A DNA stretch of 64,000 nucleotides from an uncultured Gammaproteobacteria bacterium (GTDB lineage: Bacteria; Patescibacteriota; Microgenomatia; Daviesbacterales; UBA10151): contig CAYMRP010000001.1 of NCBI GenBank assembly GCA_964392925.1, positions 51,945 to 115,944 on the forward strand, read 5' to 3'. The notes under the pieces are model-generated. The model was given only the letters and a program-made list of their open reading frames with translations, did no database searches and had not been told where the DNA came from. The stretch's first letter is position 1. Each line of letters begins with the position of its first letter. Shown here one piece after another: positions 1-64,000 of this stretch. A program made the translations under genes and the position numbers.

Positions 1-1
1 T

Positions 2-496
2 TTGGTTGCCGACAATGCCATAAATTTTTGGGGAATGTACTCTGGTTTTAACCAGCTCGATGCCGGGCAAACAGACTTTCTTCTCAGCTATGAGCATTGG
101 GGTTTCTTAATCTTCGGCCTTATCTTTTTACCCATTCTTATAAAATTCTTAAAGACTAAGTTCTCCTCGGAACTTCTGTTCTATTTCTTATTCCTATCTT
201 CGATAACCTACTTTTTTATCTTTACCCGTATGCATGAAAGATATCTTTTCTTCGGAGTCGTATTTGCTCAAATTCTAATGATGACGAATAAAAAATATTG
301 GTACAATTTATTCTTCTTCTCAGTGCTTTATTTTCTTAACCTATACAGGGGGCTTTATCAACCTGGTCTTCCATACCTTCCGGATCTATTAAAAAACATC
401 ACATTCTTGAACATATTTGTTATTTGTTACTTGTTACTCATTCTTTATAACCTCTATTACTTTATGTTTAAATTAAAAGGCAATGAAAAAAACTAG
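2..496 (+). CDS. C-terminal fragment (5' end lies outside the window) of a polytopic membrane protein, probably GT-C-like and related to the 12303-13457 and 62046-63185 paralogs
   Basis: The reading frame is open from the window edge. The protein is strongly hydrophobic with TM-like segments. Its C-terminal region (TRMHERYLFFGVVFAQ) has the same R-Y-hydrophobic pattern as the C-termini of the 12303 ORF (LPRYVLILFP) and the 62046 ORF (LPRYLIVIFP). The stop overlaps the next start by 14 nt. Confidence 0.45.
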   Translation: MVADNAINFWGMYSGFNQLDAGQTDFLLSYEHWGFLIFGLIFLPILIKFLKTKFSSELLFYFLFLSSITYFFIFTRMHERYLFFGVVFAQILMMTNKKYWYNLFFFSVLYFLNLYRGLYQPGLPYLPDLLKNITFLNIFVICYLLLILYNLYYFMFKLKGNEKN

Positions 497-2177
497 TTTA
501 ATTATCTTTCTTCTCATTCTTGCACTCGCCATATTCCTACGAGTCTATAAATTAGACGCTATTCCTACAGCACTTTTTGGTGATGAGATTGATGTTGGTT
601 ATCAGGCTTATTCTCTTTGGGAAACAGGCCGGGACCTGACTGGAAGGTTCATGCCTTTTTATCTTAGATCACTTTCTGAATTTAGAACTCCGCTTTATAT
701 TTATTCCGCAGTTCCTTTCGTCGGCATCTTTGGCCTGAACGAATGGGGGGTTAGGCTTCCGGCCGCTTTTTGGGGTCTAGTCTCAATAGCTGGAATATTC
801 CTGCTGGCCCGAAAACTCTTCAACACTCAAACAGCCCTTATTGCAATGTTTCTTACCTCAATTTCACCTTGGCATCTTCAATACTCCAGAGCTTCCTTTG
901 AAGTCACAATGCTGTTAAGTTTTATCATTTTTGGCGTATATTTTTTCTTACTTGGCCTGCAAAAAAACCGTTATCTTTTTCTCTCAGCAATCCTCTTAAT
1001 CTCAAGCATTTATATTTACTCCACAGCAGTAGCCTTCATCCCTCTCTTAGGTCTCTTACTTCTGATTATCCATTTTAAAGAAATCATCAAAATTAAAATC
1101 AAAAATATTCTTCTACTTATTCTAACCGTAGTCATAATTCTTATACCGGTTATTATGTCGATGTATACCGGCGAGGCAAAAGAACGATTTAGTTTAATTA
1201 GTATTTTTCAGGATTCAGTTTTAATAGATAAAATAAATCTCTCAAGAAAAGGCCAGGAGTTTTATAGTCCGGAGGGCGATGTCCAAAAAGCAAATCCTGA
1301 ATTTGAGAAAATTTTTTATAATAAACCTTTAATTTTTGCTCAGGTATTTATTACTAATTATTTTAAATCTCTTTCCCCAAGTTTCCTATTCTCAGAAGGT
1401 GATATTAATTTCCGCCACTCTATTCACGAAATGGGGGAGGAGTATTACTTTGAGGCAATCCTCTTTCTACTAGGTTTATTTGCCCTTATAAAACTTGATC
1501 CCAAAAAATCTGCTTTAGTTTTTGGCTGGCTGCTGCTGGCTCCAATTCCATCAAGTCTTACCGATGGGGGAGGATTCCACGCCACTCGGTTATTTATCAT
1601 GCTTCCTCCAATAGTGATGCTTTCAGGAGTCGGCGGCAGCTGGATTATAAATAACTTCAAATCAATTCATGTTAAATTAGTTGCCGCCTTTGTTATCGTT
1701 CTTTTTATCTTCAATTTTACGTTCTACCTTCACCGCTATTATGTTCATTATGGTCCCGAGTCTTGGCGCTGGTGGCACGTCGGCTTTAAAGAAGCCATGC
1801 TCTATATAAAATCAGAAGAAAATAATTATCAACAAGTCGGCTTCAACAATAGCTACGAGCCTTCTTTGATTAGATTCCTATTTTGGAATAAGGTAGACCC
1901 AGCACAATTCCATAAAAACTACCCTCAAACAATGGAAAAGTCAGAAATATTTAATACTTTTGAAGGATTTAAATACACTGATAAATACTTCTTCGGCACA
2001 ACCAACAAACCGATTTTTGAAAATCTGCCTCAGAATACTATTTATATGGTCTCTGCCAGAGATGAAGTTCCAGGTGATTGGGATTGGTCTAAAACTCCTC
2101 CAGCCGGCATAAAAGTTCTAAAAACTGTCTATAATCCTTTAGGCCAGCCCATTTTCTATGTTATTACCAAAGATTAA
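483..2177 (+). CDS. GT-C fold membrane glycosyltransferase, PMT/ArnT-like (GT39-type); paralog 1 of a six-gene tandem array
   Basis: 564 aa. An N-terminal TM helix is followed by a first-loop acidic motif (FGDEIDVGYQAYSLWETGRD) and then a VRLPAAFWG motif. There are at least 10 predicted TM segments and a hydrophilic C-terminal domain of about 150 aa. Confidence 0.75.
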   Translation: MKKTSLIIFLLILALAIFLRVYKLDAIPTALFGDEIDVGYQAYSLWETGRDLTGRFMPFYLRSLSEFRTPLYIYSAVPFVGIFGLNEWGVRLPAAFWGLVSIAGIFLLARKLFNTQTALIAMFLTSISPWHLQYSRASFEVTMLLSFIIFGVYFFLLGLQKNRYLFLSAILLISSIYIYSTAVAFIPLLGLLLLIIHFKEIIKIKIKNILLLILTVVIILIPVIMSMYTGEAKERFSLISIFQDSVLIDKINLSRKGQEFYSPEGDVQKANPEFEKIFYNKPLIFAQVFITNYFKSLSPSFLFSEGDINFRHSIHEMGEEYYFEAILFLLGLFALIKLDPKKSALVFGWLLLAPIPSSLTDGGGFHATRLFIMLPPIVMLSGVGGSWIINNFKSIHVKLVAAFVIVLFIFNFTFYLHRYYVHYGPESWRWWHVGFKEAMLYIKSEENNYQQVGFNNSYEPSLIRFLFWNKVDPAQFHKNYPQTMEKSEIFNTFEGFKYTDKYFFGTTNKPIFENLPQNTIYMVSARDEVPGDWDWSKTPPAGIKVLKTVYNPLGQPIFYVITKD

Positions 2178-3906
2178 ATTCACTCCTCTTCTAAAACCTC
2201 TTTTAGCTATTATTCTGGCATTAAGCCTGTTGGTCAGGGTTTGGCAAATTGATTCAACACCTCCTTCTCTCTATTGGGATGAAATGGATGTCGGTTACCA
2301 AGCTTATTCAATTTTAAAAACTGGCAAGGATTATTATGGTAATTATCCATTCTTAGTCGTTCATTCATTCGCTGATTTTAGAGCCCCTGTCCTAATCTAT
2401 ATAACTGTTCCTTTTGTCGCTATTTTCGGCTTAACGCCTTTGGCTGTCAGACTTCCCGAAGCTGTTCTCGGGACTCTTTCCGTTCTGCTAATTTATATTC
2501 TCACCCGCCAACTTTTTAAAAGCCAAAAAGCAGCACTTTCAGCAGCTCTCCTAACAGCCTTTGCTCCTTGGAGCATTCAGTATAGTCGGATCGCTTATGA
2601 AGCCATGCTTATGCTGGTTGTTTTCTTGGCCGGATTGATCTTTTTCTATAAAGGTCTTTCAAAACCAAAATATTTAATCATTTCAGCGGCACTTTTTTCT
2701 TTAGATCTCTTTGTCTACAACACTATGAAATTGTTCATTCCATTCATAGCAGCTTCTCTAATCGCGATTTATTATAAGCAGCTAACTCTTAACCGGTCAT
2801 CAATAATTGCCTCAATGATCTTAATCATCTCTTTGACTGCTGGCTTATACGGGACAATCTTTATGAACGGAGGTCAGCGTTTTAATGAGATTTCAATTTT
2901 TACTGATCCCCAAAATTCTAAGCAAGTCGATTATCTAAGGCATAATTCTCAACTTTCTTATAATGACAAACCATTAATCGGTGAAACACCTAGGTTTTTT
3001 GATAGGCTTTTTTATAATAAACCTGCACTTTTCATTGATAGGATTACTCAAAATTATCTCACTGCTTTCTCCTCTGAGTTTTTATTCGTTAAAGGCGATG
3101 CTAATCTCCGTCACTCTACGACCATAGTTGGCGAGCTCTATCGCATTGAAGCTTTAGCGATAATATTAGGTCTCGGTTTTCTACTAATTAATCTTAAAAA
3201 AAATCCCCGTGAATCTTTATTAATAATAATTTGGGTAATCATAGCCCCGCTTGCGGCCATCATCACCAGAGAAGGCTCAAACCATGCCACCAGACTCTTC
3301 ATGTTATTCCCTGCACTTACTATTGTGGGGGCATTAGGCGTTGAGTATCTTTCTCAGATACTGCCCCCAAAACTTAGATATTATGTTCTAACGCTACTTT
3401 TCGCTGTCTGGTTATTTTGCGTAGGCTCATTTTTAAATTTCTATTTTGGTGCTTATAACCTTGAAAGTGCAGAATCTTTCCAGTTTGGTTTTGACGAGGC
3501 TGTCCAAAAAGCTACAGAGAACAAAAACAGATACGATTATGTAATAATTGATGATAGGACAGATTCCGCTTTAATGAACTACTTATTCCTTACAAAACAC
3601 GATCCAGCTTTATTTCATACTCAAATCTCAACCCTAAAGTCCGATATTGCCGGATTCCCAGGCGATCAAATTGATAATGTCATTCTTATGAAGCCTTTAA
3701 TGAAGAATTGGGACAATGCTTTTAGTATCAATCAATTTGACCAAAGATACTTACTTATCGTTTCAGCAGAACAAATGAGTGAGCAAACTCCTGAAAAGCT
3801 GTATAAAAAACTCTCTCCAAATCAAACATTAATAGATACTATTTATTATAAATCCGGCCTGCCAGCATTTTATGTTATCTCCAGTCAAAAACCATCTCAA
3901 ATATGA
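2158..3906 (+). CDS. GT-C fold membrane glycosyltransferase, PMT/ArnT-like; paralog 2
   Basis: 582 aa with the same architecture as paralog 1 (YWDEMDVGYQAYSILKTGKD; VRLPEAVLG). It overlaps the upstream gene by 20 nt. The true start may be an internal Met. Confidence 0.75.
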   Translation: MLLPKIKFTPLLKPLLAIILALSLLVRVWQIDSTPPSLYWDEMDVGYQAYSILKTGKDYYGNYPFLVVHSFADFRAPVLIYITVPFVAIFGLTPLAVRLPEAVLGTLSVLLIYILTRQLFKSQKAALSAALLTAFAPWSIQYSRIAYEAMLMLVVFLAGLIFFYKGLSKPKYLIISAALFSLDLFVYNTMKLFIPFIAASLIAIYYKQLTLNRSSIIASMILIISLTAGLYGTIFMNGGQRFNEISIFTDPQNSKQVDYLRHNSQLSYNDKPLIGETPRFFDRLFYNKPALFIDRITQNYLTAFSSEFLFVKGDANLRHSTTIVGELYRIEALAIILGLGFLLINLKKNPRESLLIIIWVIIAPLAAIITREGSNHATRLFMLFPALTIVGALGVEYLSQILPPKLRYYVLTLLFAVWLFCVGSFLNFYFGAYNLESAESFQFGFDEAVQKATENKNRYDYVIIDDRTDSALMNYLFLTKHDPALFHTQISTLKSDIAGFPGDQIDNVILMKPLMKNWDNAFSINQFDQRYLLIVSAEQMSEQTPEKLYKKLSPNQTLIDTIYYKSGLPAFYVISSQKPSQI

Positions 3907-5558
3907 AATTCTTTAAAAACACCAGCCTGGTTCTCATTTTAATTATTGTTCTAGCCTCTTTTCTTAGACTGCCTTTATTAAATCTATATCCTGTGGGCGT
4001 AACCGGCGATGAAGCGGGTCAAGCTTATTCTGCCTATTCTATTTTAAAGACCGGAGCTGATGAATGGGGGGACTTCCTACCTATAAATCCCCGGGGCTTT
4101 GGTGACTATAAACCGCCGCTATTTATGTATCTGCTGGTCCCTTCTATCGCAGTCTTTGGTTTGACTGAATACGCCATCCGCCTTCCTTCCGCAATCGCCG
4201 GAATTCTGACAGTTTTAGTTATGTTTTACTTAGTAAAAAGATTATTTAACAATCGCACTTTGGGTTTGATTGCCAGTTTTCTTTTAGCAATTTCTCCGTG
4301 GCATGTTTATTACTCCAGACTAGGTTGGGAATCAAATATCGGTTTGTTATTTTTTATAATTGGAATTTGGTTATTTATAAAAGGTCTGGAGAAAACGAAA
4401 TTACTAAGTTTAAGTGTTTTAACCTTTGGCCTTGCCGGAATGTCCTATCATTCATTTAAACTCCTAGTTCCTCTAATCTTCATCGCTTTAATTATTATTT
4501 TTTGGAAACAGTTTAAATCCATAAATAAAAAATCTTTAATTGCCCCTCTCGCCGTCACCACAATTTTTGTTTTAGTTCTCGGTTATGGATTGGTATTTGC
4601 CGGAGCCTCAAGAAGAGCCGCAGATCAATCAATTCTAAAAGAAGAAAATCTTAGCGTCCTTCGTCAGAATCAGGTAGAAGACGGCCTCCCTCAACCCTTT
4701 AACAGAGTCGTTTTTAATAAATATCAATTCTTTATTTCTAAAGTCTCAGATAATTATTTGGGATATTATTCTCTCTCATTCCTTTTTGGTCCCCACCGAA
4801 GCGACGGCTCCATTTTAAATTTCCCCTCCATGGGACTTCTGTATATTTGGCAGCTGCCGCTTATTTTACTTGGCTTGTTTTATTTACTCAAAAACAAATC
4901 AAAAGGCAGCGCCGTAGTATTCGCTTGGACTTTACTTGCCCCAATTCCAGCCTCACTAACCCAGGATTACATGCATGCCGGACGGGCTCAAGCATTATTC
5001 CCAGCCCTAACAATAATTTCAGCCATTGGTCTATATTCCATATTCGAATTAATAAAAAATCCAAAATACCAAAACGCTTTCAAAATAATTACTGCCCTGG
5101 TAATAGTCCTCTCAGTTCTTTGGAGAGTAGATAACTACCTCTTTCATACATTTAATAAGAATTTAGGCGGGCTTCAGCCAGGTTATAAAGAAGTGATCAA
5201 TTTTACTGAAAACAACAAAAATTCTTACGATAAAATAATTTTCACCAAACACGGCTCTGAGCCTCATGCTTTTGTCAGTTTTTATGCCTCGACCGATCCA
5301 AAAGAGGTGCAATATGAATCACAAGACTGGAAAAGATTTGAAACTGAAGGTCTAAGATTCCTAGATATGATAGATTATAAATTAGGGAAGTATCACTTCA
5401 AAAATGTTGATTTCAACAGAGATAGAAACGAAATAAATGCTTTACTGGTCGCCCCACCAAAAGATATTCCTTCGGATATAATCCCTAAATTTGAAGCTAA
5501 AGATTCAAATGGAAAAGTTATGTTTGTAGTGATTGATACCAATGAAATTCCTAAGTAA
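3903..5558 (+). CDS. GT-C fold membrane glycosyltransferase, PMT/ArnT-like; paralog 3
   Basis: 551 aa (TGDEAGQAYSAYSILKTGADEWG; IRLPSAIAG). The start overlaps the upstream stop as ATGA. Confidence 0.75.
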   Translation: MKFFKNTSLVLILIIVLASFLRLPLLNLYPVGVTGDEAGQAYSAYSILKTGADEWGDFLPINPRGFGDYKPPLFMYLLVPSIAVFGLTEYAIRLPSAIAGILTVLVMFYLVKRLFNNRTLGLIASFLLAISPWHVYYSRLGWESNIGLLFFIIGIWLFIKGLEKTKLLSLSVLTFGLAGMSYHSFKLLVPLIFIALIIIFWKQFKSINKKSLIAPLAVTTIFVLVLGYGLVFAGASRRAADQSILKEENLSVLRQNQVEDGLPQPFNRVVFNKYQFFISKVSDNYLGYYSLSFLFGPHRSDGSILNFPSMGLLYIWQLPLILLGLFYLLKNKSKGSAVVFAWTLLAPIPASLTQDYMHAGRAQALFPALTIISAIGLYSIFELIKNPKYQNAFKIITALVIVLSVLWRVDNYLFHTFNKNLGGLQPGYKEVINFTENNKNSYDKIIFTKHGSEPHAFVSFYASTDPKEVQYESQDWKRFETEGLRFLDMIDYKLGKYHFKNVDFNRDRNEINALLVAPPKDIPSDIIPKFEAKDSNGKVMFVVIDTNEIPK

Positions 5559-7158
5559 TCATCTAATAATATTCATTTTTGTATTGGCCCTTTTTCTGAG
5601 ATTTGCAAATTTCTTTCAGGACACTCCGCCATCTATAAATTGGGATGAAGCATCCCTCGGCTACAATGCTTTTTCAATATTAGAAACTGGTAAAGATGAA
5701 TGGGGTAGAGTATTACCTTTAACATTTGAAGCTTTTGGTGACTATAAACTGCCAGGATATATTTACACTCTCGTGCCTTTTATTTCAATCTTTGGCCTAA
5801 ATGAAAATTCTGTAAGGTTTCCTTCAATAATTTTTGGATCGTTATCTGTGATATTTTTATATTTAGTAGTTCTGGAACTATCAAAAAAAAGAAACTGGGC
5901 TATTCTCTCCGCCATACTTTTAGCAATTTCTCCCTGGCACTTTTTTCTTTCCCGGATTGCTCTTGAAGCGAACTTAGCCTTAAGTTTTTTCTTGATAGGT
6001 TTATATTTTCTAGTCAAAGGACTTCAGAAAAATCTATATTTAATTCCATCATCACTAATGTTCGGTCTTTCAATTTTTACCTATAATTCCGCTCGAATCT
6101 TTGTCCCACTCTTCCTTTTCGGATTTTTAGTTCTTTATTGGAGGCAAATAAAATTAACAAAAACCTCAATCCTCTCAGCACTTATTCTGACGATATTTTT
6201 GTCAGTCGGTTTTTACCTTGCAGTCTTCCAGGATTCTAGCGCCCGTTATTATTGGGTTAGAATTCTAGATGAAGGTGCGATTAGTTTTCTTGATCAGGCT
6301 CGTAATACCTCGGCGTACCCAGATTTAATAACCAAATTAATTTATAATCGCCCCACCTATTTTGTATACAATTTTGTTTTAAATTATTTTAAACATTTAT
6401 CAGCGCAGTTCTTACTATTCTCGGGCGGCTCAAACTATCAATTCTCATTGCCAAATTGGGGACTTACGTACTTTATAGAAATACCATTCTTAATCTTTGG
6501 ACTCTTTAAACTTGTCAAACAAAAAATTGGTTGGGTTTTCATTCTATGGTTTTTAGCGGCCCCAATCCCTTCAGCTTTAACCAGAGAAGCGCCTCATGCA
6601 TTGCGTTCAATATTTATGCTGGGCAGTCTTCAAATAATAACCGCCTTTGGCATGATTCAGTTCTTCAAACTTCTGGAACATAAAAAATTATTCTCTAAAA
6701 TTTCTTATTCCATTATCGGTTTGTTCATTCTAATTAATGCCGGTCTCTATTTTAATAATTACTTTATGGAATACCCCAAACAATACTCTCAGGCTTGGCA
6801 ATATGGCTATAAACAAGCCATAGATGAAGTTAGGGCAGAATACGATATGTATCCCAAGATCTATTTCACAAAGTATTATGGTGAACCGCACATTTTTTAT
6901 CTTTTTTTCTCCAAGTATGATCCCTCTTTGTATCAAGCGAATGAAACCCTACTAAGAGACAGCCACACTAATTGGCGTTGGGTCGATAGATTAGATAAAA
7001 TATACTTTATAAATGATTGGGAAATGGTTGAGAAAATGAAATCAGAAAGTAATGCTCTGGTTATAGCTTCTCCAGGAAATGTCCCGGAGAACAGTCGGAA
7101 ATTAAAAACCATTTATTTTCTGGATGGGAGTATAGCATTTGAAATCGTCGAAATTTAA
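5533..7158 (+). CDS. GT-C fold membrane glycosyltransferase, PMT/ArnT-like; paralog 4
   Basis: 541 aa (NWDEASLGYNAFSILETGKDEWG; VRFPSIIFG). An alternative start at Met4 (position 5542) is possible. Confidence 0.75.
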   Translation: MIPMKFLSNHLIIFIFVLALFLRFANFFQDTPPSINWDEASLGYNAFSILETGKDEWGRVLPLTFEAFGDYKLPGYIYTLVPFISIFGLNENSVRFPSIIFGSLSVIFLYLVVLELSKKRNWAILSAILLAISPWHFFLSRIALEANLALSFFLIGLYFLVKGLQKNLYLIPSSLMFGLSIFTYNSARIFVPLFLFGFLVLYWRQIKLTKTSILSALILTIFLSVGFYLAVFQDSSARYYWVRILDEGAISFLDQARNTSAYPDLITKLIYNRPTYFVYNFVLNYFKHLSAQFLLFSGGSNYQFSLPNWGLTYFIEIPFLIFGLFKLVKQKIGWVFILWFLAAPIPSALTREAPHALRSIFMLGSLQIITAFGMIQFFKLLEHKKLFSKISYSIIGLFILINAGLYFNNYFMEYPKQYSQAWQYGYKQAIDEVRAEYDMYPKIYFTKYYGEPHIFYLFFSKYDPSLYQANETLLRDSHTNWRWVDRLDKIYFINDWEMVEKMKSESNALVIASPGNVPENSRKLKTIYFLDGSIAFEIVEI

Positions 7159-8797
7159 AATAATAGTCTTATCTTTAATTATCCTTTTAGGGCTCTTTCT
7201 TAGAGTTTATAAACTAGATACTATTCCGCCTGGACTCACTTGGGATGAAGCAGCCCTAGGCTATAATGCTTACTCAATTACTCAGACTCTTCGAGACGAG
7301 TACGGAAACTTTCTCCCCCTAACTTTGAAGTCTTTTGGTGACTACAAACCAGCTCTTTATGCCTATTTAACAATCCCATTTATCATGATTCTTGGCCTAA
7401 ATGAAATAGCAGTCAGGTTGCCGTCAGTTCTAGCTGGTATAGGTTTAATAATCATTATATTCTTATTAGTTAGGCGAATATTTGGAAATGACTGGCTCGC
7501 TATATCAGCCGCTTTCTTTACAGCAATTTCTCCTCTTTCAATTCAATTTTCAAGAGCGGGTTGGGAGTCAAACGTTGCCGTTTTTCTTAACGTAACCGGT
7601 CTTTATTTATTTCTTAAAGCCCTCCAAAAACCAAAATATTTTATTTTCTCAGCAATTCTGTTTTCGCTTTCCCTGGTTTGTTATCAGGCCTCTAAGATCT
7701 TTGTCCCCATTATTTTATTTGGATTATTCATTCTTTACAGAAAACAAATTTCTTTCACCAAACCATTTATCAGTGGCTTACTTATTATCATCTTTAGTTT
7801 AATTTCTGTTTTTACCTCAACTTTTATTCTTGGCCAATCCAATCGCTTAGCCGCCCAAAATTATTTTGCTTATGCCCGGCCCGAAGAACGAATTCAAACT
7901 ATAAGTAATGAAGATAGTAAAAGTATTAATAGTCCAGAGTTTCAAATTCTCCACGGCGAATGGTGGAGTTTTCTCACCGGAACTTTTGAAAGATATTTAA
8001 CTTATTTTTCACCTGATGTCCTTTTTATTAAAGGCGATTACTCTCCGCGCCATAATGTTCCGGATCTTGGAATATTCAGTTTATACGGTTTAATACTTAT
8101 TCCTTTTGGCTTCTATTTACTCTGGCGGAAAAAAGAATCAGACAGGAAAATAATATTCTTTTGGTTGTTTACAGCTTCAATTCCAGCTGTACTCTCGAGA
8201 GACTTAATAAGCATGGTCAGAGCATTAAATCTAATTTTCCCAATCATCATCCTTGAGGCATTTGGTCTCTATTTCCTTGTAAATAAACTCTCTCAAGTTC
8301 TCCGGATTTATAGATTAATCCCTCTATCAGCGTTTCTAATAGTTATATTCTTAAATCTCGCTTTGTTTTTAGATTTCTATTTCGTCCATATGCCGAAAGA
8401 GAGCTCCTCAGATTGGATGTCCGGCTATAAGCAAACAATAAAAGATTTGCCTGAAATATCTAAATATAATCAAGTAGTTTTCTCTGACAAATACGGCCAG
8501 CCCTACATCTATTATCTTTTTTATACAAAGTATCCTCCTGAAAAGTTTCAAACTCAGGCTGTTTTAGAACAAAAAACAGTTGATGTAGGTACGGTCCGTA
8601 AAATTGATAATATAGAATTCAGACCAATTAACTGGCCCGTCGATAGAGGTTTAGAGAACACTCTTTTGATTGGTACCGGTTTCGAGATCCCTGAAGAGGA
8701 TGTTGTAACAGAAAAAAAATCTAAGAAATTATCAGAAACAAATTTTTTTGATGGAGAAGTAGCCTTTAAAGTTATTGAAAACAGTTATGATCAGTAA
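7139..8797 (+). CDS. GT-C fold membrane glycosyltransferase, PMT/ArnT-like; paralog 5
   Basis: 552 aa (TWDEAALGYNAYSITQTLRDEYG; VRLPSVLAG). Confidence 0.75.
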   Translation: MKSSKFKIIVLSLIILLGLFLRVYKLDTIPPGLTWDEAALGYNAYSITQTLRDEYGNFLPLTLKSFGDYKPALYAYLTIPFIMILGLNEIAVRLPSVLAGIGLIIIIFLLVRRIFGNDWLAISAAFFTAISPLSIQFSRAGWESNVAVFLNVTGLYLFLKALQKPKYFIFSAILFSLSLVCYQASKIFVPIILFGLFILYRKQISFTKPFISGLLIIIFSLISVFTSTFILGQSNRLAAQNYFAYARPEERIQTISNEDSKSINSPEFQILHGEWWSFLTGTFERYLTYFSPDVLFIKGDYSPRHNVPDLGIFSLYGLILIPFGFYLLWRKKESDRKIIFFWLFTASIPAVLSRDLISMVRALNLIFPIIILEAFGLYFLVNKLSQVLRIYRLIPLSAFLIVIFLNLALFLDFYFVHMPKESSSDWMSGYKQTIKDLPEISKYNQVVFSDKYGQPYIYYLFYTKYPPEKFQTQAVLEQKTVDVGTVRKIDNIEFRPINWPVDRGLENTLLIGTGFEIPEEDVVTEKKSKKLSETNFFDGEVAFKVIENSYDQ

Positions 8798-10415
8798 AAC
8801 TAAAATATTTCTAATACTAATTGTTACTTTGGGATTCTTCCTAAGAGTTATTGCAGTAGATAAATTTCCTGCTGGCTTTAATGCTGATGAAGCAGCCATC
8901 GGTTATAACGCTTATTCAATTATCAAAACTGGCAGGGATGAATATGGGGAAATTCTTCCGCTAAGTTTTAAATCATTCGGGGATTACAAGCCAGGTCTCT
9001 ATTTTTATTTCGTTTTGCCTTTCGTTGCTGCTTTGGGTTTAAATGAATTTGCCGTTAGAATTCCCTCAGTCTTACTCGGCACCGGAATGATTATCCTTGT
9101 TTATTTAATTGCAAAACAAATATTCAAAAGTCCAGCATCGGGTGTTGCCGCCGCCCTTCTTCTGGCCATTAATCCTTGGGCAATTCATTTCTCAAGAGGT
9201 GGTTGGGAAGCAAACGCTGCTACCTTCTTTATCACTCTAGGAGTCTATTTATTCATCAAAGGCTTAGAAAAATTTAAATACATTTTCTTCAGTTTATTGT
9301 CGTTTCTAGTTTCAATATATTTATATCAATCTCCAAGATTAGTAGTTCCTCTTTTAATTCTTGGATTCATAATTATTTTCTGGAAAGAGCTTTTCGCTCT
9401 CATAAAAAAGCACTACAAAAGAACTCTTATTTCGTTAGTAATTCTTTTTTTCCTCAGTCTGCCTGTGGCATTTCAATTTCTATCCGGCGGCGGTAGTGAA
9501 AGGTTTCAGGGACTTTCTTTTTTATCTGATGGTGGACCATCACTGAGAGTAAATGAATTGCGAGGGGAACACGCTGATCCAAATAGCTTAATTGCAAAAT
9601 CAGAACATAATAAAATAACTGCTTACGGCTTAAGCTTTTTAGGCCACTACTTAGACCATTTTTCCTCTGATTTTCTTTTTGTCAATGGTGATCCCTTAAT
9701 TCGCAATAAAACTCCAGAAACTGGCCAATTCTTCGTCATACAATCTCTCTTTTTGATAATCGGTCTTTTCCTTTTAATAAAACTTGAAACAAAACTTAAG
9801 TTCTTATTAATAATCTGGATTCTGGTTTCTCCGCTCGCCTCATCGTTAACCTATCAAACCCCAAATGCTATCAGAGCACTCAGCATGGTAGTTCCGCTGA
9901 CTTTGATTATGGGGTACGGATTTGTGGGTCTATTTAAAGTACTAAACAAAAAACCTTTTCAAATTCTGGCGGGTGTAATAGTTGTGCTATTCCTGAGTTT
10001 TGAATTTACGCACTACGTCGAGAGTTATTATATCCACGCTCCTAAAAGATATCCGCTTTCCTGGGAATATGGCTTCTCTGAAATGGTCGAAAAACTCAAT
10101 GTATATGAAAATAATTTTAATAAAGTTGTCATCACTGATAGATATGATCAGCCTTACATCCTGCTGCTATTCTACAAACGTTATGACCCCCAAAAATATC
10201 AGCCCCAGGCAGTTTTAAGTTCCCGGGATAAATTCAATTATGGAACAATCAGAAATTTTGATAAATACGAATTTAAAAAAGTCACTTCTGAAGAAATTAA
10301 GCAGAACAAAGATACCTTATATATTGTCACACCAGAGGAGGCAGGTGATAACATTGTGATTGATCGGATAAACTTTCCCAACGGAGAACCGGCATTTCTA
10401 TTTGTAAGATCATAA
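8775..10415 (+). CDS. GT-C fold membrane glycosyltransferase, PMT/ArnT-like; paralog 6
   Basis: 546 aa (NADEAAIGYNAYSIIKTGRDEYG; VRIPSVLLG). Confidence 0.75.
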   Translation: MKTVMISKTKIFLILIVTLGFFLRVIAVDKFPAGFNADEAAIGYNAYSIIKTGRDEYGEILPLSFKSFGDYKPGLYFYFVLPFVAALGLNEFAVRIPSVLLGTGMIILVYLIAKQIFKSPASGVAAALLLAINPWAIHFSRGGWEANAATFFITLGVYLFIKGLEKFKYIFFSLLSFLVSIYLYQSPRLVVPLLILGFIIIFWKELFALIKKHYKRTLISLVILFFLSLPVAFQFLSGGGSERFQGLSFLSDGGPSLRVNELRGEHADPNSLIAKSEHNKITAYGLSFLGHYLDHFSSDFLFVNGDPLIRNKTPETGQFFVIQSLFLIIGLFLLIKLETKLKFLLIIWILVSPLASSLTYQTPNAIRALSMVVPLTLIMGYGFVGLFKVLNKKPFQILAGVIVVLFLSFEFTHYVESYYIHAPKRYPLSWEYGFSEMVEKLNVYENNFNKVVITDRYDQPYILLLFYKRYDPQKYQPQAVLSSRDKFNYGTIRNFDKYEFKKVTSEEIKQNKDTLYIVTPEEAGDNIVIDRINFPNGEPAFLFVRS

Positions 10416-10418
10416 ACT

Positions 10419-11285
10419 ATGACAAAAATAAAATTATCAGCCGCCATAGCCACATATAATGAAGAAGAAAATATAGCCGAGTGTTTGGACTCCATTAAAG
10501 ATATTGTCGACGAAATTGTTATCGTTGACGGCTCTTCCACAGATAAAACCGTAGAAATAGCCCGTAAATATAATGCCGTCATTGTCATTACTGACAATCC
10601 TCCAATTTTTCATATTAACAAGCAAAAAGCCTTTGATAAGGCATCAGGTGAATGGGTCCTTTATTTGGATGCAGATGAGAGGGTTAGCAAGCCATTGGGT
10701 CAGGAGATTTTAAGAGTAATTTCTATGGACAATTCTCAAATTGAAGATTACCAGCAGAGCATTAATAAAAGAAAACTATTCTTAAGACATCAGCATCTCC
10801 TGGAAGAGAGAGATGGAAAAATAGGCACTGTTGACGGAGATTATGTCGCTTTTTTCTTCCCCCGTTTAAACTACTTTTTAGGTAAATTCCTCAAATATGG
10901 CGGAGTTTACCCAGACGGGGTTATCAGGCTTTTTAAAAATAACAAAGCTTATCTGCCCGCCAAAGATGTTCACGAGCAAATGGTAGTTGACGGCAAAGTT
11001 GGTTGGCTGGCAAATGATCTAGTTCATTACGATTCCAAAACTTTCAGCAGATATTTGCAAAGAAACAGCCGCTACATCGATTTACTGGCTGCTGATCTGA
11101 GAGAACAACATTTGAAGAAAACATTATTTAATTTTGTTGATTATACTTTTATTAAGCCAACTCATTGGTTTCTGATGACTTCAATACGCAACAAAGGAAT
11201 TCTTGATGGCCCTCAAGGTTTAATCTTTTCATTCTTTTCTGCTCTCAGATTCCCAAGAGCATATTGGAGGTATATAACTAAGTGA
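10419..11285 (+). CDS. Family 2 glycosyltransferase (GT-A), possibly a polyprenyl-phosphate sugar synthase
   Basis: 288 aa. The N-terminal GT2 signature reads AAIATYNEEENIAECLDSI ... VIVDGSSTDKT ... LDADE. The protein is soluble with no TM N-terminus. Confidence 0.7.
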   Translation: MTKIKLSAAIATYNEEENIAECLDSIKDIVDEIVIVDGSSTDKTVEIARKYNAVIVITDNPPIFHINKQKAFDKASGEWVLYLDADERVSKPLGQEILRVISMDNSQIEDYQQSINKRKLFLRHQHLLEERDGKIGTVDGDYVAFFFPRLNYFLGKFLKYGGVYPDGVIRLFKNNKAYLPAKDVHEQMVVDGKVGWLANDLVHYDSKTFSRYLQRNSRYIDLLAADLREQHLKKTLFNFVDYTFIKPTHWFLMTSIRNKGILDGPQGLIFSFFSALRFPRAYWRYITK

Positions 11286-12316
11286 AAGTCGGTATCGATA
11301 TTTCCTCACTTCATTCGCTAAGTAAGGGCCGTGGTATAGGCTTCTATACTCAAGCGCTGATAGATTCTCTAAAAAAGTATACTGATGTTGAAATAAAAGT
11401 AATTGAATCCATCAATCAGCAGCAGAATGTAGATCTCATTCATTATCCCTTTTTTGATTTTTTCAGACCAACTCTAAAAATTAATAATTATATCCCCACA
11501 GTAGTCACCATTCATGATGTAATCCCTTTATTATTCCCTAAGAATTATCCCCCGGGGATTAGAGGCCGGGTAAATCTATTCCTCCAAAAACAATCGCTAA
11601 ATAAAACTAAAGCAATTATCACCGATTCTAAATCATCAACCAACGATATTACTAAAATTTTAAAAGTCCCGCAAAATAAAGTTCACACCGTTTACTTAGC
11701 GAGTTCTGAGCATTTTACAAAACTTACTGAAAAAGAAATAAACGAAAGAACCAAAAAGTTCAATCTTCCTGAAATATTTGCGCTGTACAGCGGCGGTGTA
11801 AATTGGAATAAGAATCTTATTAATCAAACCGAAGCTGCCCTAAAAAGCGATATCGATCTGGTTTTAGTCGGTGGAGGTTTTGATAACAAAAACAATTTAG
11901 ATCATCCAGAGATGAAAGAATTCAAACAATTTCTTAATAAGTATCAAAACAATCCTAAAATCCATATCTTAGGTTTTGTCTCAGATGAAGAACTAGTCGG
12001 GTTAATGAATAGAGCAAAAGCACTCCTATTTGCCTCTCGTTATGAAGGATTTGGTCTCCCAATCTTGGAGTCACAAGCCTGTGGCACTCCTATAATAACT
12101 GGAAATATATCATCAATGCCGGAAGTTGCGGGTGACGGGGCAATTCTCGTTGATCCCAACTCTGTTGATCAAATTAGCTTAAGTCTAAGTAACATTATTC
12201 ATGACGAAGATAATCGTAAACTAGTAATAAAAAAAGGATTTGAGAATTTAAATAATTTTTCCTGGAAAAAAACAGCAGTCGAAACACTAAAAGTTTACCA
12301 AAATGCGCTGGGATAA
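11282..12316 (+). CDS. Family 4 (GT-B, GT1 superfamily) glycosyltransferase
   Basis: 344 aa. The C-terminal GT4 motif reads EGFGLPILESQACGTPIITGNISSMPEVAGDGAILVDP. Confidence 0.75.
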   Translation: MKVGIDISSLHSLSKGRGIGFYTQALIDSLKKYTDVEIKVIESINQQQNVDLIHYPFFDFFRPTLKINNYIPTVVTIHDVIPLLFPKNYPPGIRGRVNLFLQKQSLNKTKAIITDSKSSTNDITKILKVPQNKVHTVYLASSEHFTKLTEKEINERTKKFNLPEIFALYSGGVNWNKNLINQTEAALKSDIDLVLVGGGFDNKNNLDHPEMKEFKQFLNKYQNNPKIHILGFVSDEELVGLMNRAKALLFASRYEGFGLPILESQACGTPIITGNISSMPEVAGDGAILVDPNSVDQISLSLSNIIHDEDNRKLVIKKGFENLNNFSWKKTAVETLKVYQNALG

Positions 12317-13457
12317 ATTTCTAAAATTCGATTCAAATTACTCGGCTATTATCTGCCTTTTTATAATTTGGAAAATCGTACTTTTACTTGTTCTCCTCGC
12401 CTCATTTGAATTCATTCCTCTCTACAGCAAACACCTTCTCGGTGGAGGCTTTGATAATTATCTAGTCAATTTTTACTCTCTGCCATGGGCAAATTTTGAT
12501 GGAGAACATTTTACTTCAATTGCCCAATTCGGTTACAGACAATACCAGCAAGCATTTTTCCCTCTATATCCAAATCTTATTTCCATTGGTATGAATATAT
12601 TTGGCGAGAATATTAGAATTGCCGCAATTAGCGGATTGATAATATCATCAGTCGCTTTTATATCAGCTCTCGGACTTTTCTATAAATTATTAAAACTAGA
12701 TTACAACAGAAATTTTTCTTTGGGTGTTATTCTTATTCTACTTTTATATCCCGCCTCCTTTTACTTTAATGCTGTATATACTGAATCAATCTTTTTATTT
12801 TTAGTAGTAGCCTCATTCTATTTTTTTAGAACTAAAAGCTATTTTTGGGCTGGAATTTTTGGCTTTTTAGCCTCAACAACCAGAGTGTTCGGCGTATTAT
12901 TATTCTTAAGTTTTATCATTGATGCCCTAGCAAGTAAAACTCCTTTAAGAAAAATTTATTGGATTCTGTTAATCCCTGCAGGTCTTATAAGTTACATGGC
13001 CTATCTTTATTATAGCGTTGGTGATCCGCTGGCATTCTATAGTCTTCAGCTAATAGTTGGGGAGCAGCATCAGCGGGGTATTGTTCTCTTTCCTCAAGTA
13101 GTCTTCCGTTATCTAAAAATCATAGTAGATGTAGATTCTATTTCTCCACTTTTGACGACAATTCTTTTCGAATTAGCAACCGGAATTGTTTTTATGCTTC
13201 TGCCCATAATTGGTTTATTCAAAAAAGTCAGACTCTCTTATTTATTCTTTGCTTTTGCCGGTTTTGTTTTGCCAACTATCCAAGGAAGTTTTTCTTCCCT
13301 TCCCCGCTATGTTCTGATATTATTCCCTAGCTTTATAGTCCTGGCACTTATGGTTAAAAATTTACCAACCTCAATAAAAATTCTACTGGCTCTTATTAGC
13401 TTCTGTCTGTTGATACTTGAAACTGCCTTTTTCTTAAGAGGGTATTGGGTAGCCTGA
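12303..13457 (+). CDS. Polytopic membrane protein, putative GT-C glycosyltransferase (PIG-V/GT87-like); paralog of 62046-63185
   Basis: 384 aa with about 10 TM segments. It shares the motifs WANFDGEHF and FSSLPRYVLILFP with the 62046 ORF (WANFDGVHY; FSGLPRYLIVIFP). Confidence 0.55.
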   Translation: MRWDKFLKFDSNYSAIICLFIIWKIVLLLVLLASFEFIPLYSKHLLGGGFDNYLVNFYSLPWANFDGEHFTSIAQFGYRQYQQAFFPLYPNLISIGMNIFGENIRIAAISGLIISSVAFISALGLFYKLLKLDYNRNFSLGVILILLLYPASFYFNAVYTESIFLFLVVASFYFFRTKSYFWAGIFGFLASTTRVFGVLLFLSFIIDALASKTPLRKIYWILLIPAGLISYMAYLYYSVGDPLAFYSLQLIVGEQHQRGIVLFPQVVFRYLKIIVDVDSISPLLTTILFELATGIVFMLLPIIGLFKKVRLSYLFFAFAGFVLPTIQGSFSSLPRYVLILFPSFIVLALMVKNLPTSIKILLALISFCLLILETAFFLRGYWVA

Positions 13458-14128
13458 TGAAAACCGCTGTTGTTTTACCAATATTCAACGAACAAAAGAA
13501 TCTTAGCAGTTTTCTAAACACTCTCGCAAAAATCACACTTCCTGTTTTTCTAGTTAACGATGGATCAACTGACAAAACCCTCGAAATAATTAATAAAAAG
13601 CACCTAACAAAAAAAGTCACTCTAATGTCGCACAAAATTAATCTTGGCAAGGGCTCAGCAATGAGAACTGGCGCAGAGGCTGCTTTTCAGGCTGGATATG
13701 AAGCCGTCATATTTATGGATGCCGACGGTCAACATAGCACCGAAGATCTAGAAAAATTTACCAAACAATTAAATACCGGAAACTATGAGGTAGTGTTGGG
13801 ATCACGTAATCTACATCACGGCGTGCCCCTAATTAGGTTTCTAGGCAATAAATTTGCTTCAGTTTTGATATCCTTATTGTTTGGGATTTATGTATCAGAT
13901 ATACTTTCTGGATTCAGGGCAGTGACAAAAACTGGATATAAAAAAATGAATCTTGAGTCAGCCGGATACGGGATTGAAACAGAAATAATCGTAAAAATTG
14001 CCAAACTTAATTTAAAAAGTACCGAGGTTCCAATCCAAACGATCTACCATGATAAAAATAAAGGCGTAACAATTTTGGATTCTATAGGAATTCTTGCAGA
14101 TGTTTTTAAGTGGAAATTGAACTTATGA
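13445..14128 (+). CDS. GT2 polyprenyl-phosphate sugar synthase (Dpm1/GtrB-like)
   Basis: 227 aa (VLPIFNEQKNL ... LVNDGSTDKT ... DADGQH). It is immediately followed by a small DUF2304-like membrane protein, which is a known two-gene module. Confidence 0.7.
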   Translation: MGSLMKTAVVLPIFNEQKNLSSFLNTLAKITLPVFLVNDGSTDKTLEIINKKHLTKKVTLMSHKINLGKGSAMRTGAEAAFQAGYEAVIFMDADGQHSTEDLEKFTKQLNTGNYEVVLGSRNLHHGVPLIRFLGNKFASVLISLLFGIYVSDILSGFRAVTKTGYKKMNLESAGYGIETEIIVKIAKLNLKSTEVPIQTIYHDKNKGVTILDSIGILADVFKWKLNL

Positions 14129-14472
14129 TAATTGGTCTACAACTCATCGCCATAATATTTTCATTAATTATGATCTACTTCGCTTACCTTCACTTCATGA
14201 GAGGTGAACTAAATAAAGGCGAAATTGCTTCATGGTGGGTAATATGGACCGCTACAATAATCGTTACAATCTTCCCTGATTTACTAAGCGGCTTTGCTAG
14301 AACTATTTCAATAAATCGCGTTTTCGATTTAATGGTCGTCGGTGGATTTATCGTAGTTATTTTTATGTCATACAAAGCCTATGTCGGAACAAAAAAAATT
14401 CAGCGGAAAATTGACGAATTCATCCGCAAAGAATCCTTAAAGGACCTCCAAAATGGCAAAAAAAGTAAGTAA
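14110..14472 (+). CDS. Small membrane protein, DUF2304-like partner of the polyprenyl-phosphate GT2
   Basis: 120 aa with 3-4 TM helices. It overlaps the 3' end of the GT2 gene. Confidence 0.5.
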   Translation: MEIELMIIGLQLIAIIFSLIMIYFAYLHFMRGELNKGEIASWWVIWTATIIVTIFPDLLSGFARTISINRVFDLMVVGGFIVVIFMSYKAYVGTKKIQRKIDEFIRKESLKDLQNGKKSK

Positions 14473-15253
14473 TAATTCTCTGCCAAAAATCTCCATCGTC
14501 ATGCCTGTCTTTAACGGTGAAAGCTATATAAAACAAGCGATCGACTCTATCCTAACGCAGGATTACCCTAATTTTGAGCTATTTATAAAAGATGGCGGCT
14601 CCAAAGATTCGACAATCAAAATTCTTAAGGAGTATGCCAAAAAGTATCCATTAAAAATTAGATGGATCTCAAAAAAAGATCAAGGTCAGGCGGATGCGAT
14701 CAATTACGGCTTAAATCAGATAAATGGGGAAGTGATAGCCTACTTAAATGCAGATGATGTATACAAGCCAGGCACTTTTAAAATAGTGGGAGAGTATTTT
14801 ATGAATAATCCTCGTAAACTTTGGCTTATTGGTAAATGCGATATCATAAATAATCAAAACAAAGAAATTAGAAAACTAATAACTTTCTATAAAAACTTTT
14901 GGCTCAGTATCTATTCATATAATGTCCTTCTGGTTTTGAATTTTATATCTCAAATGGCAGTTTTTTGGCGAAAAGAAGCATTTGAAAAAGTTGGCAATTT
15001 TGATGCTTCGCAATACTATGTTATGGATTATGATTATTGGCTTCGCTTAGGAAAAGTTGGAAATCCCGGAATAATTGATAAATACCTGGCTAGTTTCAGG
15101 GTGATAAATTCCTCAAAAAGTTCAACCGGTTTTATAAAACAGTTTGCTGACGAGTACAAAGTTGCCGGAAAATATACTAAAAATAAATTACTTTTGAATT
15201 TACATCTTATTCATACTAGAATAATAACTTCAGTCTATAGAATTCTTAGTTAA
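14453..15253 (+). CDS. Family 2 glycosyltransferase
   Basis: 266 aa ([24 protein letters not shown] ... KDGGSKDST ... NADD). Confidence 0.75.
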
Positions 15254-15254
15254 G

Positions 15255-16205
15255 ATGATCAGTAAAAATAAACCAAATTCTTTCTGGCACAATAAAAAAG
15301 TCCTTCTAACTGGCGGTTCTGGCTTCCTTGGAAGTGTGATAACTAAAAAACTTCGTGAAATGGGCGTAGAACCAATTATTCCTAGATCCAAATCTGAAGA
15401 CTTAAGAATTCAATCTGTAGCGAAAAAAGTTGTTAAAGGTATCGATATCGTAATTCATGCAGCTGGCAATGTTGGCGGTATAGGCTATAATCGTGAACAT
15501 CCTGGAACTCTTTTTTACGACAATTTAATGATGGGAGTTCAATTAATGGAGGAAGCCAGACTTGCAGGAGTAGATAAATTTGTCGCGATAGGCACAATCT
15601 GTGCTTATCCTAAATTTACCCCAATACCTTTTAAAGAAACCGACATTTGGAATGGATACCCAGAAGAAACAAATGCCCCTTATGGACTTGCCAAGAAAAT
15701 GTTATTAGTCCAGTCAGAATCATACCGTCAGGAGTTCGGATTCAATTCAATATTTATTTTGCCTGTTAATCTTTACGGCCCAGGTGATAATTTTGATCCC
15801 GAATCAAGTCACGTTATCCCGGCCCTTATAAAAAAATTCACCGAAGCGGTAAATAATAATGATAAGTCAGTTACTGTTTGGGGTTCTGGAAATGCCACCA
15901 GAGAGTTTCTCTATGTCGATGACTGTGCCGACGGAATCCTAAAAGCAGCCGAACTCTATGACAAATCCGATCCCGTAAATCTTGGGTCTTCTTTTGAAAT
16001 CTCAATTAAAGATTTAGCGAGTTTAATTGCAAAACTCACTAATTTTAACGGAGAAATTATTTGGGATAAATCAAAACCCGATGGCCAGCCCCGAAGAAAA
16101 TTAGATACCGCAAAAGCCGAAGAAGAATTTGGATTTAAATCCAAAGTAAATTTTGAAGAAGGTCTCAGAAAGACTATAGAATGGTATAAGAATACAAAAC
16201 CATAA
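15255..16205 (+). CDS. fcl: GDP-L-fucose synthase (GDP-4-keto-6-deoxy-D-mannose 3,5-epimerase-4-reductase)
   Basis: 316 aa SDR with [12 protein letters not shown], the catalytic YGLAKK and the Fcl-typical ICAYPKF / [14 protein letters not shown] regions. Confidence 0.75.
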
Positions 16206-16220
16206 ATCCTCACAATATAA

Positions 16221-18050
16221 ATGGCATTATCCATAATCCCTAAACTATTACTGCTTATATACGGTTATATTTTTTTATCCACAGAATTTTTCTCCCTTTT
16301 CAATCTGATTTCAAGACAATGGCTATTACCTCTTGATTCTCTTTTTATAATTTTTCTATTCTATTTTTACAGAAATGACATTCAGAATCTATTCAATTCG
16401 ATAAATTTCAAATCTCTGCCCATTCAAATTCTAATATTACTTTTCTCTGTCACTTTTGTTCAGGGATTGTTTAGTGCACCGAGCACTACAGACAGTATGG
16501 TCTATCACATTCCCCGGGTCATGTACTGGATGCAGGAGCAAACTCTCTTTCAAAATGTAATTAGAGGCTCACATGACTTTATGGCACCCTTCGGTGAATA
16601 TATCACGTTGCATCTCTATTTCATTTCGGGCAGCGATAGATTTCTTTTTCTTTCCCAATGGCTAGCATATTTATCTTCTGTAGTTCTTTGCGTTTTAATA
16701 TCCAAAGAATTCTTTGATAAAAAAATCAGGTCTGACTACCTAGCCCTATTCGCCGCCGCGCTTCCAATAGCAGTTCTTCAGTCCTCAAGTACGCAGACTG
16801 ATTTGGTAACTACTGTTATAGTTCTTCTCAGTACCTACTATGCGCTGCGTTTTAGAAAGATGCCTAGTCTCAGAAACTCACTCGCCGTTGGATTATCAAT
16901 TGGTCTTGGAATTTTAACTAAAGCGACATTTGTAATCTTTAGCATAATTCCAATCGCCATTTTAGTTTTAATGATTTGGGAAAACAAAAAAAACTGGAAA
17001 AAAATAATCATCCTTCTGGCAGTTGCAGTACTATTATCCCTAACTCTTCAACTAAGATTTTTTTCTCAAAACCTATCTCTTTTCGGCAGTATATCTGGCC
17101 AACCAATTATTGAAGAGGGGAGTGGTTACACGAATGAACTTTTATCTGGACCAATAATTATCTCAAACTTAATTAGGAATTCTTTTATAAATCTTCCACT
17201 GCCTCTTATTAATATTCCCGTTCAAAGTTTTATATACATATTTCATGATCTAATTAATCTCGACCCAAATGATCCCAAAACTACCTATTCAGGCACGATT
17301 TTTAAAGTTTCCCCCATTATCTATCCTCAAGAGGATATAGTAGCCAGTCCGATACATTTCATTTTGATTCTAGTAGGAGGAGTATATATTTTGTTTAACA
17401 GAAGAAGTTTTAAAGATTCTAAACTGCCTATATTTATCTACACAATTTCAATCGCCTCATTTTTTATCTTCTCATCACTCTTAAAATGGCAGCCCTTCCA
17501 TTCAAGACTGTTAATTCCTTTCCTCTTAATTGGATCTATTAGCTCATACGTAATATTAGCCAAACAGAAATATCTCGAATTGCCTTTAAAAATAGTTGTA
17601 TCTATAAGTGTTATCTTGGCTTTTCTTTTAGCGATTCTAAATGTCTCAAGAAGTTACTTGCCGTATAAAGTATTCATTCAGTACATTAACCATTTCACTC
17701 TGCCTTTGGCTTCTGTCCCGGAGCCATTTTTCCAAAAATCTCGCATTAGTCAATATTTTAATTCCCGGTATTATTGGGAAAAACCATATCGTCAGGTCAT
17801 AGATCAACTAGAAATCAATAATTCCTCACAGGAAATCTCATTTCATCTTATGGATGAATTTGAGTATCCTTTTTGGGTTCTGCTAAAAGATGCGGGCTTA
17901 AATTTCCATATCACACCTCATGCTGACGCATCGGACAACACTATACTAATAACAACATCCAAAGAATCTTTTAAAAAAGATGGCTTTGTTACCAGCTGTT
18001 ATAAAACAGAACTAGAATACGGGTTTGCCTGCATTTCTCAAAAAAGATAA
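16221..18050 (+). CDS. Large polytopic membrane protein (609 aa), possible GT-C glycosyltransferase or polymerase-like protein
   Basis: At least 12 predicted TM segments over the N-terminal ~480 aa, followed by a soluble C-terminal region. No soluble-enzyme motif was seen. Confidence 0.4.
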   Translation: MALSIIPKLLLLIYGYIFLSTEFFSLFNLISRQWLLPLDSLFIIFLFYFYRNDIQNLFNSINFKSLPIQILILLFSVTFVQGLFSAPSTTDSMVYHIPRVMYWMQEQTLFQNVIRGSHDFMAPFGEYITLHLYFISGSDRFLFLSQWLAYLSSVVLCVLISKEFFDKKIRSDYLALFAAALPIAVLQSSSTQTDLVTTVIVLLSTYYALRFRKMPSLRNSLAVGLSIGLGILTKATFVIFSIIPIAILVLMIWENKKNWKKIIILLAVAVLLSLTLQLRFFSQNLSLFGSISGQPIIEEGSGYTNELLSGPIIISNLIRNSFINLPLPLINIPVQSFIYIFHDLINLDPNDPKTTYSGTIFKVSPIIYPQEDIVASPIHFILILVGGVYILFNRRSFKDSKLPIFIYTISIASFFIFSSLLKWQPFHSRLLIPFLLIGSISSYVILAKQKYLELPLKIVVSISVILAFLLAILNVSRSYLPYKVFIQYINHFTLPLASVPEPFFQKSRISQYFNSRYYWEKPYRQVIDQLEINNSSQEISFHLMDEFEYPFWVLLKDAGLNFHITPHADASDNTILITTSKESFKKDGFVTSCYKTELEYGFACISQKR

Positions 18051-18051
18051 C

Positions 18052-18840
18052 TCACTTTATCAGGTATTTTTCCCAAAAACTTCTCTCGTACTTTGCCCAA
18101 GCATGGCAACCAAACGGTATTTGTTTATGATTTAATTCAAAACATTTTCCAGGATATTTTTCGATAGAAAATTTTAAAGCTTCATTAAAAGGTGCAATTT
18201 TAAATTTAGGAGAATACTTAATTGCCTCAAAGGACCAAAACCCATCCTCATTAAAAGGATAATCTTTCGCTGGTGCATTCAGCCATTGACCATGTGTCTT
18301 CCTTTCAAAAAGGGCCTTCAAGAACCAAAATTTACGTATCATTGGGTTGACTGACTGTCTCTTAGCCGATTCCTTCGTAATTTGAATCACTTTAATAAAT
18401 GATGAAACTTTCCTCAATGAAAGTCCGCCATTCCCTCCAGTAAATTTCTCACCCATTTTATGAGTTAACCTACCAATAATTGATTCAAACAAAGGAGCCC
18501 CGATATAATCAAATCCTCGTCCGCACCAGTCGTTTAACTTATCAGAAAATACTAGAGCATCAAGCTGGTATATTAGTACATATTCATATTTACTAAAGCG
18601 CTGATAAAATTCCTCGCTATTCATAAGTTCAGAATACTTACTTAAAGATTGGAAAAAATATGATGGAAAATGTTCAATCTTTAGTCGTGATAAATCCAAA
18701 GTTATGTTAGGAATTGAATCAGGAAGAACTAGATATTTATCATAATTATTTAGATATTTATTCAAATGCTTTACAGAAGTTTTTTCATCCGGTGTTAACT
18801 TCTTTCTGTAGTGGGGGATTATTATTGCAACTTTCTTCAT
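18052..18840 (-). CDS. Hypothetical soluble protein (262 aa), possibly a glycosyltransferase-like or DUF-type enzyme
   Basis: A long ORF that abuts the 3' end of the previous gene on the opposite strand. I recognised no family motif. It has a YQLDALVFSD region. Confidence 0.5.
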   Translation of the reverse strand: MKKVAIIIPHYRKKLTPDEKTSVKHLNKYLNNYDKYLVLPDSIPNITLDLSRLKIEHFPSYFFQSLSKYSELMNSEEFYQRFSKYEYVLIYQLDALVFSDKLNDWCGRGFDYIGAPLFESIIGRLTHKMGEKFTGGNGGLSLRKVSSFIKVIQITKESAKRQSVNPMIRKFWFLKALFERKTHGQWLNAPAKDYPFNEDGFWSFEAIKYSPKFKIAPFNEALKFSIEKYPGKCFELNHKQIPFGCHAWAKYERSFWEKYLIK

Positions 18841-18954
18841 CAGATTTACTTTATACTAAATTCATTTACTAAATTTAGCAATTCCCAAATCTAGAGATGG
18901 TAAATTTCCTAGTTGTAAAAAAAAAGAATTTAATCAAAAATATGCATATCTATA
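18841..18954. promoter_or_regulatory. Divergent intergenic region with an AT-rich near-palindrome (TTACTAAATTTAGCAA); candidate bidirectional promoter/operator
   Basis: This is the only sizeable non-coding gap in the island (114 bp), lying between divergently transcribed genes. The imperfect inverted repeat and the duplicated ACTAAATT were read directly from the sequence. Confidence 0.2.
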
Positions 18955-19674
18955 ATGAGTAAATACATCAAACATCTAACAGACCTATCTAGTAATAAAA
19001 CTTTTGGCAGAAAAAAAGATTATATAGATTATAATCTTGGCAAATATTTTAGAAAAACACCTCTAAGTCATTTAAAGGTTTTAGAAATAGGTCCTGGCTT
19101 CGGCGAATTTGAAAGTTATTTAAATGACAAAAATATCTACAATATCGACATTATTGATAATGATAAAAGTGTATTGGGTCATGTTTCAAAAAACTTCAAA
19201 ATTAAAAACAGTTATCTATCCAGTAATTTTTTGAACATTAAGACGAAATTAGGTCCCTACGACTTTATATTTCTCATGCAGGTCCTAGAACATCTACCAG
19301 TCGATAAACTCGGTCAGGTTGTTAATTTCTTATACAATAATCTAGCTCCAAACGGAGTGCTTATCTTCGTTGTTCCAAACGGTAATAATCCTTTAGGATT
19401 AATTGAAAGATATGCCGACCTCCAACACACTACCTGTTTTACAGAGCAGTCCCTCAAGGATTTAGTCAATCTCTCAAAAATAAAAAACTACAAAATAGAA
19501 ATAACTGGTTATCAAATCCCTCCCTATGATTTAATAAATCTAGTTAGAATAGTCGCCCAAAAAATTCTCCATTTTTTCCTGCTGCTGATCTTGATTATTA
19601 ACGGAGGTGTTTTCTTTAAGACAATGACACCCAATATTATGCTTACGATTAGAAAAAATAACGCCTCAAGATGA
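18955..19674 (+). CDS. Class I SAM-dependent methyltransferase
   Basis: 239 aa. Motif I reads LKVLEIGPGFGEF. It also has a LMQVLEHL region. Confidence 0.65.
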   Translation: MSKYIKHLTDLSSNKTFGRKKDYIDYNLGKYFRKTPLSHLKVLEIGPGFGEFESYLNDKNIYNIDIIDNDKSVLGHVSKNFKIKNSYLSSNFLNIKTKLGPYDFIFLMQVLEHLPVDKLGQVVNFLYNNLAPNGVLIFVVPNGNNPLGLIERYADLQHTTCFTEQSLKDLVNLSKIKNYKIEITGYQIPPYDLINLVRIVAQKILHFFLLLILIINGGVFFKTMTPNIMLTIRKNNASR

Positions 19675-20703
19675 TTAGGTAAGGATATGATCACTTTTAA
19701 ATTCTGTGTACAGCTTTTCTGTTTGTAAAATAATCTTTTTCAGTTCAGCTTTTGTCCTGGTTCTATCCGAACCCCAATACTTTGTGATTAAATTCTTTTG
19801 TTTCTGTGTTATTTTATAATTAAGTTTAGAAAATTCTTCAAGTACCTCTACATAACCTTCAGATTTAAAACCTTCATTTATTCTTTTATTCCAATTCCGG
19901 CTTGTCTTCATTTTTAATTCCTCACTAATTACGATATGAGGCTTGTTCATGTATATACAAAATCCTACATGAGAACTGACAATATTTGAGGCTGTAAGAT
20001 CCGAAATACTAATCAAACTTTTCAGTCTTGGTAAAAATAATGGATCAAGCATATGTCCTGCAGTTACGCACTCGAATCCAAAATCCTGGTAGGTTTTATG
20101 TCTTCCCAGCAGAATATCTTTCCAATAGAGACAAATTCTCACTGTTCGGTCACCTGCAATCTTTTTAATTTTCCTGCATAATTTTTTAATATCGTACTCA
20201 AATCCAATAACTGGAGTCGAATGAGCCGGGAAAAAAAGTAAAGATTCTCCTAAGCGCTTTTTCTCTTTTTCGATTTCCCCATCAGTTAAATAACTCTTCG
20301 CATAATGAATAAATGGTCCAATGCTAAACATATTCGGCCGGTATTCTCTTAGAATTTTTAATCTGTAATCTGAGTAAGTGATAATAGTAGGCAAATCAGC
20401 CTCGACATCAAGATTATCGACTTGATCATTGAGATAAAGTCCGTGTTCGAGTATAAATTTAAATTGATAATTCTTCTCAAGTCCTAAATATGTCTTCAAA
20501 TTACTTGCATGCCCATACCAATCATTTGGTTGATGGATTTCATTCGTAAAAGGAGCAAACATGCTGATCTTTTGTGAAAGCGGAACAATAGATGTCAAAG
20601 GCATTCTCGCTCGTTCGCTAAGACTATTATTATGTATAAAAACCGATAAAGGATTTTTATTTGCAGCGTAAAGTAATTTTTTTACCGGTTTTCTAAAGTT
20701 CAT
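19675..20703 (-). CDS. Hypothetical protein (342 aa)
   Basis: A long ORF with no recognisable motif. Its 3' end abuts the MTase gene on the opposite strand. Confidence 0.5.
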   Translation of the reverse strand: MNFRKPVKKLLYAANKNPLSVFIHNNSLSERARMPLTSIVPLSQKISMFAPFTNEIHQPNDWYGHASNLKTYLGLEKNYQFKFILEHGLYLNDQVDNLDVEADLPTIITYSDYRLKILREYRPNMFSIGPFIHYAKSYLTDGEIEKEKKRLGESLLFFPAHSTPVIGFEYDIKKLCRKIKKIAGDRTVRICLYWKDILLGRHKTYQDFGFECVTAGHMLDPLFLPRLKSLISISDLTASNIVSSHVGFCIYMNKPHIVISEELKMKTSRNWNKRINEGFKSEGYVEVLEEFSKLNYKITQKQKNLITKYWGSDRTRTKAELKKIILQTEKLYTEFKSDHILT

Positions 20704-20705
20704 TT

Positions 20706-21812
20706 TTATATCCTGCTATCTAAAACAGATTTTCGAATTGCATCAAACTCCTTATAATACTTTGAACTAGGAGTATCAATTGGACCTATTAGTCCTTGCT
20801 TGTCTTTTGATAACAAGTACTTAGCGTGAAGCAGAATTAAAGTGTCATATATTATTGTTGGGGCGTTTCTTAAACCGCGGTAAATTTTATTTGTTAGATA
20901 TTCCTGGTTAGAATTCTTTAAGTACGTAACCATTGCCTGATCAATGCACACTTGAGCATCCTTCTTAGATATATCCTCGTGTCTTTGCAAATTATTCACG
21001 ACACTGTCTCTAAATTTTTGGTATTCACTCTCATACTTTCCAGTATTGATCCCATCTTGAAAAGTTGCATAGTTACTAGCCACTCGGGAAAAATATTGCC
21101 GGCCGCCGTAAAAAGTATTCAGATACTTTATCTTTCCAAAAGTAGAAATTAGTATATCTGGTAAAAGTTCTCCAAACATTAAAAGTAAATAAGGATCAAA
21201 TTTTACTTTCTGAAATTCTGCATAACTTTTTTTAACATCACTCGTTCTTCTTACGGCCCATGTTGTTAAATTAAAATTTTCTAAATGATCTTTTACTCTT
21301 CTCGAAGCCTTTGTCTCAGAAATAGTATGATTGCTGTAACGGAAGTTCCACCAAAATTCCCTATAATCAAATAATCCTTTAAAAAGATGAAAGCCTATGT
21401 AGCCGCCGTGGGCTGCACTGTAATCAGGATTCTTCTCAAGAAATCTCACACAATCAAGTATTCCGGTTGGGGTGATAAAGTCATCATCCGGACAGAATAC
21501 TGAATACTTATTATTTAAATATTTAACCATCTGAGAAAATTTAATGTGCTGGGTTAGTTTTGAAGAGAAATTAGTAATGTGTGTGATATTCAGATTGGGG
21601 TAATTATTGATTATCTGTTTATTCTTTTTCTTATTAGTCACGGTGCTTGAATCGGTTACTACAATGTGGCATTTTACTTTTCGATAATTATAAAAACTTA
21701 ATATTCTATTTAGAAAATCTATTCGGTTATGGGTGGGTATTACGATGTCAACGATAGAAGTTAAATCTGTAGCATTATTATTCATATTTATACCGCTCCT
21801 TAAAATACTCAA
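20706..21812 (-). CDS. Family 2 glycosyltransferase
   Basis: 368 aa (VDIVIPTHNRIDFLNRIL ... VVTDSS ... CPDDDF). The start is probably at the internal Met10, which reduces the overlap with the upstream gene. Confidence 0.7.
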   Translation of the reverse strand: MSILRSGINMNNNATDLTSIVDIVIPTHNRIDFLNRILSFYNYRKVKCHIVVTDSSTVTNKKKNKQIINNYPNLNITHITNFSSKLTQHIKFSQMVKYLNNKYSVFCPDDDFITPTGILDCVRFLEKNPDYSAAHGGYIGFHLFKGLFDYREFWWNFRYSNHTISETKASRRVKDHLENFNLTTWAVRRTSDVKKSYAEFQKVKFDPYLLLMFGELLPDILISTFGKIKYLNTFYGGRQYFSRVASNYATFQDGINTGKYESEYQKFRDSVVNNLQRHEDISKKDAQVCIDQAMVTYLKNSNQEYLTNKIYRGLRNAPTIIYDTLILLHAKYLLSKDKQGLIGPIDTPSSKYYKEFDAIRKSVLDSRI

Positions 21813-22752
21813 AATAATTCCTGACTGTTTCCTTCAGTTCAAATTCTGGCTCCCAACCTAACTTTCGCAATTTCTCAGCCGAGAAGCGGAAATAATTTGA
21901 CTTTTCTTCATTTTGAGAAATAATTTTATATTCCTCAGGTTTAAGTTCAGCAGTCTCAAGAAAGACTTTAATCAAACTGGCCACAGTCTCTGGTGAACCT
22001 GAACTTAAATGATAGATCTCTTTATTCTTTCCCCTTTCAACTAGTGCTAATAAAGCCCTAGCTGCATCCCGAACATCTACAATATCTACCTCACCCATTT
22101 TATTCCCAATCTGTATTGTTCTCTTAGTTTCATCATGAACTGCCGATATTACTTCTTTAGCAATAAAGTATTCTACGACACCAGGAATTTTACCCGGTCC
22201 AGTTATTTGTGTAGGCCGGACAATTATATACTCAAGATTATTCTCTGCCGCTAATATTTTCTCCTGTTCAATTCTGCTGGATCTGTAAGGCTGTTCTAGA
22301 GTATCTACCAATGGAAGTTTATCAACTCCCATTTCGGTTACAAAATCCTTTGAAGATAATCTGTCATATACAATACAACCGCTAACCAAAATAAACCGCG
22401 GCAGATTACTTAATGTTTTTACAGCAGATAACGTATTTTTGATAATTGCTGTATTCTCATCGAAGACTTTCTTATTAGTTACATTGCTATCCTGACTTCC
22501 TAAAACTCTTCCTGCTAAATGTATCGCAATATCAGGCTTGAAATCTAAAATAGCCTTTTTAATCTCGTGGGGTTCAATTAAATCTAAGAAGTAGGATTTA
22601 ATAATTCCGTTCTCGCAAAGTTTTTTTATTTCAGATGGTGTAGATGTGTGAAGGGTGCCCCCAACTTCGTAGCCTTCTTCAATGGCTTTGCTTGCCAAGA
22701 ATCTTCCTAGCATTCCACCCATGCCAGTAATAAAAAGTCTCCCTTTACTCAT
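21778..22752 (-). CDS. NAD(P)-dependent epimerase/dehydratase family protein (SDR)
   Basis: 324 aa (LFITGMGGMLGRFL). It sits in the operon with the GDP-heptose genes. Confidence 0.65.
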   Translation of the reverse strand: MSKGRLFITGMGGMLGRFLASKAIEEGYEVGGTLHTSTPSEIKKLCENGIIKSYFLDLIEPHEIKKAILDFKPDIAIHLAGRVLGSQDSNVTNKKVFDENTAIIKNTLSAVKTLSNLPRFILVSGCIVYDRLSSKDFVTEMGVDKLPLVDTLEQPYRSSRIEQEKILAAENNLEYIIVRPTQITGPGKIPGVVEYFIAKEVISAVHDETKRTIQIGNKMGEVDIVDVRDAARALLALVERGKNKEIYHLSSGSPETVASLIKVFLETAELKPEEYKIISQNEEKSNYFRFSAEKLRKLGWEPEFELKETVRNYFEYFKERYKYE

Positions 22753-23969
22753 CAGAGTATTTCTTCAGGATTATTAGGTAAGGGGATAATATATTTTCCC
22801 TGATAGTTATATTGCTTCTTTAAAAATTCAATTATTTCATCTTTAAAATTCCAGGCTAAGATTATTACGGTGTCCGTTTTTCTTCGCATTACTTTTTCAG
22901 CACTTTCAATCAGTATATGAGTTCCTGCTGTATACTTCTCCTGCTTTAACGGATTCTGATCTATAATCACAGAGATTTCTTTAGGACCAATTTGACAATA
23001 GTTAAGAAGCGTTGAACTTCTTGCGGAGGCCCCATACCCAACAACTCGGCCTTTGCTTTTTGATATTAAATCAATTAATAGTTTTTTATGTTCAACAACT
23101 TTTATAGAAAATTCCTGCCAGCTTTTAAGTTCATTAATTTTAATCTTCTCCTCATTATCTCTATACTTTTGGACTATCGGCAATTCTTTAATCTCACCTT
23201 TTCTTGCATAAATTACCAGTGATCCACCACTAATCGGACTAGTCTTGATGTCTTCTATAAACATCCCATTATTATTCAGAAGAGTCTCAAAACTTTTCAC
23301 CGTGAAGTAACATAAATGCTCATGATAGACCGAATCATAATGGAGCTCTTCGTATATTTTTTTAGCATAATGAACTTCCAAAGCCAGCAACCCTTCATCT
23401 TCTAAAACAACCGACATACCTTTTACAAAATCATGCAGGTTGGCAACATGCGGCATAACATTCCGGGCTATAAAAACTTTTGCCGGCCCATACTTCTTTT
23501 TAATTTTACGTGCTTCTTTAGTTCCAAAGAATTCGGCTCTGGTTGGAATTCCTTCTGAATCAGCCTGTTCAGCAATATTTTTTGCCGGGTCAACACCCAA
23601 CACTTTATATCCTTTTTTTAGAAACGGAATTAAGAAGGTCCCATCGTTACTTGCAGCTTCAAGAACATATCCTTTTTTTAAATCCTTAACTTTTGTAATT
23701 ATATTTTTAGCAAAAACTTCTGCATGATTTTTAGCTGTTGAGGATGTCGCAGTCACCCACACATAACTTTTAAATAGTTCTTCGGGGTCTGCGGTGTGAT
23801 TAAGTTGAACCAATGAGCATTTTACGCAAAAACTAAGCGATAGTGGATAAAATTTTTCTTTCTGAGTAGGGGAATCAAGTAGCGAATTAGCTAATGGTTG
23901 TTTTCCTAAGTCTAAAAATTCTACTAATTTTTTACTTTTACATACCCGGCACTGATCAATTCTTTTCAT
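22752..23969 (-). CDS. NDP-sugar C-methyltransferase (TylCIII/NovU-type: N-terminal Zn-ribbon, SAM MTase domain, C-terminal C-methyltransferase domain)
   Basis: 405 aa. The zinc ribbon reads CRVCKSKKL ... CVKCSLVQL, the MTase core reads VLEAASNDGTF and the C-terminal domain is about 150 aa. Domain order and length are typical of this family. Confidence 0.6.
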   Translation of the reverse strand: MKRIDQCRVCKSKKLVEFLDLGKQPLANSLLDSPTQKEKFYPLSLSFCVKCSLVQLNHTADPEELFKSYVWVTATSSTAKNHAEVFAKNIITKVKDLKKGYVLEAASNDGTFLIPFLKKGYKVLGVDPAKNIAEQADSEGIPTRAEFFGTKEARKIKKKYGPAKVFIARNVMPHVANLHDFVKGMSVVLEDEGLLALEVHYAKKIYEELHYDSVYHEHLCYFTVKSFETLLNNNGMFIEDIKTSPISGGSLVIYARKGEIKELPIVQKYRDNEEKIKINELKSWQEFSIKVVEHKKLLIDLISKSKGRVVGYGASARSSTLLNYCQIGPKEISVIIDQNPLKQEKYTAGTHILIESAEKVMRRKTDTVIILAWNFKDEIIEFLKKQYNYQGKYIIPLPNNPEEIL

Positions 23970-24034
23970 TTTAAAAACGAAATCTTTCTATCAAATATAG
24001 AAAAAGTATTTCCTCTTTTTCTTTCAGAAATATA

Positions 24035-25252
24035 TCACTTAGTTAATGAATATACAATCTTCAAGAGATTATTATTTGGATTAACTAAAATGGTTCTAAC
24101 CCCGGCCGCCATCCCTGCCTTTTCGTCTCTTTCGTCATCACCAATAAACACTGACTTTGTTAAATCAAATTGGTTTTCATCAGCTGCCCGATATAAAAGC
24201 CCTGGTTTTGGTTTGCGGCAAACGCACCCCTCATCCCAACCATGGGGACACCAGTAGATTCCTGATATATTCGCTCCAGCATTTTTTAGTTCGCGAAGCA
24301 TTCGCTTATGAATATCCTCTAAATCCTTAGTACTCATCATCCCTCGGGCAATTCCTGCCTGATTAGTAATGATAAAAATCTTATATTTGGCTAAAGTTAA
24401 CAATCTGATTGCTTCGATTGATCCAGTTAGAAATTCAAATTCACTCCATTTCTTTATGTAATCTGCCTTACTAGCTTTTTTATTAATCACCCCGTCCCTA
24501 TCAAGAAAAATAACTTTCTTACTCCTTAAAAATTTCGCAGTTTTCTTAACTCTCTCCATATCTCCGATACTGTAATACTTGTGATTTGTCAAAAATCCCG
24601 CCAGATTTTTCTTCCTAATCAGAGATGGAAAAACAATATCTTCAAATTTACAATTCTCCTTTGGTAAAAGACTTAAAACTTTCTTTTTAACAATCATAAA
24701 ACCGATATCAACGCCGTTCAATTCTTTCTCAGTTCTGGATTTATCATAATTTTTAATAAAACCATTTTGATCAACGAGAGTATTATTCTTAGTCGAATTA
24801 TCTCTATTAGTATAAACAGTTACTAAAGTATCAACCTCTGTTTTTGAAAATAATTGCTGAAGCTTGGCTAAGTTTAGAGGCCAGTAATTATCGCAGTACA
24901 ACAAAAGAAATTGATCTTCGAGTAATTCATGAGCATTCAATATTCTTATTCCACTCTTAATTTCCTCACCGGAATAATCTTTAAATGGGGTGTAGGAATA
25001 CTTTATCTTTATCCCAAAATCCCGGCCATCTTTAAAATGTTTACTAATTTTATCTCCCAAATATCCAGTCAATATAACCACCTCTTTGATACCGTTTAAT
25101 TTTAAAAGATTAAGTAAGTGTTCCAAAAAAGGCTTACCATTTACCAAAATCATTGGCTTGGGATTTTTATTCGTGAACGGTCTTAAGCGGGTACCTGCAC
25201 CGCCAGCAAAAATGACAGCTTGAGTTATTTTTGAAGAATTCAACTTTTCCAA
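24035..25252 (-). CDS. Bifunctional D-glycero-alpha-D-manno-heptose-1-phosphate guanylyltransferase (HddC-like) fused to D-glycero-D-manno-heptose-1,7-bisphosphate phosphatase (GmhB-like)
   Basis: 405 aa. The N-terminal nucleotidyltransferase reads AVIFAGGAGTRLRPFT. The C-terminal HAD-IIIA phosphatase has FLDRDGVIN, the Zn-site CPHGWDEGCVCRKPKPG and GDDERD. Confidence 0.75.
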   Translation of the reverse strand: MEKLNSSKITQAVIFAGGAGTRLRPFTNKNPKPMILVNGKPFLEHLLNLLKLNGIKEVVILTGYLGDKISKHFKDGRDFGIKIKYSYTPFKDYSGEEIKSGIRILNAHELLEDQFLLLYCDNYWPLNLAKLQQLFSKTEVDTLVTVYTNRDNSTKNNTLVDQNGFIKNYDKSRTEKELNGVDIGFMIVKKKVLSLLPKENCKFEDIVFPSLIRKKNLAGFLTNHKYYSIGDMERVKKTAKFLRSKKVIFLDRDGVINKKASKADYIKKWSEFEFLTGSIEAIRLLTLAKYKIFIITNQAGIARGMMSTKDLEDIHKRMLRELKNAGANISGIYWCPHGWDEGCVCRKPKPGLLYRAADENQFDLTKSVFIGDDERDEKAGMAAGVRTILVNPNNNLLKIVYSLTK

Positions 25253-26277
25253 AACAATTTATTGTCCAATCTTTTGTTATCAAGCAGATACTTTAGTCTT
25301 GGCAGCCGGTTACATTTTTGACCCCGGAAATCTTCCTCACTAAGTTCTATTTTCTTGAAAAAGTTCACTAATTCCTTACCGCCTCGATCTAAGTCCCACT
25401 CAGGTTTAAAATAGTCTTTTAGCACTGTAAGTATTTTATTAAAAGATACTTTATAAGTCCTGGCATCCTTACCATGTTCTCCTGTAAAAACTAATTTACT
25501 TCCGGGAACTGCTCTTTGCGCGGCTTCAGCTAAATCTTTTACTGTAAAATTACCATTTGGAATTCCCACATTAAATGATTCGCCCGCGACCAATTCTTTA
25601 GGGGATTCAAGACCCGCAACATAAGCGCTGCAAACATCCCTAACATGCACCACCGGTCTCCATGGAGTTCCGTCACTTTTAATTTCAATTTGTTTAGCCG
25701 TAAATGCACAGGCGACCAAATTATTAAAAACAATATCACATCTTAATTTTGGGCTAACTCCAAAAACGGTCGATGGCCTAAAGCAGACTACAATAAACTC
25801 ATCATTAGCTAATTTTTTAAGTTCCTGTTCAGCTTTCCATTTTGTCTTAGCATATGCTGTGATAGCTTTCTTTTTACTATTGTCCTCATCAAGTTCTTCT
25901 TCAGAATCTGAAACCCCGTACATACTTTGTGATGAAGAGTATATAAATCTTTTAACGCCCGACTTTTTTGCCAGTTTTGCTAATATGATTGTAGCTTTGT
26001 AGTTAATATCTTCCGTTAGAGAAGGATCAAATTCTCCTAGCGGATCATTAGAAAGTGCTGCCAGATGAATTACACTGTCAATTCCCTCTAAATCCGAAAT
26101 ATCAACGTTCCTGATATCTTTGCTAATTTGTTTAACTAATAATTTACCATCATTATCTGGAGAGATTCCTTCGTAGTAACCAGTATCAAGTCCAACAACC
26201 TCATATTTCTTAGAGGCCAAAACTTCAGTCAACACACTTCCTATATATCCTTGATTACCGGTAACGAGAATTCTCAT
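25240..26277 (-). CDS. NAD-dependent epimerase/dehydratase (SDR)
   Basis: The track ORF runs to 26340. I place the start at Met22 (MRILVTGNQGYIGS) because that puts the Rossmann motif at the N-terminus. Confidence 0.65.
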   Translation of the reverse strand: MRILVTGNQGYIGSVLTEVLASKKYEVVGLDTGYYEGISPDNDGKLLVKQISKDIRNVDISDLEGIDSVIHLAALSNDPLGEFDPSLTEDINYKATIILAKLAKKSGVKRFIYSSSQSMYGVSDSEEELDEDNSKKKAITAYAKTKWKAEQELKKLANDEFIVVCFRPSTVFGVSPKLRCDIVFNNLVACAFTAKQIEIKSDGTPWRPVVHVRDVCSAYVAGLESPKELVAGESFNVGIPNGNFTVKDLAEAAQRAVPGSKLVFTGEHGKDARTYKVSFNKILTVLKDYFKPEWDLDRGGKELVNFFKKIELSEEDFRGQKCNRLPRLKYLLDNKRLDNKLFWKS

Positions 26278-26281
26278 ATTT

Positions 26282-26911
26282 CTAAGCCTGTTTCTTCTGT
26301 CGTTTTTTAGCTGAATTACTTTGTTTTTCAATATAATCAAAAGAATTTTTAAAATAAAGAGTCATCATATGCAGTATAACAGAGTGAATTCCTTCGACCA
26401 ATTCATAAGCCCCTTTTTCAGATTTAACTAAAACTTTTGCATCCGCTAGTTTATTTAACATTCCACCATCAAATCCTGTAACTCCAATAACTGATGCTTT
26501 AAACTCAAGCGCTAACTCAACCGCTTTTATAACATTAGGAGAATTACCTGATGAAGAAATTGCGATAATTGTATCTCCTTCGCGGATATAATTTCTTAAC
26601 GGGCCTGCAAAAATCATATCAAACCCCACATCATTAGCCCATGCCGTAATCTCTGATTCCGTTGTAGGCAGTCTGATTGCCTGAAATCGTCTGATGTTCT
26701 TATCTAAGTGACCGCTAAATACAGTTTTATTAAAATCAGCCACCCAATGAGTTGCCATAGCCAGTGATCCTCCGTTCCCAAAAACATAAATTCTGCCATC
26801 CCTCTCATAAGTTGCCTGAAGAATATTTATCGCCTTTGCGATTTCTTTAACCGGCAAATTCTCAATAAGTTTTGTGCTCTTTTTAATATATCCGTTAATA
26901 AATTTATCCAT
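26282..26911 (-). CDS. gmhA: Sedoheptulose-7-phosphate isomerase (SIS domain)
   Basis: 209 aa (YVFGNGGSLAMATHWVADF; ISSSGNSPNV). Confidence 0.75.
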   Translation of the reverse strand: MDKFINGYIKKSTKLIENLPVKEIAKAINILQATYERDGRIYVFGNGGSLAMATHWVADFNKTVFSGHLDKNIRRFQAIRLPTTESEITAWANDVGFDMIFAGPLRNYIREGDTIIAISSSGNSPNVIKAVELALEFKASVIGVTGFDGGMLNKLADAKVLVKSEKGAYELVEGIHSVILHMMTLYFKNSFDYIEKQSNSAKKRQKKQA

Positions 26912-26920
26912 ACGAAGGCC

Positions 26921-27928
26921 TCAATTAAAACAAGTGTTAGAAACAATTTCAACACCGCTGTGGACAAACTTCACAGGTACTTCTTTGAAATCCCTGAGTT
27001 TTAACTCTTCGGCCTTTTTATTTAAAGATTCTCGTACTTGCTCTTTCTTATTTCGGGGGACAAGAAACATTACACATCCGCCGCCGCCAGCTCCTAATAT
27101 TTTTCCACCCCAAGCTCCGTTTTTAATTCCTGTAGCATAAAGTTTATCAATTACCTCATTTGAAATTTTTGATGCCAGTTTCTTTTTAATTAACCAACTT
27201 TCATGTAGTAATTCTCCCATCGCCCGGAAATTTCCTTTAACTAATTTTCTTTGGAATGAATCCACTAACTTTACTAAAGAGTTCAATGATTTTATATTGC
27301 CGGCACTGTTAGCTTTCTGTTCAGTCAGTACGCTTTTTGCAGTTCTGGTTATTCCGGTGAAAAATACCAGCATACTGTTTTCCATATCCAGCCGGGTTTT
27401 ATAATCTAAAAGAATTGGCTCTGTCTCAACACTGCCATCAGGATTGAATGTGAAAGTGTTAAATCCTCCGAGAGCCGCCGCATATTGGTCTTGTTTGCCG
27501 ATCGGTTCTTTTAAAGTTTCAATTTCTATTTCACAGGCAATTTGAGCAATCTCTTTCTTATCAAGCCGTTTACCTGCATAAGTTGATAGACCCTTTATCA
27601 ATGACACAGTAAATGCTGACGATCCTCCAAGTCCAGTTCCAACCGGCATATGTGAGAATATTCCTATTTCTAAATTTTCTTCAACTCCAAACTTAAGCAT
27701 CACCTCTCGAATCCGGTCATTCTTCAAATCTTTAACTTTAGATACTGTCTCAATACTGGAATATCTGGCAGTGATACCTTTTAGTAAGGGAGCCGGGTTA
27801 ATTGCGGCCAAAACATATTTATCTATCGTCGCCGAAATTACTTTTCCAGGTGAATTTTTATAATAATCAGGTAAATCAGTTCCTCCTCCGACAAAACTAA
27901 TTCTCAGCGGTGCTTTAACAATTATCAT
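26921..27928 (-). CDS. hddA: D-glycero-alpha-D-manno-heptose-7-phosphate kinase (GHMP kinase)
   Basis: 335 aa. It has the GHMP ATP motif PVGTGLGGSSA and the N-terminal APLRISFVGGGTDLPDY. Confidence 0.7.
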   Translation of the reverse strand: MIIVKAPLRISFVGGGTDLPDYYKNSPGKVISATIDKYVLAAINPAPLLKGITARYSSIETVSKVKDLKNDRIREVMLKFGVEENLEIGIFSHMPVGTGLGGSSAFTVSLIKGLSTYAGKRLDKKEIAQIACEIEIETLKEPIGKQDQYAAALGGFNTFTFNPDGSVETEPILLDYKTRLDMENSMLVFFTGITRTAKSVLTEQKANSAGNIKSLNSLVKLVDSFQRKLVKGNFRAMGELLHESWLIKKKLASKISNEVIDKLYATGIKNGAWGGKILGAGGGGCVMFLVPRNKKEQVRESLNKKAEELKLRDFKEVPVKFVHSGVEIVSNTCFN

Positions 27929-28938
27929 TACAAATTCTTATAGCCTTTTTTCATAACATAATCAACTGTTCTCTCAAGTCCCTTTTTAATTTTAACTATG
28001 GGTGCCCAACCTAGTAATTCTTTCGCCTTACTAATATCTGCATGAGTAAATTTATTAACCTCATTTGTTAGTAGCTGAGTATTAAATTTATACTTACCCT
28101 CAAATTGCCTTGGAAACTTTTCCCAGTGCATTTTTGGATCTCTAAATATTGGTTTAATTTTCTGCAATTTCAAAATCTCCGCAAGCAAATCGTAAATACC
28201 CTGAACTGAAATAATTTCCCCAGAACCTACATTAAAAGTTTGATTCTTAGATTTAGGATTGGTCATCACAATCTCACATAAACGAACAACATCATCAACA
28301 TAAACAAAATCTCTTGATTGTTTCCCATTTGAATGTAAAATAGGTTTCTCTTTTTTTAACAAACAGCCAATTAAATAACTAATTAAATAAGATGGTGGAC
28401 GGTAATCCATGTGCGGGCCATAAACATTAAAAAACCTAAAAATTGTTATATCCATTCCGTACATTTCTCTAAATGAATCACAAATTCCTTCAGCATCTTT
28501 TTTACTTCTGGCATAAATTAAAGTGGGATTAGCAGGCAAAGATTCCCTAAAAGGAGTATCAGTTTCTTTTTCATAAAGCGCAGCCGTAGATGAGAAAACA
28601 ATTTTCTTTACACCAGCTCTTCTAGCCATCTCCAAAACATTAGCTGTTCCGGCGGTATTAACGCTATACGCCTCTCCTGGATTATCATTACAGCCTGGCA
28701 AAGAAACGTACCCGGCGATATGAAAAACTACATCCACACCTTTCATCACATTCTCAAGTTTCAAATCTCGGATATCCATACAAACAAAATTCTTCAACAG
28801 TCTTTTGCTATCCATAAAATTATAAATATATCCGGAACTTAAATTATCAAGAATAATAACCTCATGATCTTTCTTGTCCAAATATAAAGCTAGTTGTGAC
28901 CCGATAAACCCAGCCCCGCCAGTAATCAAAATACGCAT
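27928..28938 (-). CDS. NAD-dependent epimerase/dehydratase (GalE/WbpP-like SDR)
   Basis: 336 aa (MRILITGGAGFIGSQLALYL). It is the first gene of the minus-strand heptose operon. Confidence 0.65.
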   Translation of the reverse strand: MRILITGGAGFIGSQLALYLDKKDHEVIILDNLSSGYIYNFMDSKRLLKNFVCMDIRDLKLENVMKGVDVVFHIAGYVSLPGCNDNPGEAYSVNTAGTANVLEMARRAGVKKIVFSSTAALYEKETDTPFRESLPANPTLIYARSKKDAEGICDSFREMYGMDITIFRFFNVYGPHMDYRPPSYLISYLIGCLLKKEKPILHSNGKQSRDFVYVDDVVRLCEIVMTNPKSKNQTFNVGSGEIISVQGIYDLLAEILKLQKIKPIFRDPKMHWEKFPRQFEGKYKFNTQLLTNEVNKFTHADISKAKELLGWAPIVKIKKGLERTVDYVMKKGYKNL

Positions 28939-29016
28939 AAGCGACTACAATACTATAGCTGAGCCTATCGCACGTCAACCCTTAATATAGGCGTTATTTT
29001 AATCTATACTTAGTAG

Positions 29017-30114
29017 GTGATTAAGAATTATTTATTCCAAGCAGACCTTGTTAGAGCGCTCGCAATCCTGGCTGTCATCGGCATCCATCTCGTTATCCCC
29101 ATAACCCCCAGACCCGATTATTTTGGAGGTACAATCTGGTGGTTAGCATTTCTTTTAAACTGTCTTTTTAGAATAAGTGTTCCTCTATTTGTAATTCTAA
29201 GCGGCTATTTGGTATTAGGAAAACCCTCATCTATTCATGAAAATTTCAAACGTATTACCCAGCGGATTCTAATCCCATTAATCGCTTATTATATTATCTT
29301 CAATATTATTTATGCTTTAATGGCCTGGTTGAGATTTGAGCCCTATGATTACGCCGGAATTTTTCACAATCTCAGTAAAAACACTCACACCAGCTTATAC
29401 TTTCTTGTTGTCCTATTCTTTATTCAATTTTTAAATCCTCTATGGAATTTATTAACCGAACCAAAAAATGAAAAGGTACTAAAGTATACTTGTTACTTCT
29501 TCCTAGGTTTAGGTGCAGCTTCCTATATTTTTTATTATCTGAGTTTAAGAGAAGGGGAGGTCTTTAGCACATTTACCTATTGGATCATGTGGATAGGCTA
29601 TTATTTATACGGTTATCTGGTTAAATTAAAATCAACTATTCTTTCCAAAGCTGAAACTATCGTTTACTCATTAATATTCATCGCCAGTTTTATTTTTACT
29701 GCTTTTTTTGGCTATTTAACACTCTGGTTGTTTCATAATAACGTTAGTGATCTTTTCTATATTGGCGGACAAACTTATGCAGACTCCTATCTCAGCATCA
29801 GTGTGATGTTGATGTCATTAAGCGCTTTTAATTTACTAATGAGAGGTAGCTGGGTTCAAAAATTAGAAACCATCAGCTGGATAAAAAAACCAATCTCTTT
29901 TATTGCCGTATTGAGTTTTGCTCTCTATCTGAATCATCTTTTAGTTATTGATACGTTAAGTAAATTCTTCGGAATAAATCCCGACAGCCCTTCAATGCCA
30001 AGTCTGGCAATTTATCTAATCATCAGTACTATCCTAACCTTCCTAATAACAATACCTCTGGTATTGCTGATTCAAAAAACGCCTTATCTTAGAAAAATAG
30101 TTGGCCTTAAATGA
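29017..30114 (+). CDS. Acyltransferase family 3 membrane protein (probable glycan O-acetyltransferase)
   Basis: 365 aa with about 10 TM segments. The N-terminus (ADLVRALAILAVIGIHL) is typical of Acyl_transf_3. The start is probably GTG. Confidence 0.6.
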   Translation: MIKNYLFQADLVRALAILAVIGIHLVIPITPRPDYFGGTIWWLAFLLNCLFRISVPLFVILSGYLVLGKPSSIHENFKRITQRILIPLIAYYIIFNIIYALMAWLRFEPYDYAGIFHNLSKNTHTSLYFLVVLFFIQFLNPLWNLLTEPKNEKVLKYTCYFFLGLGAASYIFYYLSLREGEVFSTFTYWIMWIGYYLYGYLVKLKSTILSKAETIVYSLIFIASFIFTAFFGYLTLWLFHNNVSDLFYIGGQTYADSYLSISVMLMSLSAFNLLMRGSWVQKLETISWIKKPISFIAVLSFALYLNHLLVIDTLSKFFGINPDSPSMPSLAIYLIISTILTFLITIPLVLLIQKTPYLRKIVGLK

Positions 30115-31661
30115 AAAATTTTTTAGCAATAATTTTTATTATCGCTGTTGCTCTACGCTTTATTTACTTCCCAGATAACGTCTATTTTGGATACGACCAA
30201 GCTAGAGACGCTTATACTTCGCAAGAAATTATCGCTGGTGATATTATAATCAAAGGTCCTTCTGCTTCGTTTGACTCCAATATCTTTCATGGGGCTCTCA
30301 GCTATTATATTCTCGCCCCTTTGTATTATTTCTCTGGTGGTGATCCAACTCTTTTCTCTGTTGTTCTTAGGTTTTACAATGCTCTTGGAGTCATCCTGGT
30401 TTTCCTTATTGCAGCTTTGCTTTTTAATAGAAAAACTGCTCTTATAGCAGCAACTTTGTATGCAGTCTCCTACGAGCAGACTCAGTATGCCCTGTTCCTA
30501 AGCCACCCTTCATTCGCCGTTCTAACTGTTCTCCTGTTTTACTACGGCTGTGTCAAATACTTTTTTCAAAACAATCTAAAAGGTTTAGTTCTCTCAGCAA
30601 TTGGACTTGGATTATCAATTCAATTCCATTTCTCGCTAATTATTCTTGCCTTTGTTTTCTTAGTTATGTTTATTCTATTTAAAATTCCCTGGAATTTAAT
30701 TTCTACCGCTAATACTAAATTCTTTTCATTAGTAAAGAGTAGATTGCCAGATTATTTAAAGTACGCACTGATTTCAATAATCTGTTTTATACTCACTACT
30801 GCCACTTTCATAATCTCCGAGTATAAATACGGCGATTTTTTGAAAATCCTAACCTCCTCAAATCAGAATTCTTTAATAAACGCTAACAATACTATCGAGA
30901 GCGCCATCTTTCATATAACTACAATTACCCATGATAATCTAAACGCATTTCCGGGTAATTTTGCAGTCATTCTAACTTTAGCGCTGTTATCGACAGCCGC
31001 CCTAATCTACAGGAATAATCACAAGAAACAATTAGTATTTTTACTGATTTGGATTATTGGAGGAATTGTTCCTTATCTATTAAGCTATTCCAAAATTTAT
31101 TACTACGGAATTGGCGGCTCAATCGGTTTATTAGTCCTAACCGCTTTTATCATCGACAGGCTGTTTATAAAGCATCGAATCTTGGCAACCGGCCTTTTGG
31201 TTTTAATCATTAGCTCAAATCTCTATTTAATTATCACCCTCAATCAAACTAAATTTAATCAAAATATGATCGTTCAGGAGGGTTTAGTATTGCCAGTAGA
31301 AAAAGAAGTTTTAGATTTTATCTATCAAAGATCAGAGAATCAGCCATTCTCAGTTAATGCTGTAATGATTCCTTATAATGTTAATACAACTTGGGATTAT
31401 TTATTTAACTGGTATGGCTATAAAAAATATGGTCGTCTTCCTGTCTGGGGTGGGGATGCAGCCCCTGGCTATAAAGGCAAGTTGGAAGTAGTAACATCAA
31501 GAACCAATTTGCCAAAACGAAGATTTTTAATAATTGAACCCTCAAGAAATATTCCTTCATACATGATTTCAGGTCTTATCACAGAAGAGAATTATTTTTC
31601 TAAAGTTATCGAAGAAAAAAGCTTTGGTAATATTACTGTCCAAGTGAGAGATGCTATCTAA
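30111..31661 (+). CDS. Polytopic membrane protein, ArnT-like GT-C glycosyltransferase
   Basis: 516 aa. After TM1 the first-loop acidic motif reads YFGYDQARDAYTSQEI. There are at least 11 TM segments and a C-terminal soluble domain. Confidence 0.55.
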   Translation: MKNFLAIIFIIAVALRFIYFPDNVYFGYDQARDAYTSQEIIAGDIIIKGPSASFDSNIFHGALSYYILAPLYYFSGGDPTLFSVVLRFYNALGVILVFLIAALLFNRKTALIAATLYAVSYEQTQYALFLSHPSFAVLTVLLFYYGCVKYFFQNNLKGLVLSAIGLGLSIQFHFSLIILAFVFLVMFILFKIPWNLISTANTKFFSLVKSRLPDYLKYALISIICFILTTATFIISEYKYGDFLKILTSSNQNSLINANNTIESAIFHITTITHDNLNAFPGNFAVILTLALLSTAALIYRNNHKKQLVFLLIWIIGGIVPYLLSYSKIYYYGIGGSIGLLVLTAFIIDRLFIKHRILATGLLVLIISSNLYLIITLNQTKFNQNMIVQEGLVLPVEKEVLDFIYQRSENQPFSVNAVMIPYNVNTTWDYLFNWYGYKKYGRLPVWGGDAAPGYKGKLEVVTSRTNLPKRRFLIIEPSRNIPSYMISGLITEENYFSKVIEEKSFGNITVQVRDAI

Positions 31662-33201
31662 AAAACCCATTGCTCAGAAGCAGTAGTGAAGGGTTAGGCG
31701 GGTTATTAATTTCTTCCTCAGACAATCTGTATTTTTCAATTCTGTAATGCTTAAACTGTAAGATTTTTTCAGCTTGAGAGCTTATTTTTACATCCACATT
31801 TTTCCAGTTCTCGGGAGTAAGATCAGCTCTCCCAGTATTAAAATCAGCAATAATCAGGTAAGTGATTGGCTTCTTAATAAAAGCGAATGATTCAAGATGT
31901 TTATACTTGGCAGCCTCATACTCCATAGCATATCTCTGACTATAACCAAACAAATTCGGCGTATAAATAAAGTATCCAAAATCTTCATCAGAATCCTCAT
32001 AAACTATCTGCGCCATTTCTAAGTTATAATTCCAGCTGGTAAAATCCTGCTTTTCCTGAGTGTACGGATAATCTGTCACAATTCTTAATCCGAGCAAAAG
32101 ATTGTAACCGACAAGTATAAAAATGATTACGGCAGCTACTCTTTTTGAAATATTCATTAGTAGCGCACTAAATATAATTACCATCAAAGGTAAAAAAGGC
32201 CAGTAATAATTTACAATCTCTCCTTTAAATAAAAATGTTATTAATCCAAATCCAAAATAAAAATACCCAAACAACCAAAAGGGATCAGAGTATGAAAAAT
32301 GATTTCTTCTTAGTTGATAAAAAAGTAAAACAAAAAAGGACAGTGAAAATAGAACTTGCAAAGGTAAACTATTCTCAGCCAGCATTCTAAAATTATCCAT
32401 AAACAATTGATCAATTCTCGAGAATATAAAATTCCTAAAATTCATTTGAGTATTTTCAGTCACTAAATATAAAAGTACAGTCTTAACCTGCAAGAAATTA
32501 TTCTTCAATTCGAAAATAATAAAAGTTGAAAGTGGGAATACAATCAAAAGTAAATTCATTAGATGATATAACTTGTTTTTTCTGAAATTATAAATAGTTA
32601 GGTATATCGAAGTTAAAATAAAAATTGGCACTCCAAAAGCCATTTGAAACTGAATTATCAAGCCAACAATCAGTACTGATAATTGAAGATATATTGGCTT
32701 TAAACTCTTAATATATTTTTGAAAAAGATAGAAAAAAACCGGTACCAATATTACCGCCCCATAAGGGTTATAAAAATACTTTTCATCATCCGTAAAGTTT
32801 GTGATTGAGTTAGCAGACAAGATAAGAATGCTCAGAATTGCAGTCTTCCAATCAAATATCCTTGATGCAGTAAAAAAGACTAGATAAAGAAACACTCCTG
32901 AAAGTATCATCCAAAACCAGCCGAGTGCTACAGGATTTCCATTACCTATTAAAAGAGCTGGTAAGTTGAGATAGTACCAAAGTGGTCCGTGAAATAAGCC
33001 GGGGATAGTGCCTGAATGCGGACCAATCAAGGTTATATGATTATTATGAATAATCTCATACCAAAGTATTAAATCCCTCGAGATGTCAAAATTAATAAAA
33101 AAATTGTTATTAAGAACCCACCACCAACTCAGAACGAAACAAAATCCAATCAGAAAGATAACTGAAAATTTAATAATCTTACTAAAGCCTAAAGAGCTCA
33201 T
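31654..33201 (-). CDS. Polytopic membrane protein, ArnT-like GT-C glycosyltransferase
   Basis: 515 aa (INFDISRDLILWYEI after TM1). Its 3' end overlaps the convergent neighbour by 8 nt. Confidence 0.55.
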   Translation of the reverse strand: MSSLGFSKIIKFSVIFLIGFCFVLSWWWVLNNNFFINFDISRDLILWYEIIHNNHITLIGPHSGTIPGLFHGPLWYYLNLPALLIGNGNPVALGWFWMILSGVFLYLVFFTASRIFDWKTAILSILILSANSITNFTDDEKYFYNPYGAVILVPVFFYLFQKYIKSLKPIYLQLSVLIVGLIIQFQMAFGVPIFILTSIYLTIYNFRKNKLYHLMNLLLIVFPLSTFIIFELKNNFLQVKTVLLYLVTENTQMNFRNFIFSRIDQLFMDNFRMLAENSLPLQVLFSLSFFVLLFYQLRRNHFSYSDPFWLFGYFYFGFGLITFLFKGEIVNYYWPFLPLMVIIFSALLMNISKRVAAVIIFILVGYNLLLGLRIVTDYPYTQEKQDFTSWNYNLEMAQIVYEDSDEDFGYFIYTPNLFGYSQRYAMEYEAAKYKHLESFAFIKKPITYLIIADFNTGRADLTPENWKNVDVKISSQAEKILQFKHYRIEKYRLSEEEINNPPNPSLLLLSNGFFR

Positions 33202-33229
33202 ATATGTGACAGAAATGTTTTAATTAAAT

Positions 33230-34177
33230 CTATCCCTCAAGAATCTTCTTATAAAATTTGAGGTTGCTTACCTGTTCTTTTATTGTACATAGATTCTTTT
33301 TATTTCCCAAAAAAGCCGTAATTTCTTTATAAATTCCTGGTTTATAATCCAAATCCAACTTGTCATCTATGCTGTAATCCTTAACCTTAAAACTTCCTAC
33401 ATCCTGAATCTGCAATTTCTCCAATGGTTTAAAAATTAATTTATGTTTGGCGGTATGTATCTCAACAGCCCATCTTCCTGCCGATTTCCAATTCGCATGA
33501 TATGAAAAAGGGATTCCTTTTTCTAGCAATCCAGAACCAGTAAAGATTGCTCCAGCTGGATGCCATGACAATGTTCCTGAAACTTCACAATTCATTTTTA
33601 CAGGAATACCAGCTATGTAGAATGCCATATCAATAACATGAGTAGAGTTATGTAGAAACCAGTTTTCCTTAACCCCTGGAGCTCTGACTAAAGGCACAAT
33701 TTTGTGAACAGCTTCTGTAAAATCAAAATAAAGCGATAGCACTCCGCCGTCTTTTTTAATGATCTTGGAGGCTTCCTCAACTGAAGCATAAAACCTTCTG
33801 TTGTATCCCAAGTAAACATTAGTCCCTTTTTCCTCAGCTGTCTTTGCTACTTTCTTGATTTCCTGAAAATCTGCTCCTCCTGGTTTTTCAGCTAGGATCT
33901 CTTTAGTCCCGGCCTTTATCAACTTAATTGTAGTCAATCCAATCTGATCTTCGCTTACTGCCACGATTGCACTTTTTGGAACATTTAAATTCTCAGCTAA
34001 ATATTTTTCAATCCCTCCTCTGAATACTTTTACTCCAATTTCCTTTTCAAAATTATTAGCTGATTCTTCTCCTCGTCCAACAACAATAAATTCCTGTTTT
34101 AAAGCTCTCAATACCTTTGCAAATTCAACGCCCATGTAACCTGATCCGATTAGTAATATTGGTTGATTATTTTTCAT
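33230..34177 (-). CDS. Gfo/Idh/MocA family oxidoreductase
   Basis: 315 aa. The N-terminal Rossmann motif reads ILLIGSGYMGVEFAKVL. Confidence 0.65.
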   Translation of the reverse strand: MKNNQPILLIGSGYMGVEFAKVLRALKQEFIVVGRGEESANNFEKEIGVKVFRGGIEKYLAENLNVPKSAIVAVSEDQIGLTTIKLIKAGTKEILAEKPGGADFQEIKKVAKTAEEKGTNVYLGYNRRFYASVEEASKIIKKDGGVLSLYFDFTEAVHKIVPLVRAPGVKENWFLHNSTHVIDMAFYIAGIPVKMNCEVSGTLSWHPAGAIFTGSGLLEKGIPFSYHANWKSAGRWAVEIHTAKHKLIFKPLEKLQIQDVGSFKVKDYSIDDKLDLDYKPGIYKEITAFLGNKKNLCTIKEQVSNLKFYKKILEG

Positions 34178-34179
34178 TT

Positions 34180-35157
34180 TTAAGTAAAAGGATACAAATT
34201 CTGTTTTTTATCAGAATTCCTATTTATAAATCTTAACAGCTCCTCAAGTAGTTCTAAATGCACTTTTACAGATTGTTGGTAAGTCGGGAGACCACAACTT
34301 CCTGTTTTAAGAATATCTTCAACAACAATATTTGTCATATCACTTTGAAAGAGTAATGATTCTGGTGAGGGTTTAATCTCCCATTTTGGGGAATTAGAAA
34401 TAAATGTTTCTCTGGTCGTCTCATTAGCAGTTGCTTGAAAACTATCTGAACTAATTTGAGCTATGATCGGAGCTTCGCCTTCAGGGAAATCTGAGAAAAC
34501 TCCGGTACTGCCATTACTAAAATTAACTATCATAGTCCCAGTCAATTCTAGAAAGCCTGCTCTTTTGCTTTGCAAAAGATTCTTATCAAGTCCGGTTGTA
34601 TCAACTTTAAATTCATAATCATCTAGAAGAAAGGCCATATGATCAATAAAATGTATGGCTTGAGTGGCGATACCAAACCGGCTGCCAGTTAACAGATAAA
34701 CAATTCTCTTCCCTTTAAATTTGTCCTTTAACTTTTGATAAAAAGGGGTAACTCTCATACTGCAATTAACCCAGGCTTTAATGTTTTTCTTCTCCAGCAA
34801 TCTATTAACAAAATCGTAATCATTCTTTTTCTGAAAAAGTAATTTCTCAAAAATAATGTTTCTCACCTCAGATTGGGTTAGTAATTCCTCAGTAACTTTA
34901 CGGCGGATATTTGAACTAGTAGCGATTATAGCCACATCAACCTGAGTCGATATCATCCTGGAATCTGTCAAAAAAATAATCTGATGTTTACTATGATTTG
35001 GTATTTGCTTGAATCTTTCTTCAGCAACTTTTAACGATTCGATAGAAGGATCAAAAACCTCAATAGATAGAGGACTATTTATCTTAGCCAGCCCCTGCAG
35101 ATGCCGGCTGCCGATATTACCTGCACCAATAAGAACAATATTCTTAGGCGGTTTCAT
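34180..35157 (-). CDS. Gfo/Idh/MocA family oxidoreductase
   Basis: 325 aa (IVLIGAGNIGSRHLQGL). Confidence 0.65.
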   Translation of the reverse strand: MKPPKNIVLIGAGNIGSRHLQGLAKINSPLSIEVFDPSIESLKVAEERFKQIPNHSKHQIIFLTDSRMISTQVDVAIIATSSNIRRKVTEELLTQSEVRNIIFEKLLFQKKNDYDFVNRLLEKKNIKAWVNCSMRVTPFYQKLKDKFKGKRIVYLLTGSRFGIATQAIHFIDHMAFLLDDYEFKVDTTGLDKNLLQSKRAGFLELTGTMIVNFSNGSTGVFSDFPEGEAPIIAQISSDSFQATANETTRETFISNSPKWEIKPSPESLLFQSDMTNIVVEDILKTGSCGLPTYQQSVKVHLELLEELLRFINRNSDKKQNLYPFT

Positions 35158-36433
35158 TTTTCTCCCAAACAGGGTGTCTTAATTCCCATTGATTATTCTC
35201 CAATTTCCAAAGATGGGGAGAGCGTCCTCTATTAATTAACTTCCAAAATTCTTCTTCAGTTAATTCCATATACTCCAAAATCTGTTTAAAGTACTTAGCA
35301 GGAAACTCTGTATCAAATTTTTTGACTAGAGCCACCCCTTCTTCCCGGGTAATCTTTCTGTTTCTAATTTCTTGTGATGAATCATAAGAAGCCCTTCCTA
35401 AGCCAAACTTTATCAGTGTTGTGTAATAATGAAACGGATCTATTCTGTCATCAATCGAAGAGTACTTTGAGTAAGATCCTTCTGTGCGTTCAGTATTTGG
35501 TTTAAAACCTGTGTGTTCTGCAGCATAATAGTAACATTCCTGTGGGTCCCATTTTAAATAGTACCCAAGATAATGAACTGTCGTCCCGACCTTTTTAATC
35601 AGCGACTTGTCGGCAGGTAAATAGGGAAGTAGATCATTCTCCTGCAATTTATATTCCTTAATAAGATCACGCGCTTTTACCCCTCCTAAAAATACTTTAT
35701 TTAAATCAATATCGTCCTCATAAAATTTTGGATCCATAGTCGGTTTAAAATTTTCCTTAATATTATGCCCGTACTCTGCCTGGTTTTCTCCGTAAAAAAT
35801 TAATGGCACCTTATGTAAAACTGATTGCTTTGAAGCAATATGTCTTTGTCCAACAATAAAAGGTTGAAATGGGTGAAGCAGATTCACAAACGCCAGTTTT
35901 GTTAAAAGTCTGTGCAATTTACCGTTAGGCGAAAATAATACATTATCAAAACCACTATGAATCCAAGATTTAAAATTTTCAAAACCAATATCAGTATAAA
36001 TATGTGGAGCCCATGTCACAGTTAGCGGATTCATTTTATACTTGTATTTAAGTATGTGTGAAGTAAAAGCACTGTCTTTACCTCCTGAACCAGGAACTAT
36101 GCAATCATAGTTGCCTTTTTTACTTCTATAAAAGTTACACAGCTTAATCAATTCTTTTTCTCTTTTTTCCCAGTCAATCTCCTGATCTTTAATATCTGCA
36201 TATCTGCATGCTGAGCAAACACCTTCTTTGTCCATTGCGATTGTCTCTTTTTTATTCGCCTGCTTATTCTTAAATTCGACTGTCGAGTTTGGTCTTTGAT
36301 TTGAAATAATGCATCTTGTACAAAATTTAACTTGAGACGGAAGTCCATAAAGAGCCTTTAAGTTTTTAGTTTTAGTAGGGGAGAATTGAGTTAGTTCTGA
36401 TTTTTTAAGACCGGCTGTTATAAAGTTATCCAT
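35144..36433 (-). CDS. N-acetyl sugar amidotransferase (WbpG/WbuX/PseA family, PP-loop ATPase)
   Basis: 429 aa. The PP-loop reads CIVPGSGGKDS and the N-terminal cysteine-rich region reads CTRC ... CSAC. Confidence 0.7.
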   Translation of the reverse strand: MDNFITAGLKKSELTQFSPTKTKNLKALYGLPSQVKFCTRCIISNQRPNSTVEFKNKQANKKETIAMDKEGVCSACRYADIKDQEIDWEKREKELIKLCNFYRSKKGNYDCIVPGSGGKDSAFTSHILKYKYKMNPLTVTWAPHIYTDIGFENFKSWIHSGFDNVLFSPNGKLHRLLTKLAFVNLLHPFQPFIVGQRHIASKQSVLHKVPLIFYGENQAEYGHNIKENFKPTMDPKFYEDDIDLNKVFLGGVKARDLIKEYKLQENDLLPYLPADKSLIKKVGTTVHYLGYYLKWDPQECYYYAAEHTGFKPNTERTEGSYSKYSSIDDRIDPFHYYTTLIKFGLGRASYDSSQEIRNRKITREEGVALVKKFDTEFPAKYFKQILEYMELTEEEFWKLINRGRSPHLWKLENNQWELRHPVWEKNETA

Positions 36434-36439
36434 TAGTAG

Positions 36440-37138
36440 TTAATCTCGCACAATTTTTTTATCAGAACATCTCTCTACAAATTTTCCAAAATTTCTATAA
36501 ATCTCGGGGCCATCTTTACCACTCTTTTCAGGGTGAAACTGAACAGCAAAAACATTATTCTTTGAGACAGCACTTACAAACTCAAACCCCTCGTAATTTG
36601 TAGTCGTAGCGATAATATCACGATCCTCAGGAATGCAAAAGTAGGAATGTACAAAATACATATAATCGCTATTTTTAAATCCTTTAAACAATGATGTTTC
36701 CTTTTTGATTTCAATTTTATCCCAGCCAATATGAGGTATTCTCATTCTCTCAGTCGTATCAGGTGTATTGTTAAACTTCTTAACAGATCCCTTAAAAACT
36801 CCCAAACCTTGATGTTCTCCAAATTCCGTACTCGTCTCAAACAACAACTGCATTCCTAAACAGACACCCATAAACGGTTTATTCTTCTGAATGTGATTTT
36901 TTATAGCCTGTGTTAAACCCAGCGAATCCAGATTCTTCATGGCATCCGCAAAGGCCCCAACCCCAGGCAGTATTATGCCATCGGCCTCATCTAGATCCTT
37001 AGGATCAGAAGTTATCTTTACATCGATTCCTACATATTCGCAAGCATGTGCCACTGAAAAAAGATTACTCAATTTAAAATCAATAATCACAATGTTCAAT
37101 TTTCTAAATGTATTACTGTCTTTATTTAAGATCGGCAT
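36440..37138 (-). CDS. HisH-like glutamine amidotransferase (WbuY-type, paired with the amidotransferase above)
   Basis: 232 aa class-I GATase (GVCLGMQLL, catalytic Cys; HVQFHPEKS). Confidence 0.75.
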   Translation of the reverse strand: MPILNKDSNTFRKLNIVIIDFKLSNLFSVAHACEYVGIDVKITSDPKDLDEADGIILPGVGAFADAMKNLDSLGLTQAIKNHIQKNKPFMGVCLGMQLLFETSTEFGEHQGLGVFKGSVKKFNNTPDTTERMRIPHIGWDKIEIKKETSLFKGFKNSDYMYFVHSYFCIPEDRDIIATTTNYEGFEFVSAVSKNNVFAVQFHPEKSGKDGPEIYRNFGKFVERCSDKKIVRD

Positions 37139-37968
37139 GAAACCCCATTTCTTTTTAAATACTTTTTCACTTCCTCAACAGAACTTATTTTTATATTTTT
37201 ATTCGACAACCCGCTTTTTATAAAATTATTACTTCCTTGTTCAAGATCAACATCTCGGCTCATTCTCTCAAGAGCACCATAGTGAAGCATTGAGGCAATA
37301 GCAATTCCACCGACTCCATTAATCAAACAAGCATCCTTTATGTCATCCAATTTTCCTGCACCTCCGTGTACCACGATCGGAACATTCACAGCCCTTGCAA
37401 CGGCTTTGATTAAATCGGTATCAAAACCCTTTCCTGTACCCTCCTTATCAACCGACGTAAGAATTATTTCTCCGGCTCCCAGACTCTCCACCTGTTTTGC
37501 CCATGCTATAACCTCAAGTCCTGTCTTTTCTCTGCCATTATCAGTAAATGCATAATAATTACCATCGCTTTGTTTGATTGCCTCAATCGAAACGACAAGA
37601 TTAGCTGACCCAAAAAGATTGGCCGCTTCAGAAATTAGTTGCGGATTCTTGACAGCAGCAGTATTAATAGAAACTTTATCTGCTCCGGCCCGAAACATAG
37701 CTTGCATATCTTGAATACTTCTAATGCCTCCTCCAACTGCCAGTGGTATGAAGATCTCCTTAGCAGTTCTGGTAATTATTTCCTGCAAACTATTTCTTCC
37801 GTAAAGAGAAGCCACCACATCCATATACAAAAGTTCATCAGCTCCATTATCAAAATAGTATTTTGCATATTGCTCGGGTCGACCTAGAATTCTCAGACCT
37901 TCAAGATGCATACCTTTCACTAAATTCGGCCCTTTAATATCAAGTCTTGGGATAATTCTTATATTCAT
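37126..37968 (-). CDS. HisF-like cyclase subunit (WbuZ-type)
   Basis: 280 aa TIM barrel (RIIPRLDIKGPNLVKG; VGGGIRS; HGGAG). Confidence 0.75.
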   Translation of the reverse strand: MNIRIIPRLDIKGPNLVKGMHLEGLRILGRPEQYAKYYFDNGADELLYMDVVASLYGRNSLQEIITRTAKEIFIPLAVGGGIRSIQDMQAMFRAGADKVSINTAAVKNPQLISEAANLFGSANLVVSIEAIKQSDGNYYAFTDNGREKTGLEVIAWAKQVESLGAGEIILTSVDKEGTGKGFDTDLIKAVARAVNVPIVVHGGAGKLDDIKDACLINGVGGIAIASMLHYGALERMSRDVDLEQGSNNFIKSGLSNKNIKISSVEEVKKYLKRNGVSCRS

Positions 37969-38813
37969 AATGATTCTTTCCGAAGAAAATTCTCAAAAGT
38001 TTTCTTAAGTCCTGATTCCAAAGAATACTCGGGCAAAAATCCGGCAGCTTTTATAATTTTCCCATTATCACCAACAATGGACTTTTTTTCCAACATTTCT
38101 ACTCCTTCAATCCTCTTTAATTTTATTTGTCCTGTCTTTTCTACTTCTGATATTAATTCGTTTATAGAGTATCCGCGCCCGCTGCAAATATTGAATATCT
38201 CGACTTGAAATTCTTGATTATTAATAATCAAGAATTTGAGATACTTCGCCACATCTTCAACAAATATATAATCCCGGATCTGATCTCCACTATTATTTAC
38301 CGAGAACGGTAATTTATTGTAAGTAGCGCTAACTATTTTTTGCACAATGCCTAAATTCTTCACATCACCATAAACATTCCCAATTCTCGCAATAGTTAAT
38401 AGCTTATTTTGTTTCCTAACAAATTGAATTAACAATGTCTCTTCCTTAGCTTTTTGCTTTTCGTAATCTGTAATAGGATTAACTTCTGATTCTTCAGAAT
38501 GCTTTCTTAAACTGTCCTTATATAGGAGTAGGGTAGAGCCAAAAATTATTCTCTTTATATCCTGACTATAATCCTGAATATATTTGATTAATTCTAGATT
38601 TGGCTGAGTCAAAATTATAACTAAATCGCACTGATCTAATAAATTCTCCTTCGAACTAAATTTTATATATTTGACATTTTTAAACCTAAACTTCGGTGAG
38701 CTTTTGTTATAGATAACCCTAACTTTTAATTCTGGAGTTTCCTGCAACAGTTTAACTAGATACCCCCCAATAAATCCATTCCCTCCAAACACCGCTACAT
38801 TTCTTAACGCCAT
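37965..38813 (-). CDS. NAD(P)-dependent sugar reductase/epimerase (short SDR, RmlD-like size)
   Basis: 282 aa (VAVFGGNGFIGGYLV). Confidence 0.55.
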   Translation of the reverse strand: MALRNVAVFGGNGFIGGYLVKLLQETPELKVRVIYNKSSPKFRFKNVKYIKFSSKENLLDQCDLVIILTQPNLELIKYIQDYSQDIKRIIFGSTLLLYKDSLRKHSEESEVNPITDYEKQKAKEETLLIQFVRKQNKLLTIARIGNVYGDVKNLGIVQKIVSATYNKLPFSVNNSGDQIRDYIFVEDVAKYLKFLIINNQEFQVEIFNICSGRGYSINELISEVEKTGQIKLKRIEGVEMLEKKSIVGDNGKIIKAAGFLPEYSLESGLKKTFENFLRKESL

Positions 38814-38816
38814 AAT

Positions 38817-39968
38817 CTAGTATGTTATCACTTTTTGGATCGGCGGCAGCTCGATAGTTTCTAAAATCCTAACCACCTTCTCCGCAGTATTCCCAGCATC
38901 ATACGGATTCTTACCATTATGTACCTTATTTATAAATTTCTTATCAAACAAACATCTTTCAATCGCATTCATAATTTCTTTTTTATCATAATCAACATCA
39001 ATTGTATTAACTCCTTTTTCTCTAAATTGTTCACGCGTTCCGATATTAACTGTTGGTAATTTTAACGAAGGAGCTTCGTGAATCCCGGCTGAAGAATTGC
39101 CCACCAAGACTGACGCAATATTCATTAGTCTCAGAAAATCTTCATAATCAATATGAGGAAAAGAATTAATTCCTGATTTTTCTATATACTTAACAATTCT
39201 GCCTCCTCCAGCATCATTATTTGAATAAACAGCCAAAGCCTCTGTGTCATGTTTCTGATTCATTTCTTTCACAGCATCAATAGTTTCTTTAATTTGCGAC
39301 TCCACTTTATCAACCTCAGTCGTAACCGGGTGCTGCAAAATAATAATTAACGGTTTTTTATAATCAAAGTTATACTTTTTGGCTAAAGATTCTTTTGATG
39401 AATACGAAATATTATGAATGGTATCCAAACTTGGACTTCCAACATTAAATACATATTTAGGATTCTCACCGAGTTTAATAATTCTATTTTTACTTCTCTC
39501 TGTCGCCGCAAAATGAATATGGGCAAACTTTGTCATACCATGTCTAATAACTTCATCAACGGTTCCTGACACTTCACCTCCCTGGATATGAGACACAACA
39601 GTATTAATATGCATTCCTGTAATTGCGGCCGCAAAGTTAGCACCAATATCAAATCCAGAAAAAATAACATCGGGTTTTAATTTCGGGAAAATATCCGCAA
39701 ATGCAACTAAAGCTTTACCCATCCCCCTAACCATAGACGCACCATCATCGTGATCTTTCTCGCTAAATATAGGCACTAACTTATCAATTCTAAATCCATC
39801 CTGAAGGATATTCTTTTTTGTTTCACCATACTTTTTTAATAAATGCATCCCTGTCACAACTAATTGGAGCTCTAACCTCGGAGATTTTTGAACCGCTTTC
39901 ATAATTGGTTTTAAACGGCTGTAATCAGCCCGTCTTTCTGTGATAAATAATATTTTTCTTTTTTTCAT
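38817..39968 (-). CDS. UDP-N-acetylglucosamine 2-epimerase, hydrolysing type (NeuC/LegG family)
   Basis: 383 aa. The N-terminus ILFITERRADYSRLKPI matches the NeuC-type TGTRADxxKLxP region. HIQGGE is also present. Confidence 0.65.
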   Translation of the reverse strand: MKKRKILFITERRADYSRLKPIMKAVQKSPRLELQLVVTGMHLLKKYGETKKNILQDGFRIDKLVPIFSEKDHDDGASMVRGMGKALVAFADIFPKLKPDVIFSGFDIGANFAAAITGMHINTVVSHIQGGEVSGTVDEVIRHGMTKFAHIHFAATERSKNRIIKLGENPKYVFNVGSPSLDTIHNISYSSKESLAKKYNFDYKKPLIIILQHPVTTEVDKVESQIKETIDAVKEMNQKHDTEALAVYSNNDAGGGRIVKYIEKSGINSFPHIDYEDFLRLMNIASVLVGNSSAGIHEAPSLKLPTVNIGTREQFREKGVNTIDVDYDKKEIMNAIERCLFDKKFINKVHNGKNPYDAGNTAEKVVRILETIELPPIQKVITY

Positions 39969-39980
39969 GTTGTGAAAATA

Positions 39981-40829
39981 CTAAAGAGGTTTTTCTAAAA
40001 CAAATCCAACAGCTCTGTTTCCAAATCCTCCAATATTATAATTCACAAACACCTCCGGTAAATTTGCATCATTCTTAACTTTGCGGTTTTCCGGATTGTC
40101 TGTTTTTATAATAATTTCTTGAATAATTTTAAATCCAGATTTCTTAATAAATTTCTCCCATTCAAATAGTCTATATTCATGTTCGCCATTTTCCCTTCTG
40201 GTTAGTTTAATTCCTGCCGGTCTAAAATTATTCTTTAAAAATTCTTCGCTATAAACTATATTTAACATTCTCTCGATCTCTTTATCCGGCGTATCATTAT
40301 TATGAAACTTATCAACAAAGATAAATCTACCTCCCGGTTTTAAAACTCTTAACGCTTCTTTTAAAGTTACAACAGGATTCAGTGAGTGATGCATCGAGAA
40401 CCAGCAAGTTGCAAAATCAAGAGATGAATCTTTGATATTTAAATTATCAAAGTCGCCAATAACTGATACAACTTTATTTCTTTGGGGTTCATCTAGAATC
40501 TTATTAATTACAATTGGTTGACAAAGAGTCACTACACTTTCCACCAACTCTACACTATAAATTTTCTTGACCTGTTCCTTTTTAGCGATAGTAGCGCTTA
40601 TGCATCCAACACCAGATCCTAAGTCGATACCTTTACCATAAAATGATTCCCAGCCTTCCGGGATATGCAAAAAAGTTTTTTTGACATCATCAGGCGAAAT
40701 ATAAACATAGTCCGAAATTAGCGCGTTATAACCTTTTTTGGATAATTTTTGCGCCAGCAACTCATTCCCTTTATATTCCTGATTATCTATATTAAAGCCA
40801 ATTTTCCATCTTTGAATTTTAGACTTCAT
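39981..40829 (-). CDS. Class I SAM-dependent methyltransferase
   Basis: 282 aa (GIDLGSGVGCIS ... LKPGGRFIFVD). Confidence 0.6.
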   Translation of the reverse strand: MKSKIQRWKIGFNIDNQEYKGNELLAQKLSKKGYNALISDYVYISPDDVKKTFLHIPEGWESFYGKGIDLGSGVGCISATIAKKEQVKKIYSVELVESVVTLCQPIVINKILDEPQRNKVVSVIGDFDNLNIKDSSLDFATCWFSMHHSLNPVVTLKEALRVLKPGGRFIFVDKFHNNDTPDKEIERMLNIVYSEEFLKNNFRPAGIKLTRRENGEHEYRLFEWEKFIKKSGFKIIQEIIIKTDNPENRKVKNDANLPEVFVNYNIGGFGNRAVGFVLEKPL

Positions 40830-41878
40830 TTTTTTATCTTCAAATCACTCCATTTTATTTGAACATCATTAGGAATATCTTTTAGAGCCACTTTCCCCAG
40901 AACTTTTTTGAAATCAACAGCTTTTATCTGACCAGTTCCAGGCCTTTTAACCCAAATATTATCTTTAGTGAATTTCTCTCCTTTTTTTATTTCCTTTATC
41001 GAAACAACACAGGAATAAGCAAAATCTATAGTCGGCTGTTCTTCTTTTAGAATCTCCTTTTTACCGCCTAATGATTTATGAATAGCTGCAGACCCAATTA
41101 TTAAATCTTTTAATTCAGCGGGATCAATTGAAATAGCAATATCCGGCCCTGCCCATTTTTTACTAGAAGTAAAATGTTTCTCTATTAAAGAAGCCCCAAG
41201 TGCCACAGCTCCAAAAGAAGTATAGTTGCCGATCGAATGATCCGATAAACCAATTGGAATTCCCGGAAAAGCTTTCATAAGTTCTGCAATCCCTCCCAAT
41301 CTTACTTTTTCATAAGGGGTAGGGTAGAGCGAGGTACAATGAAAAAGCGCCAGCGGAGTATTGTGTTTTTGAATTGTTTTAACCGCAATTTTAATTGAGG
41401 GAATATCATTCATTCCAGTTGAAAGAATAATCGGTTTCCCAAAAGAAGCAATATGATCTATCAACGGATAATTATTGCACTCACCAGATCCTATTTTAAA
41501 CGCCGGCACCTTCATTCTATTTAACCTGTCAGCTGCGGCTCTGGAAAATGGTGATGATAAATATATCATTCCTAAATCTTCTACATACTTTTTTAATTTA
41601 ATTTCCGCTTCCTCCGAGAGAGCGCATCTCTGCATGATTTCATAAATTGATTCTTTAGTATGACCGGGAACTACTTTCTTAGCCTCTGCAATCATCTCAT
41701 CATCTATAACATGAGATTGAAATTTTACACACTCAGCCCCAGCCCTTTTAGCGTCATCAACCATCTTAATAGCCTTTTTAAAACTACCTTCATGATTAAT
41801 ACCGATTTCTGCAATCACAAATGGGGTAAAATCAGGTCCAATTTTTCTTTTAGAAATAGTTATAAATGGTTTTGCCAT
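40826..41878 (-). CDS. N-acylneuraminate-9-phosphate/nonulosonic acid synthase (NeuB/LegI/PseI family with C-terminal SAF domain)
   Basis: 350 aa (PFVIAEIGINHEGSFKKAIKMVDDAKRAGAECVKFQSH; C-terminal SAF-like region). Confidence 0.75.
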   Translation of the reverse strand: MAKPFITISKRKIGPDFTPFVIAEIGINHEGSFKKAIKMVDDAKRAGAECVKFQSHVIDDEMIAEAKKVVPGHTKESIYEIMQRCALSEEAEIKLKKYVEDLGMIYLSSPFSRAAADRLNRMKVPAFKIGSGECNNYPLIDHIASFGKPIILSTGMNDIPSIKIAVKTIQKHNTPLALFHCTSLYPTPYEKVRLGGIAELMKAFPGIPIGLSDHSIGNYTSFGAVALGASLIEKHFTSSKKWAGPDIAISIDPAELKDLIIGSAAIHKSLGGKKEILKEEQPTIDFAYSCVVSIKEIKKGEKFTKDNIWVKRPGTGQIKAVDFKKVLGKVALKDIPNDVQIKWSDLKIKK

Positions 41879-41942
41879 ACAATATTGATAGTTCTAACAT
41901 GTTTAGATTTTCAGTTCAATATGAAAGTGTATAATCTCCCTA

Positions 41943-42890
41943 ATGAAAATTGTATTTTTCGGACTGGGATCAATAGGCCAACGACATGCCCGGCTTCTAA
42001 AAGAAAATTATCAGCATCAGCTTTTCGCTTTCCGTTCCGGAATTAACAAATCCCCAAACAATTTAGGAATAACTGAATTAAATAATTGGCAGCAAATAAA
42101 AAAAATTAACCCCGAAGTGGTTTTTATCACTAACCCGACATCTCTTCATATAAAAACTGCTTTAAGGTGCGCTCATCTTGGAGCCAAGCTTTTCATCGAT
42201 AAACCAATCGGTAGTAGTCTAACAGGACTTGATGAGTTACTAAGTGTTATAGAAAGTAAAAAACTAGTCTCATATGTTGGTTACAATCTCCGTTTTCATC
42301 CGGTAATCATCAATCTGAAAAAATATTTTAAAACCAATAAATTTTTGCATATGCGAATTACTGCGGCTTCATATCTCCCTAATTGGAGACAGGGAACTGA
42401 TCACAAAAAAAGTTATCGTTCAAACAAACAAATGGGTGGGGGGATTATTCTCGATCTGTCACACGAAATTGACTATGCTGATTTCTTGTTGGAAGGCATT
42501 ACAACGATTAGAGGTCAATTTTCAAAAAGAAGTAATTTAACAATTAATGCCGAAGACTATGCTGATATTTTGATAAATTCAAAATTGGGTCCAGCAAACT
42601 TACACATCAATTTTTTAAGTCACCAAAATCAAAGAACAATCGAAATCGATTTTGAAAAAATGACTATCTCAGCCGATCTGATTAATTCAACAATCAAAAA
42701 ATTTAAAAAGGAGAAATTGATTAGTGAGCAAAGTTTTAATGTTGAAAGAGATTCAATTTTTAAGAAACAGCTTGAATATTTCTTTAAAAATATTGATAAT
42801 CCCAAAATGACTAACAATCTCACCGACGCAGCCAGACTTTATAAAAAAATAATCTCATTTAAGAATAGTGAAATTAACAAAAATGGATAA
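41943..42890 (+). CDS. Gfo/Idh/MocA family oxidoreductase
   Basis: 315 aa (IVFFGLGSIGQRHARLL). Confidence 0.6.
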   Translation: MKIVFFGLGSIGQRHARLLKENYQHQLFAFRSGINKSPNNLGITELNNWQQIKKINPEVVFITNPTSLHIKTALRCAHLGAKLFIDKPIGSSLTGLDELLSVIESKKLVSYVGYNLRFHPVIINLKKYFKTNKFLHMRITAASYLPNWRQGTDHKKSYRSNKQMGGGIILDLSHEIDYADFLLEGITTIRGQFSKRSNLTINAEDYADILINSKLGPANLHINFLSHQNQRTIEIDFEKMTISADLINSTIKKFKKEKLISEQSFNVERDSIFKKQLEYFFKNIDNPKMTNNLTDAARLYKKIISFKNSEINKNG

Positions 42891-44391
42891 TATTTTAATA
42901 ACAATTTGCGCCCGGGGTGGCTCAAAAGGTGTAAAAGGTAAAAACATCCGCAATCTAAACGGTAAGCCGCTTATCTACTACACAATTAAACAAGCTTTGG
43001 AATGGGGAAAAGCATCGAAAATCGTAGTCACTACCGATTCAAAAATTATTGCTGAAATAGCAAAATCTTTTGGAGCCGAAGTTCCTTTTCTCCGCCCTAA
43101 GAATCTATCAACCGACACCGCCCCGACACTTCCGGTTCTAACCCATGCCTTACTTGAATCAGAAAGAATATATAAACAAAAATTTGATTTACTTATAGAC
43201 CTGCCCGTAACAGCTCCTGTTAGATCAATTAAAGATATTGAAAATTCCTATAAACTTTTTAAGAAGAAAAATCCCAAAAACCTCGTCACTGTTACACCGT
43301 CTCACAGAAATCCTTACTTTAACATGTTGGAAATAAACAAAAAGGCTAGAGTTGAATATTCCAAACAAGGATCTTTTACCCGCCGCCAGGATGCGCCGCA
43401 AGTTTACGATATGAATAATTCAATCTATATTTATCAAAGTGATTATCTCCGGACTGATGGGATTAAGGATAAAATTTCTGACGACACAATTGCTTATGTG
43501 ATGGATCCAATATCTGCAATTGATATCGATACCGAAACAGACTTTAGAATTCTGGAAGCCTTAGTAAAAGATTCTGTAGTTAAAATTGATAATCAGAATC
43601 CTAAAAATGACTCGACTAAATTCTCTCTTTACGGCAAAGTCGCATTTGTAAATGGTGGAGCCGGATTAATCGGTGAGCAAATCGTTAAACAGTTTACTGA
43701 AGCTGGAGCTAAAGTAATTTTGCTGGATATAAATAAAAAGAAATCCGTTCAAATCGCAGAACAATTAAATGAAAAAGGCGGCGATGTAAATTTTGAAATC
43801 TTTGATATTACTAAACTTGATTCAATAGACAAAACAATCGATGCTTTATATAAAAAATATGGCCGGATAGATATTTGGGTTAATACTTCTTTTCCTAGGA
43901 CAAGTGATTGGGGCAAGAAAATTGAAGATTTTCCACTCGAGTCTTTCCAAAAGAATGTTTCAATGCATCTAAATAGTTATAGCTGGATCAGCCGTAAAGT
44001 TTGTTTAGTTATGAAAAAACAAAAAGGCGGCAGCTTAATTAATTTTGGTTCAATCTACGGAGCTGTTGGCGCAAACTTTAATATTTATGAAAACACAAAA
44101 ATGACGAGCGCCTTTGCTTATTCTGCAATAAAAGGCGGCATAATTAACCTCAGCCGTTATTTGGCCTCATACTTTGGACAATATAATGTTAGAGTCAACA
44201 CAATCTGTCCAGGCGGAATTTTTGATAACCAGGATGAAACATTTGTTAGTAACTATTCTAAACAAACACCATTAAAAAGAATGGGCCAGCCGGAAGAAAT
44301 CGCTCCCGTCGTTTTGTTTCTGGCATCAGAAGCCGGATCGTATGTTACCGGCGCAACCATAATGGTCGATGGGGGATGGACAGCTATATGA
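42868..44391 (+). CDS. Fusion protein: N-terminal CMP-nonulosonic acid synthetase (acylneuraminate cytidylyltransferase family, ~235 aa) joined to a C-terminal short-chain dehydrogenase/reductase (~255 aa)
   Basis: 507 aa. The N-terminal half has NILITICARGGSKGVKGKNIRNLNGKPLIYYTI. The C-terminal half has AFVNGGAGLIGEQI (Rossmann) and YSAIKGG (YxxxK). Confidence 0.7.
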   Translation: MKLTKMDNILITICARGGSKGVKGKNIRNLNGKPLIYYTIKQALEWGKASKIVVTTDSKIIAEIAKSFGAEVPFLRPKNLSTDTAPTLPVLTHALLESERIYKQKFDLLIDLPVTAPVRSIKDIENSYKLFKKKNPKNLVTVTPSHRNPYFNMLEINKKARVEYSKQGSFTRRQDAPQVYDMNNSIYIYQSDYLRTDGIKDKISDDTIAYVMDPISAIDIDTETDFRILEALVKDSVVKIDNQNPKNDSTKFSLYGKVAFVNGGAGLIGEQIVKQFTEAGAKVILLDINKKKSVQIAEQLNEKGGDVNFEIFDITKLDSIDKTIDALYKKYGRIDIWVNTSFPRTSDWGKKIEDFPLESFQKNVSMHLNSYSWISRKVCLVMKKQKGGSLINFGSIYGAVGANFNIYENTKMTSAFAYSAIKGGIINLSRYLASYFGQYNVRVNTICPGGIFDNQDETFVSNYSKQTPLKRMGQPEEIAPVVLFLASEAGSYVTGATIMVDGGWTAI

Positions 44392-45386
44392 GAGATTATA
44401 AAAAAGCATTTCAAAACAAAAGAATATTAGTAACCGGAGGAACCGGCTCAATTGGTACTGAAATCGTCCGTCAACTTTTAAAATACAGTCCAAAACAAAT
44501 TAGAGTTTTCTCCAGAGATGAGCACAAACAACATCTCATGCAAAACGAGCTTGGCAACCCTAAAAACAACAAGATTCTTCGTTTTCTAATAGGAGACATT
44601 CGGGATAAAGAGCGTTTGAATCGGGCCTTCAATGACATAGATATCGTTTTTCACGCCGCCGCTTTAAAACATGTCCCTTTTTGTGAAGCAAATCCTTTTG
44701 AAGCTATGAAAACCAACGTTTTGGGAACCCAAAATGTTATTGAACTAGCAATTGATCACCGAATCGAAAAAATGGTTTCTATCTCAACTGACAAAGCCGT
44801 CAATCCCAGTACTTTTATGGGAATTACCAAATTAATGTCAGAAAGAATGGTCATAGCCGCACCTAACTATTCAGGCCATCCGGAAATAAAATTTGCTGTA
44901 GTCCGTTTCGGTAACGTTATAAATTCCCGTGGTTCTGTAATTCCTTTATGGATCGATCAAATTAAAAAAGGCGGCCCTGTTCTTGTCACCGATAAAACCA
45001 TGGAACGGTTCTTTATGACCATCCCCGATGCTGTAAATCTGGTGTTTTCTGCTGCATCTCAAATGTTAGGCAGCGAGATCTTCGTCCTAAAAATGCAAAA
45101 GTATAAAATCTATGATATCGCCCAGGAATTAATTAAAAAATACGCAGCTGGTGGAAAAGTGAAAATAAAAATAGTAGGAGCCCGAGACCGTGAGAAAAGT
45201 GATGAGTATCTCTTCACTGAAGACGAAGCCAAACTAATGCTGGAATCCGGTCCCTTCCACATCATCCTTCCCAATAAGGACCTCTATCAAAAAAGACAAA
45301 ATAAATATAATTCCAAAATAAAATCCCCCAATCAAACCAGCATCTTCAGCGCCCTAGAGCAGCTTGACCTGACAAACCCACTCTAG
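44376..45386 (+). CDS. UDP-N-acetylglucosamine 4,6-dehydratase (PseB/FnlA/CapD family)
   Basis: 336 aa (RILVTGGTGSIGTEIVRQLL; VFSRDEHKQ; FHAAALKHVP). Confidence 0.7.
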   Translation: MDSYMRDYKKAFQNKRILVTGGTGSIGTEIVRQLLKYSPKQIRVFSRDEHKQHLMQNELGNPKNNKILRFLIGDIRDKERLNRAFNDIDIVFHAAALKHVPFCEANPFEAMKTNVLGTQNVIELAIDHRIEKMVSISTDKAVNPSTFMGITKLMSERMVIAAPNYSGHPEIKFAVVRFGNVINSRGSVIPLWIDQIKKGGPVLVTDKTMERFFMTIPDAVNLVFSAASQMLGSEIFVLKMQKYKIYDIAQELIKKYAAGGKVKIKIVGARDREKSDEYLFTEDEAKLMLESGPFHIILPNKDLYQKRQNKYNSKIKSPNQTSIFSALEQLDLTNPL

Positions 45387-45419
45387 ACAAACAAAAAAAT
45401 CCTGTTAGAATCCCATTTA

Positions 45420-46672
45420 ATGAGTTACAACGACCGAAGAGAAGCTTTTGTAAGTAAGAGAGTAGCAAGTGACCCTACTTTTGAAAAAGTAACACAACTT
45501 TCAATCCCGCAGAATATTTCATTTGATAAATTAGGAGCTTGGGAGGGAATGCTTGCCAGAGAACCTTTTACGACACCTACAATATTGGCATCTAGCCGTG
45601 ACACTGGAGAAACAAAAGTAGTTAGCAAAGCTATGGATGAATTCCATAGACGGGGATGGAAGACTGAGTTTATGGCAGTTGGAGACGGCTTGCCTTTATT
45701 AGAAGAAAGTGGGTACTCGAATAAACGGGGCGGAGAACCAAGGGTGCAGTAGTCACAGGATTTTCAGAACAAGATAATCTTGCAGCAGCAATGCATCTTA
45801 CAAGCCATAAAATTGGGGTAGAACATTATAGGATTGAAGACTTTGATGGAGCTCTAGGGGGTAATATGCAGGACTACTATGGTGCAGACTTTGGTCTGTT
45901 TGTACCCACAAAAGTCTTTGTGGCAAATGAATGGGCTGCGCAGCAGAACAGAAAATACTTTCATGAAAGCACAGTTGTAGTTTCTGGTCCGACTGGCATA
46001 CCAGCCCTTGACCTCGAACAGCAGTCAGCTACAAGAAACAATCTAAGAAGAAAGCTCAATATTCCTTTAGACGCTACAACTGGAGCTTGGTTTGGGCAGG
46101 TAGGCGAAGCTACTGTAAAAGCGCTTGAAATATATGTTAATGCATTAAATGAATCAGGCGCTACTCAGGATTTATTAGTAAGGTTTCACCCCAAATTCAT
46201 AAGAGCAGGTGATGTCCCCGCAGCCCTCCCCATTCTCGATAGATTTAATGGTAGGGTTCATCACGTTTCAGGGATAGATGTACCCGGAGTTAGAAATGAA
46301 AAAGTAGGCAATGTAAATGATGTTATCGACGCTATGAGTTTTGGAGGAAATGAACGCTCAACTACAGCAAATGAGTCCGCAGCACGTAGAAGACTCATGT
46401 TTAGTCTGGATATTGATGGTTTTGATACTCTGTATGGTCAGGATAAAAGTTTTGCTGTTGGGGCAATAGACAGAGGAGCCAGTCCTGTGATTAGAAGGCC
46501 GTATCAAGCAGCTGGCGTTATTAGAGAAGCCCTTTATGACAGAGCAGCCAGAGAAAAGTACTTTGGCCAAATGCAAGAATTTGAATCTGACGGGCTTGGG
46601 GCTTTTAATATTGTAAATGTCGTAGAAAAAGATATCTTCTTAGAAAGACATAAAATGCAGCCATTAAAGTAA
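45420..46672 (+). pseudogene. Compositionally atypical gene for a ~415-aa protein of unknown function, split by a 1-nt frameshift at a G4 run near position 45727 into ORFs 45420-45752 and 45791-46672
   Basis: The frame of the second ORF stays open upstream to 45725 (TGRRTKGAVVTGFSEQDNLAAAMHL), so it overlaps the end of the first ORF. Inserting one nucleotide at CGGGG joins the two frames. Local GC (~45%) and Ala/Gly/Arg-rich, Lys/Ile-poor composition differ from the flanking genes. The two parts may still be expressed, and a sequencing error is possible. Confidence 0.4.
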
Positions 46673-46701
46673 TTTAGATATTCTGTTATATTTGTTATTG
46701 A

Positions 46702-47076
46702 ATGTCAGATTCATTAATTAACCCAAACCCTTCTGCAATTTTCTACGAAAACCAAAACCTCTATGCTTGCCTCGCAGATTATCCGTTAAGCAAAGGCCAC
46801 TCTCTTGTCGTTTGGAAAAAACCAATCCCTGATCTCCATCTCCTAAACCCCAAAGAATATGAATCCCTCATGGAAATAGTTGATAAAGTTCGAAACGCCC
46901 TAATGAAAACTCTGAAAGTCGAAAAAGTTTACTTGATGTACATGGACGAAATAAAACATGTCCATTGGCACCTAATCCCGCGTTACAACAAACTTGGATT
47001 TAACATTCTTAAACATTCACCAAAAAAACTAGAGAATTATGATTTAGCAAAAAAGCTCAAACTTTCAATTACCTGA
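46702..47076 (+). CDS. HIT (histidine triad) family nucleotide hydrolase/transferase
   Basis: 124 aa with the HIT motif HVHWHLIPR. Confidence 0.65.
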   Translation: MSDSLINPNPSAIFYENQNLYACLADYPLSKGHSLVVWKKPIPDLHLLNPKEYESLMEIVDKVRNALMKTLKVEKVYLMYMDEIKHVHWHLIPRYNKLGFNILKHSPKKLENYDLAKKLKLSIT

Positions 47077-47108
47077 TAACTAAATTATACTTTCTTCCAG
47101 GCTAAATT

Positions 47109-48593
47109 ATGGTCAAAGAAAAAAACCTTGGAGAAAAAATTCTTAAAGGCAGTGTTATAGTCCTGATTCTCACTTTCTTAGGTTCGATTTTTGCTTACCT
47201 TATTAGGATAATCTTCTCCCGTTCTCTCTCCATCGAGAGTTACGGTTTATTCTACGCGGTCTTAGGACTTTTTAACGTCTTAACTACGTATATTGATTTA
47301 GGATATGGGTATTCAGTAGTTTATTTACTACCTAAATACATCAGGGCAAAAAAGTATAAAGAAGCCTGGAATGTTTTTATTCACGGCCAAACAGTTTCAT
47401 TAACAATTACAATTCTAGTTTCAATATTACTAATAATCTTCGCTCCATTTCTATCAAATAATTATTTTAAAGTCCCAGGCTCTGAAGCTCTCATCTATAT
47501 TTTTTGTTTATACCTAATTTCATACGTTATCTTAAATGGTCTAATCCAAATATTTGCCAGTCTCCAGCAGGCTTCTTATTTCGCTTCAATCACCGTTGTG
47601 AAGTGGTTCCTAACGCTTATTATTTCGTTAATATTCATTGGAGCCGGAATCCAAAATGTCTTGGTATTTGCCGCTGCGTTGGCAATAGCCCATCTTCTAA
47701 CTGCTGTCAGTTACACCTATTTGCTAATCATTAAGCATCCATTGTTAATCAAAAATAAGATCACTATTGAAAAAAATACCTACAAAAAAATGACAGCCTT
47801 CGCTTTACCAGCAATACTTGAGACAGTTGTCTATTCGGCTGTAATTGCCACTGATACTTTCTTATTAACCCTTTTTAGGGGAGTCAGGGATGTTGGTATC
47901 TACAATATAATTTATCCGCTTGCCTCGATTCCTGTGGTTTTATTCAACCCAATTAACGGCTTAATATTACCCCTGGTATCTCACCTCATGGAAGGGGATA
48001 AAACCCGGTTAACTTATTTAATGGAAAAAATTCTTGAGGTCATTCCTTTTATCAGCTTCTACTTCGTGCTCTTTATCGTTATCTTCCCTTCGGCAATAGT
48101 CAAATTAATTTTTGGTGATCAATGGAACGGGATGGTTGGATTACCGCTCAGTATATTATCAATGGGCGCGATTCCTATATTAATGTCTGCTATTTTGGGA
48201 GCAATATTACTCGGAACAGGCAGAGTTAAAGAAAAGCTGAAAGCTGCCTCAGTAATCGCCCTTCTCGGAGTTTCGATGAACACATTCTTAATCTGGACAT
48301 ACGGCGTTTTAGGAGCTGTTATAACTTCCACATTTGTCGCCACAACTCTCTCAATACTGTTTGTTATCCTTATCAAACAAACAATCAACTTTAAGATTCC
48401 TTTTTTGTTTTACACAAAACTTCTGATCTTTGGGGTAGTATTATTCGCAGCTGCCAGATTGCTTTCTCTCAATCCGCTTTCATGGACTTTAATAATATTC
48501 TACGGGTTATGCTACTCAGGTCTATATTTTGGCTTAGGCTGGTTATTAAAAGTTTATGATAAAGACTTAATAAAAATGTTGATTAAAAGATAA
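47109..48593 (+). CDS. wzx: Oligosaccharide/polysaccharide flippase, Wzx-like (MOP superfamily)
   Basis: 494 aa with about 12-14 TM segments. The N-terminal region (GSVIVLILTFLGSIFAYLIRIIFSRSLSIESYGLFYAVLGLF) is typical of polysaccharide biosynthesis flippases. Confidence 0.6.
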   Translation: MVKEKNLGEKILKGSVIVLILTFLGSIFAYLIRIIFSRSLSIESYGLFYAVLGLFNVLTTYIDLGYGYSVVYLLPKYIRAKKYKEAWNVFIHGQTVSLTITILVSILLIIFAPFLSNNYFKVPGSEALIYIFCLYLISYVILNGLIQIFASLQQASYFASITVVKWFLTLIISLIFIGAGIQNVLVFAAALAIAHLLTAVSYTYLLIIKHPLLIKNKITIEKNTYKKMTAFALPAILETVVYSAVIATDTFLLTLFRGVRDVGIYNIIYPLASIPVVLFNPINGLILPLVSHLMEGDKTRLTYLMEKILEVIPFISFYFVLFIVIFPSAIVKLIFGDQWNGMVGLPLSILSMGAIPILMSAILGAILLGTGRVKEKLKAASVIALLGVSMNTFLIWTYGVLGAVITSTFVATTLSILFVILIKQTINFKIPFLFYTKLLIFGVVLFAAARLLSLNPLSWTLIIFYGLCYSGLYFGLGWLLKVYDKDLIKMLIKR

Positions 48594-49202
48594 CTAATCC
48601 TTAGCCGGAGTAATTCTAATGATATCATCCTTAACTTCTAAGTTGTACTTAAGTCCTTTGATCATTTTCCTAATCTGGTTAACTTTTGGATAATCTTCCC
48701 GGCCATTAAAAAGTCTGGCATCATCAATTAAAATTACATGTCCTGACAATTTATGCGACAGAATGGCTTTTAATTCATCAATAACCGGTGTATTAACCTT
48801 AGTTTTAGCAGTTTTCCCACCAGAAAAATGTCCATCCAACCAAAATAAAGCTGGCGCTTTTAATTCTTTCAGTAATTTCTTAATTTCTTTTCCGCTGTCT
48901 CCTAAAACTATACTAATATGTTTATCACTCTTAAATTTATTTACGGCATTCTTATAATAGAATTCGCTAAGCTCAATACTGGTTAGCTTGTCAAAAGTTT
49001 TCTTTAGCGCCTCTATCATGTCTCCTTTGTATGTTCCAGTCTCGACTAAACTTTTTAAACTAAAATCCTTAGCATATTTTTTTAATACAAACTGCTTATA
49101 AATATGTGGTGGCGGAATTTTGCTGCCCGAAATTTTCCAATATATTAAAACTGCCGGTGATCTTTTTGCTTTGTTGACGAAATTACTGATTAAATTATTC
49201 AT
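48594..49202 (-). CDS. Putative SAM-dependent O-methyltransferase (TylF/MycF-like)
   Basis: 202 aa. ETGTYKGDM is a glycine-rich motif I-like segment and LFWLDGHF is a LDGD-like region. Confidence 0.4.
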   Translation of the reverse strand: MNNLISNFVNKAKRSPAVLIYWKISGSKIPPPHIYKQFVLKKYAKDFSLKSLVETGTYKGDMIEALKKTFDKLTSIELSEFYYKNAVNKFKSDKHISIVLGDSGKEIKKLLKELKAPALFWLDGHFSGGKTAKTKVNTPVIDELKAILSHKLSGHVILIDDARLFNGREDYPKVNQIRKMIKGLKYNLEVKDDIIRITPAKD

Positions 49203-49245
49203 TGTTGTTAAATATATGGTGTATAAGTAAAATACCTGATTACTG

Positions 49246-50040
49246 ATGAAAATTCAAAGGTTCATTTTAATTAATCTAAATTCTCTCTTCCCATTTCTCT
49301 ATCCAATCCTAAAATTGCTAAAAGGCGGCATTTACTTTAAAGGCATTGCCGCATTTATAAATGACTATCAAGAATACTCAAAATTGAATAAAAAATCCCC
49401 CAGTCCTTTTCAACTAGATATTCTCAATAATCATCCCATATATTTCGACCGCTATGATGAAGCAGGTCATATTCTCCAGCACTATTTTCATCAGGATATT
49501 TGGGCCGCCAAAAAAGTTTTTAAATCTGGCGTTAAAAATCACTATGATGTTGGTAGCCGTTTAGACGGTTTTATCTCTCATTGCTTAACATTTTGCAAAA
49601 TTACTATGCTGGACATAAGAGGCCTAGATAAAACTATACCTAATCTGGATTTCATCCAAACTGACTGTACTAATATGAAAAATATTAAAACAGGCAGTAT
49701 TAAATCTATCTCATCTCTTCACGCAATAGAGCATTTTGGGTTAGGCCGATATGGAGATCCAATTGATCCATGGGGCTATAAAAAAGCAATTGATGAATTG
49801 AAAAGAGTCACCAAAAAAGGCGGAGATATTTATTTTTCTGTTCCAATCGGAAAACAAAGACTTGAGTTTAATAACCAGCGGGTCTTCAGTCCGAAGTATG
49901 TGTTAGAACTTTTTTCAGGAATGAAATTGAAAGAGTTTAGCTTAGTTAACGATAGAAACGATTTCGTCGAAAATGTAAAACCGGAAAAGCATCTTAATGT
50001 TAAATATTCCTGTGGCCTGTTTCACTTTCAAAAAATCTGA
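49246..50040 (+). CDS. Methyltransferase-like protein (DUF268-like, class I SAM MTase clan)
   Basis: 264 aa. It has HYDVGSRLDGF and a SLHAIEHFGLGRYGDPIDPWGY ... KKGGDIYFSVP region. Confidence 0.4.
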   Translation: MKIQRFILINLNSLFPFLYPILKLLKGGIYFKGIAAFINDYQEYSKLNKKSPSPFQLDILNNHPIYFDRYDEAGHILQHYFHQDIWAAKKVFKSGVKNHYDVGSRLDGFISHCLTFCKITMLDIRGLDKTIPNLDFIQTDCTNMKNIKTGSIKSISSLHAIEHFGLGRYGDPIDPWGYKKAIDELKRVTKKGGDIYFSVPIGKQRLEFNNQRVFSPKYVLELFSGMKLKEFSLVNDRNDFVENVKPEKHLNVKYSCGLFHFQKI

Positions 50041-50927
50041 TTTTGTTTAACAAATTTCTTATCTCTATCAAAGAAATAAAGTGTTTTCTTTCCGTAATAA
50101 GAAGCGAATGACCCATATGTGCTGTTTGATCCAATAATTAAATCGCACATTGATAGCGCAAATAAATCTTGGATAACCTGTCCCGGGCCGTGAACAACAT
50201 CCAAATCTTTAAATAAACTAAATTCTATCAACCCATCAGAGAATATAACAAATCTTGTTTTACTTGTTTCAAAACGTCTAACTTTAATAAAGTATTTTAA
50301 GATTTCATAAACCTCTTTTGGGGAAAAGTACAGCGAACCACCTAAGAAAATTTTATAATCTCCCTGGCGGATATGAACTCCAATCAACTTTTTACCACCC
50401 TTACGATTGTCTGAAATAAATTTTTCTACAATCTTTATTATCTCTTTCTTCGGAGTAAGAAATTGTGTGATCTCCGTATGATACTTATCAATCCCGACCG
50501 GATTTCTGAAATTCCATCCCTCCGTGTAGACTCGGTTAATTGTGGAATTTTCAATATTCTTCAAAGCATTCTGCTGTTCTCTATTTCGCACTTTTGAAGG
50601 CGGCAGCAGAAAAACTTCAGAAGGGTCTTCCTTAAGTAGAGCGCCCTTCCAGAAAAAAGGAATAGCAGTCGTTAAAAACTTATACAATAAATAAGTAATC
50701 GCATGTGACTTGTAAAAATTTAAATCTTTTATAAATCCGAAAAATGCTGAATAAAATCTAGGATTTGGCAAATTGAAATATTTGTCATACTCATAAAATG
50801 AATAATTAATCAGATGATAATTTTTCTCCAAACAAAAAGCGTACATACTGCTATACAAAATCAACTGATTTCCTAGTCTACCGCCATTGTGTCTTAAGAT
50901 TACGACTTCTTTTTTCGGATTGCTCAT
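50028..50927 (-). CDS. Alpha-1,2-fucosyltransferase (GT11 family)
   Basis: 299 aa with the GT11 motifs RHNGGRLGNQLILYSSMYAF and GVHIRQGDY. Confidence 0.7.
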   Translation of the reverse strand: MSNPKKEVVILRHNGGRLGNQLILYSSMYAFCLEKNYHLINYSFYEYDKYFNLPNPRFYSAFFGFIKDLNFYKSHAITYLLYKFLTTAIPFFWKGALLKEDPSEVFLLPPSKVRNREQQNALKNIENSTINRVYTEGWNFRNPVGIDKYHTEITQFLTPKKEIIKIVEKFISDNRKGGKKLIGVHIRQGDYKIFLGGSLYFSPKEVYEILKYFIKVRRFETSKTRFVIFSDGLIEFSLFKDLDVVHGPGQVIQDLFALSMCDLIIGSNSTYGSFASYYGKKTLYFFDRDKKFVKQNQIF

Positions 50928-50986
50928 TACTGTAATTATATCCTGATAACCCTAACAACAAAAAGCTGTATAATCAAAAAATCTTA

Positions 50987-53134
50987 ATGAAAAAAATAAT
51001 TATTACTTTCTTTATTTTTCTATTCTCTTTTCTTTCAGTTTTTTCATCAGGTGTTATTGATTCAATTGATGGTTTTCTTTATCTCGGTGTGGCCAGAAAT
51101 ATTTATTACGAAGGTGAGCCAGTCGCGCCGGAATATAAATACAATACCAGACAAAATATTCATTTAAACGTTTATAAAGGTAAAGATGGTAAAACTTACA
51201 GTCTGACTGGTTTAGGCTATTCATTGGCAATGATGCCAGCTGTTTTATTAACCGATATTATATATAAGTTTTATGATGTTTCTCCTCCGATTAACTTTCC
51301 CTTAGAAAACGATTGGTTAATTCTTTTAACCGCCAGTTTCACTAATGTTTTCTTTGGTGCAATGTTGGGTACTATTTTATTGATCTACTTTGGGTTACTG
51401 GGTCTAAATAAGAGATCATCAATTCTCTTAAGTCTTATTTCAATTTTTACCACCAATCTTTTTCCTTACACCAAACATTCAATGGCTCACATGATGTTTA
51501 TCGCCTTCTTGATGCTATCTTTTTTAATGTTCAAACTTCATTCTCAAAGTAAGAAAAGAGTTCAATTAATAATCGCCGGTGCTTCATTTGGTGTTGTTTG
51601 TCTGACGTATAACGCCACTTTCGGATTGGCAGCCATACCTTTAATTGTTTATTATTTCTTACTCAATCAGCCAAGAAAAAAACTGACTTATCTTAAAACA
51701 GTTATTTCAGATATCGGTCTTTTTATAATCGGTGTATTACCTCTGCTGGCAATTTATATTTGGTTTGAAAACGTTAGGGCGCTTGATTATTACAATGGAG
51801 CTGTCGATATAGCTAGTGTCGGCTTTACTTATATAACCTACACACTTCCGGTGTCTGTATTTATCGAAGGCATTTATGGGCAGTTGTTTAGTCCTGGAAG
51901 AAGTATTTTTCTCTACAGTCCATTGCTCATGTTACCCATACTTTTTTGGCATAAAATAAAAAAGAATTTTTATCCAGAAGCAATAATTTTTGTTTTATAT
52001 TCGATAATTTTAATTTGCTTTTATGCTAAAGCCTACAGTGTCGGAAGCAGTGAACAGGGAGTCGCAGCTTTGTGGCATGGAGAATCGAGTTGGGGACCAA
52101 GGTACCTAACCCCAATAATTCCTTTGGGAATGCTGGTGGTGGCTGGAATTTACAAGAAAATTTCCCGTAAAGCGCACATCTTTGTTTTTTATCCGCTTGT
52201 CGGAGCCGGTATCTTTGTTCAGATGCTTGGTGTATTAATGCCATATCAAACTAAATTTGCCGGACTACAGCCTAATTTCTTTCTAAACGGCACTGAATAT
52301 ACCTCCTATGCATATTCAAACCTCCTTCCCCGCTATATGCCAATTCTTGCCCAATCCAGAAACTTATTTAAATTAGTTAAAAATTTTCCTCAAACATTTC
52401 TAACAGGACCAAATGATCTCCGCTTTATGGATGGCGTAGATTTTCCTTTTTTTGTCGGTAACGAGAGGTGGCGGACAATAGAAAGTAATGGCTATATAAC
52501 TTTTAACAATTCTGAGGAAGTAAAAAAAATATCTTTAGGTCTGGCCAATCATCCTTTGGAGGAAGGTTCCGATTCTGCTCAGATTATGGTTTTTTTAAAT
52601 GGAGAAAAATTATTACCTAGTGAAATTATAATTCCTATTTCTGAGAGAAAACTACTTGAGTTAAATATCCCCAACTCTCTTAAAGATAGTAACAACCAAT
52701 TAATTATTGCAAATAAATTTGTTTCCAAAGATGGATTAGTTAGCAGCGATTCAATTTTCCTGGATGATCCCTCAAAGTATCAGAATAAAACAGTTACCCC
52801 GGCTAAAAATACTGCCCAAATACTTGGGTTATATTCATTTCAAATAAACGACATTCCCCAAAATCTCGAGTCAATTACAGTTCCTTATGTCTCGGATCTT
52901 GGCCCTAAAATTCTCGGATTTAAATATAATAATTGGGGAGGGGAGAATAAAGATCCCTGGAAAACATGGGATATTCATACTCAAACTTTTGAAAGATTGC
53001 CTGATTTTTGGTGGCTAAGAAATCTATATTATTGGGATATTCCAAAGGCTTGGATTCTCACGGCGTTTTTCCTGAACGTCGTAGTATTAATCTGGTCAGG
53101 AATTAAACTCAGAATATATCTCCGCAAAACTTAA
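50987..53134 (+). CDS. Large membrane protein (715 aa): ArnT-like GT-C membrane domain plus a ~300-aa C-terminal extracytoplasmic domain
   Basis: A first-loop acidic motif (GVIDSIDGFLYLGVARNIYYEGEP) follows TM1. There are about 12 TM segments in the first 420 aa, then a hydrophilic region and a final C-terminal TM segment. Confidence 0.5.
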   Translation: MKKIIITFFIFLFSFLSVFSSGVIDSIDGFLYLGVARNIYYEGEPVAPEYKYNTRQNIHLNVYKGKDGKTYSLTGLGYSLAMMPAVLLTDIIYKFYDVSPPINFPLENDWLILLTASFTNVFFGAMLGTILLIYFGLLGLNKRSSILLSLISIFTTNLFPYTKHSMAHMMFIAFLMLSFLMFKLHSQSKKRVQLIIAGASFGVVCLTYNATFGLAAIPLIVYYFLLNQPRKKLTYLKTVISDIGLFIIGVLPLLAIYIWFENVRALDYYNGAVDIASVGFTYITYTLPVSVFIEGIYGQLFSPGRSIFLYSPLLMLPILFWHKIKKNFYPEAIIFVLYSIILICFYAKAYSVGSSEQGVAALWHGESSWGPRYLTPIIPLGMLVVAGIYKKISRKAHIFVFYPLVGAGIFVQMLGVLMPYQTKFAGLQPNFFLNGTEYTSYAYSNLLPRYMPILAQSRNLFKLVKNFPQTFLTGPNDLRFMDGVDFPFFVGNERWRTIESNGYITFNNSEEVKKISLGLANHPLEEGSDSAQIMVFLNGEKLLPSEIIIPISERKLLELNIPNSLKDSNNQLIIANKFVSKDGLVSSDSIFLDDPSKYQNKTVTPAKNTAQILGLYSFQINDIPQNLESITVPYVSDLGPKILGFKYNNWGGENKDPWKTWDIHTQTFERLPDFWWLRNLYYWDIPKAWILTAFFLNVVVLIWSGIKLRIYLRKT

Positions 53135-53140
53135 TTTAGC

Positions 53141-53875
53141 TCACTTAGTTAATTTGTGATATTCCTCAAATACCTTAGAAGTCTCTCCATCGATAACTAT
53201 TTTCGATTCATTTATTAGAATTGCTCTATCACAAAAACTCTTTATCGAGTGCTCATCATGACTTACAAATACGATCGTTTTCTCCCCCGATGCTTTTATC
53301 TCTTTTAATCTCTTCATGCATTTCTCCTGAAATGCAACATCCCCAACAGCTAAAACTTCATCAATCAAAAGTATCGGCGCATTAGTATTTATTGCAATCG
53401 AAAACCCCAGCCTCATATACATCCCGCTTGAATATTTTTTAACCGGGGTGTGAATAAATTCCTTAAGTTCACTAAATTCTATAATCTCCTCAACTTTCGC
53501 TTCAATCTCTTTTTTATGCATCCCAAGAATTGCAGCATTCAAAAAAATATTTTCATATCCGGATAATTCATAATGAAACCCTGCTCCTAATTCTATTAAA
53601 GGGGCTACTTTTCCTTCAATATTAACTTTCCCCGAAGTGGGAAAAGTAACTCCGGCTATTAGTTTCAAAAGTGTAGATTTACCAGATCCATTTTTACCAA
53701 CAACTCCAACAGTTTCCCCTTGTGCAATTTCAAAACTCATATTTGATAATGCTGTAAACTTTTTTGCCCAAGGCTTACCAGTCAATAAATTAGGTAAAAG
53801 TTCTTTAAAAGTTCTGTCATCCTGCAGATAAAAACTCTTAGTTACATTTTTAAATGATATAGTCGTGTTTCCCAT
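53141..53875 (-). CDS. wzt: ABC transporter ATP-binding protein, polysaccharide export type (Wzt/TagH/KpsT-like, no C-terminal carbohydrate-binding domain)
   Basis: Walker A (GKNGSGKST), ABC signature (YSSGMYMRLGFSIA), Walker B (ILLIDE) and H-loop (VSHD) are all present. I trimmed the start to Met49 (MGNTTISF) at 53875 so that it abuts the wzm stop at 53877. The track ORF extends to 54019. Confidence 0.75.
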   Translation of the reverse strand: MGNTTISFKNVTKSFYLQDDRTFKELLPNLLTGKPWAKKFTALSNMSFEIAQGETVGVVGKNGSGKSTLLKLIAGVTFPTSGKVNIEGKVAPLIELGAGFHYELSGYENIFLNAAILGMHKKEIEAKVEEIIEFSELKEFIHTPVKKYSSGMYMRLGFSIAINTNAPILLIDEVLAVGDVAFQEKCMKRLKEIKASGEKTIVFVSHDEHSIKSFCDRAILINESKIVIDGETSKVFEEYHKLTK

Positions 53876-53876
53876 A

Positions 53877-54656
53877 TTAAACCAAATCTGCAAAAACTCT
53901 CTCCGATCTCTTAAAAGTAATAAACCCAACAACAAAAATAACCAGTGAAAACACAAATGACCAGGCAATAGTCCCCAAATCAAAGCTTTGCCCAAAAAGT
54001 GCCGATCTATAACCTTCAATTATGCCGACCATCGGATTTAACTTATAAATTCCAATCCACTCCGGCGGCACCATTGACAGCGGATAAACCACTGGCGAAA
54101 CATACATCCAAAGCATCAACACTAAATTAGCTAAATATTGAATATCCCGGTAGAACAAATTTGCGGTAGAAAAAATAAATCCGATTCCGGTTATCAACAT
54201 AATTTGAATCCCCAGCAGTGGAATAATCCAAAAAGCACTTGGAGAAATAGAAACCTGATAAAAAATCATAAATACTCCTAAAACAATTGATGCAAAAAAT
54301 AAATCGATTAACTTAGCTGTCACAATCGAGTAAATAAAAACTTCTCTTGGGAAAGCGACCTTTTTCAAAAGTTCCCGATTATCAACCAAAGCTAAAGTTG
54401 AATTAGCAACCACTGTTTGAAGATATATCCAAGGCAATAGTCCTATGAATAAAAATACCGGATAGGGGATACTTGTCGGAAACCTGAAAACAACTGAGAA
54501 AACAAAAGAATAAACTAGTAACTGAAGTAAAGGATTCAAAATAACCCAGGCATATCCAATAATCGACTGCTTATACCTGGCTTTAATTTCTCTCTGGATG
54601 AGTTGATACAACAAATACTTATAAGAAGTAAACGGTAAAAGAAAAGACTTCAGCAT
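53877..54656 (-). CDS. wzm: ABC-2 type polysaccharide exporter permease (Wzm/TagG-like)
   Basis: 259 aa with 6 TM segments. The N-terminal LIQREIKARYKQSIIGYAWVILNPLLQ signature is typical of ABC-2 permeases. Confidence 0.7.
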   Translation of the reverse strand: MLKSFLLPFTSYKYLLYQLIQREIKARYKQSIIGYAWVILNPLLQLLVYSFVFSVVFRFPTSIPYPVFLFIGLLPWIYLQTVVANSTLALVDNRELLKKVAFPREVFIYSIVTAKLIDLFFASIVLGVFMIFYQVSISPSAFWIIPLLGIQIMLITGIGFIFSTANLFYRDIQYLANLVLMLWMYVSPVVYPLSMVPPEWIGIYKLNPMVGIIEGYRSALFGQSFDLGTIAWSFVFSLVIFVVGFITFKRSERVFADLV

Positions 54657-54733
54657 TAACTATTATTATATTGCATACCTGTCCGTTTCACACTAATTTC
54701 ATTTATCCGCAACTTATGGTACTTTATTCGTGA

Positions 54734-55648
54734 ATGCAAAATACTAAGCCAGAAATTGAATTCACCGGTGAACGCATGGTGCCTGAATTAAATCAGGGAA
54801 TGACGCTCTATTACGAGCACCTGCTTCGCTACATGATGGCTTCCCGCTTTGTTAAGAACAAAAAAGTTCTAGATGTAGGCTGCGGAGTCGGCTATGGATC
54901 ATGGATGCTAAAAAAATCTGGAGCCTCCGAGGTCTATGGAATAGATATTTCAAAAGATGCTGTTAGTTACGCTGATAAAAAATTCGCCGAGTCAAAATTA
55001 CAATTTGAGATTGGTGATGGCGAAAATCTTAAAAACTATCAAAGAAATGTTGATGTCATAACCGCTTTTGAGTTCATCGAACATATCCATAACCAAAACG
55101 CATTTCTCAAAGGCGTAAAAGAAAATCTTAAACAAAATGGTCTATTCTTTGTCTCAAGTCCCAATAAAAATACTTATCAAAACCATAATCATTTCCATGT
55201 CAATGAATTAACCCCTGCAAACTTCGAACAGCTTTTGAAAAAATACTTCAAACACGTGCTTATCTTAGATCAGCGATTTTTGTTCACTAATTATATTATT
55301 CCTACTCATTCAAAAAGTGATATTAATCTGGATAAATTACACGACAATTTTGTTAAAGAAAAAATCGAATCAATATTGCCTTTAAATAAAATAGAAGATT
55401 CGCGTTACATGATCGCTATTTGTTCGGATAAAAAGCTCGACTTAAATCAAGAATATTTTTCAATCTCCTCTTATGATGTAGATAAATTTTCTTTAAAACA
55501 CGGCATTGAAGGGCTCTATGAAGACTGGCATTCCCAGTCCCAAGCCTCAGCAAAAGATAAAGAATTATTAAATCAAATCCGCGATTCCTGGTTTTTTAAA
55601 TTATGGGAGTTTTACTGTCTTATTAAAAAAACCTTAAAAGGAAAATGA
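54734..55648 (+). CDS. Class I SAM-dependent methyltransferase (possible glycan chain-terminating/modifying MTase)
   Basis: 304 aa (VLDVGCGVGYGSWML ... ITAFEFIEHI). Confidence 0.6.
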   Translation: MQNTKPEIEFTGERMVPELNQGMTLYYEHLLRYMMASRFVKNKKVLDVGCGVGYGSWMLKKSGASEVYGIDISKDAVSYADKKFAESKLQFEIGDGENLKNYQRNVDVITAFEFIEHIHNQNAFLKGVKENLKQNGLFFVSSPNKNTYQNHNHFHVNELTPANFEQLLKKYFKHVLILDQRFLFTNYIIPTHSKSDINLDKLHDNFVKEKIESILPLNKIEDSRYMIAICSDKKLDLNQEYFSISSYDVDKFSLKHGIEGLYEDWHSQSQASAKDKELLNQIRDSWFFKLWEFYCLIKKTLKGK

Positions 55649-57045
55649 AAAAATCTCAGTTTCCTTTTGTCTCAATAATAATTCTTAATTACTTCGGGGA
55701 GAAAGTCATAAAGAATGTTATTAATTCACTTGTTAATCTAAATTATCCGTCCGGGTCTTTTGAAATAATTGTTGTCGATAATAACTCTCAGGATAAAAGT
55801 TTAGAGATTCTAGAGCAGTTAAAAACAAAACTTCCAAATTTAACAGTTATGCCTCTCAGTAAAAATCTTGGTTTCTCCAGAGGCAATAACGTTGGTATTA
55901 AAGTGGCCAAAGGCGAATATGTAGCACTATTAAATAACGATTGTGTAGTTTCCAAAAACTGGCTCTCGAATCTGGTTAGTACCGCTCAAAAAAATTCAAA
56001 AGTCTTTGCCGTCGCTTCAAAAATTCTTCTCTATCAAAAATATTATGAATTGAACGTCCCCATCTCTTCTGACATAGAGCCTTTTTATTCTTATGTCTCT
56101 AAATCCGCGCTTTATAATTTTGGCGGGAAAAGACTCTATTTCAATTCCTATCTTGAAAATGGTTCTTTACAGGCTCAAATTCCTTATGATCCGGTTTCCG
56201 ATACTCTGCTTGAAATCCAAATGCTGATACATTATAAAAAAAGCCCAACTCGGAAAATTAAAGATATTTTTTCTGGCCTCTCAAAAAGCATCACAGTCAA
56301 GGACTATAAAATCCAAAAGAAAGATATTCTTTTTACTCTTGAGATAGATCTTAAAAGCAAAATCTCGATTGGAAAATCAATCAGTAAAATTCAAAATGCC
56401 GGAATAATTCCCTTTCAAGATGGGTATGCCAGAGACATAGGGGCTATAGTCCGCGATAGAACCCAATACTATGAATATGACGAGGGTCAGTTTGATAAAG
56501 AAACAGAAGTTTATGCTTTTTGCGGAGCTGCTGTTTTGTTAAGCAAGGAGGGTCTGGATAAAATTGGACTGCTTGATGAGACCTTTTTTATGTACTATGA
56601 AGACGTTGAGATTTCTGAGCGCGCCCGTTTAAATGGCTACCAAATCATCTATAGTCCAAAAGCAGAGGTCCGGCATATTCATGCCCTTTCCAGTAAAGAA
56701 GGTAGTAAATTTTTTATCTACCAGGTTGAAAAGGGAAGATTACTGCACGTTTTCTATAATTTCCCTTCAAGAGTTTTTATCCGTCAATACGTCACCACTA
56801 TATTTATAGTTATTTATGGTCTTATGAATATCCTAATGAGTCTCAAATATTTGAAAGCGATCTATAAAGATAAAAGCCAAGATAAGCCAAATTTTGGTCG
56901 TACTTTTCAATTGTTAAGGGTAAGCATGTATTTTCTGATAAATTTGCCTTATTTAATTTTAAAAAGATATAAAAAGAAATCTAATAAAAATATTATAGAG
57001 AATAATTACCAGCAAATAACTAGCGGAAAGTGGTATTTTAATTAA
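55645..57045 (+). CDS. Family 2 glycosyltransferase (466 aa, with C-terminal membrane-associated extension)
   Basis: FVSIIILNYFGEKVIKNVINSL ... VVDNNSQDKS ... LNNDC. The C-terminal region has hydrophobic segments. Confidence 0.7.
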   Translation: MKKSQFPFVSIIILNYFGEKVIKNVINSLVNLNYPSGSFEIIVVDNNSQDKSLEILEQLKTKLPNLTVMPLSKNLGFSRGNNVGIKVAKGEYVALLNNDCVVSKNWLSNLVSTAQKNSKVFAVASKILLYQKYYELNVPISSDIEPFYSYVSKSALYNFGGKRLYFNSYLENGSLQAQIPYDPVSDTLLEIQMLIHYKKSPTRKIKDIFSGLSKSITVKDYKIQKKDILFTLEIDLKSKISIGKSISKIQNAGIIPFQDGYARDIGAIVRDRTQYYEYDEGQFDKETEVYAFCGAAVLLSKEGLDKIGLLDETFFMYYEDVEISERARLNGYQIIYSPKAEVRHIHALSSKEGSKFFIYQVEKGRLLHVFYNFPSRVFIRQYVTTIFIVIYGLMNILMSLKYLKAIYKDKSQDKPNFGRTFQLLRVSMYFLINLPYLILKRYKKKSNKNIIENNYQQITSGKWYFN

Positions 57046-58622
57046 TGAAAAAAGCAGTAGTTTATGATAGGTGGCTTCAAACACTCGGTGGCGGAGAAGT
57101 GGTTGCTTGCAATATAGCCAGAATCCTTAAGCAGTCAGGTTATGATGTGCTGTTAGTTAGTGGTAAAAAAGTCACAAAGGAAACAATCTACGAAAAGCTC
57201 CACATTGATGTATCTGGCATAGAATTTGTTGAAATTTGGAATGATGAATATGCATTAAAAAAACTCACCCAGGGCAAGGATTTGTTTATTAACATTTCTT
57301 TTATGGATTATTCCCGGGGGTTTGCCAAAAAGAATTTATACTATGTAAACTTTCCCACTAAACCCTATGTTACTTTTAAAGGCTTAGTTTTTTCGTTAAC
57401 TGCACCTTTTGTGGCCGGCTTCATTAAGCCAATAGAATCAATGAGTACAACAGATGCTCCTGTAATAATCAGAGGCCGCCCTGCCTATCTACTAGAAAAT
57501 ACTAATAGATATGCGATTTATAATCTTCAGTTAGGTAAAACTCAAACTATCGAATTCAGTCTTCTTATCGAGAATTTTAGTAAAACCCAACTTAAAAATA
57601 TATCACTGACACTCGATAATGCCGAACTCTTAAATACTTGGACAGCAGTTTTCCACGAAAGTAATATTCTCACTTATATACTTAGATTTACTCCAAAATC
57701 CAACACCGTCTACTTAAATATTATGATCGGGGATTTTGGTAAAAAAACTTTTGAATTAGAGCAGGGACGAATCTATTTGCTTTATCCAAAAATTGAATTG
57801 AAAAAAATTTCGACATTCTTATTTAGTGATTTTCTAAATAAATTTCAAATCAGAATGAGAGCTGGAATATTTGTAAATATTCTCGGTCGCCTAAGGAGCT
57901 ATCAATCCATTCTTACCTATTCATCATTCGCTCAAAAGTGGATAAAAAGATATTGGGGTAGAAATTCTGTAATCATCGCCCCTCCGGTCTCGTTTATCTT
58001 CGATGATTACGATCTATCAAAGTATAAAAAGAAAAATTGGATTTGTTCAGTCGGTAGATTCTTCACTTTGGGACATGGGAAAAAACAGGAAATAATGATC
58101 GAGGCTTTTAAGAAAATTTATGATCAGGGTTATAAAGATTGGGAGCTTCATCTTGCAGGAGGCTTAGGTAATGAGCCTTCCAGTATTGAATTTTTCCAAT
58201 ATTTAAAAGATCAATCCGAAGGATATCCAGTTTATTTCCATGTAAATGTCTCCAGAAAAGAAATCGAAGAAATTTACCTGAATTCCAAAATATACTGGCA
58301 CGCTACTGGGTTTGATGAAAATGAAAATTATCAGCCTGTAAGGTTTGAGCATTTTGGAATATCTCCAATAGAAGCCGTTAGTGCCGGTTGTATACCAATC
58401 CTTTATCGCGGCGGCGGCTTACCGGAAATAATTAATCAACTGGAATTAAATCCTGATGATTATTTATTTGGAAATACCAAGTCGCTCATTGCTTTAACAA
58501 TATCTCAAATTGAGAAAAAGACTGAGCCTTTAGACTGGAAAAAAATCTTTAAAATATTAAATAACTCTTACTCGAAAGCCGTCTTTAAGACGAAATTCTT
58601 AAAACTAATTAATTCCCTTTAA
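57045..58622 (+). CDS. Family 4 glycosyltransferase (GT-B; 525 aa)
   Basis: The C-terminal GT4 motif reads EHFGISPIEAVSAGCIPILYRGGGLPEI. The start overlaps the upstream stop as ATGA. Confidence 0.65.
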   Translation: MKKAVVYDRWLQTLGGGEVVACNIARILKQSGYDVLLVSGKKVTKETIYEKLHIDVSGIEFVEIWNDEYALKKLTQGKDLFINISFMDYSRGFAKKNLYYVNFPTKPYVTFKGLVFSLTAPFVAGFIKPIESMSTTDAPVIIRGRPAYLLENTNRYAIYNLQLGKTQTIEFSLLIENFSKTQLKNISLTLDNAELLNTWTAVFHESNILTYILRFTPKSNTVYLNIMIGDFGKKTFELEQGRIYLLYPKIELKKISTFLFSDFLNKFQIRMRAGIFVNILGRLRSYQSILTYSSFAQKWIKRYWGRNSVIIAPPVSFIFDDYDLSKYKKKNWICSVGRFFTLGHGKKQEIMIEAFKKIYDQGYKDWELHLAGGLGNEPSSIEFFQYLKDQSEGYPVYFHVNVSRKEIEEIYLNSKIYWHATGFDENENYQPVRFEHFGISPIEAVSAGCIPILYRGGGLPEIINQLELNPDDYLFGNTKSLIALTISQIEKKTEPLDWKKIFKILNNSYSKAVFKTKFLKLINSL

Positions 58623-60324
58623 TTACAAAAATTGTAGTTTCAATCTGTTCAATACCCGCAGTTTTAGTAAGGGTTGTTAGGAAAGTTTGGAGCGCTGGCT
58701 GCTTTAATGGCGTAAAGCTCTCTGGATTAAATTTAACAATACCAATACCTTTTTCCCTCATAAGCGTAACGAATTGTTCGCTATTATTCTGTTCAATGTT
58801 TAGATTTACCTTTTGAGAAAGTTCGCTTATTGAGGGCAAATCATAACCGCTATATCCGTTAAACATTGGACAGTTATGAACAGTAGATGATAGTTGTGAT
58901 TTAGTAATATAACTTAGCCCTTCAGCGATATTATTTCCCGCCTCCAAATGAGTAACCGGAATTTCCAAGAGCATCTTTTTCTGATTAAGACAAAGATCCT
59001 GGACAGTGAAAGTTCTATCATCATAATAACTTTCCGCAGTCGATTTTAGGTTAAGTGGAATAAATTCTAAAATCAGAAACATAAAAACCAAAACATAAAT
59101 CACATTCGAATTTCTCCCTTTAGCCAATTTTTGCAGTCCAATTAACGAAAAGAATATTAAACCAAAATACAGTAAATAACTCCATCTTGCCGAAACTCTT
59201 ACTGATTCAAAAAGAGGGACAATCTTCATTATAATTGTATATGGCAAAGGAATTTGAGCATAAGTCCCATTAAAATTAAGCCGCGGCCCTAAAGAAAAAA
59301 TAAATCCCGTCAAAGCAGTTGTCAGGAAAAAAGCTTTATTCCAATCAAGCGTCATAAATAATGAGAGTCCTAATTTCTCCCTTTTAATACTAAATAACCC
59401 AATCGTACTTAGTATAATTATCAGAAATCCGGGAAAAGCAGCATGGCCGCCCCAGCCATTCTTATTAAATGAATTCCACTTTTCAAGCGGACTTAAATTA
59501 TATAAAAGAGAATTAACTGAAAAAGAAAACACATAATCACTAAGGCTGGCAGAATAAGTAATATACTCTCCGATATCTCTTTGGACATCATAGTAATTCT
59601 TCATATCAAAGTATCCCTTTATAAAAATTCCGGAAGTTACAATAAATGTCACCAGGATAATCAAAACCCCACTTACTTGAATATTTAAATTCTTACGATT
59701 CAAAAATTTAACAAAGAAATAAATACTTATAGCAGTCAGCAAATATACCGACAAATAAACACTCGAAAGAAATTGAACGGTTACAAATAAACCGCATAGT
59801 GCATATGTTTTTAGAGACCTATTCTCCGCAGTCTTAAATAGAAAATACAAACTAAAGAAAAATGGCCAATAACTCAACATTTGAAAGTGACTGATATTTA
59901 AATGAAAGAATGGCGAGAAAATAAATAACACTGCTCCTAAAAATGCCAGAATATTATTCTTAAATATAATCCTCCAAAATAAAAATAGTGAAAAGTAGTT
60001 CAAAATAAAAGTCAGAATAAAAACTATATTAAAAGTTAAAATTAAATTTTTAGTTATTAAGTAAAAGGGTAAAGCCATAATCGACTGAGGCAATAATAAA
60101 TCTGAAAACAAAAGCGAGTAGGGGTTTGGATAAAAAGCTGTCGTATTAAAAAAATTTGCAAAATCCAAACTAACAATTTTTGAAACATTCTGAAAAATAA
60201 TCCACACCATTAAGGCATAATCCCGCCAATCTATAAGATTAGTATCAAGATTAAATATTAGTGACCTAAAAACAAACAAAAGTAATACTAAAAAAACCAG
60301 AAAATATATGAGAGTGCTTTTCAC
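58609..60324 (-). CDS. Polytopic membrane protein (571 aa), probable GT-C glycosyltransferase
   Basis: At least 13 TM segments. An acidic loop motif (NLIDWRDYALMVW) follows TM1. The 3' end overlaps the convergent GT4 gene by 14 nt. Confidence 0.45.
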   Translation of the reverse strand: MKSTLIYFLVFLVLLLFVFRSLIFNLDTNLIDWRDYALMVWIIFQNVSKIVSLDFANFFNTTAFYPNPYSLLFSDLLLPQSIMALPFYLITKNLILTFNIVFILTFILNYFSLFLFWRIIFKNNILAFLGAVLFIFSPFFHLNISHFQMLSYWPFFFSLYFLFKTAENRSLKTYALCGLFVTVQFLSSVYLSVYLLTAISIYFFVKFLNRKNLNIQVSGVLIILVTFIVTSGIFIKGYFDMKNYYDVQRDIGEYITYSASLSDYVFSFSVNSLLYNLSPLEKWNSFNKNGWGGHAAFPGFLIIILSTIGLFSIKREKLGLSLFMTLDWNKAFFLTTALTGFIFSLGPRLNFNGTYAQIPLPYTIIMKIVPLFESVRVSARWSYLLYFGLIFFSLIGLQKLAKGRNSNVIYVLVFMFLILEFIPLNLKSTAESYYDDRTFTVQDLCLNQKKMLLEIPVTHLEAGNNIAEGLSYITKSQLSSTVHNCPMFNGYSGYDLPSISELSQKVNLNIEQNNSEQFVTLMREKGIGIVKFNPESFTPLKQPALQTFLTTLTKTAGIEQIETTIFVIKGN

Positions 60325-60405
60325 TCTTCTAGAATAATTCTCTATTAGTTTTTAAGCAATACTGCTAAATGTAAAAAAGTAAATTTACTGATATTATTAT
60401 CTACA

Positions 60406-62049
60406 GTGAAAATTAAAAATTTCAAACTAAATTATCTGCTTGTTGCAGCCTGCTTTGCTCTATTCATCCTGCTTCTTTTAAAGAATCCTTTTTCAACTCG
60501 TAATCTAATTGGGAATCTTGAGCCTTATCCCGATACCATCCACTACTTATCTCCCGCAATAAATTTTACGAACGGGGAAGGATTTTATATCGAGCGGGGA
60601 GGAAGAATTAAGAATCCAAATGTCCCTTTGCTATATTCTGTTTCTCTTATGCCGGTCTTTCTCTTTACAGACGACCCCAGAGCCTTCTATTTGGTTAATA
60701 TTTTCCTGGCATTACTCAGTCTAGGTTTTCTTTATAAAATTTCATCTAAAATTTTTTCCAATTCCTACATAACTTTCATCGTGATGTTTCTTTATATAAC
60801 TAATTATTTTGTTTATTGGTATCCAAATCTGGCTATGGCGGAGAATTTAATAATACCGATATTTTTGGGATCAGTTTGGCTTTTACTTGAGAAAGTATCA
60901 ATCCGAAATGTTTTAATTGCCGGATTCTTAGTTGTCAGTTTTTATGCCACCAAATATGCAACGATTCCCTTATCATTCTCACTCTTTCTTCTTTATGGCC
61001 TAAAACTTCTGATCGGTGAAAAAAATAACCGGCTAAAATACCTCTCTATATTTTTAATTTGGGTCACCGGACTCTTTTCCGCATTTGCTCTTTTCGAATA
61101 TCTGACAAAAGGCTTCAATATATTGAATTCTTTTGGCTCACTATATTCTCTAATTTTTTCCGGTGTAATTACTGGTGTTAATTCAGGTGAATCAGCTCCT
61201 TCTAATCCTTGGTTTTCGCTCAAATATCTCTCATCAAACTTAAATATTTATCTTGATGCAATTACTGGAAGTCCAATGAGATTTCTGTGGGACAGCACTC
61301 CACTGGTTCCTAAATTTGTAGGCATCTTCGGAATATCAGCACTTATATTTGGTCTATTCACCAAAAAGTTTAGATACCTTTCTTTCTCTCTCTTATTGTT
61401 CCTCTTCAGCCAAATTCTTTTTATGTCGACTTTTTATAGCACTGATGCTAGATATATTTATCACGCAATACCGCTGCTGCTTATTAGTTTTGGCTTATTT
61501 CTCAAGTTTCTCAGCGACTTAATCCGCAGGCTCTCTCCTAATAAAGGTCACCTTATATTTTATTCAATCCTCATCCTTATATTTGCAGGTTATCTTTTAA
61601 CAAGTGCCTATCGAATTAAATATCAAGTAGCCTTAAATCTTAAACACACCGAATCTCCTTGGTACTATATTTCTGTAGATGAAGCAAATAAATATTTTGA
61701 TACTTTGCCAAAAACAGATAAAAAACCTATTTTAATAACCGCTCTGCCTCCTTATTATGTCGATTATTTCTCAAAAGACAGATATACTCTTTTGCCGCTC
61801 TCATTAAGCCAAGAATTCCAAAAAGAAATGCCAGTTACTTGGGGTGATCACAATTTTACCGATCTGTTAGCGCTTTACAGTAGCTATATGAATAATGGTT
61901 ATTCTCTTTATATCTCCAATTACGGGTTAGGCAACGAAGATCATCTTCATAAAGATTTTGATAAAATCAAAGCCGCATTTAATATAGAGAAAGTCCACGA
62001 AGGTTGTTTTAATGCTTGTAACATTTTTAAATTGAATCCACCTCAATGA
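60406..62049 (+). CDS. Polytopic membrane protein (547 aa), probable GT-C glycosyltransferase
   Basis: About 12 TM segments with a C-terminal soluble domain of about 150 aa. Confidence 0.45.
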   Translation: MKIKNFKLNYLLVAACFALFILLLLKNPFSTRNLIGNLEPYPDTIHYLSPAINFTNGEGFYIERGGRIKNPNVPLLYSVSLMPVFLFTDDPRAFYLVNIFLALLSLGFLYKISSKIFSNSYITFIVMFLYITNYFVYWYPNLAMAENLIIPIFLGSVWLLLEKVSIRNVLIAGFLVVSFYATKYATIPLSFSLFLLYGLKLLIGEKNNRLKYLSIFLIWVTGLFSAFALFEYLTKGFNILNSFGSLYSLIFSGVITGVNSGESAPSNPWFSLKYLSSNLNIYLDAITGSPMRFLWDSTPLVPKFVGIFGISALIFGLFTKKFRYLSFSLLLFLFSQILFMSTFYSTDARYIYHAIPLLLISFGLFLKFLSDLIRRLSPNKGHLIFYSILILIFAGYLLTSAYRIKYQVALNLKHTESPWYYISVDEANKYFDTLPKTDKKPILITALPPYYVDYFSKDRYTLLPLSLSQEFQKEMPVTWGDHNFTDLLALYSSYMNNGYSLYISNYGLGNEDHLHKDFDKIKAAFNIEKVHEGCFNACNIFKLNPPQ

Positions 62050-63185
62050 TCAAAGTGCTAAAAATCCTCATCACCTGGAGATTACTGCTTTTTATACCTG
62101 TTATTCTTTCTCAATATCTATTAAATTACGGCACTTCTGTCCCTTTCTTTGAAATAACTTTTTATAAAGATTTACCTAAATATTTAGACTATCCATTCTT
62201 AACCGCTTGGGCAAATTTTGATGGTGTCCACTATTTAAATATCGCTTCTGACGGTTATGAAAGTGCCGGTAGATTCTTCCCCTTTTTTCCGCTGATCCTC
62301 TGGATCTTTAGTATGGGAAATATATATTTCCCTTTAACATTTATTATCTCTTTGATTATTCCTAACATAATTTTTATTCTCGCAGTTTATATATTTCTAA
62401 AACTGCTAAGGTTGGATTATTCAGAAAAAGTCTCTTGGCAGGCATTCTTATATTTAATAATTTTTCCCACCTCATTCTTTTTTATATCCGTCTATAGCGA
62501 AGGAATTTTTCTTCTCCTAACTCTTTTAAGTTTTTATTTGATGAGAAAAAAGCAGTGGTACTTGGCTGCCTTAACTGCCATGCTTTTATCAGGAACTAGA
62601 CTCGTTGGTCTGGTTATAATCCCCGCACTAGTATTTGAATATATTATTATCGTAAAACCCCGCGACTTCAAAGCATTTTTCACACTCGCTCATTTGACTT
62701 TTATATCTTCTCTCGGCCTTGTTGGATACTCTGTCTTTAGTTTTCTTCATTGGGGAGATTTCCTCCATTTTCTTAATGCCCAAGGCGAGCTTAATAATGG
62801 ACGTAGCACCTCTTCCCTTATTTTTCCTCTTCAAACAATTTATCGTTATTTCAAAATACTAACTACTTTACCAATAAGTTTATTTGAGTGGTGGGTAGCA
62901 CTCCTGGAACTCGCCTCATTTATTTATGGAGCCTTCTTCTTACTTCTGGCTTGGAGACGAAAAGCGAGACTCTCTTATTTAATATTTGGTGCACTCGCAT
63001 TTTTAGTGCCTTCTCTTAGTGGAACATTCTCCGGATTGCCCCGCTATCTTATTGTGATTTTCCCTATCTTTATTGCTATGGCCCAAATCAAATCCAATAA
63101 ATTTAAAAACTTATATTATCTGATCTCTGCATCTCTGTTATTCTTGTTAATGATGTATTTCACAATGGCATACTATATCTCATGA
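62046..63185 (+). CDS. Polytopic membrane protein, putative GT-C glycosyltransferase (PIG-V/GT87-like); paralog of 12303-13457
   Basis: 379 aa. It shares WANFDGVHY and FSGLPRYLIVIFP with the 12303 ORF. Confidence 0.55.
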   Translation: MIKVLKILITWRLLLFIPVILSQYLLNYGTSVPFFEITFYKDLPKYLDYPFLTAWANFDGVHYLNIASDGYESAGRFFPFFPLILWIFSMGNIYFPLTFIISLIIPNIIFILAVYIFLKLLRLDYSEKVSWQAFLYLIIFPTSFFFISVYSEGIFLLLTLLSFYLMRKKQWYLAALTAMLLSGTRLVGLVIIPALVFEYIIIVKPRDFKAFFTLAHLTFISSLGLVGYSVFSFLHWGDFLHFLNAQGELNNGRSTSSLIFPLQTIYRYFKILTTLPISLFEWWVALLELASFIYGAFFLLLAWRRKARLSYLIFGALAFLVPSLSGTFSGLPRYLIVIFPIFIAMAQIKSNKFKNLYYLISASLLFLLMMYFTMAYYIS

Positions 63186-64000
63186 TTATTTTAATTATCT
63201 CCATCGGACTAATTCTTAGGTTAATAAATTTAAATCAAAGTTTTTGGCTCGATGAAGCTATCTCTGCGCTCGCCGCCCGTGATTTTTCTTATTATTCTAT
63301 AACTTTTGAATTTCTTAAAATCGATAATCATCCACCTCTTTTCTATTTACTTCTTAAGTTTTGGGGACAACTTTTCGGCTTCACTGATTGGATTCTTAGA
63401 ATATTACCGGTAATTATGGGAACGGTTCTAATCTACGTCATTTATAAAATTTCTTTATTACTTACCACCAATAAAAAAATCGCTTTAACATCCGCACTGC
63501 TGGTTTCTACCTCTCCGCTTCTGGTTTATTACTCGCAAGAAGTTAGAATGTATATTCTAATCTCGCTTCTTTGTGCACTTCAAATTTATTCATTCCTTAA
63601 TTTAGTAAAAAAACAGAAATTTTGGAAATGGTCTCTTTTCTCTTCACTAACCGTACTTATTTTCTTCTCAGATTATATTACTGTTTTCTTCCTACCCATC
63701 TTTTTCTTATATCCTCTTCTAATAAAAGATAAACAATTATTTATTAGAGTATTGTTAGCTTTTATTCCACTCTTAGTGATATTTGGTTCTTGGTCTCCGA
63801 TGTTTAATGAACAACTATTAAAGAATAAGAATATTGTTGATTCTTTCCCCGGTTGGCAATATGTAGTCGGCGGTGCAACATTCAAGAATCTGGCTGTTAT
63901 CTGGATGAAATTTGTTTTCGGCAGAATTTCTTTTGATCCAAAACTTCTCTATTACAGTCTTGTCGCAATTGCTTCAGTCCCAATTTTACTTGGCTTGTTT
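63182..64000 (+). CDS. ArnT/PMT-like GT-C glycosyltransferase; N-terminal 273 codons only, 3' end beyond the window
   Basis: I checked by hand that the frame is open from ATG at 63182 (ATGA overlap with the upstream stop) to the window end. It reads MIILIISIGLILRLINLNQSFWLDEAISALAARDF ... with the first-loop WLDEA acidic motif. Confidence 0.6.
   Translation, partial: MIILIISIGLILRLINLNQSFWLDEAISALAARDFSYYSITFEFLKIDNHPPLFYLLLKFWGQLFGFTDWILRILPVIMGTVLIYVIYKISLLLTTNKKIALTSALLVSTSPLLVYYSQEVRMYILISLLCALQIYSFLNLVKKQKFWKWSLFSSLTVLIFFSDYITVFFLPIFFLYPLLIKDKQLFIRVLLAFIPLLVIFGSWSPMFNEQLLKNKNIVDSFPGWQYVVGGATFKNLAVIWMKFVFGRISFDPKLLYYSLVAIASVPILLGLF

Follow-up and report, generated by a model that had tools for sequence, protein, structure and literature searches.

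A Wzx-like flippase and an ABC-2 exporter in a probable Microgenomates envelope-glycan cassette, and their possible service to a single assembly line

Two translocases of different classes, a Wzx-like flippase and a Wzm/Wzt-type ABC-2 exporter, are encoded close to each other in the 64-kb stretch of DNA analysed here (the window). From this proximity an earlier note concluded that at least two differently assembled glycans are made by the island, one from flipped lipid-linked units and one as an ABC-exported chain. The question is whether the two translocases indeed serve separate products or belong to one pathway.

The two translocases and their flanking genes

The flippase gene (47109–48593, plus strand) encodes a 494-aa protein of the MOP superfamily (PST family), with approximately 12–14 membrane helices predicted by a hydropathy scan. 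It matched the Pfam models Polysacc_synt PF01943 (77.1 bits, cut-off 28.2) and PF13440 (61.6 bits), while neither MurJ/MVIN nor MatE was matched and no further Pfam family appeared even at E ≤ 10, in agreement with the earlier assignment as Wzx-like. PF01943 also takes in Bacillus MurJ-type proteins, and the top NCBIfam match was SpoVB, as might be expected of a lipid II flippase (MurJ/SpoVB-like) unrelated to the glycan genes. The SpoVB match, however, scored 31 bits, where 372 would be required, and the scores stayed far below all the NCBIfam equivalog cut-offs. Furthermore, the gene was consistently embedded in glycan cassettes and diverged fast between close relatives, which is unexpected for an essential housekeeping flippase, making a function in lipid II flipping extremely improbable.

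The flippase gene closes a series of sugar-nucleotide genes on the same strand (41943–47076, plus strand, identified by Pfam), including an oxidoreductase, a CMP-transferase fused to an SDR, a PseB-like dehydratase, a 425-aa gene with a frameshift revealed by comparison with locus L084, and a HIT protein. With spacings of 30 and 33 bases ahead of it, the flippase gene appears to be co-transcribed in the window with these genes and not with the exporter: the distance to Wzt, given previously as about 5 kb, was measured as 4.5 kb and the two lie on opposite strands. The presence of translocases of either class, the location of Wzx in a separate transcription unit with nonulosonic-acid-type genes and the occurrence of several separate sugar pathways in the island (nonulosonic acid, heptose-like and acetamidino) all speak for two independent glycans. 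The flippase gene is followed by a variable accessory block of three genes with weak Pfam matches on mixed strands (48594–50927), encoding a 202-aa methyltransferase-like protein (48594–49202, minus), a DUF268/methyltransferase-like protein (49246–50040, plus) and a GT11-like transferase (50028–50927, minus). The block was syntenic in the Daviesbacteria locus L004, and missing or rearranged at the corresponding position of the sibling strain L086.

The identification of the exporter as a Wzm/Wzt pair at 53141–54656 was confirmed by Pfam. The 259-aa permease Wzm (53877–54656, minus strand) matched ABC2_membrane PF01061 with 72.5 bits and, in the PDB, scored 69.9 bits with Aquifex Wzm and 69.6 bits with TarG; of its more than 1000 homologues, those with names belonged to the candidate phyla radiation. 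The 244-aa ATPase Wzt (53141–53875, minus strand, PF00005) required a correction of its start: the mechanical ORF (53141–54019) opens at a TTG overlapping Wzm, while the true start, read from the sequence, is the ATG at 53875, one base past the Wzm stop codon. Its best PDB match was the nucleotide-binding domain of Aquifex Wzt (237 bits), followed by TarH (193), TagH (185), M. tuberculosis RfbE (149) and KpsT (110). Of the 404 residues of Aquifex Wzt, the alignment covered 20–236 and ended there, so that the carbohydrate-binding domain is lacking, as had been noted before; it was missing from Wzt in 23/23 loci of its clade. Both proteins fell short of the NCBIfam "galactan export" cut-offs (186.5 against 400 for Wzt and 64.2 against 380 for Wzm).

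Cytoplasmic and membrane-bound glycosyltransferases

The divergent operon next to the exporter (54734–58622, plus strand, gene overlaps of 4 and 1 bases) was confirmed by Pfam to encode a SAM methyltransferase, a GT2 and a GT4 protein. The first gene, MT304 (54734–55648), is a class I methyltransferase (Methyltransf_31, _23 and _25). GT2_466 (55645–57045; PF00535, 96.7 bits) is a GT-A enzyme with TarS, chondroitin and heparosan synthases and TarP as top PDB matches and only 21.6 bits to dolichol-phosphate-mannose synthase, i.e., by its sequence, of the type of a putative nucleotide-sugar user acting on a polymer. GT4_525 (57045–58622; PF00534, 70.9 bits) is a GT-B enzyme (GT4) with a long N-terminal region. 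The related loci with a Wzm orthologue within 10 kb numbered 17 for GT2_466 and 19 for GT4_525, the latter always beside GT2_466, which substantiates the proposed functional link between the exporter and the neighbouring glycosyltransferases.

The suggested role of the methyltransferase as a chain terminator gains indirect support from locus L032, in which a MT304 orthologue is placed between a Wzt bearing an Aquifex-type binding domain and the GT2_466/GT4_525 pair. MT304 has no kinase or coiled-coil part, its PDB matches were generic class I proteins with no WbdD chain among them at E ≤ 1e-4, and orthologues with at least 50% coverage were present in 2/80 related loci (L032 and L048 only).

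The named relatives of Wzm, M715 and M571 (the latter two are described below) are Daviesbacteria, Woesebacteria, Microgenomates or Patescibacteria, placing the probable nearest relatives of the window among Daviesbacteria-like Microgenomates, within the ultra-small bacteria of the candidate phyla radiation; the assignment goes through relatives, since the window has no marker gene. This bears on LPS O-antigen synthesis in a double-membrane bacterium, for which the Aquifex O-antigen exporter as the nearest solved Wzt and the titles "Gammaproteobacteria" or "Pseudomonadales" of many related records could be adduced. The titles are taken as mislabels because the loci in question have a GC content of 30–42% and a candidate phyla radiation-like gene content, whereas the relatives with curated names all point to the candidate phyla radiation. 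The latter is regarded as a single-membrane clade, so the O-antigen framing is probably inapplicable. Moreover, neither WaaL/Wzy_C nor a WbdD-like protein was found in the window, and TarH and TagH scored nearly equal to the Aquifex Wzt. With single-membrane relatives, a Wzt devoid of the binding domain and a generic methyltransferase, the comparison with the O8/O9a O-polysaccharides of E. coli in the earlier note is not supported, and we consider O-antigen synthesis very improbable.

All polytopic membrane proteins tested in the region proved to be of the GT-C type rather than Wzy, including three families without a Pfam model; altogether, the window has at least 15 GT-C genes, with a PMT_2 (protein O-mannosyltransferase-type) domain in at least eight. 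Between the accessory block and Wzt lies M715 (50987–53134, plus strand, no Pfam match), whose GT-C fold was recognised by hhalign (92.9% probability with the PMT_2 paralogues of the window), AF2 (pLDDT 81.6, pTM 0.86) and Foldseek. Its membrane part matched ArnT, EmbB/EmbC, Pmt4 and STT3, and in the model it is followed by a C-terminal beta-sandwich resembling a carbohydrate-binding module (residues ~480–620, matching BcsB, CBM51 and CBM29) and a final membrane helix. M571 (58609–60324, minus strand) has no Pfam match in the window copy and its true start may be further downstream, as the gene was called at 533 aa by JGI; its GT-C-fold model was closest to AftA and AftD and likewise matched STT3, PglB, AglB and DPY19. 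M547 (60406–62049, plus strand), of an uncharacterised family without a Pfam match, is a probable GT-C-like protein (hhalign probability of 96.6% with the PMT_2 paralogues, aligned across the first outer loop and helices 2–6). It is followed on the same strand by M379 (62046–63185), a PIG-V/GT87-like GT-C transferase (PF04188 in 6/10 members of its family alignment A6, best E 1.6e-10; GT87 in 2/10), and by the N-terminal part of a PMT_2 gene cut at the window end (63182–64000), intact in the sibling loci L084–L087 as a 475-aa version with PF13231.

A further block on the plus strand comprises six tandem PMT_2 paralogues (483–10415), a GT2 (10419–11285) and a GT4 (11282–12316), all identified by Pfam, and the M379 paralogue M384 (12303–13457), PIG-V-like in the scan with the A6 alignment. 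It is followed by a PpgS/GacI-like GT2 (13445–14128; PF00535) and a GacJ-like three-helix membrane protein (14110–14472; DUF2304, PF10066, 61.7 bits). [quoted passage not shown]

The enzymes of the GT-C set could also act on proteins, such as an S-layer protein or pilin, with lipid-linked glycans translocated by Wzx or the ABC exporter and transferred by OST-like or PMT-like members, in the manner of the archaeal Agl pathway or of Gram-positive S-layer glycan clusters. The fold of M571, equally near to protein oligosaccharyltransferases and arabinofuranosyltransferases, leaves room for a protein acceptor, as do the numerous PMT_2 genes and the AglJ score of the PpgS-like GT2 (99.3 bits against 99.7 bits full-length for PpgS in NCBIfam); the archaeal Agl pathway similarly combines a flippase (AglR), the transferases AglS and AglB and a methyltransferase (AglP). 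On the other hand, the WWDxG motif was not found in the M571 family (35 aligned homologues), PMT_2 is shared by the wall polymer glycosylators GacL, CsdD and GtlB, the CBM-like domain of M715 is shared with Emb and AftD, and the window encodes no protein that would be a candidate acceptor. On balance, protein glycosylation seems unlikely.

Linkage of the cassette genes in related genomes

The conserved linkage was demonstrated with a clade set of 15 loci, defined by a Wzm identity of 52% or more and by flanks of no less than 8 kb on either side. The 10-kb neighbourhood of Wzm included a GT-C-like gene in 15/15 loci, M715 in 13/15, M547 in 12/15 and the Wzx-like gene in 11/15, the latter being more than 10 kb away or missing in 4/15 of these fully flanked loci. 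Among 26 more distant loci, the Wzx-like gene was present in two and M715 in one, which for the Wzx-like gene is a strong enrichment in the clade set (Fisher's exact p = 2.6e-5, 10-kb flanks). The cassette in related genomes consisted of GT-C, GT4, GT2, GT-C, Wzm, Wzt and, often, Wzx, and in five genomes the order Wzm-Wzt-(GT-C)-Wzx formed a tight single-strand gene string: Wzm and Wzt are 6 nt apart in L012 with Wzx 7 nt further; Wzt and Wzx are separated by 1 nt in L021 and 2 nt in L013; M715 is inserted 6 nt after Wzt and 4 nt before Wzx in L008; and in L064 M715 overlaps with Wzt by 1 nt and with Wzx by 17 nt.

In L026, L027, L032, L036 and L048 the upstream block (483–13457) immediately preceded Wzm/Wzt. 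In L032 nearly the whole island is on one strand in the order three PMT_2, GT2, PIG-V-like, MOP flippase, Wzm, Wzt, MT304, GT2_466, GT4_525, GacI-like, DUF2304 and GT2, with the GacI/J-like pair, 33 kb away in the window, directly following the ABC/methyltransferase/GT2/GT4 string. Compared over a common set of loci, Wzx diverged much faster than Wzm (27–52% versus 57–65% identity), as would fit a flippase that follows a variable cargo and an exporter adapted to a backbone that is conserved.

In the case of two independent glycans sharing the island, the Wzx-flipped units would be polymerised outside, while the ABC-exported chain would come from the methyltransferase/GT2/GT4 operon. Wzx, however, shares the cassette with Wzm/Wzt in the relatives, being operonic with them in five, its presence near Wzm is clade-specific, and L032 unites the two translocases with every glycosyltransferase class in a single string. 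As the earlier note had observed for Wzy, the classical Wzx/Wzy route is incomplete: no Wzy, Wzy_C or EpsG-type match was present among ORFs of at least 100 aa over the whole 64 kb, nor were Wzz or an initiating phosphoglycosyltransferase. The lack of Wzy is not fatal in itself, since GT-C enzymes can polymerise (WpsI in L. lactis). Taken together, two separate glycans appear doubtful, albeit a possibility of some weight.

Parallels with known systems and a proposed assembly line

A close parallel is given by the rhamnose wall polysaccharides of S. pyogenes (gac: GacDE with GacI/J/K/L), L. lactis (cwps: rhamnan with WpsA/B/G/J/I) and E. faecalis (epa). Their clusters likewise encode an ABC-2 exporter for a cytoplasm-built backbone, a GT-A/DUF2304 pair making a polyprenyl-monophosphate sugar and a Wzx-family flippase with GT-C enzymes completing the polymer extracellularly, while the initiator (GacO/TagO) and LCP ligases are encoded outside the cluster and are likewise absent from the window. 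Since the matching parts list constitutes one pathway in all three, it supports a single assembly line. In contrast to them, signatures of the rmlABCD type or of Rgp/Gac rhamnosyltransferases were not found, the glycosyltransferases for the backbone are different (466 and 525 aa), GT-C genes are far more numerous, the sugars are of the nonulosonic-acid, heptose and acetamidino type, and the host belongs to the candidate phyla radiation instead of Firmicutes.

Mycobacterial arabinogalactan synthesis (GlfT1/2, Wzm/Wzt Rv3781/Rv3783, AftA-D, EmbA-C and PpgS/Rv3632) has in common with the cassette a binding-domain-less Wzt exporting a cytoplasmic polymer, elaboration by many polyprenyl-phosphate-sugar GT-C enzymes, to which M571 (nearest AftA/AftD) and M715 (nearest ArnT/Emb, with a CBM-like domain) are structurally related, and a PpgS-like GT2/DUF2304 pair. 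It differs by its GlfT-like galactofuranosyltransferases and sequence-level AftA/Emb proteins, neither of which has a homologue here, and its cluster is not known to include a Wzx-type flippase, which belongs to the present cassette. The E. coli O8/O9a system (WbdA-D with a binding-domain Wzt/Wzm) resembles it in an ABC-2 exporter beside serial glycosyltransferases and a methyltransferase, and in the L032 methyltransferase orthologue adjoining a binding-domain Wzt, but not in the Wzt of the window and its clade, the methyltransferase type or the probably single-membrane host without WaaL. Archaeal Agl N-glycosylation (AglJ, AglD, AglR, AglS, AglB, AglP) shares the clustering of a polyprenyl-phosphate hexose synthase (AglJ being a joint top match of the 13445 GT2), a Wzx-like flippase (AglR/Agl15), GT-C enzymes and a SAM methyltransferase; unlike it, the present cassette includes an ABC-2 exporter and a M571 without WWDxG, with no S-layer or acceptor gene nearby.

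Synteny is linkage and does not prove a common product, and with no initiating phosphoglycosyltransferase or LCP ligase in the 64 kb both ends of a single pathway lie out of view. With the identities and folds of the parts established as above, we give about an even chance to the region forming the central part of a conserved Microgenomates cassette for an envelope glycan, in which the ABC-2 exporter and the Wzx-like flippase serve one assembly line. Its substrates, order of steps and final acceptor (wall, lipid or protein) are suggested by gene content and synteny. At the cytoplasmic face, a backbone would be polymerised by GT2_466 and GT4_525 on a polyprenyl-phosphate primer, for which the gene of the initiating enzyme would lie beyond the window, possibly methylated by MT304 in the window strain, and exported via Wzm and the Wzt without carbohydrate-binding domain. 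Meanwhile, other cytoplasmic glycosyltransferases and the PpgS/GacI-like GT2, together with the DUF2304 protein, would charge polyprenyl phosphate with sugars or short oligosaccharides, which may include the island-encoded nonulosonic-acid and heptose-type sugars, and these lipid-linked units would cross the membrane via the Wzx-like flippase. These donors would then be used outside the cell by the GT-C enzymes (the PMT_2 paralogues and PIG-V-like proteins, M547, M571 and M715, the last with a CBM-like domain), which would extend or decorate the exported polymer or attach it.

Two translocases and a missing polymerase

The 494-aa protein encoded at 47109–48593 (+) matched PF01943 (Polysacc_synt, 77.1 bits vs a cut-off of 28.2) and PF13440 (Polysacc_synt_3, 61.6 bits vs a cut-off of 23) in the Pfam scan, which assigned it to the Wzx/PST family of the MOP flippases, and no other Pfam family, including MurJ (PF03023) and MATE (PF01554), was found on it at E ≤ 10. 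The earlier note had read this gene as Wzx-like and named MATE and MurJ as the identities to be checked for; both were rejected, also because the NCBIfam scores (SpoVB, MOP flippase and TuaB, 26–31 bits) were far under their cut-offs. A function of the protein as lipid II flippase is unlikely. A crude hydropathy scan gave 14 peaks, some of them split, in line with the approximately 12–14 helices expected.

The second translocase is an ABC-2 pair consisting of the permease Wzm at 53877–54656 (-), with the ABC2_membrane domain PF01061, and the adjoining ATPase Wzt with PF00005. The ATPase ORF as listed (53141–54019, TTG start) overlapped the permease gene, and reading of the sequence put the start at the ATG 53875, with a single base between it and the stop codon of Wzm, so that the gene was corrected to 53141–53875 (-), encoding 244 aa. 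Among solved structures, Wzt matched best the nucleotide-binding domain of the Aquifex O-antigen Wzt (237 bits), followed by TarH (193), TagH (185), RfbE of M. tuberculosis (149) and KpsT (110 bits), and the scores of Wzm were nearly equal for Aquifex Wzm (69.9 bits) and TarG (69.6 bits). This identifies the pair as a glycopolymer exporter of the Wzm/Wzt-TarGH type. Equivalog status in NCBIfam (TagH, galactan Wzt/Wzm, KpsM) was not reached, with ATPase scores of 217.6, 204.7 and 186.5 against cut-offs of 538, 320 and 400, respectively, and permease scores of 64.2 and 61.8 against 380 and 300. The alignment covered only residues 20–236 of the 404-aa Aquifex Wzt, and therefore the C-terminal carbohydrate-binding domain is missing from the window protein, as had been noticed before; no C-terminal extension was present in any of the 23 loci of this Wzm clade either.

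The failure to recognize a Wzy polymerase, also reported earlier, was reproduced on the whole window: neither a Wzy polymerase nor an initiating phosphoglycosyltransferase (PF04932, PF14897, PF02397, PF00953) was found in ORFs of at least 100 aa over 64 kb, and there were no matches to Wzy, Wzy_C, EpsG, WecA, WbaP or LCP anywhere in it. The combination of Wzy with a WbaP/WecA-type initiator that marks a classical Wzx/Wzy-dependent locus is thus absent within the 64 kb. The polytopic proteins M384 (12303–13457, +), M379 (62046–63185, +) and M571 (58609–60324, -) were considered as the missing Wzy and rejected, being PIG-V-like or GT-C-fold proteins.

A cassette conserved among Microgenomates

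Homologues of Wzm numbered more than 1000, and those with a name belonged to Daviesbacteria or other Microgenomates/Patescibacteria. For the comparison, 80 loci (one genome per species) were searched with all window proteins by tblastn and then with HMMs of the families so obtained. The informative titles among them were nearly all Daviesbacteria, Woesebacteria, Shapirobacteria, Roizmanbacteria, Gottesmanbacteria, Microgenomates or Patescibacteria. Many third-party assemblies bearing the cassette, including one isolate designated 'HK-STAS-PATE-15', were titled 'Gammaproteobacteria' or 'Pseudomonadales' (L003, L005, L008, L010, L012, L013 and others); their GC content of 30–42% and a gene content like that of the candidate phyla radiation loci indicate that these titles are probably mislabels. 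Sibling strains with 93–96% nucleotide identity originated from wastewater metagenomes.

In loci whose Wzm was at least 52% identical, the shared cassette comprised the membrane protein M547 (-), the glycosyltransferases GT4_525 (-) and GT2_466 (-), sometimes M571, the membrane protein M715, Wzm, Wzt and, often, the Wzx-like gene. When counted in the 15 such loci with at least 8 kb on both flanks, a GT-C-like gene was present in all, M715 in 13, M547 in 12 and the Wzx-like gene in 11, compared with 2/26 (Wzx-like) and 1/26 (M715) in the more distant loci; the enrichment of the Wzx-like gene near the clade Wzm was significant (Fisher's exact test, p = 2.6e-5). Five genomes carried tight single-strand strings of these genes: Wzm, 6 nt, Wzt, 7 nt, Wzx in L012; Wzt and Wzx separated by 1 nt in L021 and by 2 nt in L013; Wzt, 6 nt, M715, 4 nt, Wzx in L008; and overlapping Wzt/M715/Wzx in L064. 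Shorter and more divergent MOP genes abutted Wzm in L032, L068 and L028. The first of these loci (L032:993-17353, CAZCNT010000002.1) is a compact one-strand version of almost the whole island, with three PMT_2 genes, a GT2, a PIG-V-like gene, the MOP flippase, Wzm and Wzt, followed by the methyltransferase MT304, GT2_466, GT4_525, a GacI-like gene, a DUF2304 gene and a GT2. The shared cassette, the tight strings and the L032 locus together show that Wzm/Wzt and the Wzx-like protein are parts of one conserved module and not chance neighbours. Literature searches covering Patescibacteria and the candidate phyla radiation found such a cassette nowhere described.

Over the same loci, Wzx diverged much faster (27–52% identity) than Wzm (57–65%), and its gene adjoins variable sugar genes, both of which fit a conserved backbone with variable side chains.

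Several differences were observed between the window and its siblings in this region. L086 (L086:13724-15025) is 93–95% identical in nucleotides, but its Wzx lies immediately beside M715 and points the other way, and the methyltransferase-like, DUF268 and GT11-like genes located between them in the window (47077–50933) are not found there; about 3.9 kb may have been inverted or deleted. Inverted repeats flanking 47077–50933 were not found, only weak AT-rich matches, and an invertible switch is therefore not claimed. In the siblings L084 and L085, the HIT gene and Wzx (window 47076/47109) are further apart by roughly 700–770 bases, which include a 206-aa ORF (L084:17651-18271) with no counterpart in the window. 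Two window ORFs of 110 and 293 aa at 45420–46672 together make up, in different frames, one gene of 425 aa that is intact in L084: in tblastn, residues 1–109 aligned in frame 3 and 118–425 in frame 2, which places a frameshift near 45746. The gene may be a pseudogene or vary among strains, or the frameshift may be an error of sequencing. The 425-aa protein had no Pfam or NCBIfam match.

The tight divergent operon at 54734–58622, encoding MT304 (54734–55648, +), GT2_466 (55645–57045, +) and GT4_525 (57045–58622, +), was present as the earlier note had described it, together with a likeness to the terminator methyltransferase and serial glycosyltransferases of E. coli O8/O9a. The likeness held only in part. 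The MT304 orthologue in L032 directly follows a Wzt (377–397 aa) that aligns with the Aquifex protein over residues 4–374, carbohydrate-binding domain included, which is the order expected of a cap-and-read export checkpoint and lends the analogy some comparative support. This domain was present in only 3 of 73 Wzt genes of the related loci, namely in L032 and in those of an Anaerolineae and a Brocadiia, and it is missing in the window and in all 23 loci of the clade. In contrast to O8/O9a-type export, which is recognized by a carbohydrate-binding domain on Wzt and a WbdD-like terminator (methyltransferase with or without kinase, coiled coil), MT304 matched only generic class I methyltransferases in the PDB, with no WbdD chain at E ≤ 1e-4, and its orthologues spanning at least half of the protein occurred in 2 of 80 loci, i.e., it is not conserved in the cassette. 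The nearest solved relatives of GT2_466 were TarS and polysaccharide synthases, not dolichol-phosphate-mannose synthase. An LPS O-antigen locus, as the analogy might suggest, is unlikely, since the relatives belong to the candidate phyla radiation, a clade that published work regards as having one membrane and for which LPS vocabulary is probably inappropriate; WaaL and Wzy_C were likewise not detected in the window.

GT-C-type membrane proteins and sugar pathways

Five polytopic membrane proteins had no Pfam match, i.e., those at 12303, 50987 (M715, 50987–53134, +), 58609 (M571), 60406 (M547, 60406–62049, +) and 62046, and all the Pfam-unassigned polytopic proteins tested were of the GT-C type. 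Most members of the 12303/62046 family matched the PIG-V and GT87 models. In profile-profile comparison with the window PMT_2 paralogues, the probabilities were 92.9% for M715, 96.6% for M547 and 91.3% for M571, and in all three families the acidic residues that directly follow the first helix were invariant, a hallmark of GT-C enzymes; M715 and M571 had both the GT-C membrane fold and, in their first outer loop, a conserved acidic motif. Modelled with AlphaFold (pLDDT 81.6, pTM 0.86), M715 resembled ArnT, EmbB/EmbC, Pmt4 and STT3, and its predicted C-terminal beta-sandwich resembled BcsB and carbohydrate-binding modules. The full M715 architecture is rare: a search of 1.84 billion proteins yielded 78 representatives at E ≤ 1e-30. 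No PDB sequence was matched by the profiles of M715, M547 and M571, nor by Wzx and GT4_525 in phmmer, and scanning every alignment member produced no consistent Pfam family for M547 and M571; many M571 homologues carry a precomputed PF19830 annotation. Three membrane-protein families without a Pfam model are now given the GT-C fold, which can enter their annotation. The M571 ORF with its GTG start encodes 571 aa and an identical JGI protein has 533 aa; the true start may thus lie about 38 codons downstream.

The oligosaccharyltransferases STT3/PglB/AglB carry a C-terminal WWDxG motif, which was absent from the consensus of 35 M571 homologues, where the conserved C-terminal motif is NGYSGYD. 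M571 nevertheless resembles OST and Aft enzymes to an equal degree, and similar parts occur in the Agl pathway; glycosylation with a protein as the acceptor is a serious alternative, although rather improbable.

Further genes of this type include six tandem PMT_2 paralogues at 483–10415, only 30–34% identical to each other, and the PMT_2/GT-C-type genes at 16221–18050, 30111–31661, 31654–33201 (only a marginal match) and 63182–64000 (cut by the window end), which brings the number in 64 kb to at least 15. Retention of so many by a genome of about 1 Mb is puzzling.

All of the roughly 57 window genes were glycan-related; glycosyltransferases of the GT2 and GT4 types were numerous, and methyltransferases and an acyltransferase_3 were also encoded. 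A nonulosonic-acid-type set at 33230–46672 consists of NeuB, a UDP-GlcNAc 2-epimerase of the hydrolysing type, a CMP-transferase-SDR fusion and a PseB-like dehydratase; acetamidino-sugar genes for WbuX (351 bits, above the cut-off) and HisH/HisF-like amidotransferases lie beside it. A heptose-like nucleotide-sugar set at 22752–28938 comprises an SIS isomerase, a GHMP kinase, a nucleotidyltransferase-HAD phosphatase fusion and two epimerase/dehydratases, and a sugar C-methyltransferase (PF08421 and PF08484) is encoded in the same stretch. An accessory DUF5672 protein (18052–18840, 181.6 bits) and a TIGR04440-type glycosyltransferase (20706–21812, 160.6 bits, above the cut-off) were also present. 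The promoter and terminator scan of 41500–60500 was at chance level (65 sites vs 67.6 expected and 16 vs 12.1 expected, respectively), and statements on operons are therefore made from gene spacing alone.

A possible single assembly line and its meaning

In Gram-positive cocci, the backbone of the rhamnose-rich wall polysaccharides is made in the cytoplasm and exported by an ABC transporter. A sugar is loaded onto polyprenyl monophosphate by a GT-A/DUF2304 pair and in some cases lengthened to an oligosaccharide, the Wzx-family flippase GacK/WpsG moves this lipid-linked unit out, and its attachment or polymerisation at the outer face is the task of GT-C enzymes; the initiator and LCP ligases are encoded elsewhere. 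The parts found here match this design. A PpgS-like GT2 gene (13445–14128; PF00535, PpgS 99.7 bits, also AglJ-like) overlaps the gene of a three-helix DUF2304 protein (14110–14472; PF10066, 61.7 bits), corresponding to the GT-A synthase and its partner: in Streptococcus pyogenes the DUF2304 protein GacJ activates GacI, and Rv3632 of M. tuberculosis similarly activates PpgS, a polyprenyl-phospho-GalNAc synthase. The cassette also shares with the GAC/cwps design the Wzx-family flippase and GT-C enzymes genetically linked to an ABC exporter. In contrast to that family with its polyrhamnose backbone, the window had no RgpF-type or dTDP-rhamnose signature, only generic SDR/epimerase matches. By this analogy, the locus would be GAC/cwps-like in its working without being a member of the Rha-CWPS family. 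The mycobacterial arabinogalactan pathway follows a related logic.

From the folds and the linkage observed and the matching parts list we infer substrates, an order of steps and an acceptor as follows: GT2_466 and GT4_525 would build a backbone, Wzm/Wzt would export it, and the Wzx-like protein would supply lipid-linked donors to the GT-C enzymes, which would decorate the exported chain. We give such a single line about an even chance of being correct. The earlier note had instead proposed two separately assembled glycans; both exporters and the genes around them proved real, and its interpretation was partly supported. In favour of two independent products, the window Wzx shares a transcription unit, judging from spacing, with genes for sugar nucleotides, and polymerisation of the flipped units by a GT-C enzyme is conceivable. 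Two such products in what comparison identifies as one module nevertheless appear rather unlikely.

Clusters that combine ABC export with a Wzx-type flippase are already known from Gram-positive bacteria; what is new here is the unstudied lineage, the three unannotated GT-C families and the extent of the island, which occupies the 64-kb window throughout and would make 5–6% of a genome of about 1 Mb, if sized like those of near-complete relatives (1.1–1.2 Mb). The comparison yields a conserved core in which the GT2/GT4 pair and these three families stand beside the ABC exporter and the Wzx-like protein, and the vocabulary of O-antigens should probably not be carried over to organisms of the candidate phyla radiation. 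There is almost no experimental information on the cell envelope of this group, whose members, with genomes of about 1 Mb, presumably live attached to other cells or depend on them. Tentatively, and with the odds rather against it, the cassette may represent an undescribed lineage-specific pathway for the main surface glycoconjugate of Microgenomates, in which three GT-C families yet to be characterised (one resembling Emb and bearing a CBM-like domain, one AftA/STT3-like) act with ABC export and Wzx-type flipping merged into one product, and strain variation in the Wzx-proximal block would provide these ultra-small, probably host-dependent cells with a variable sugar coat.
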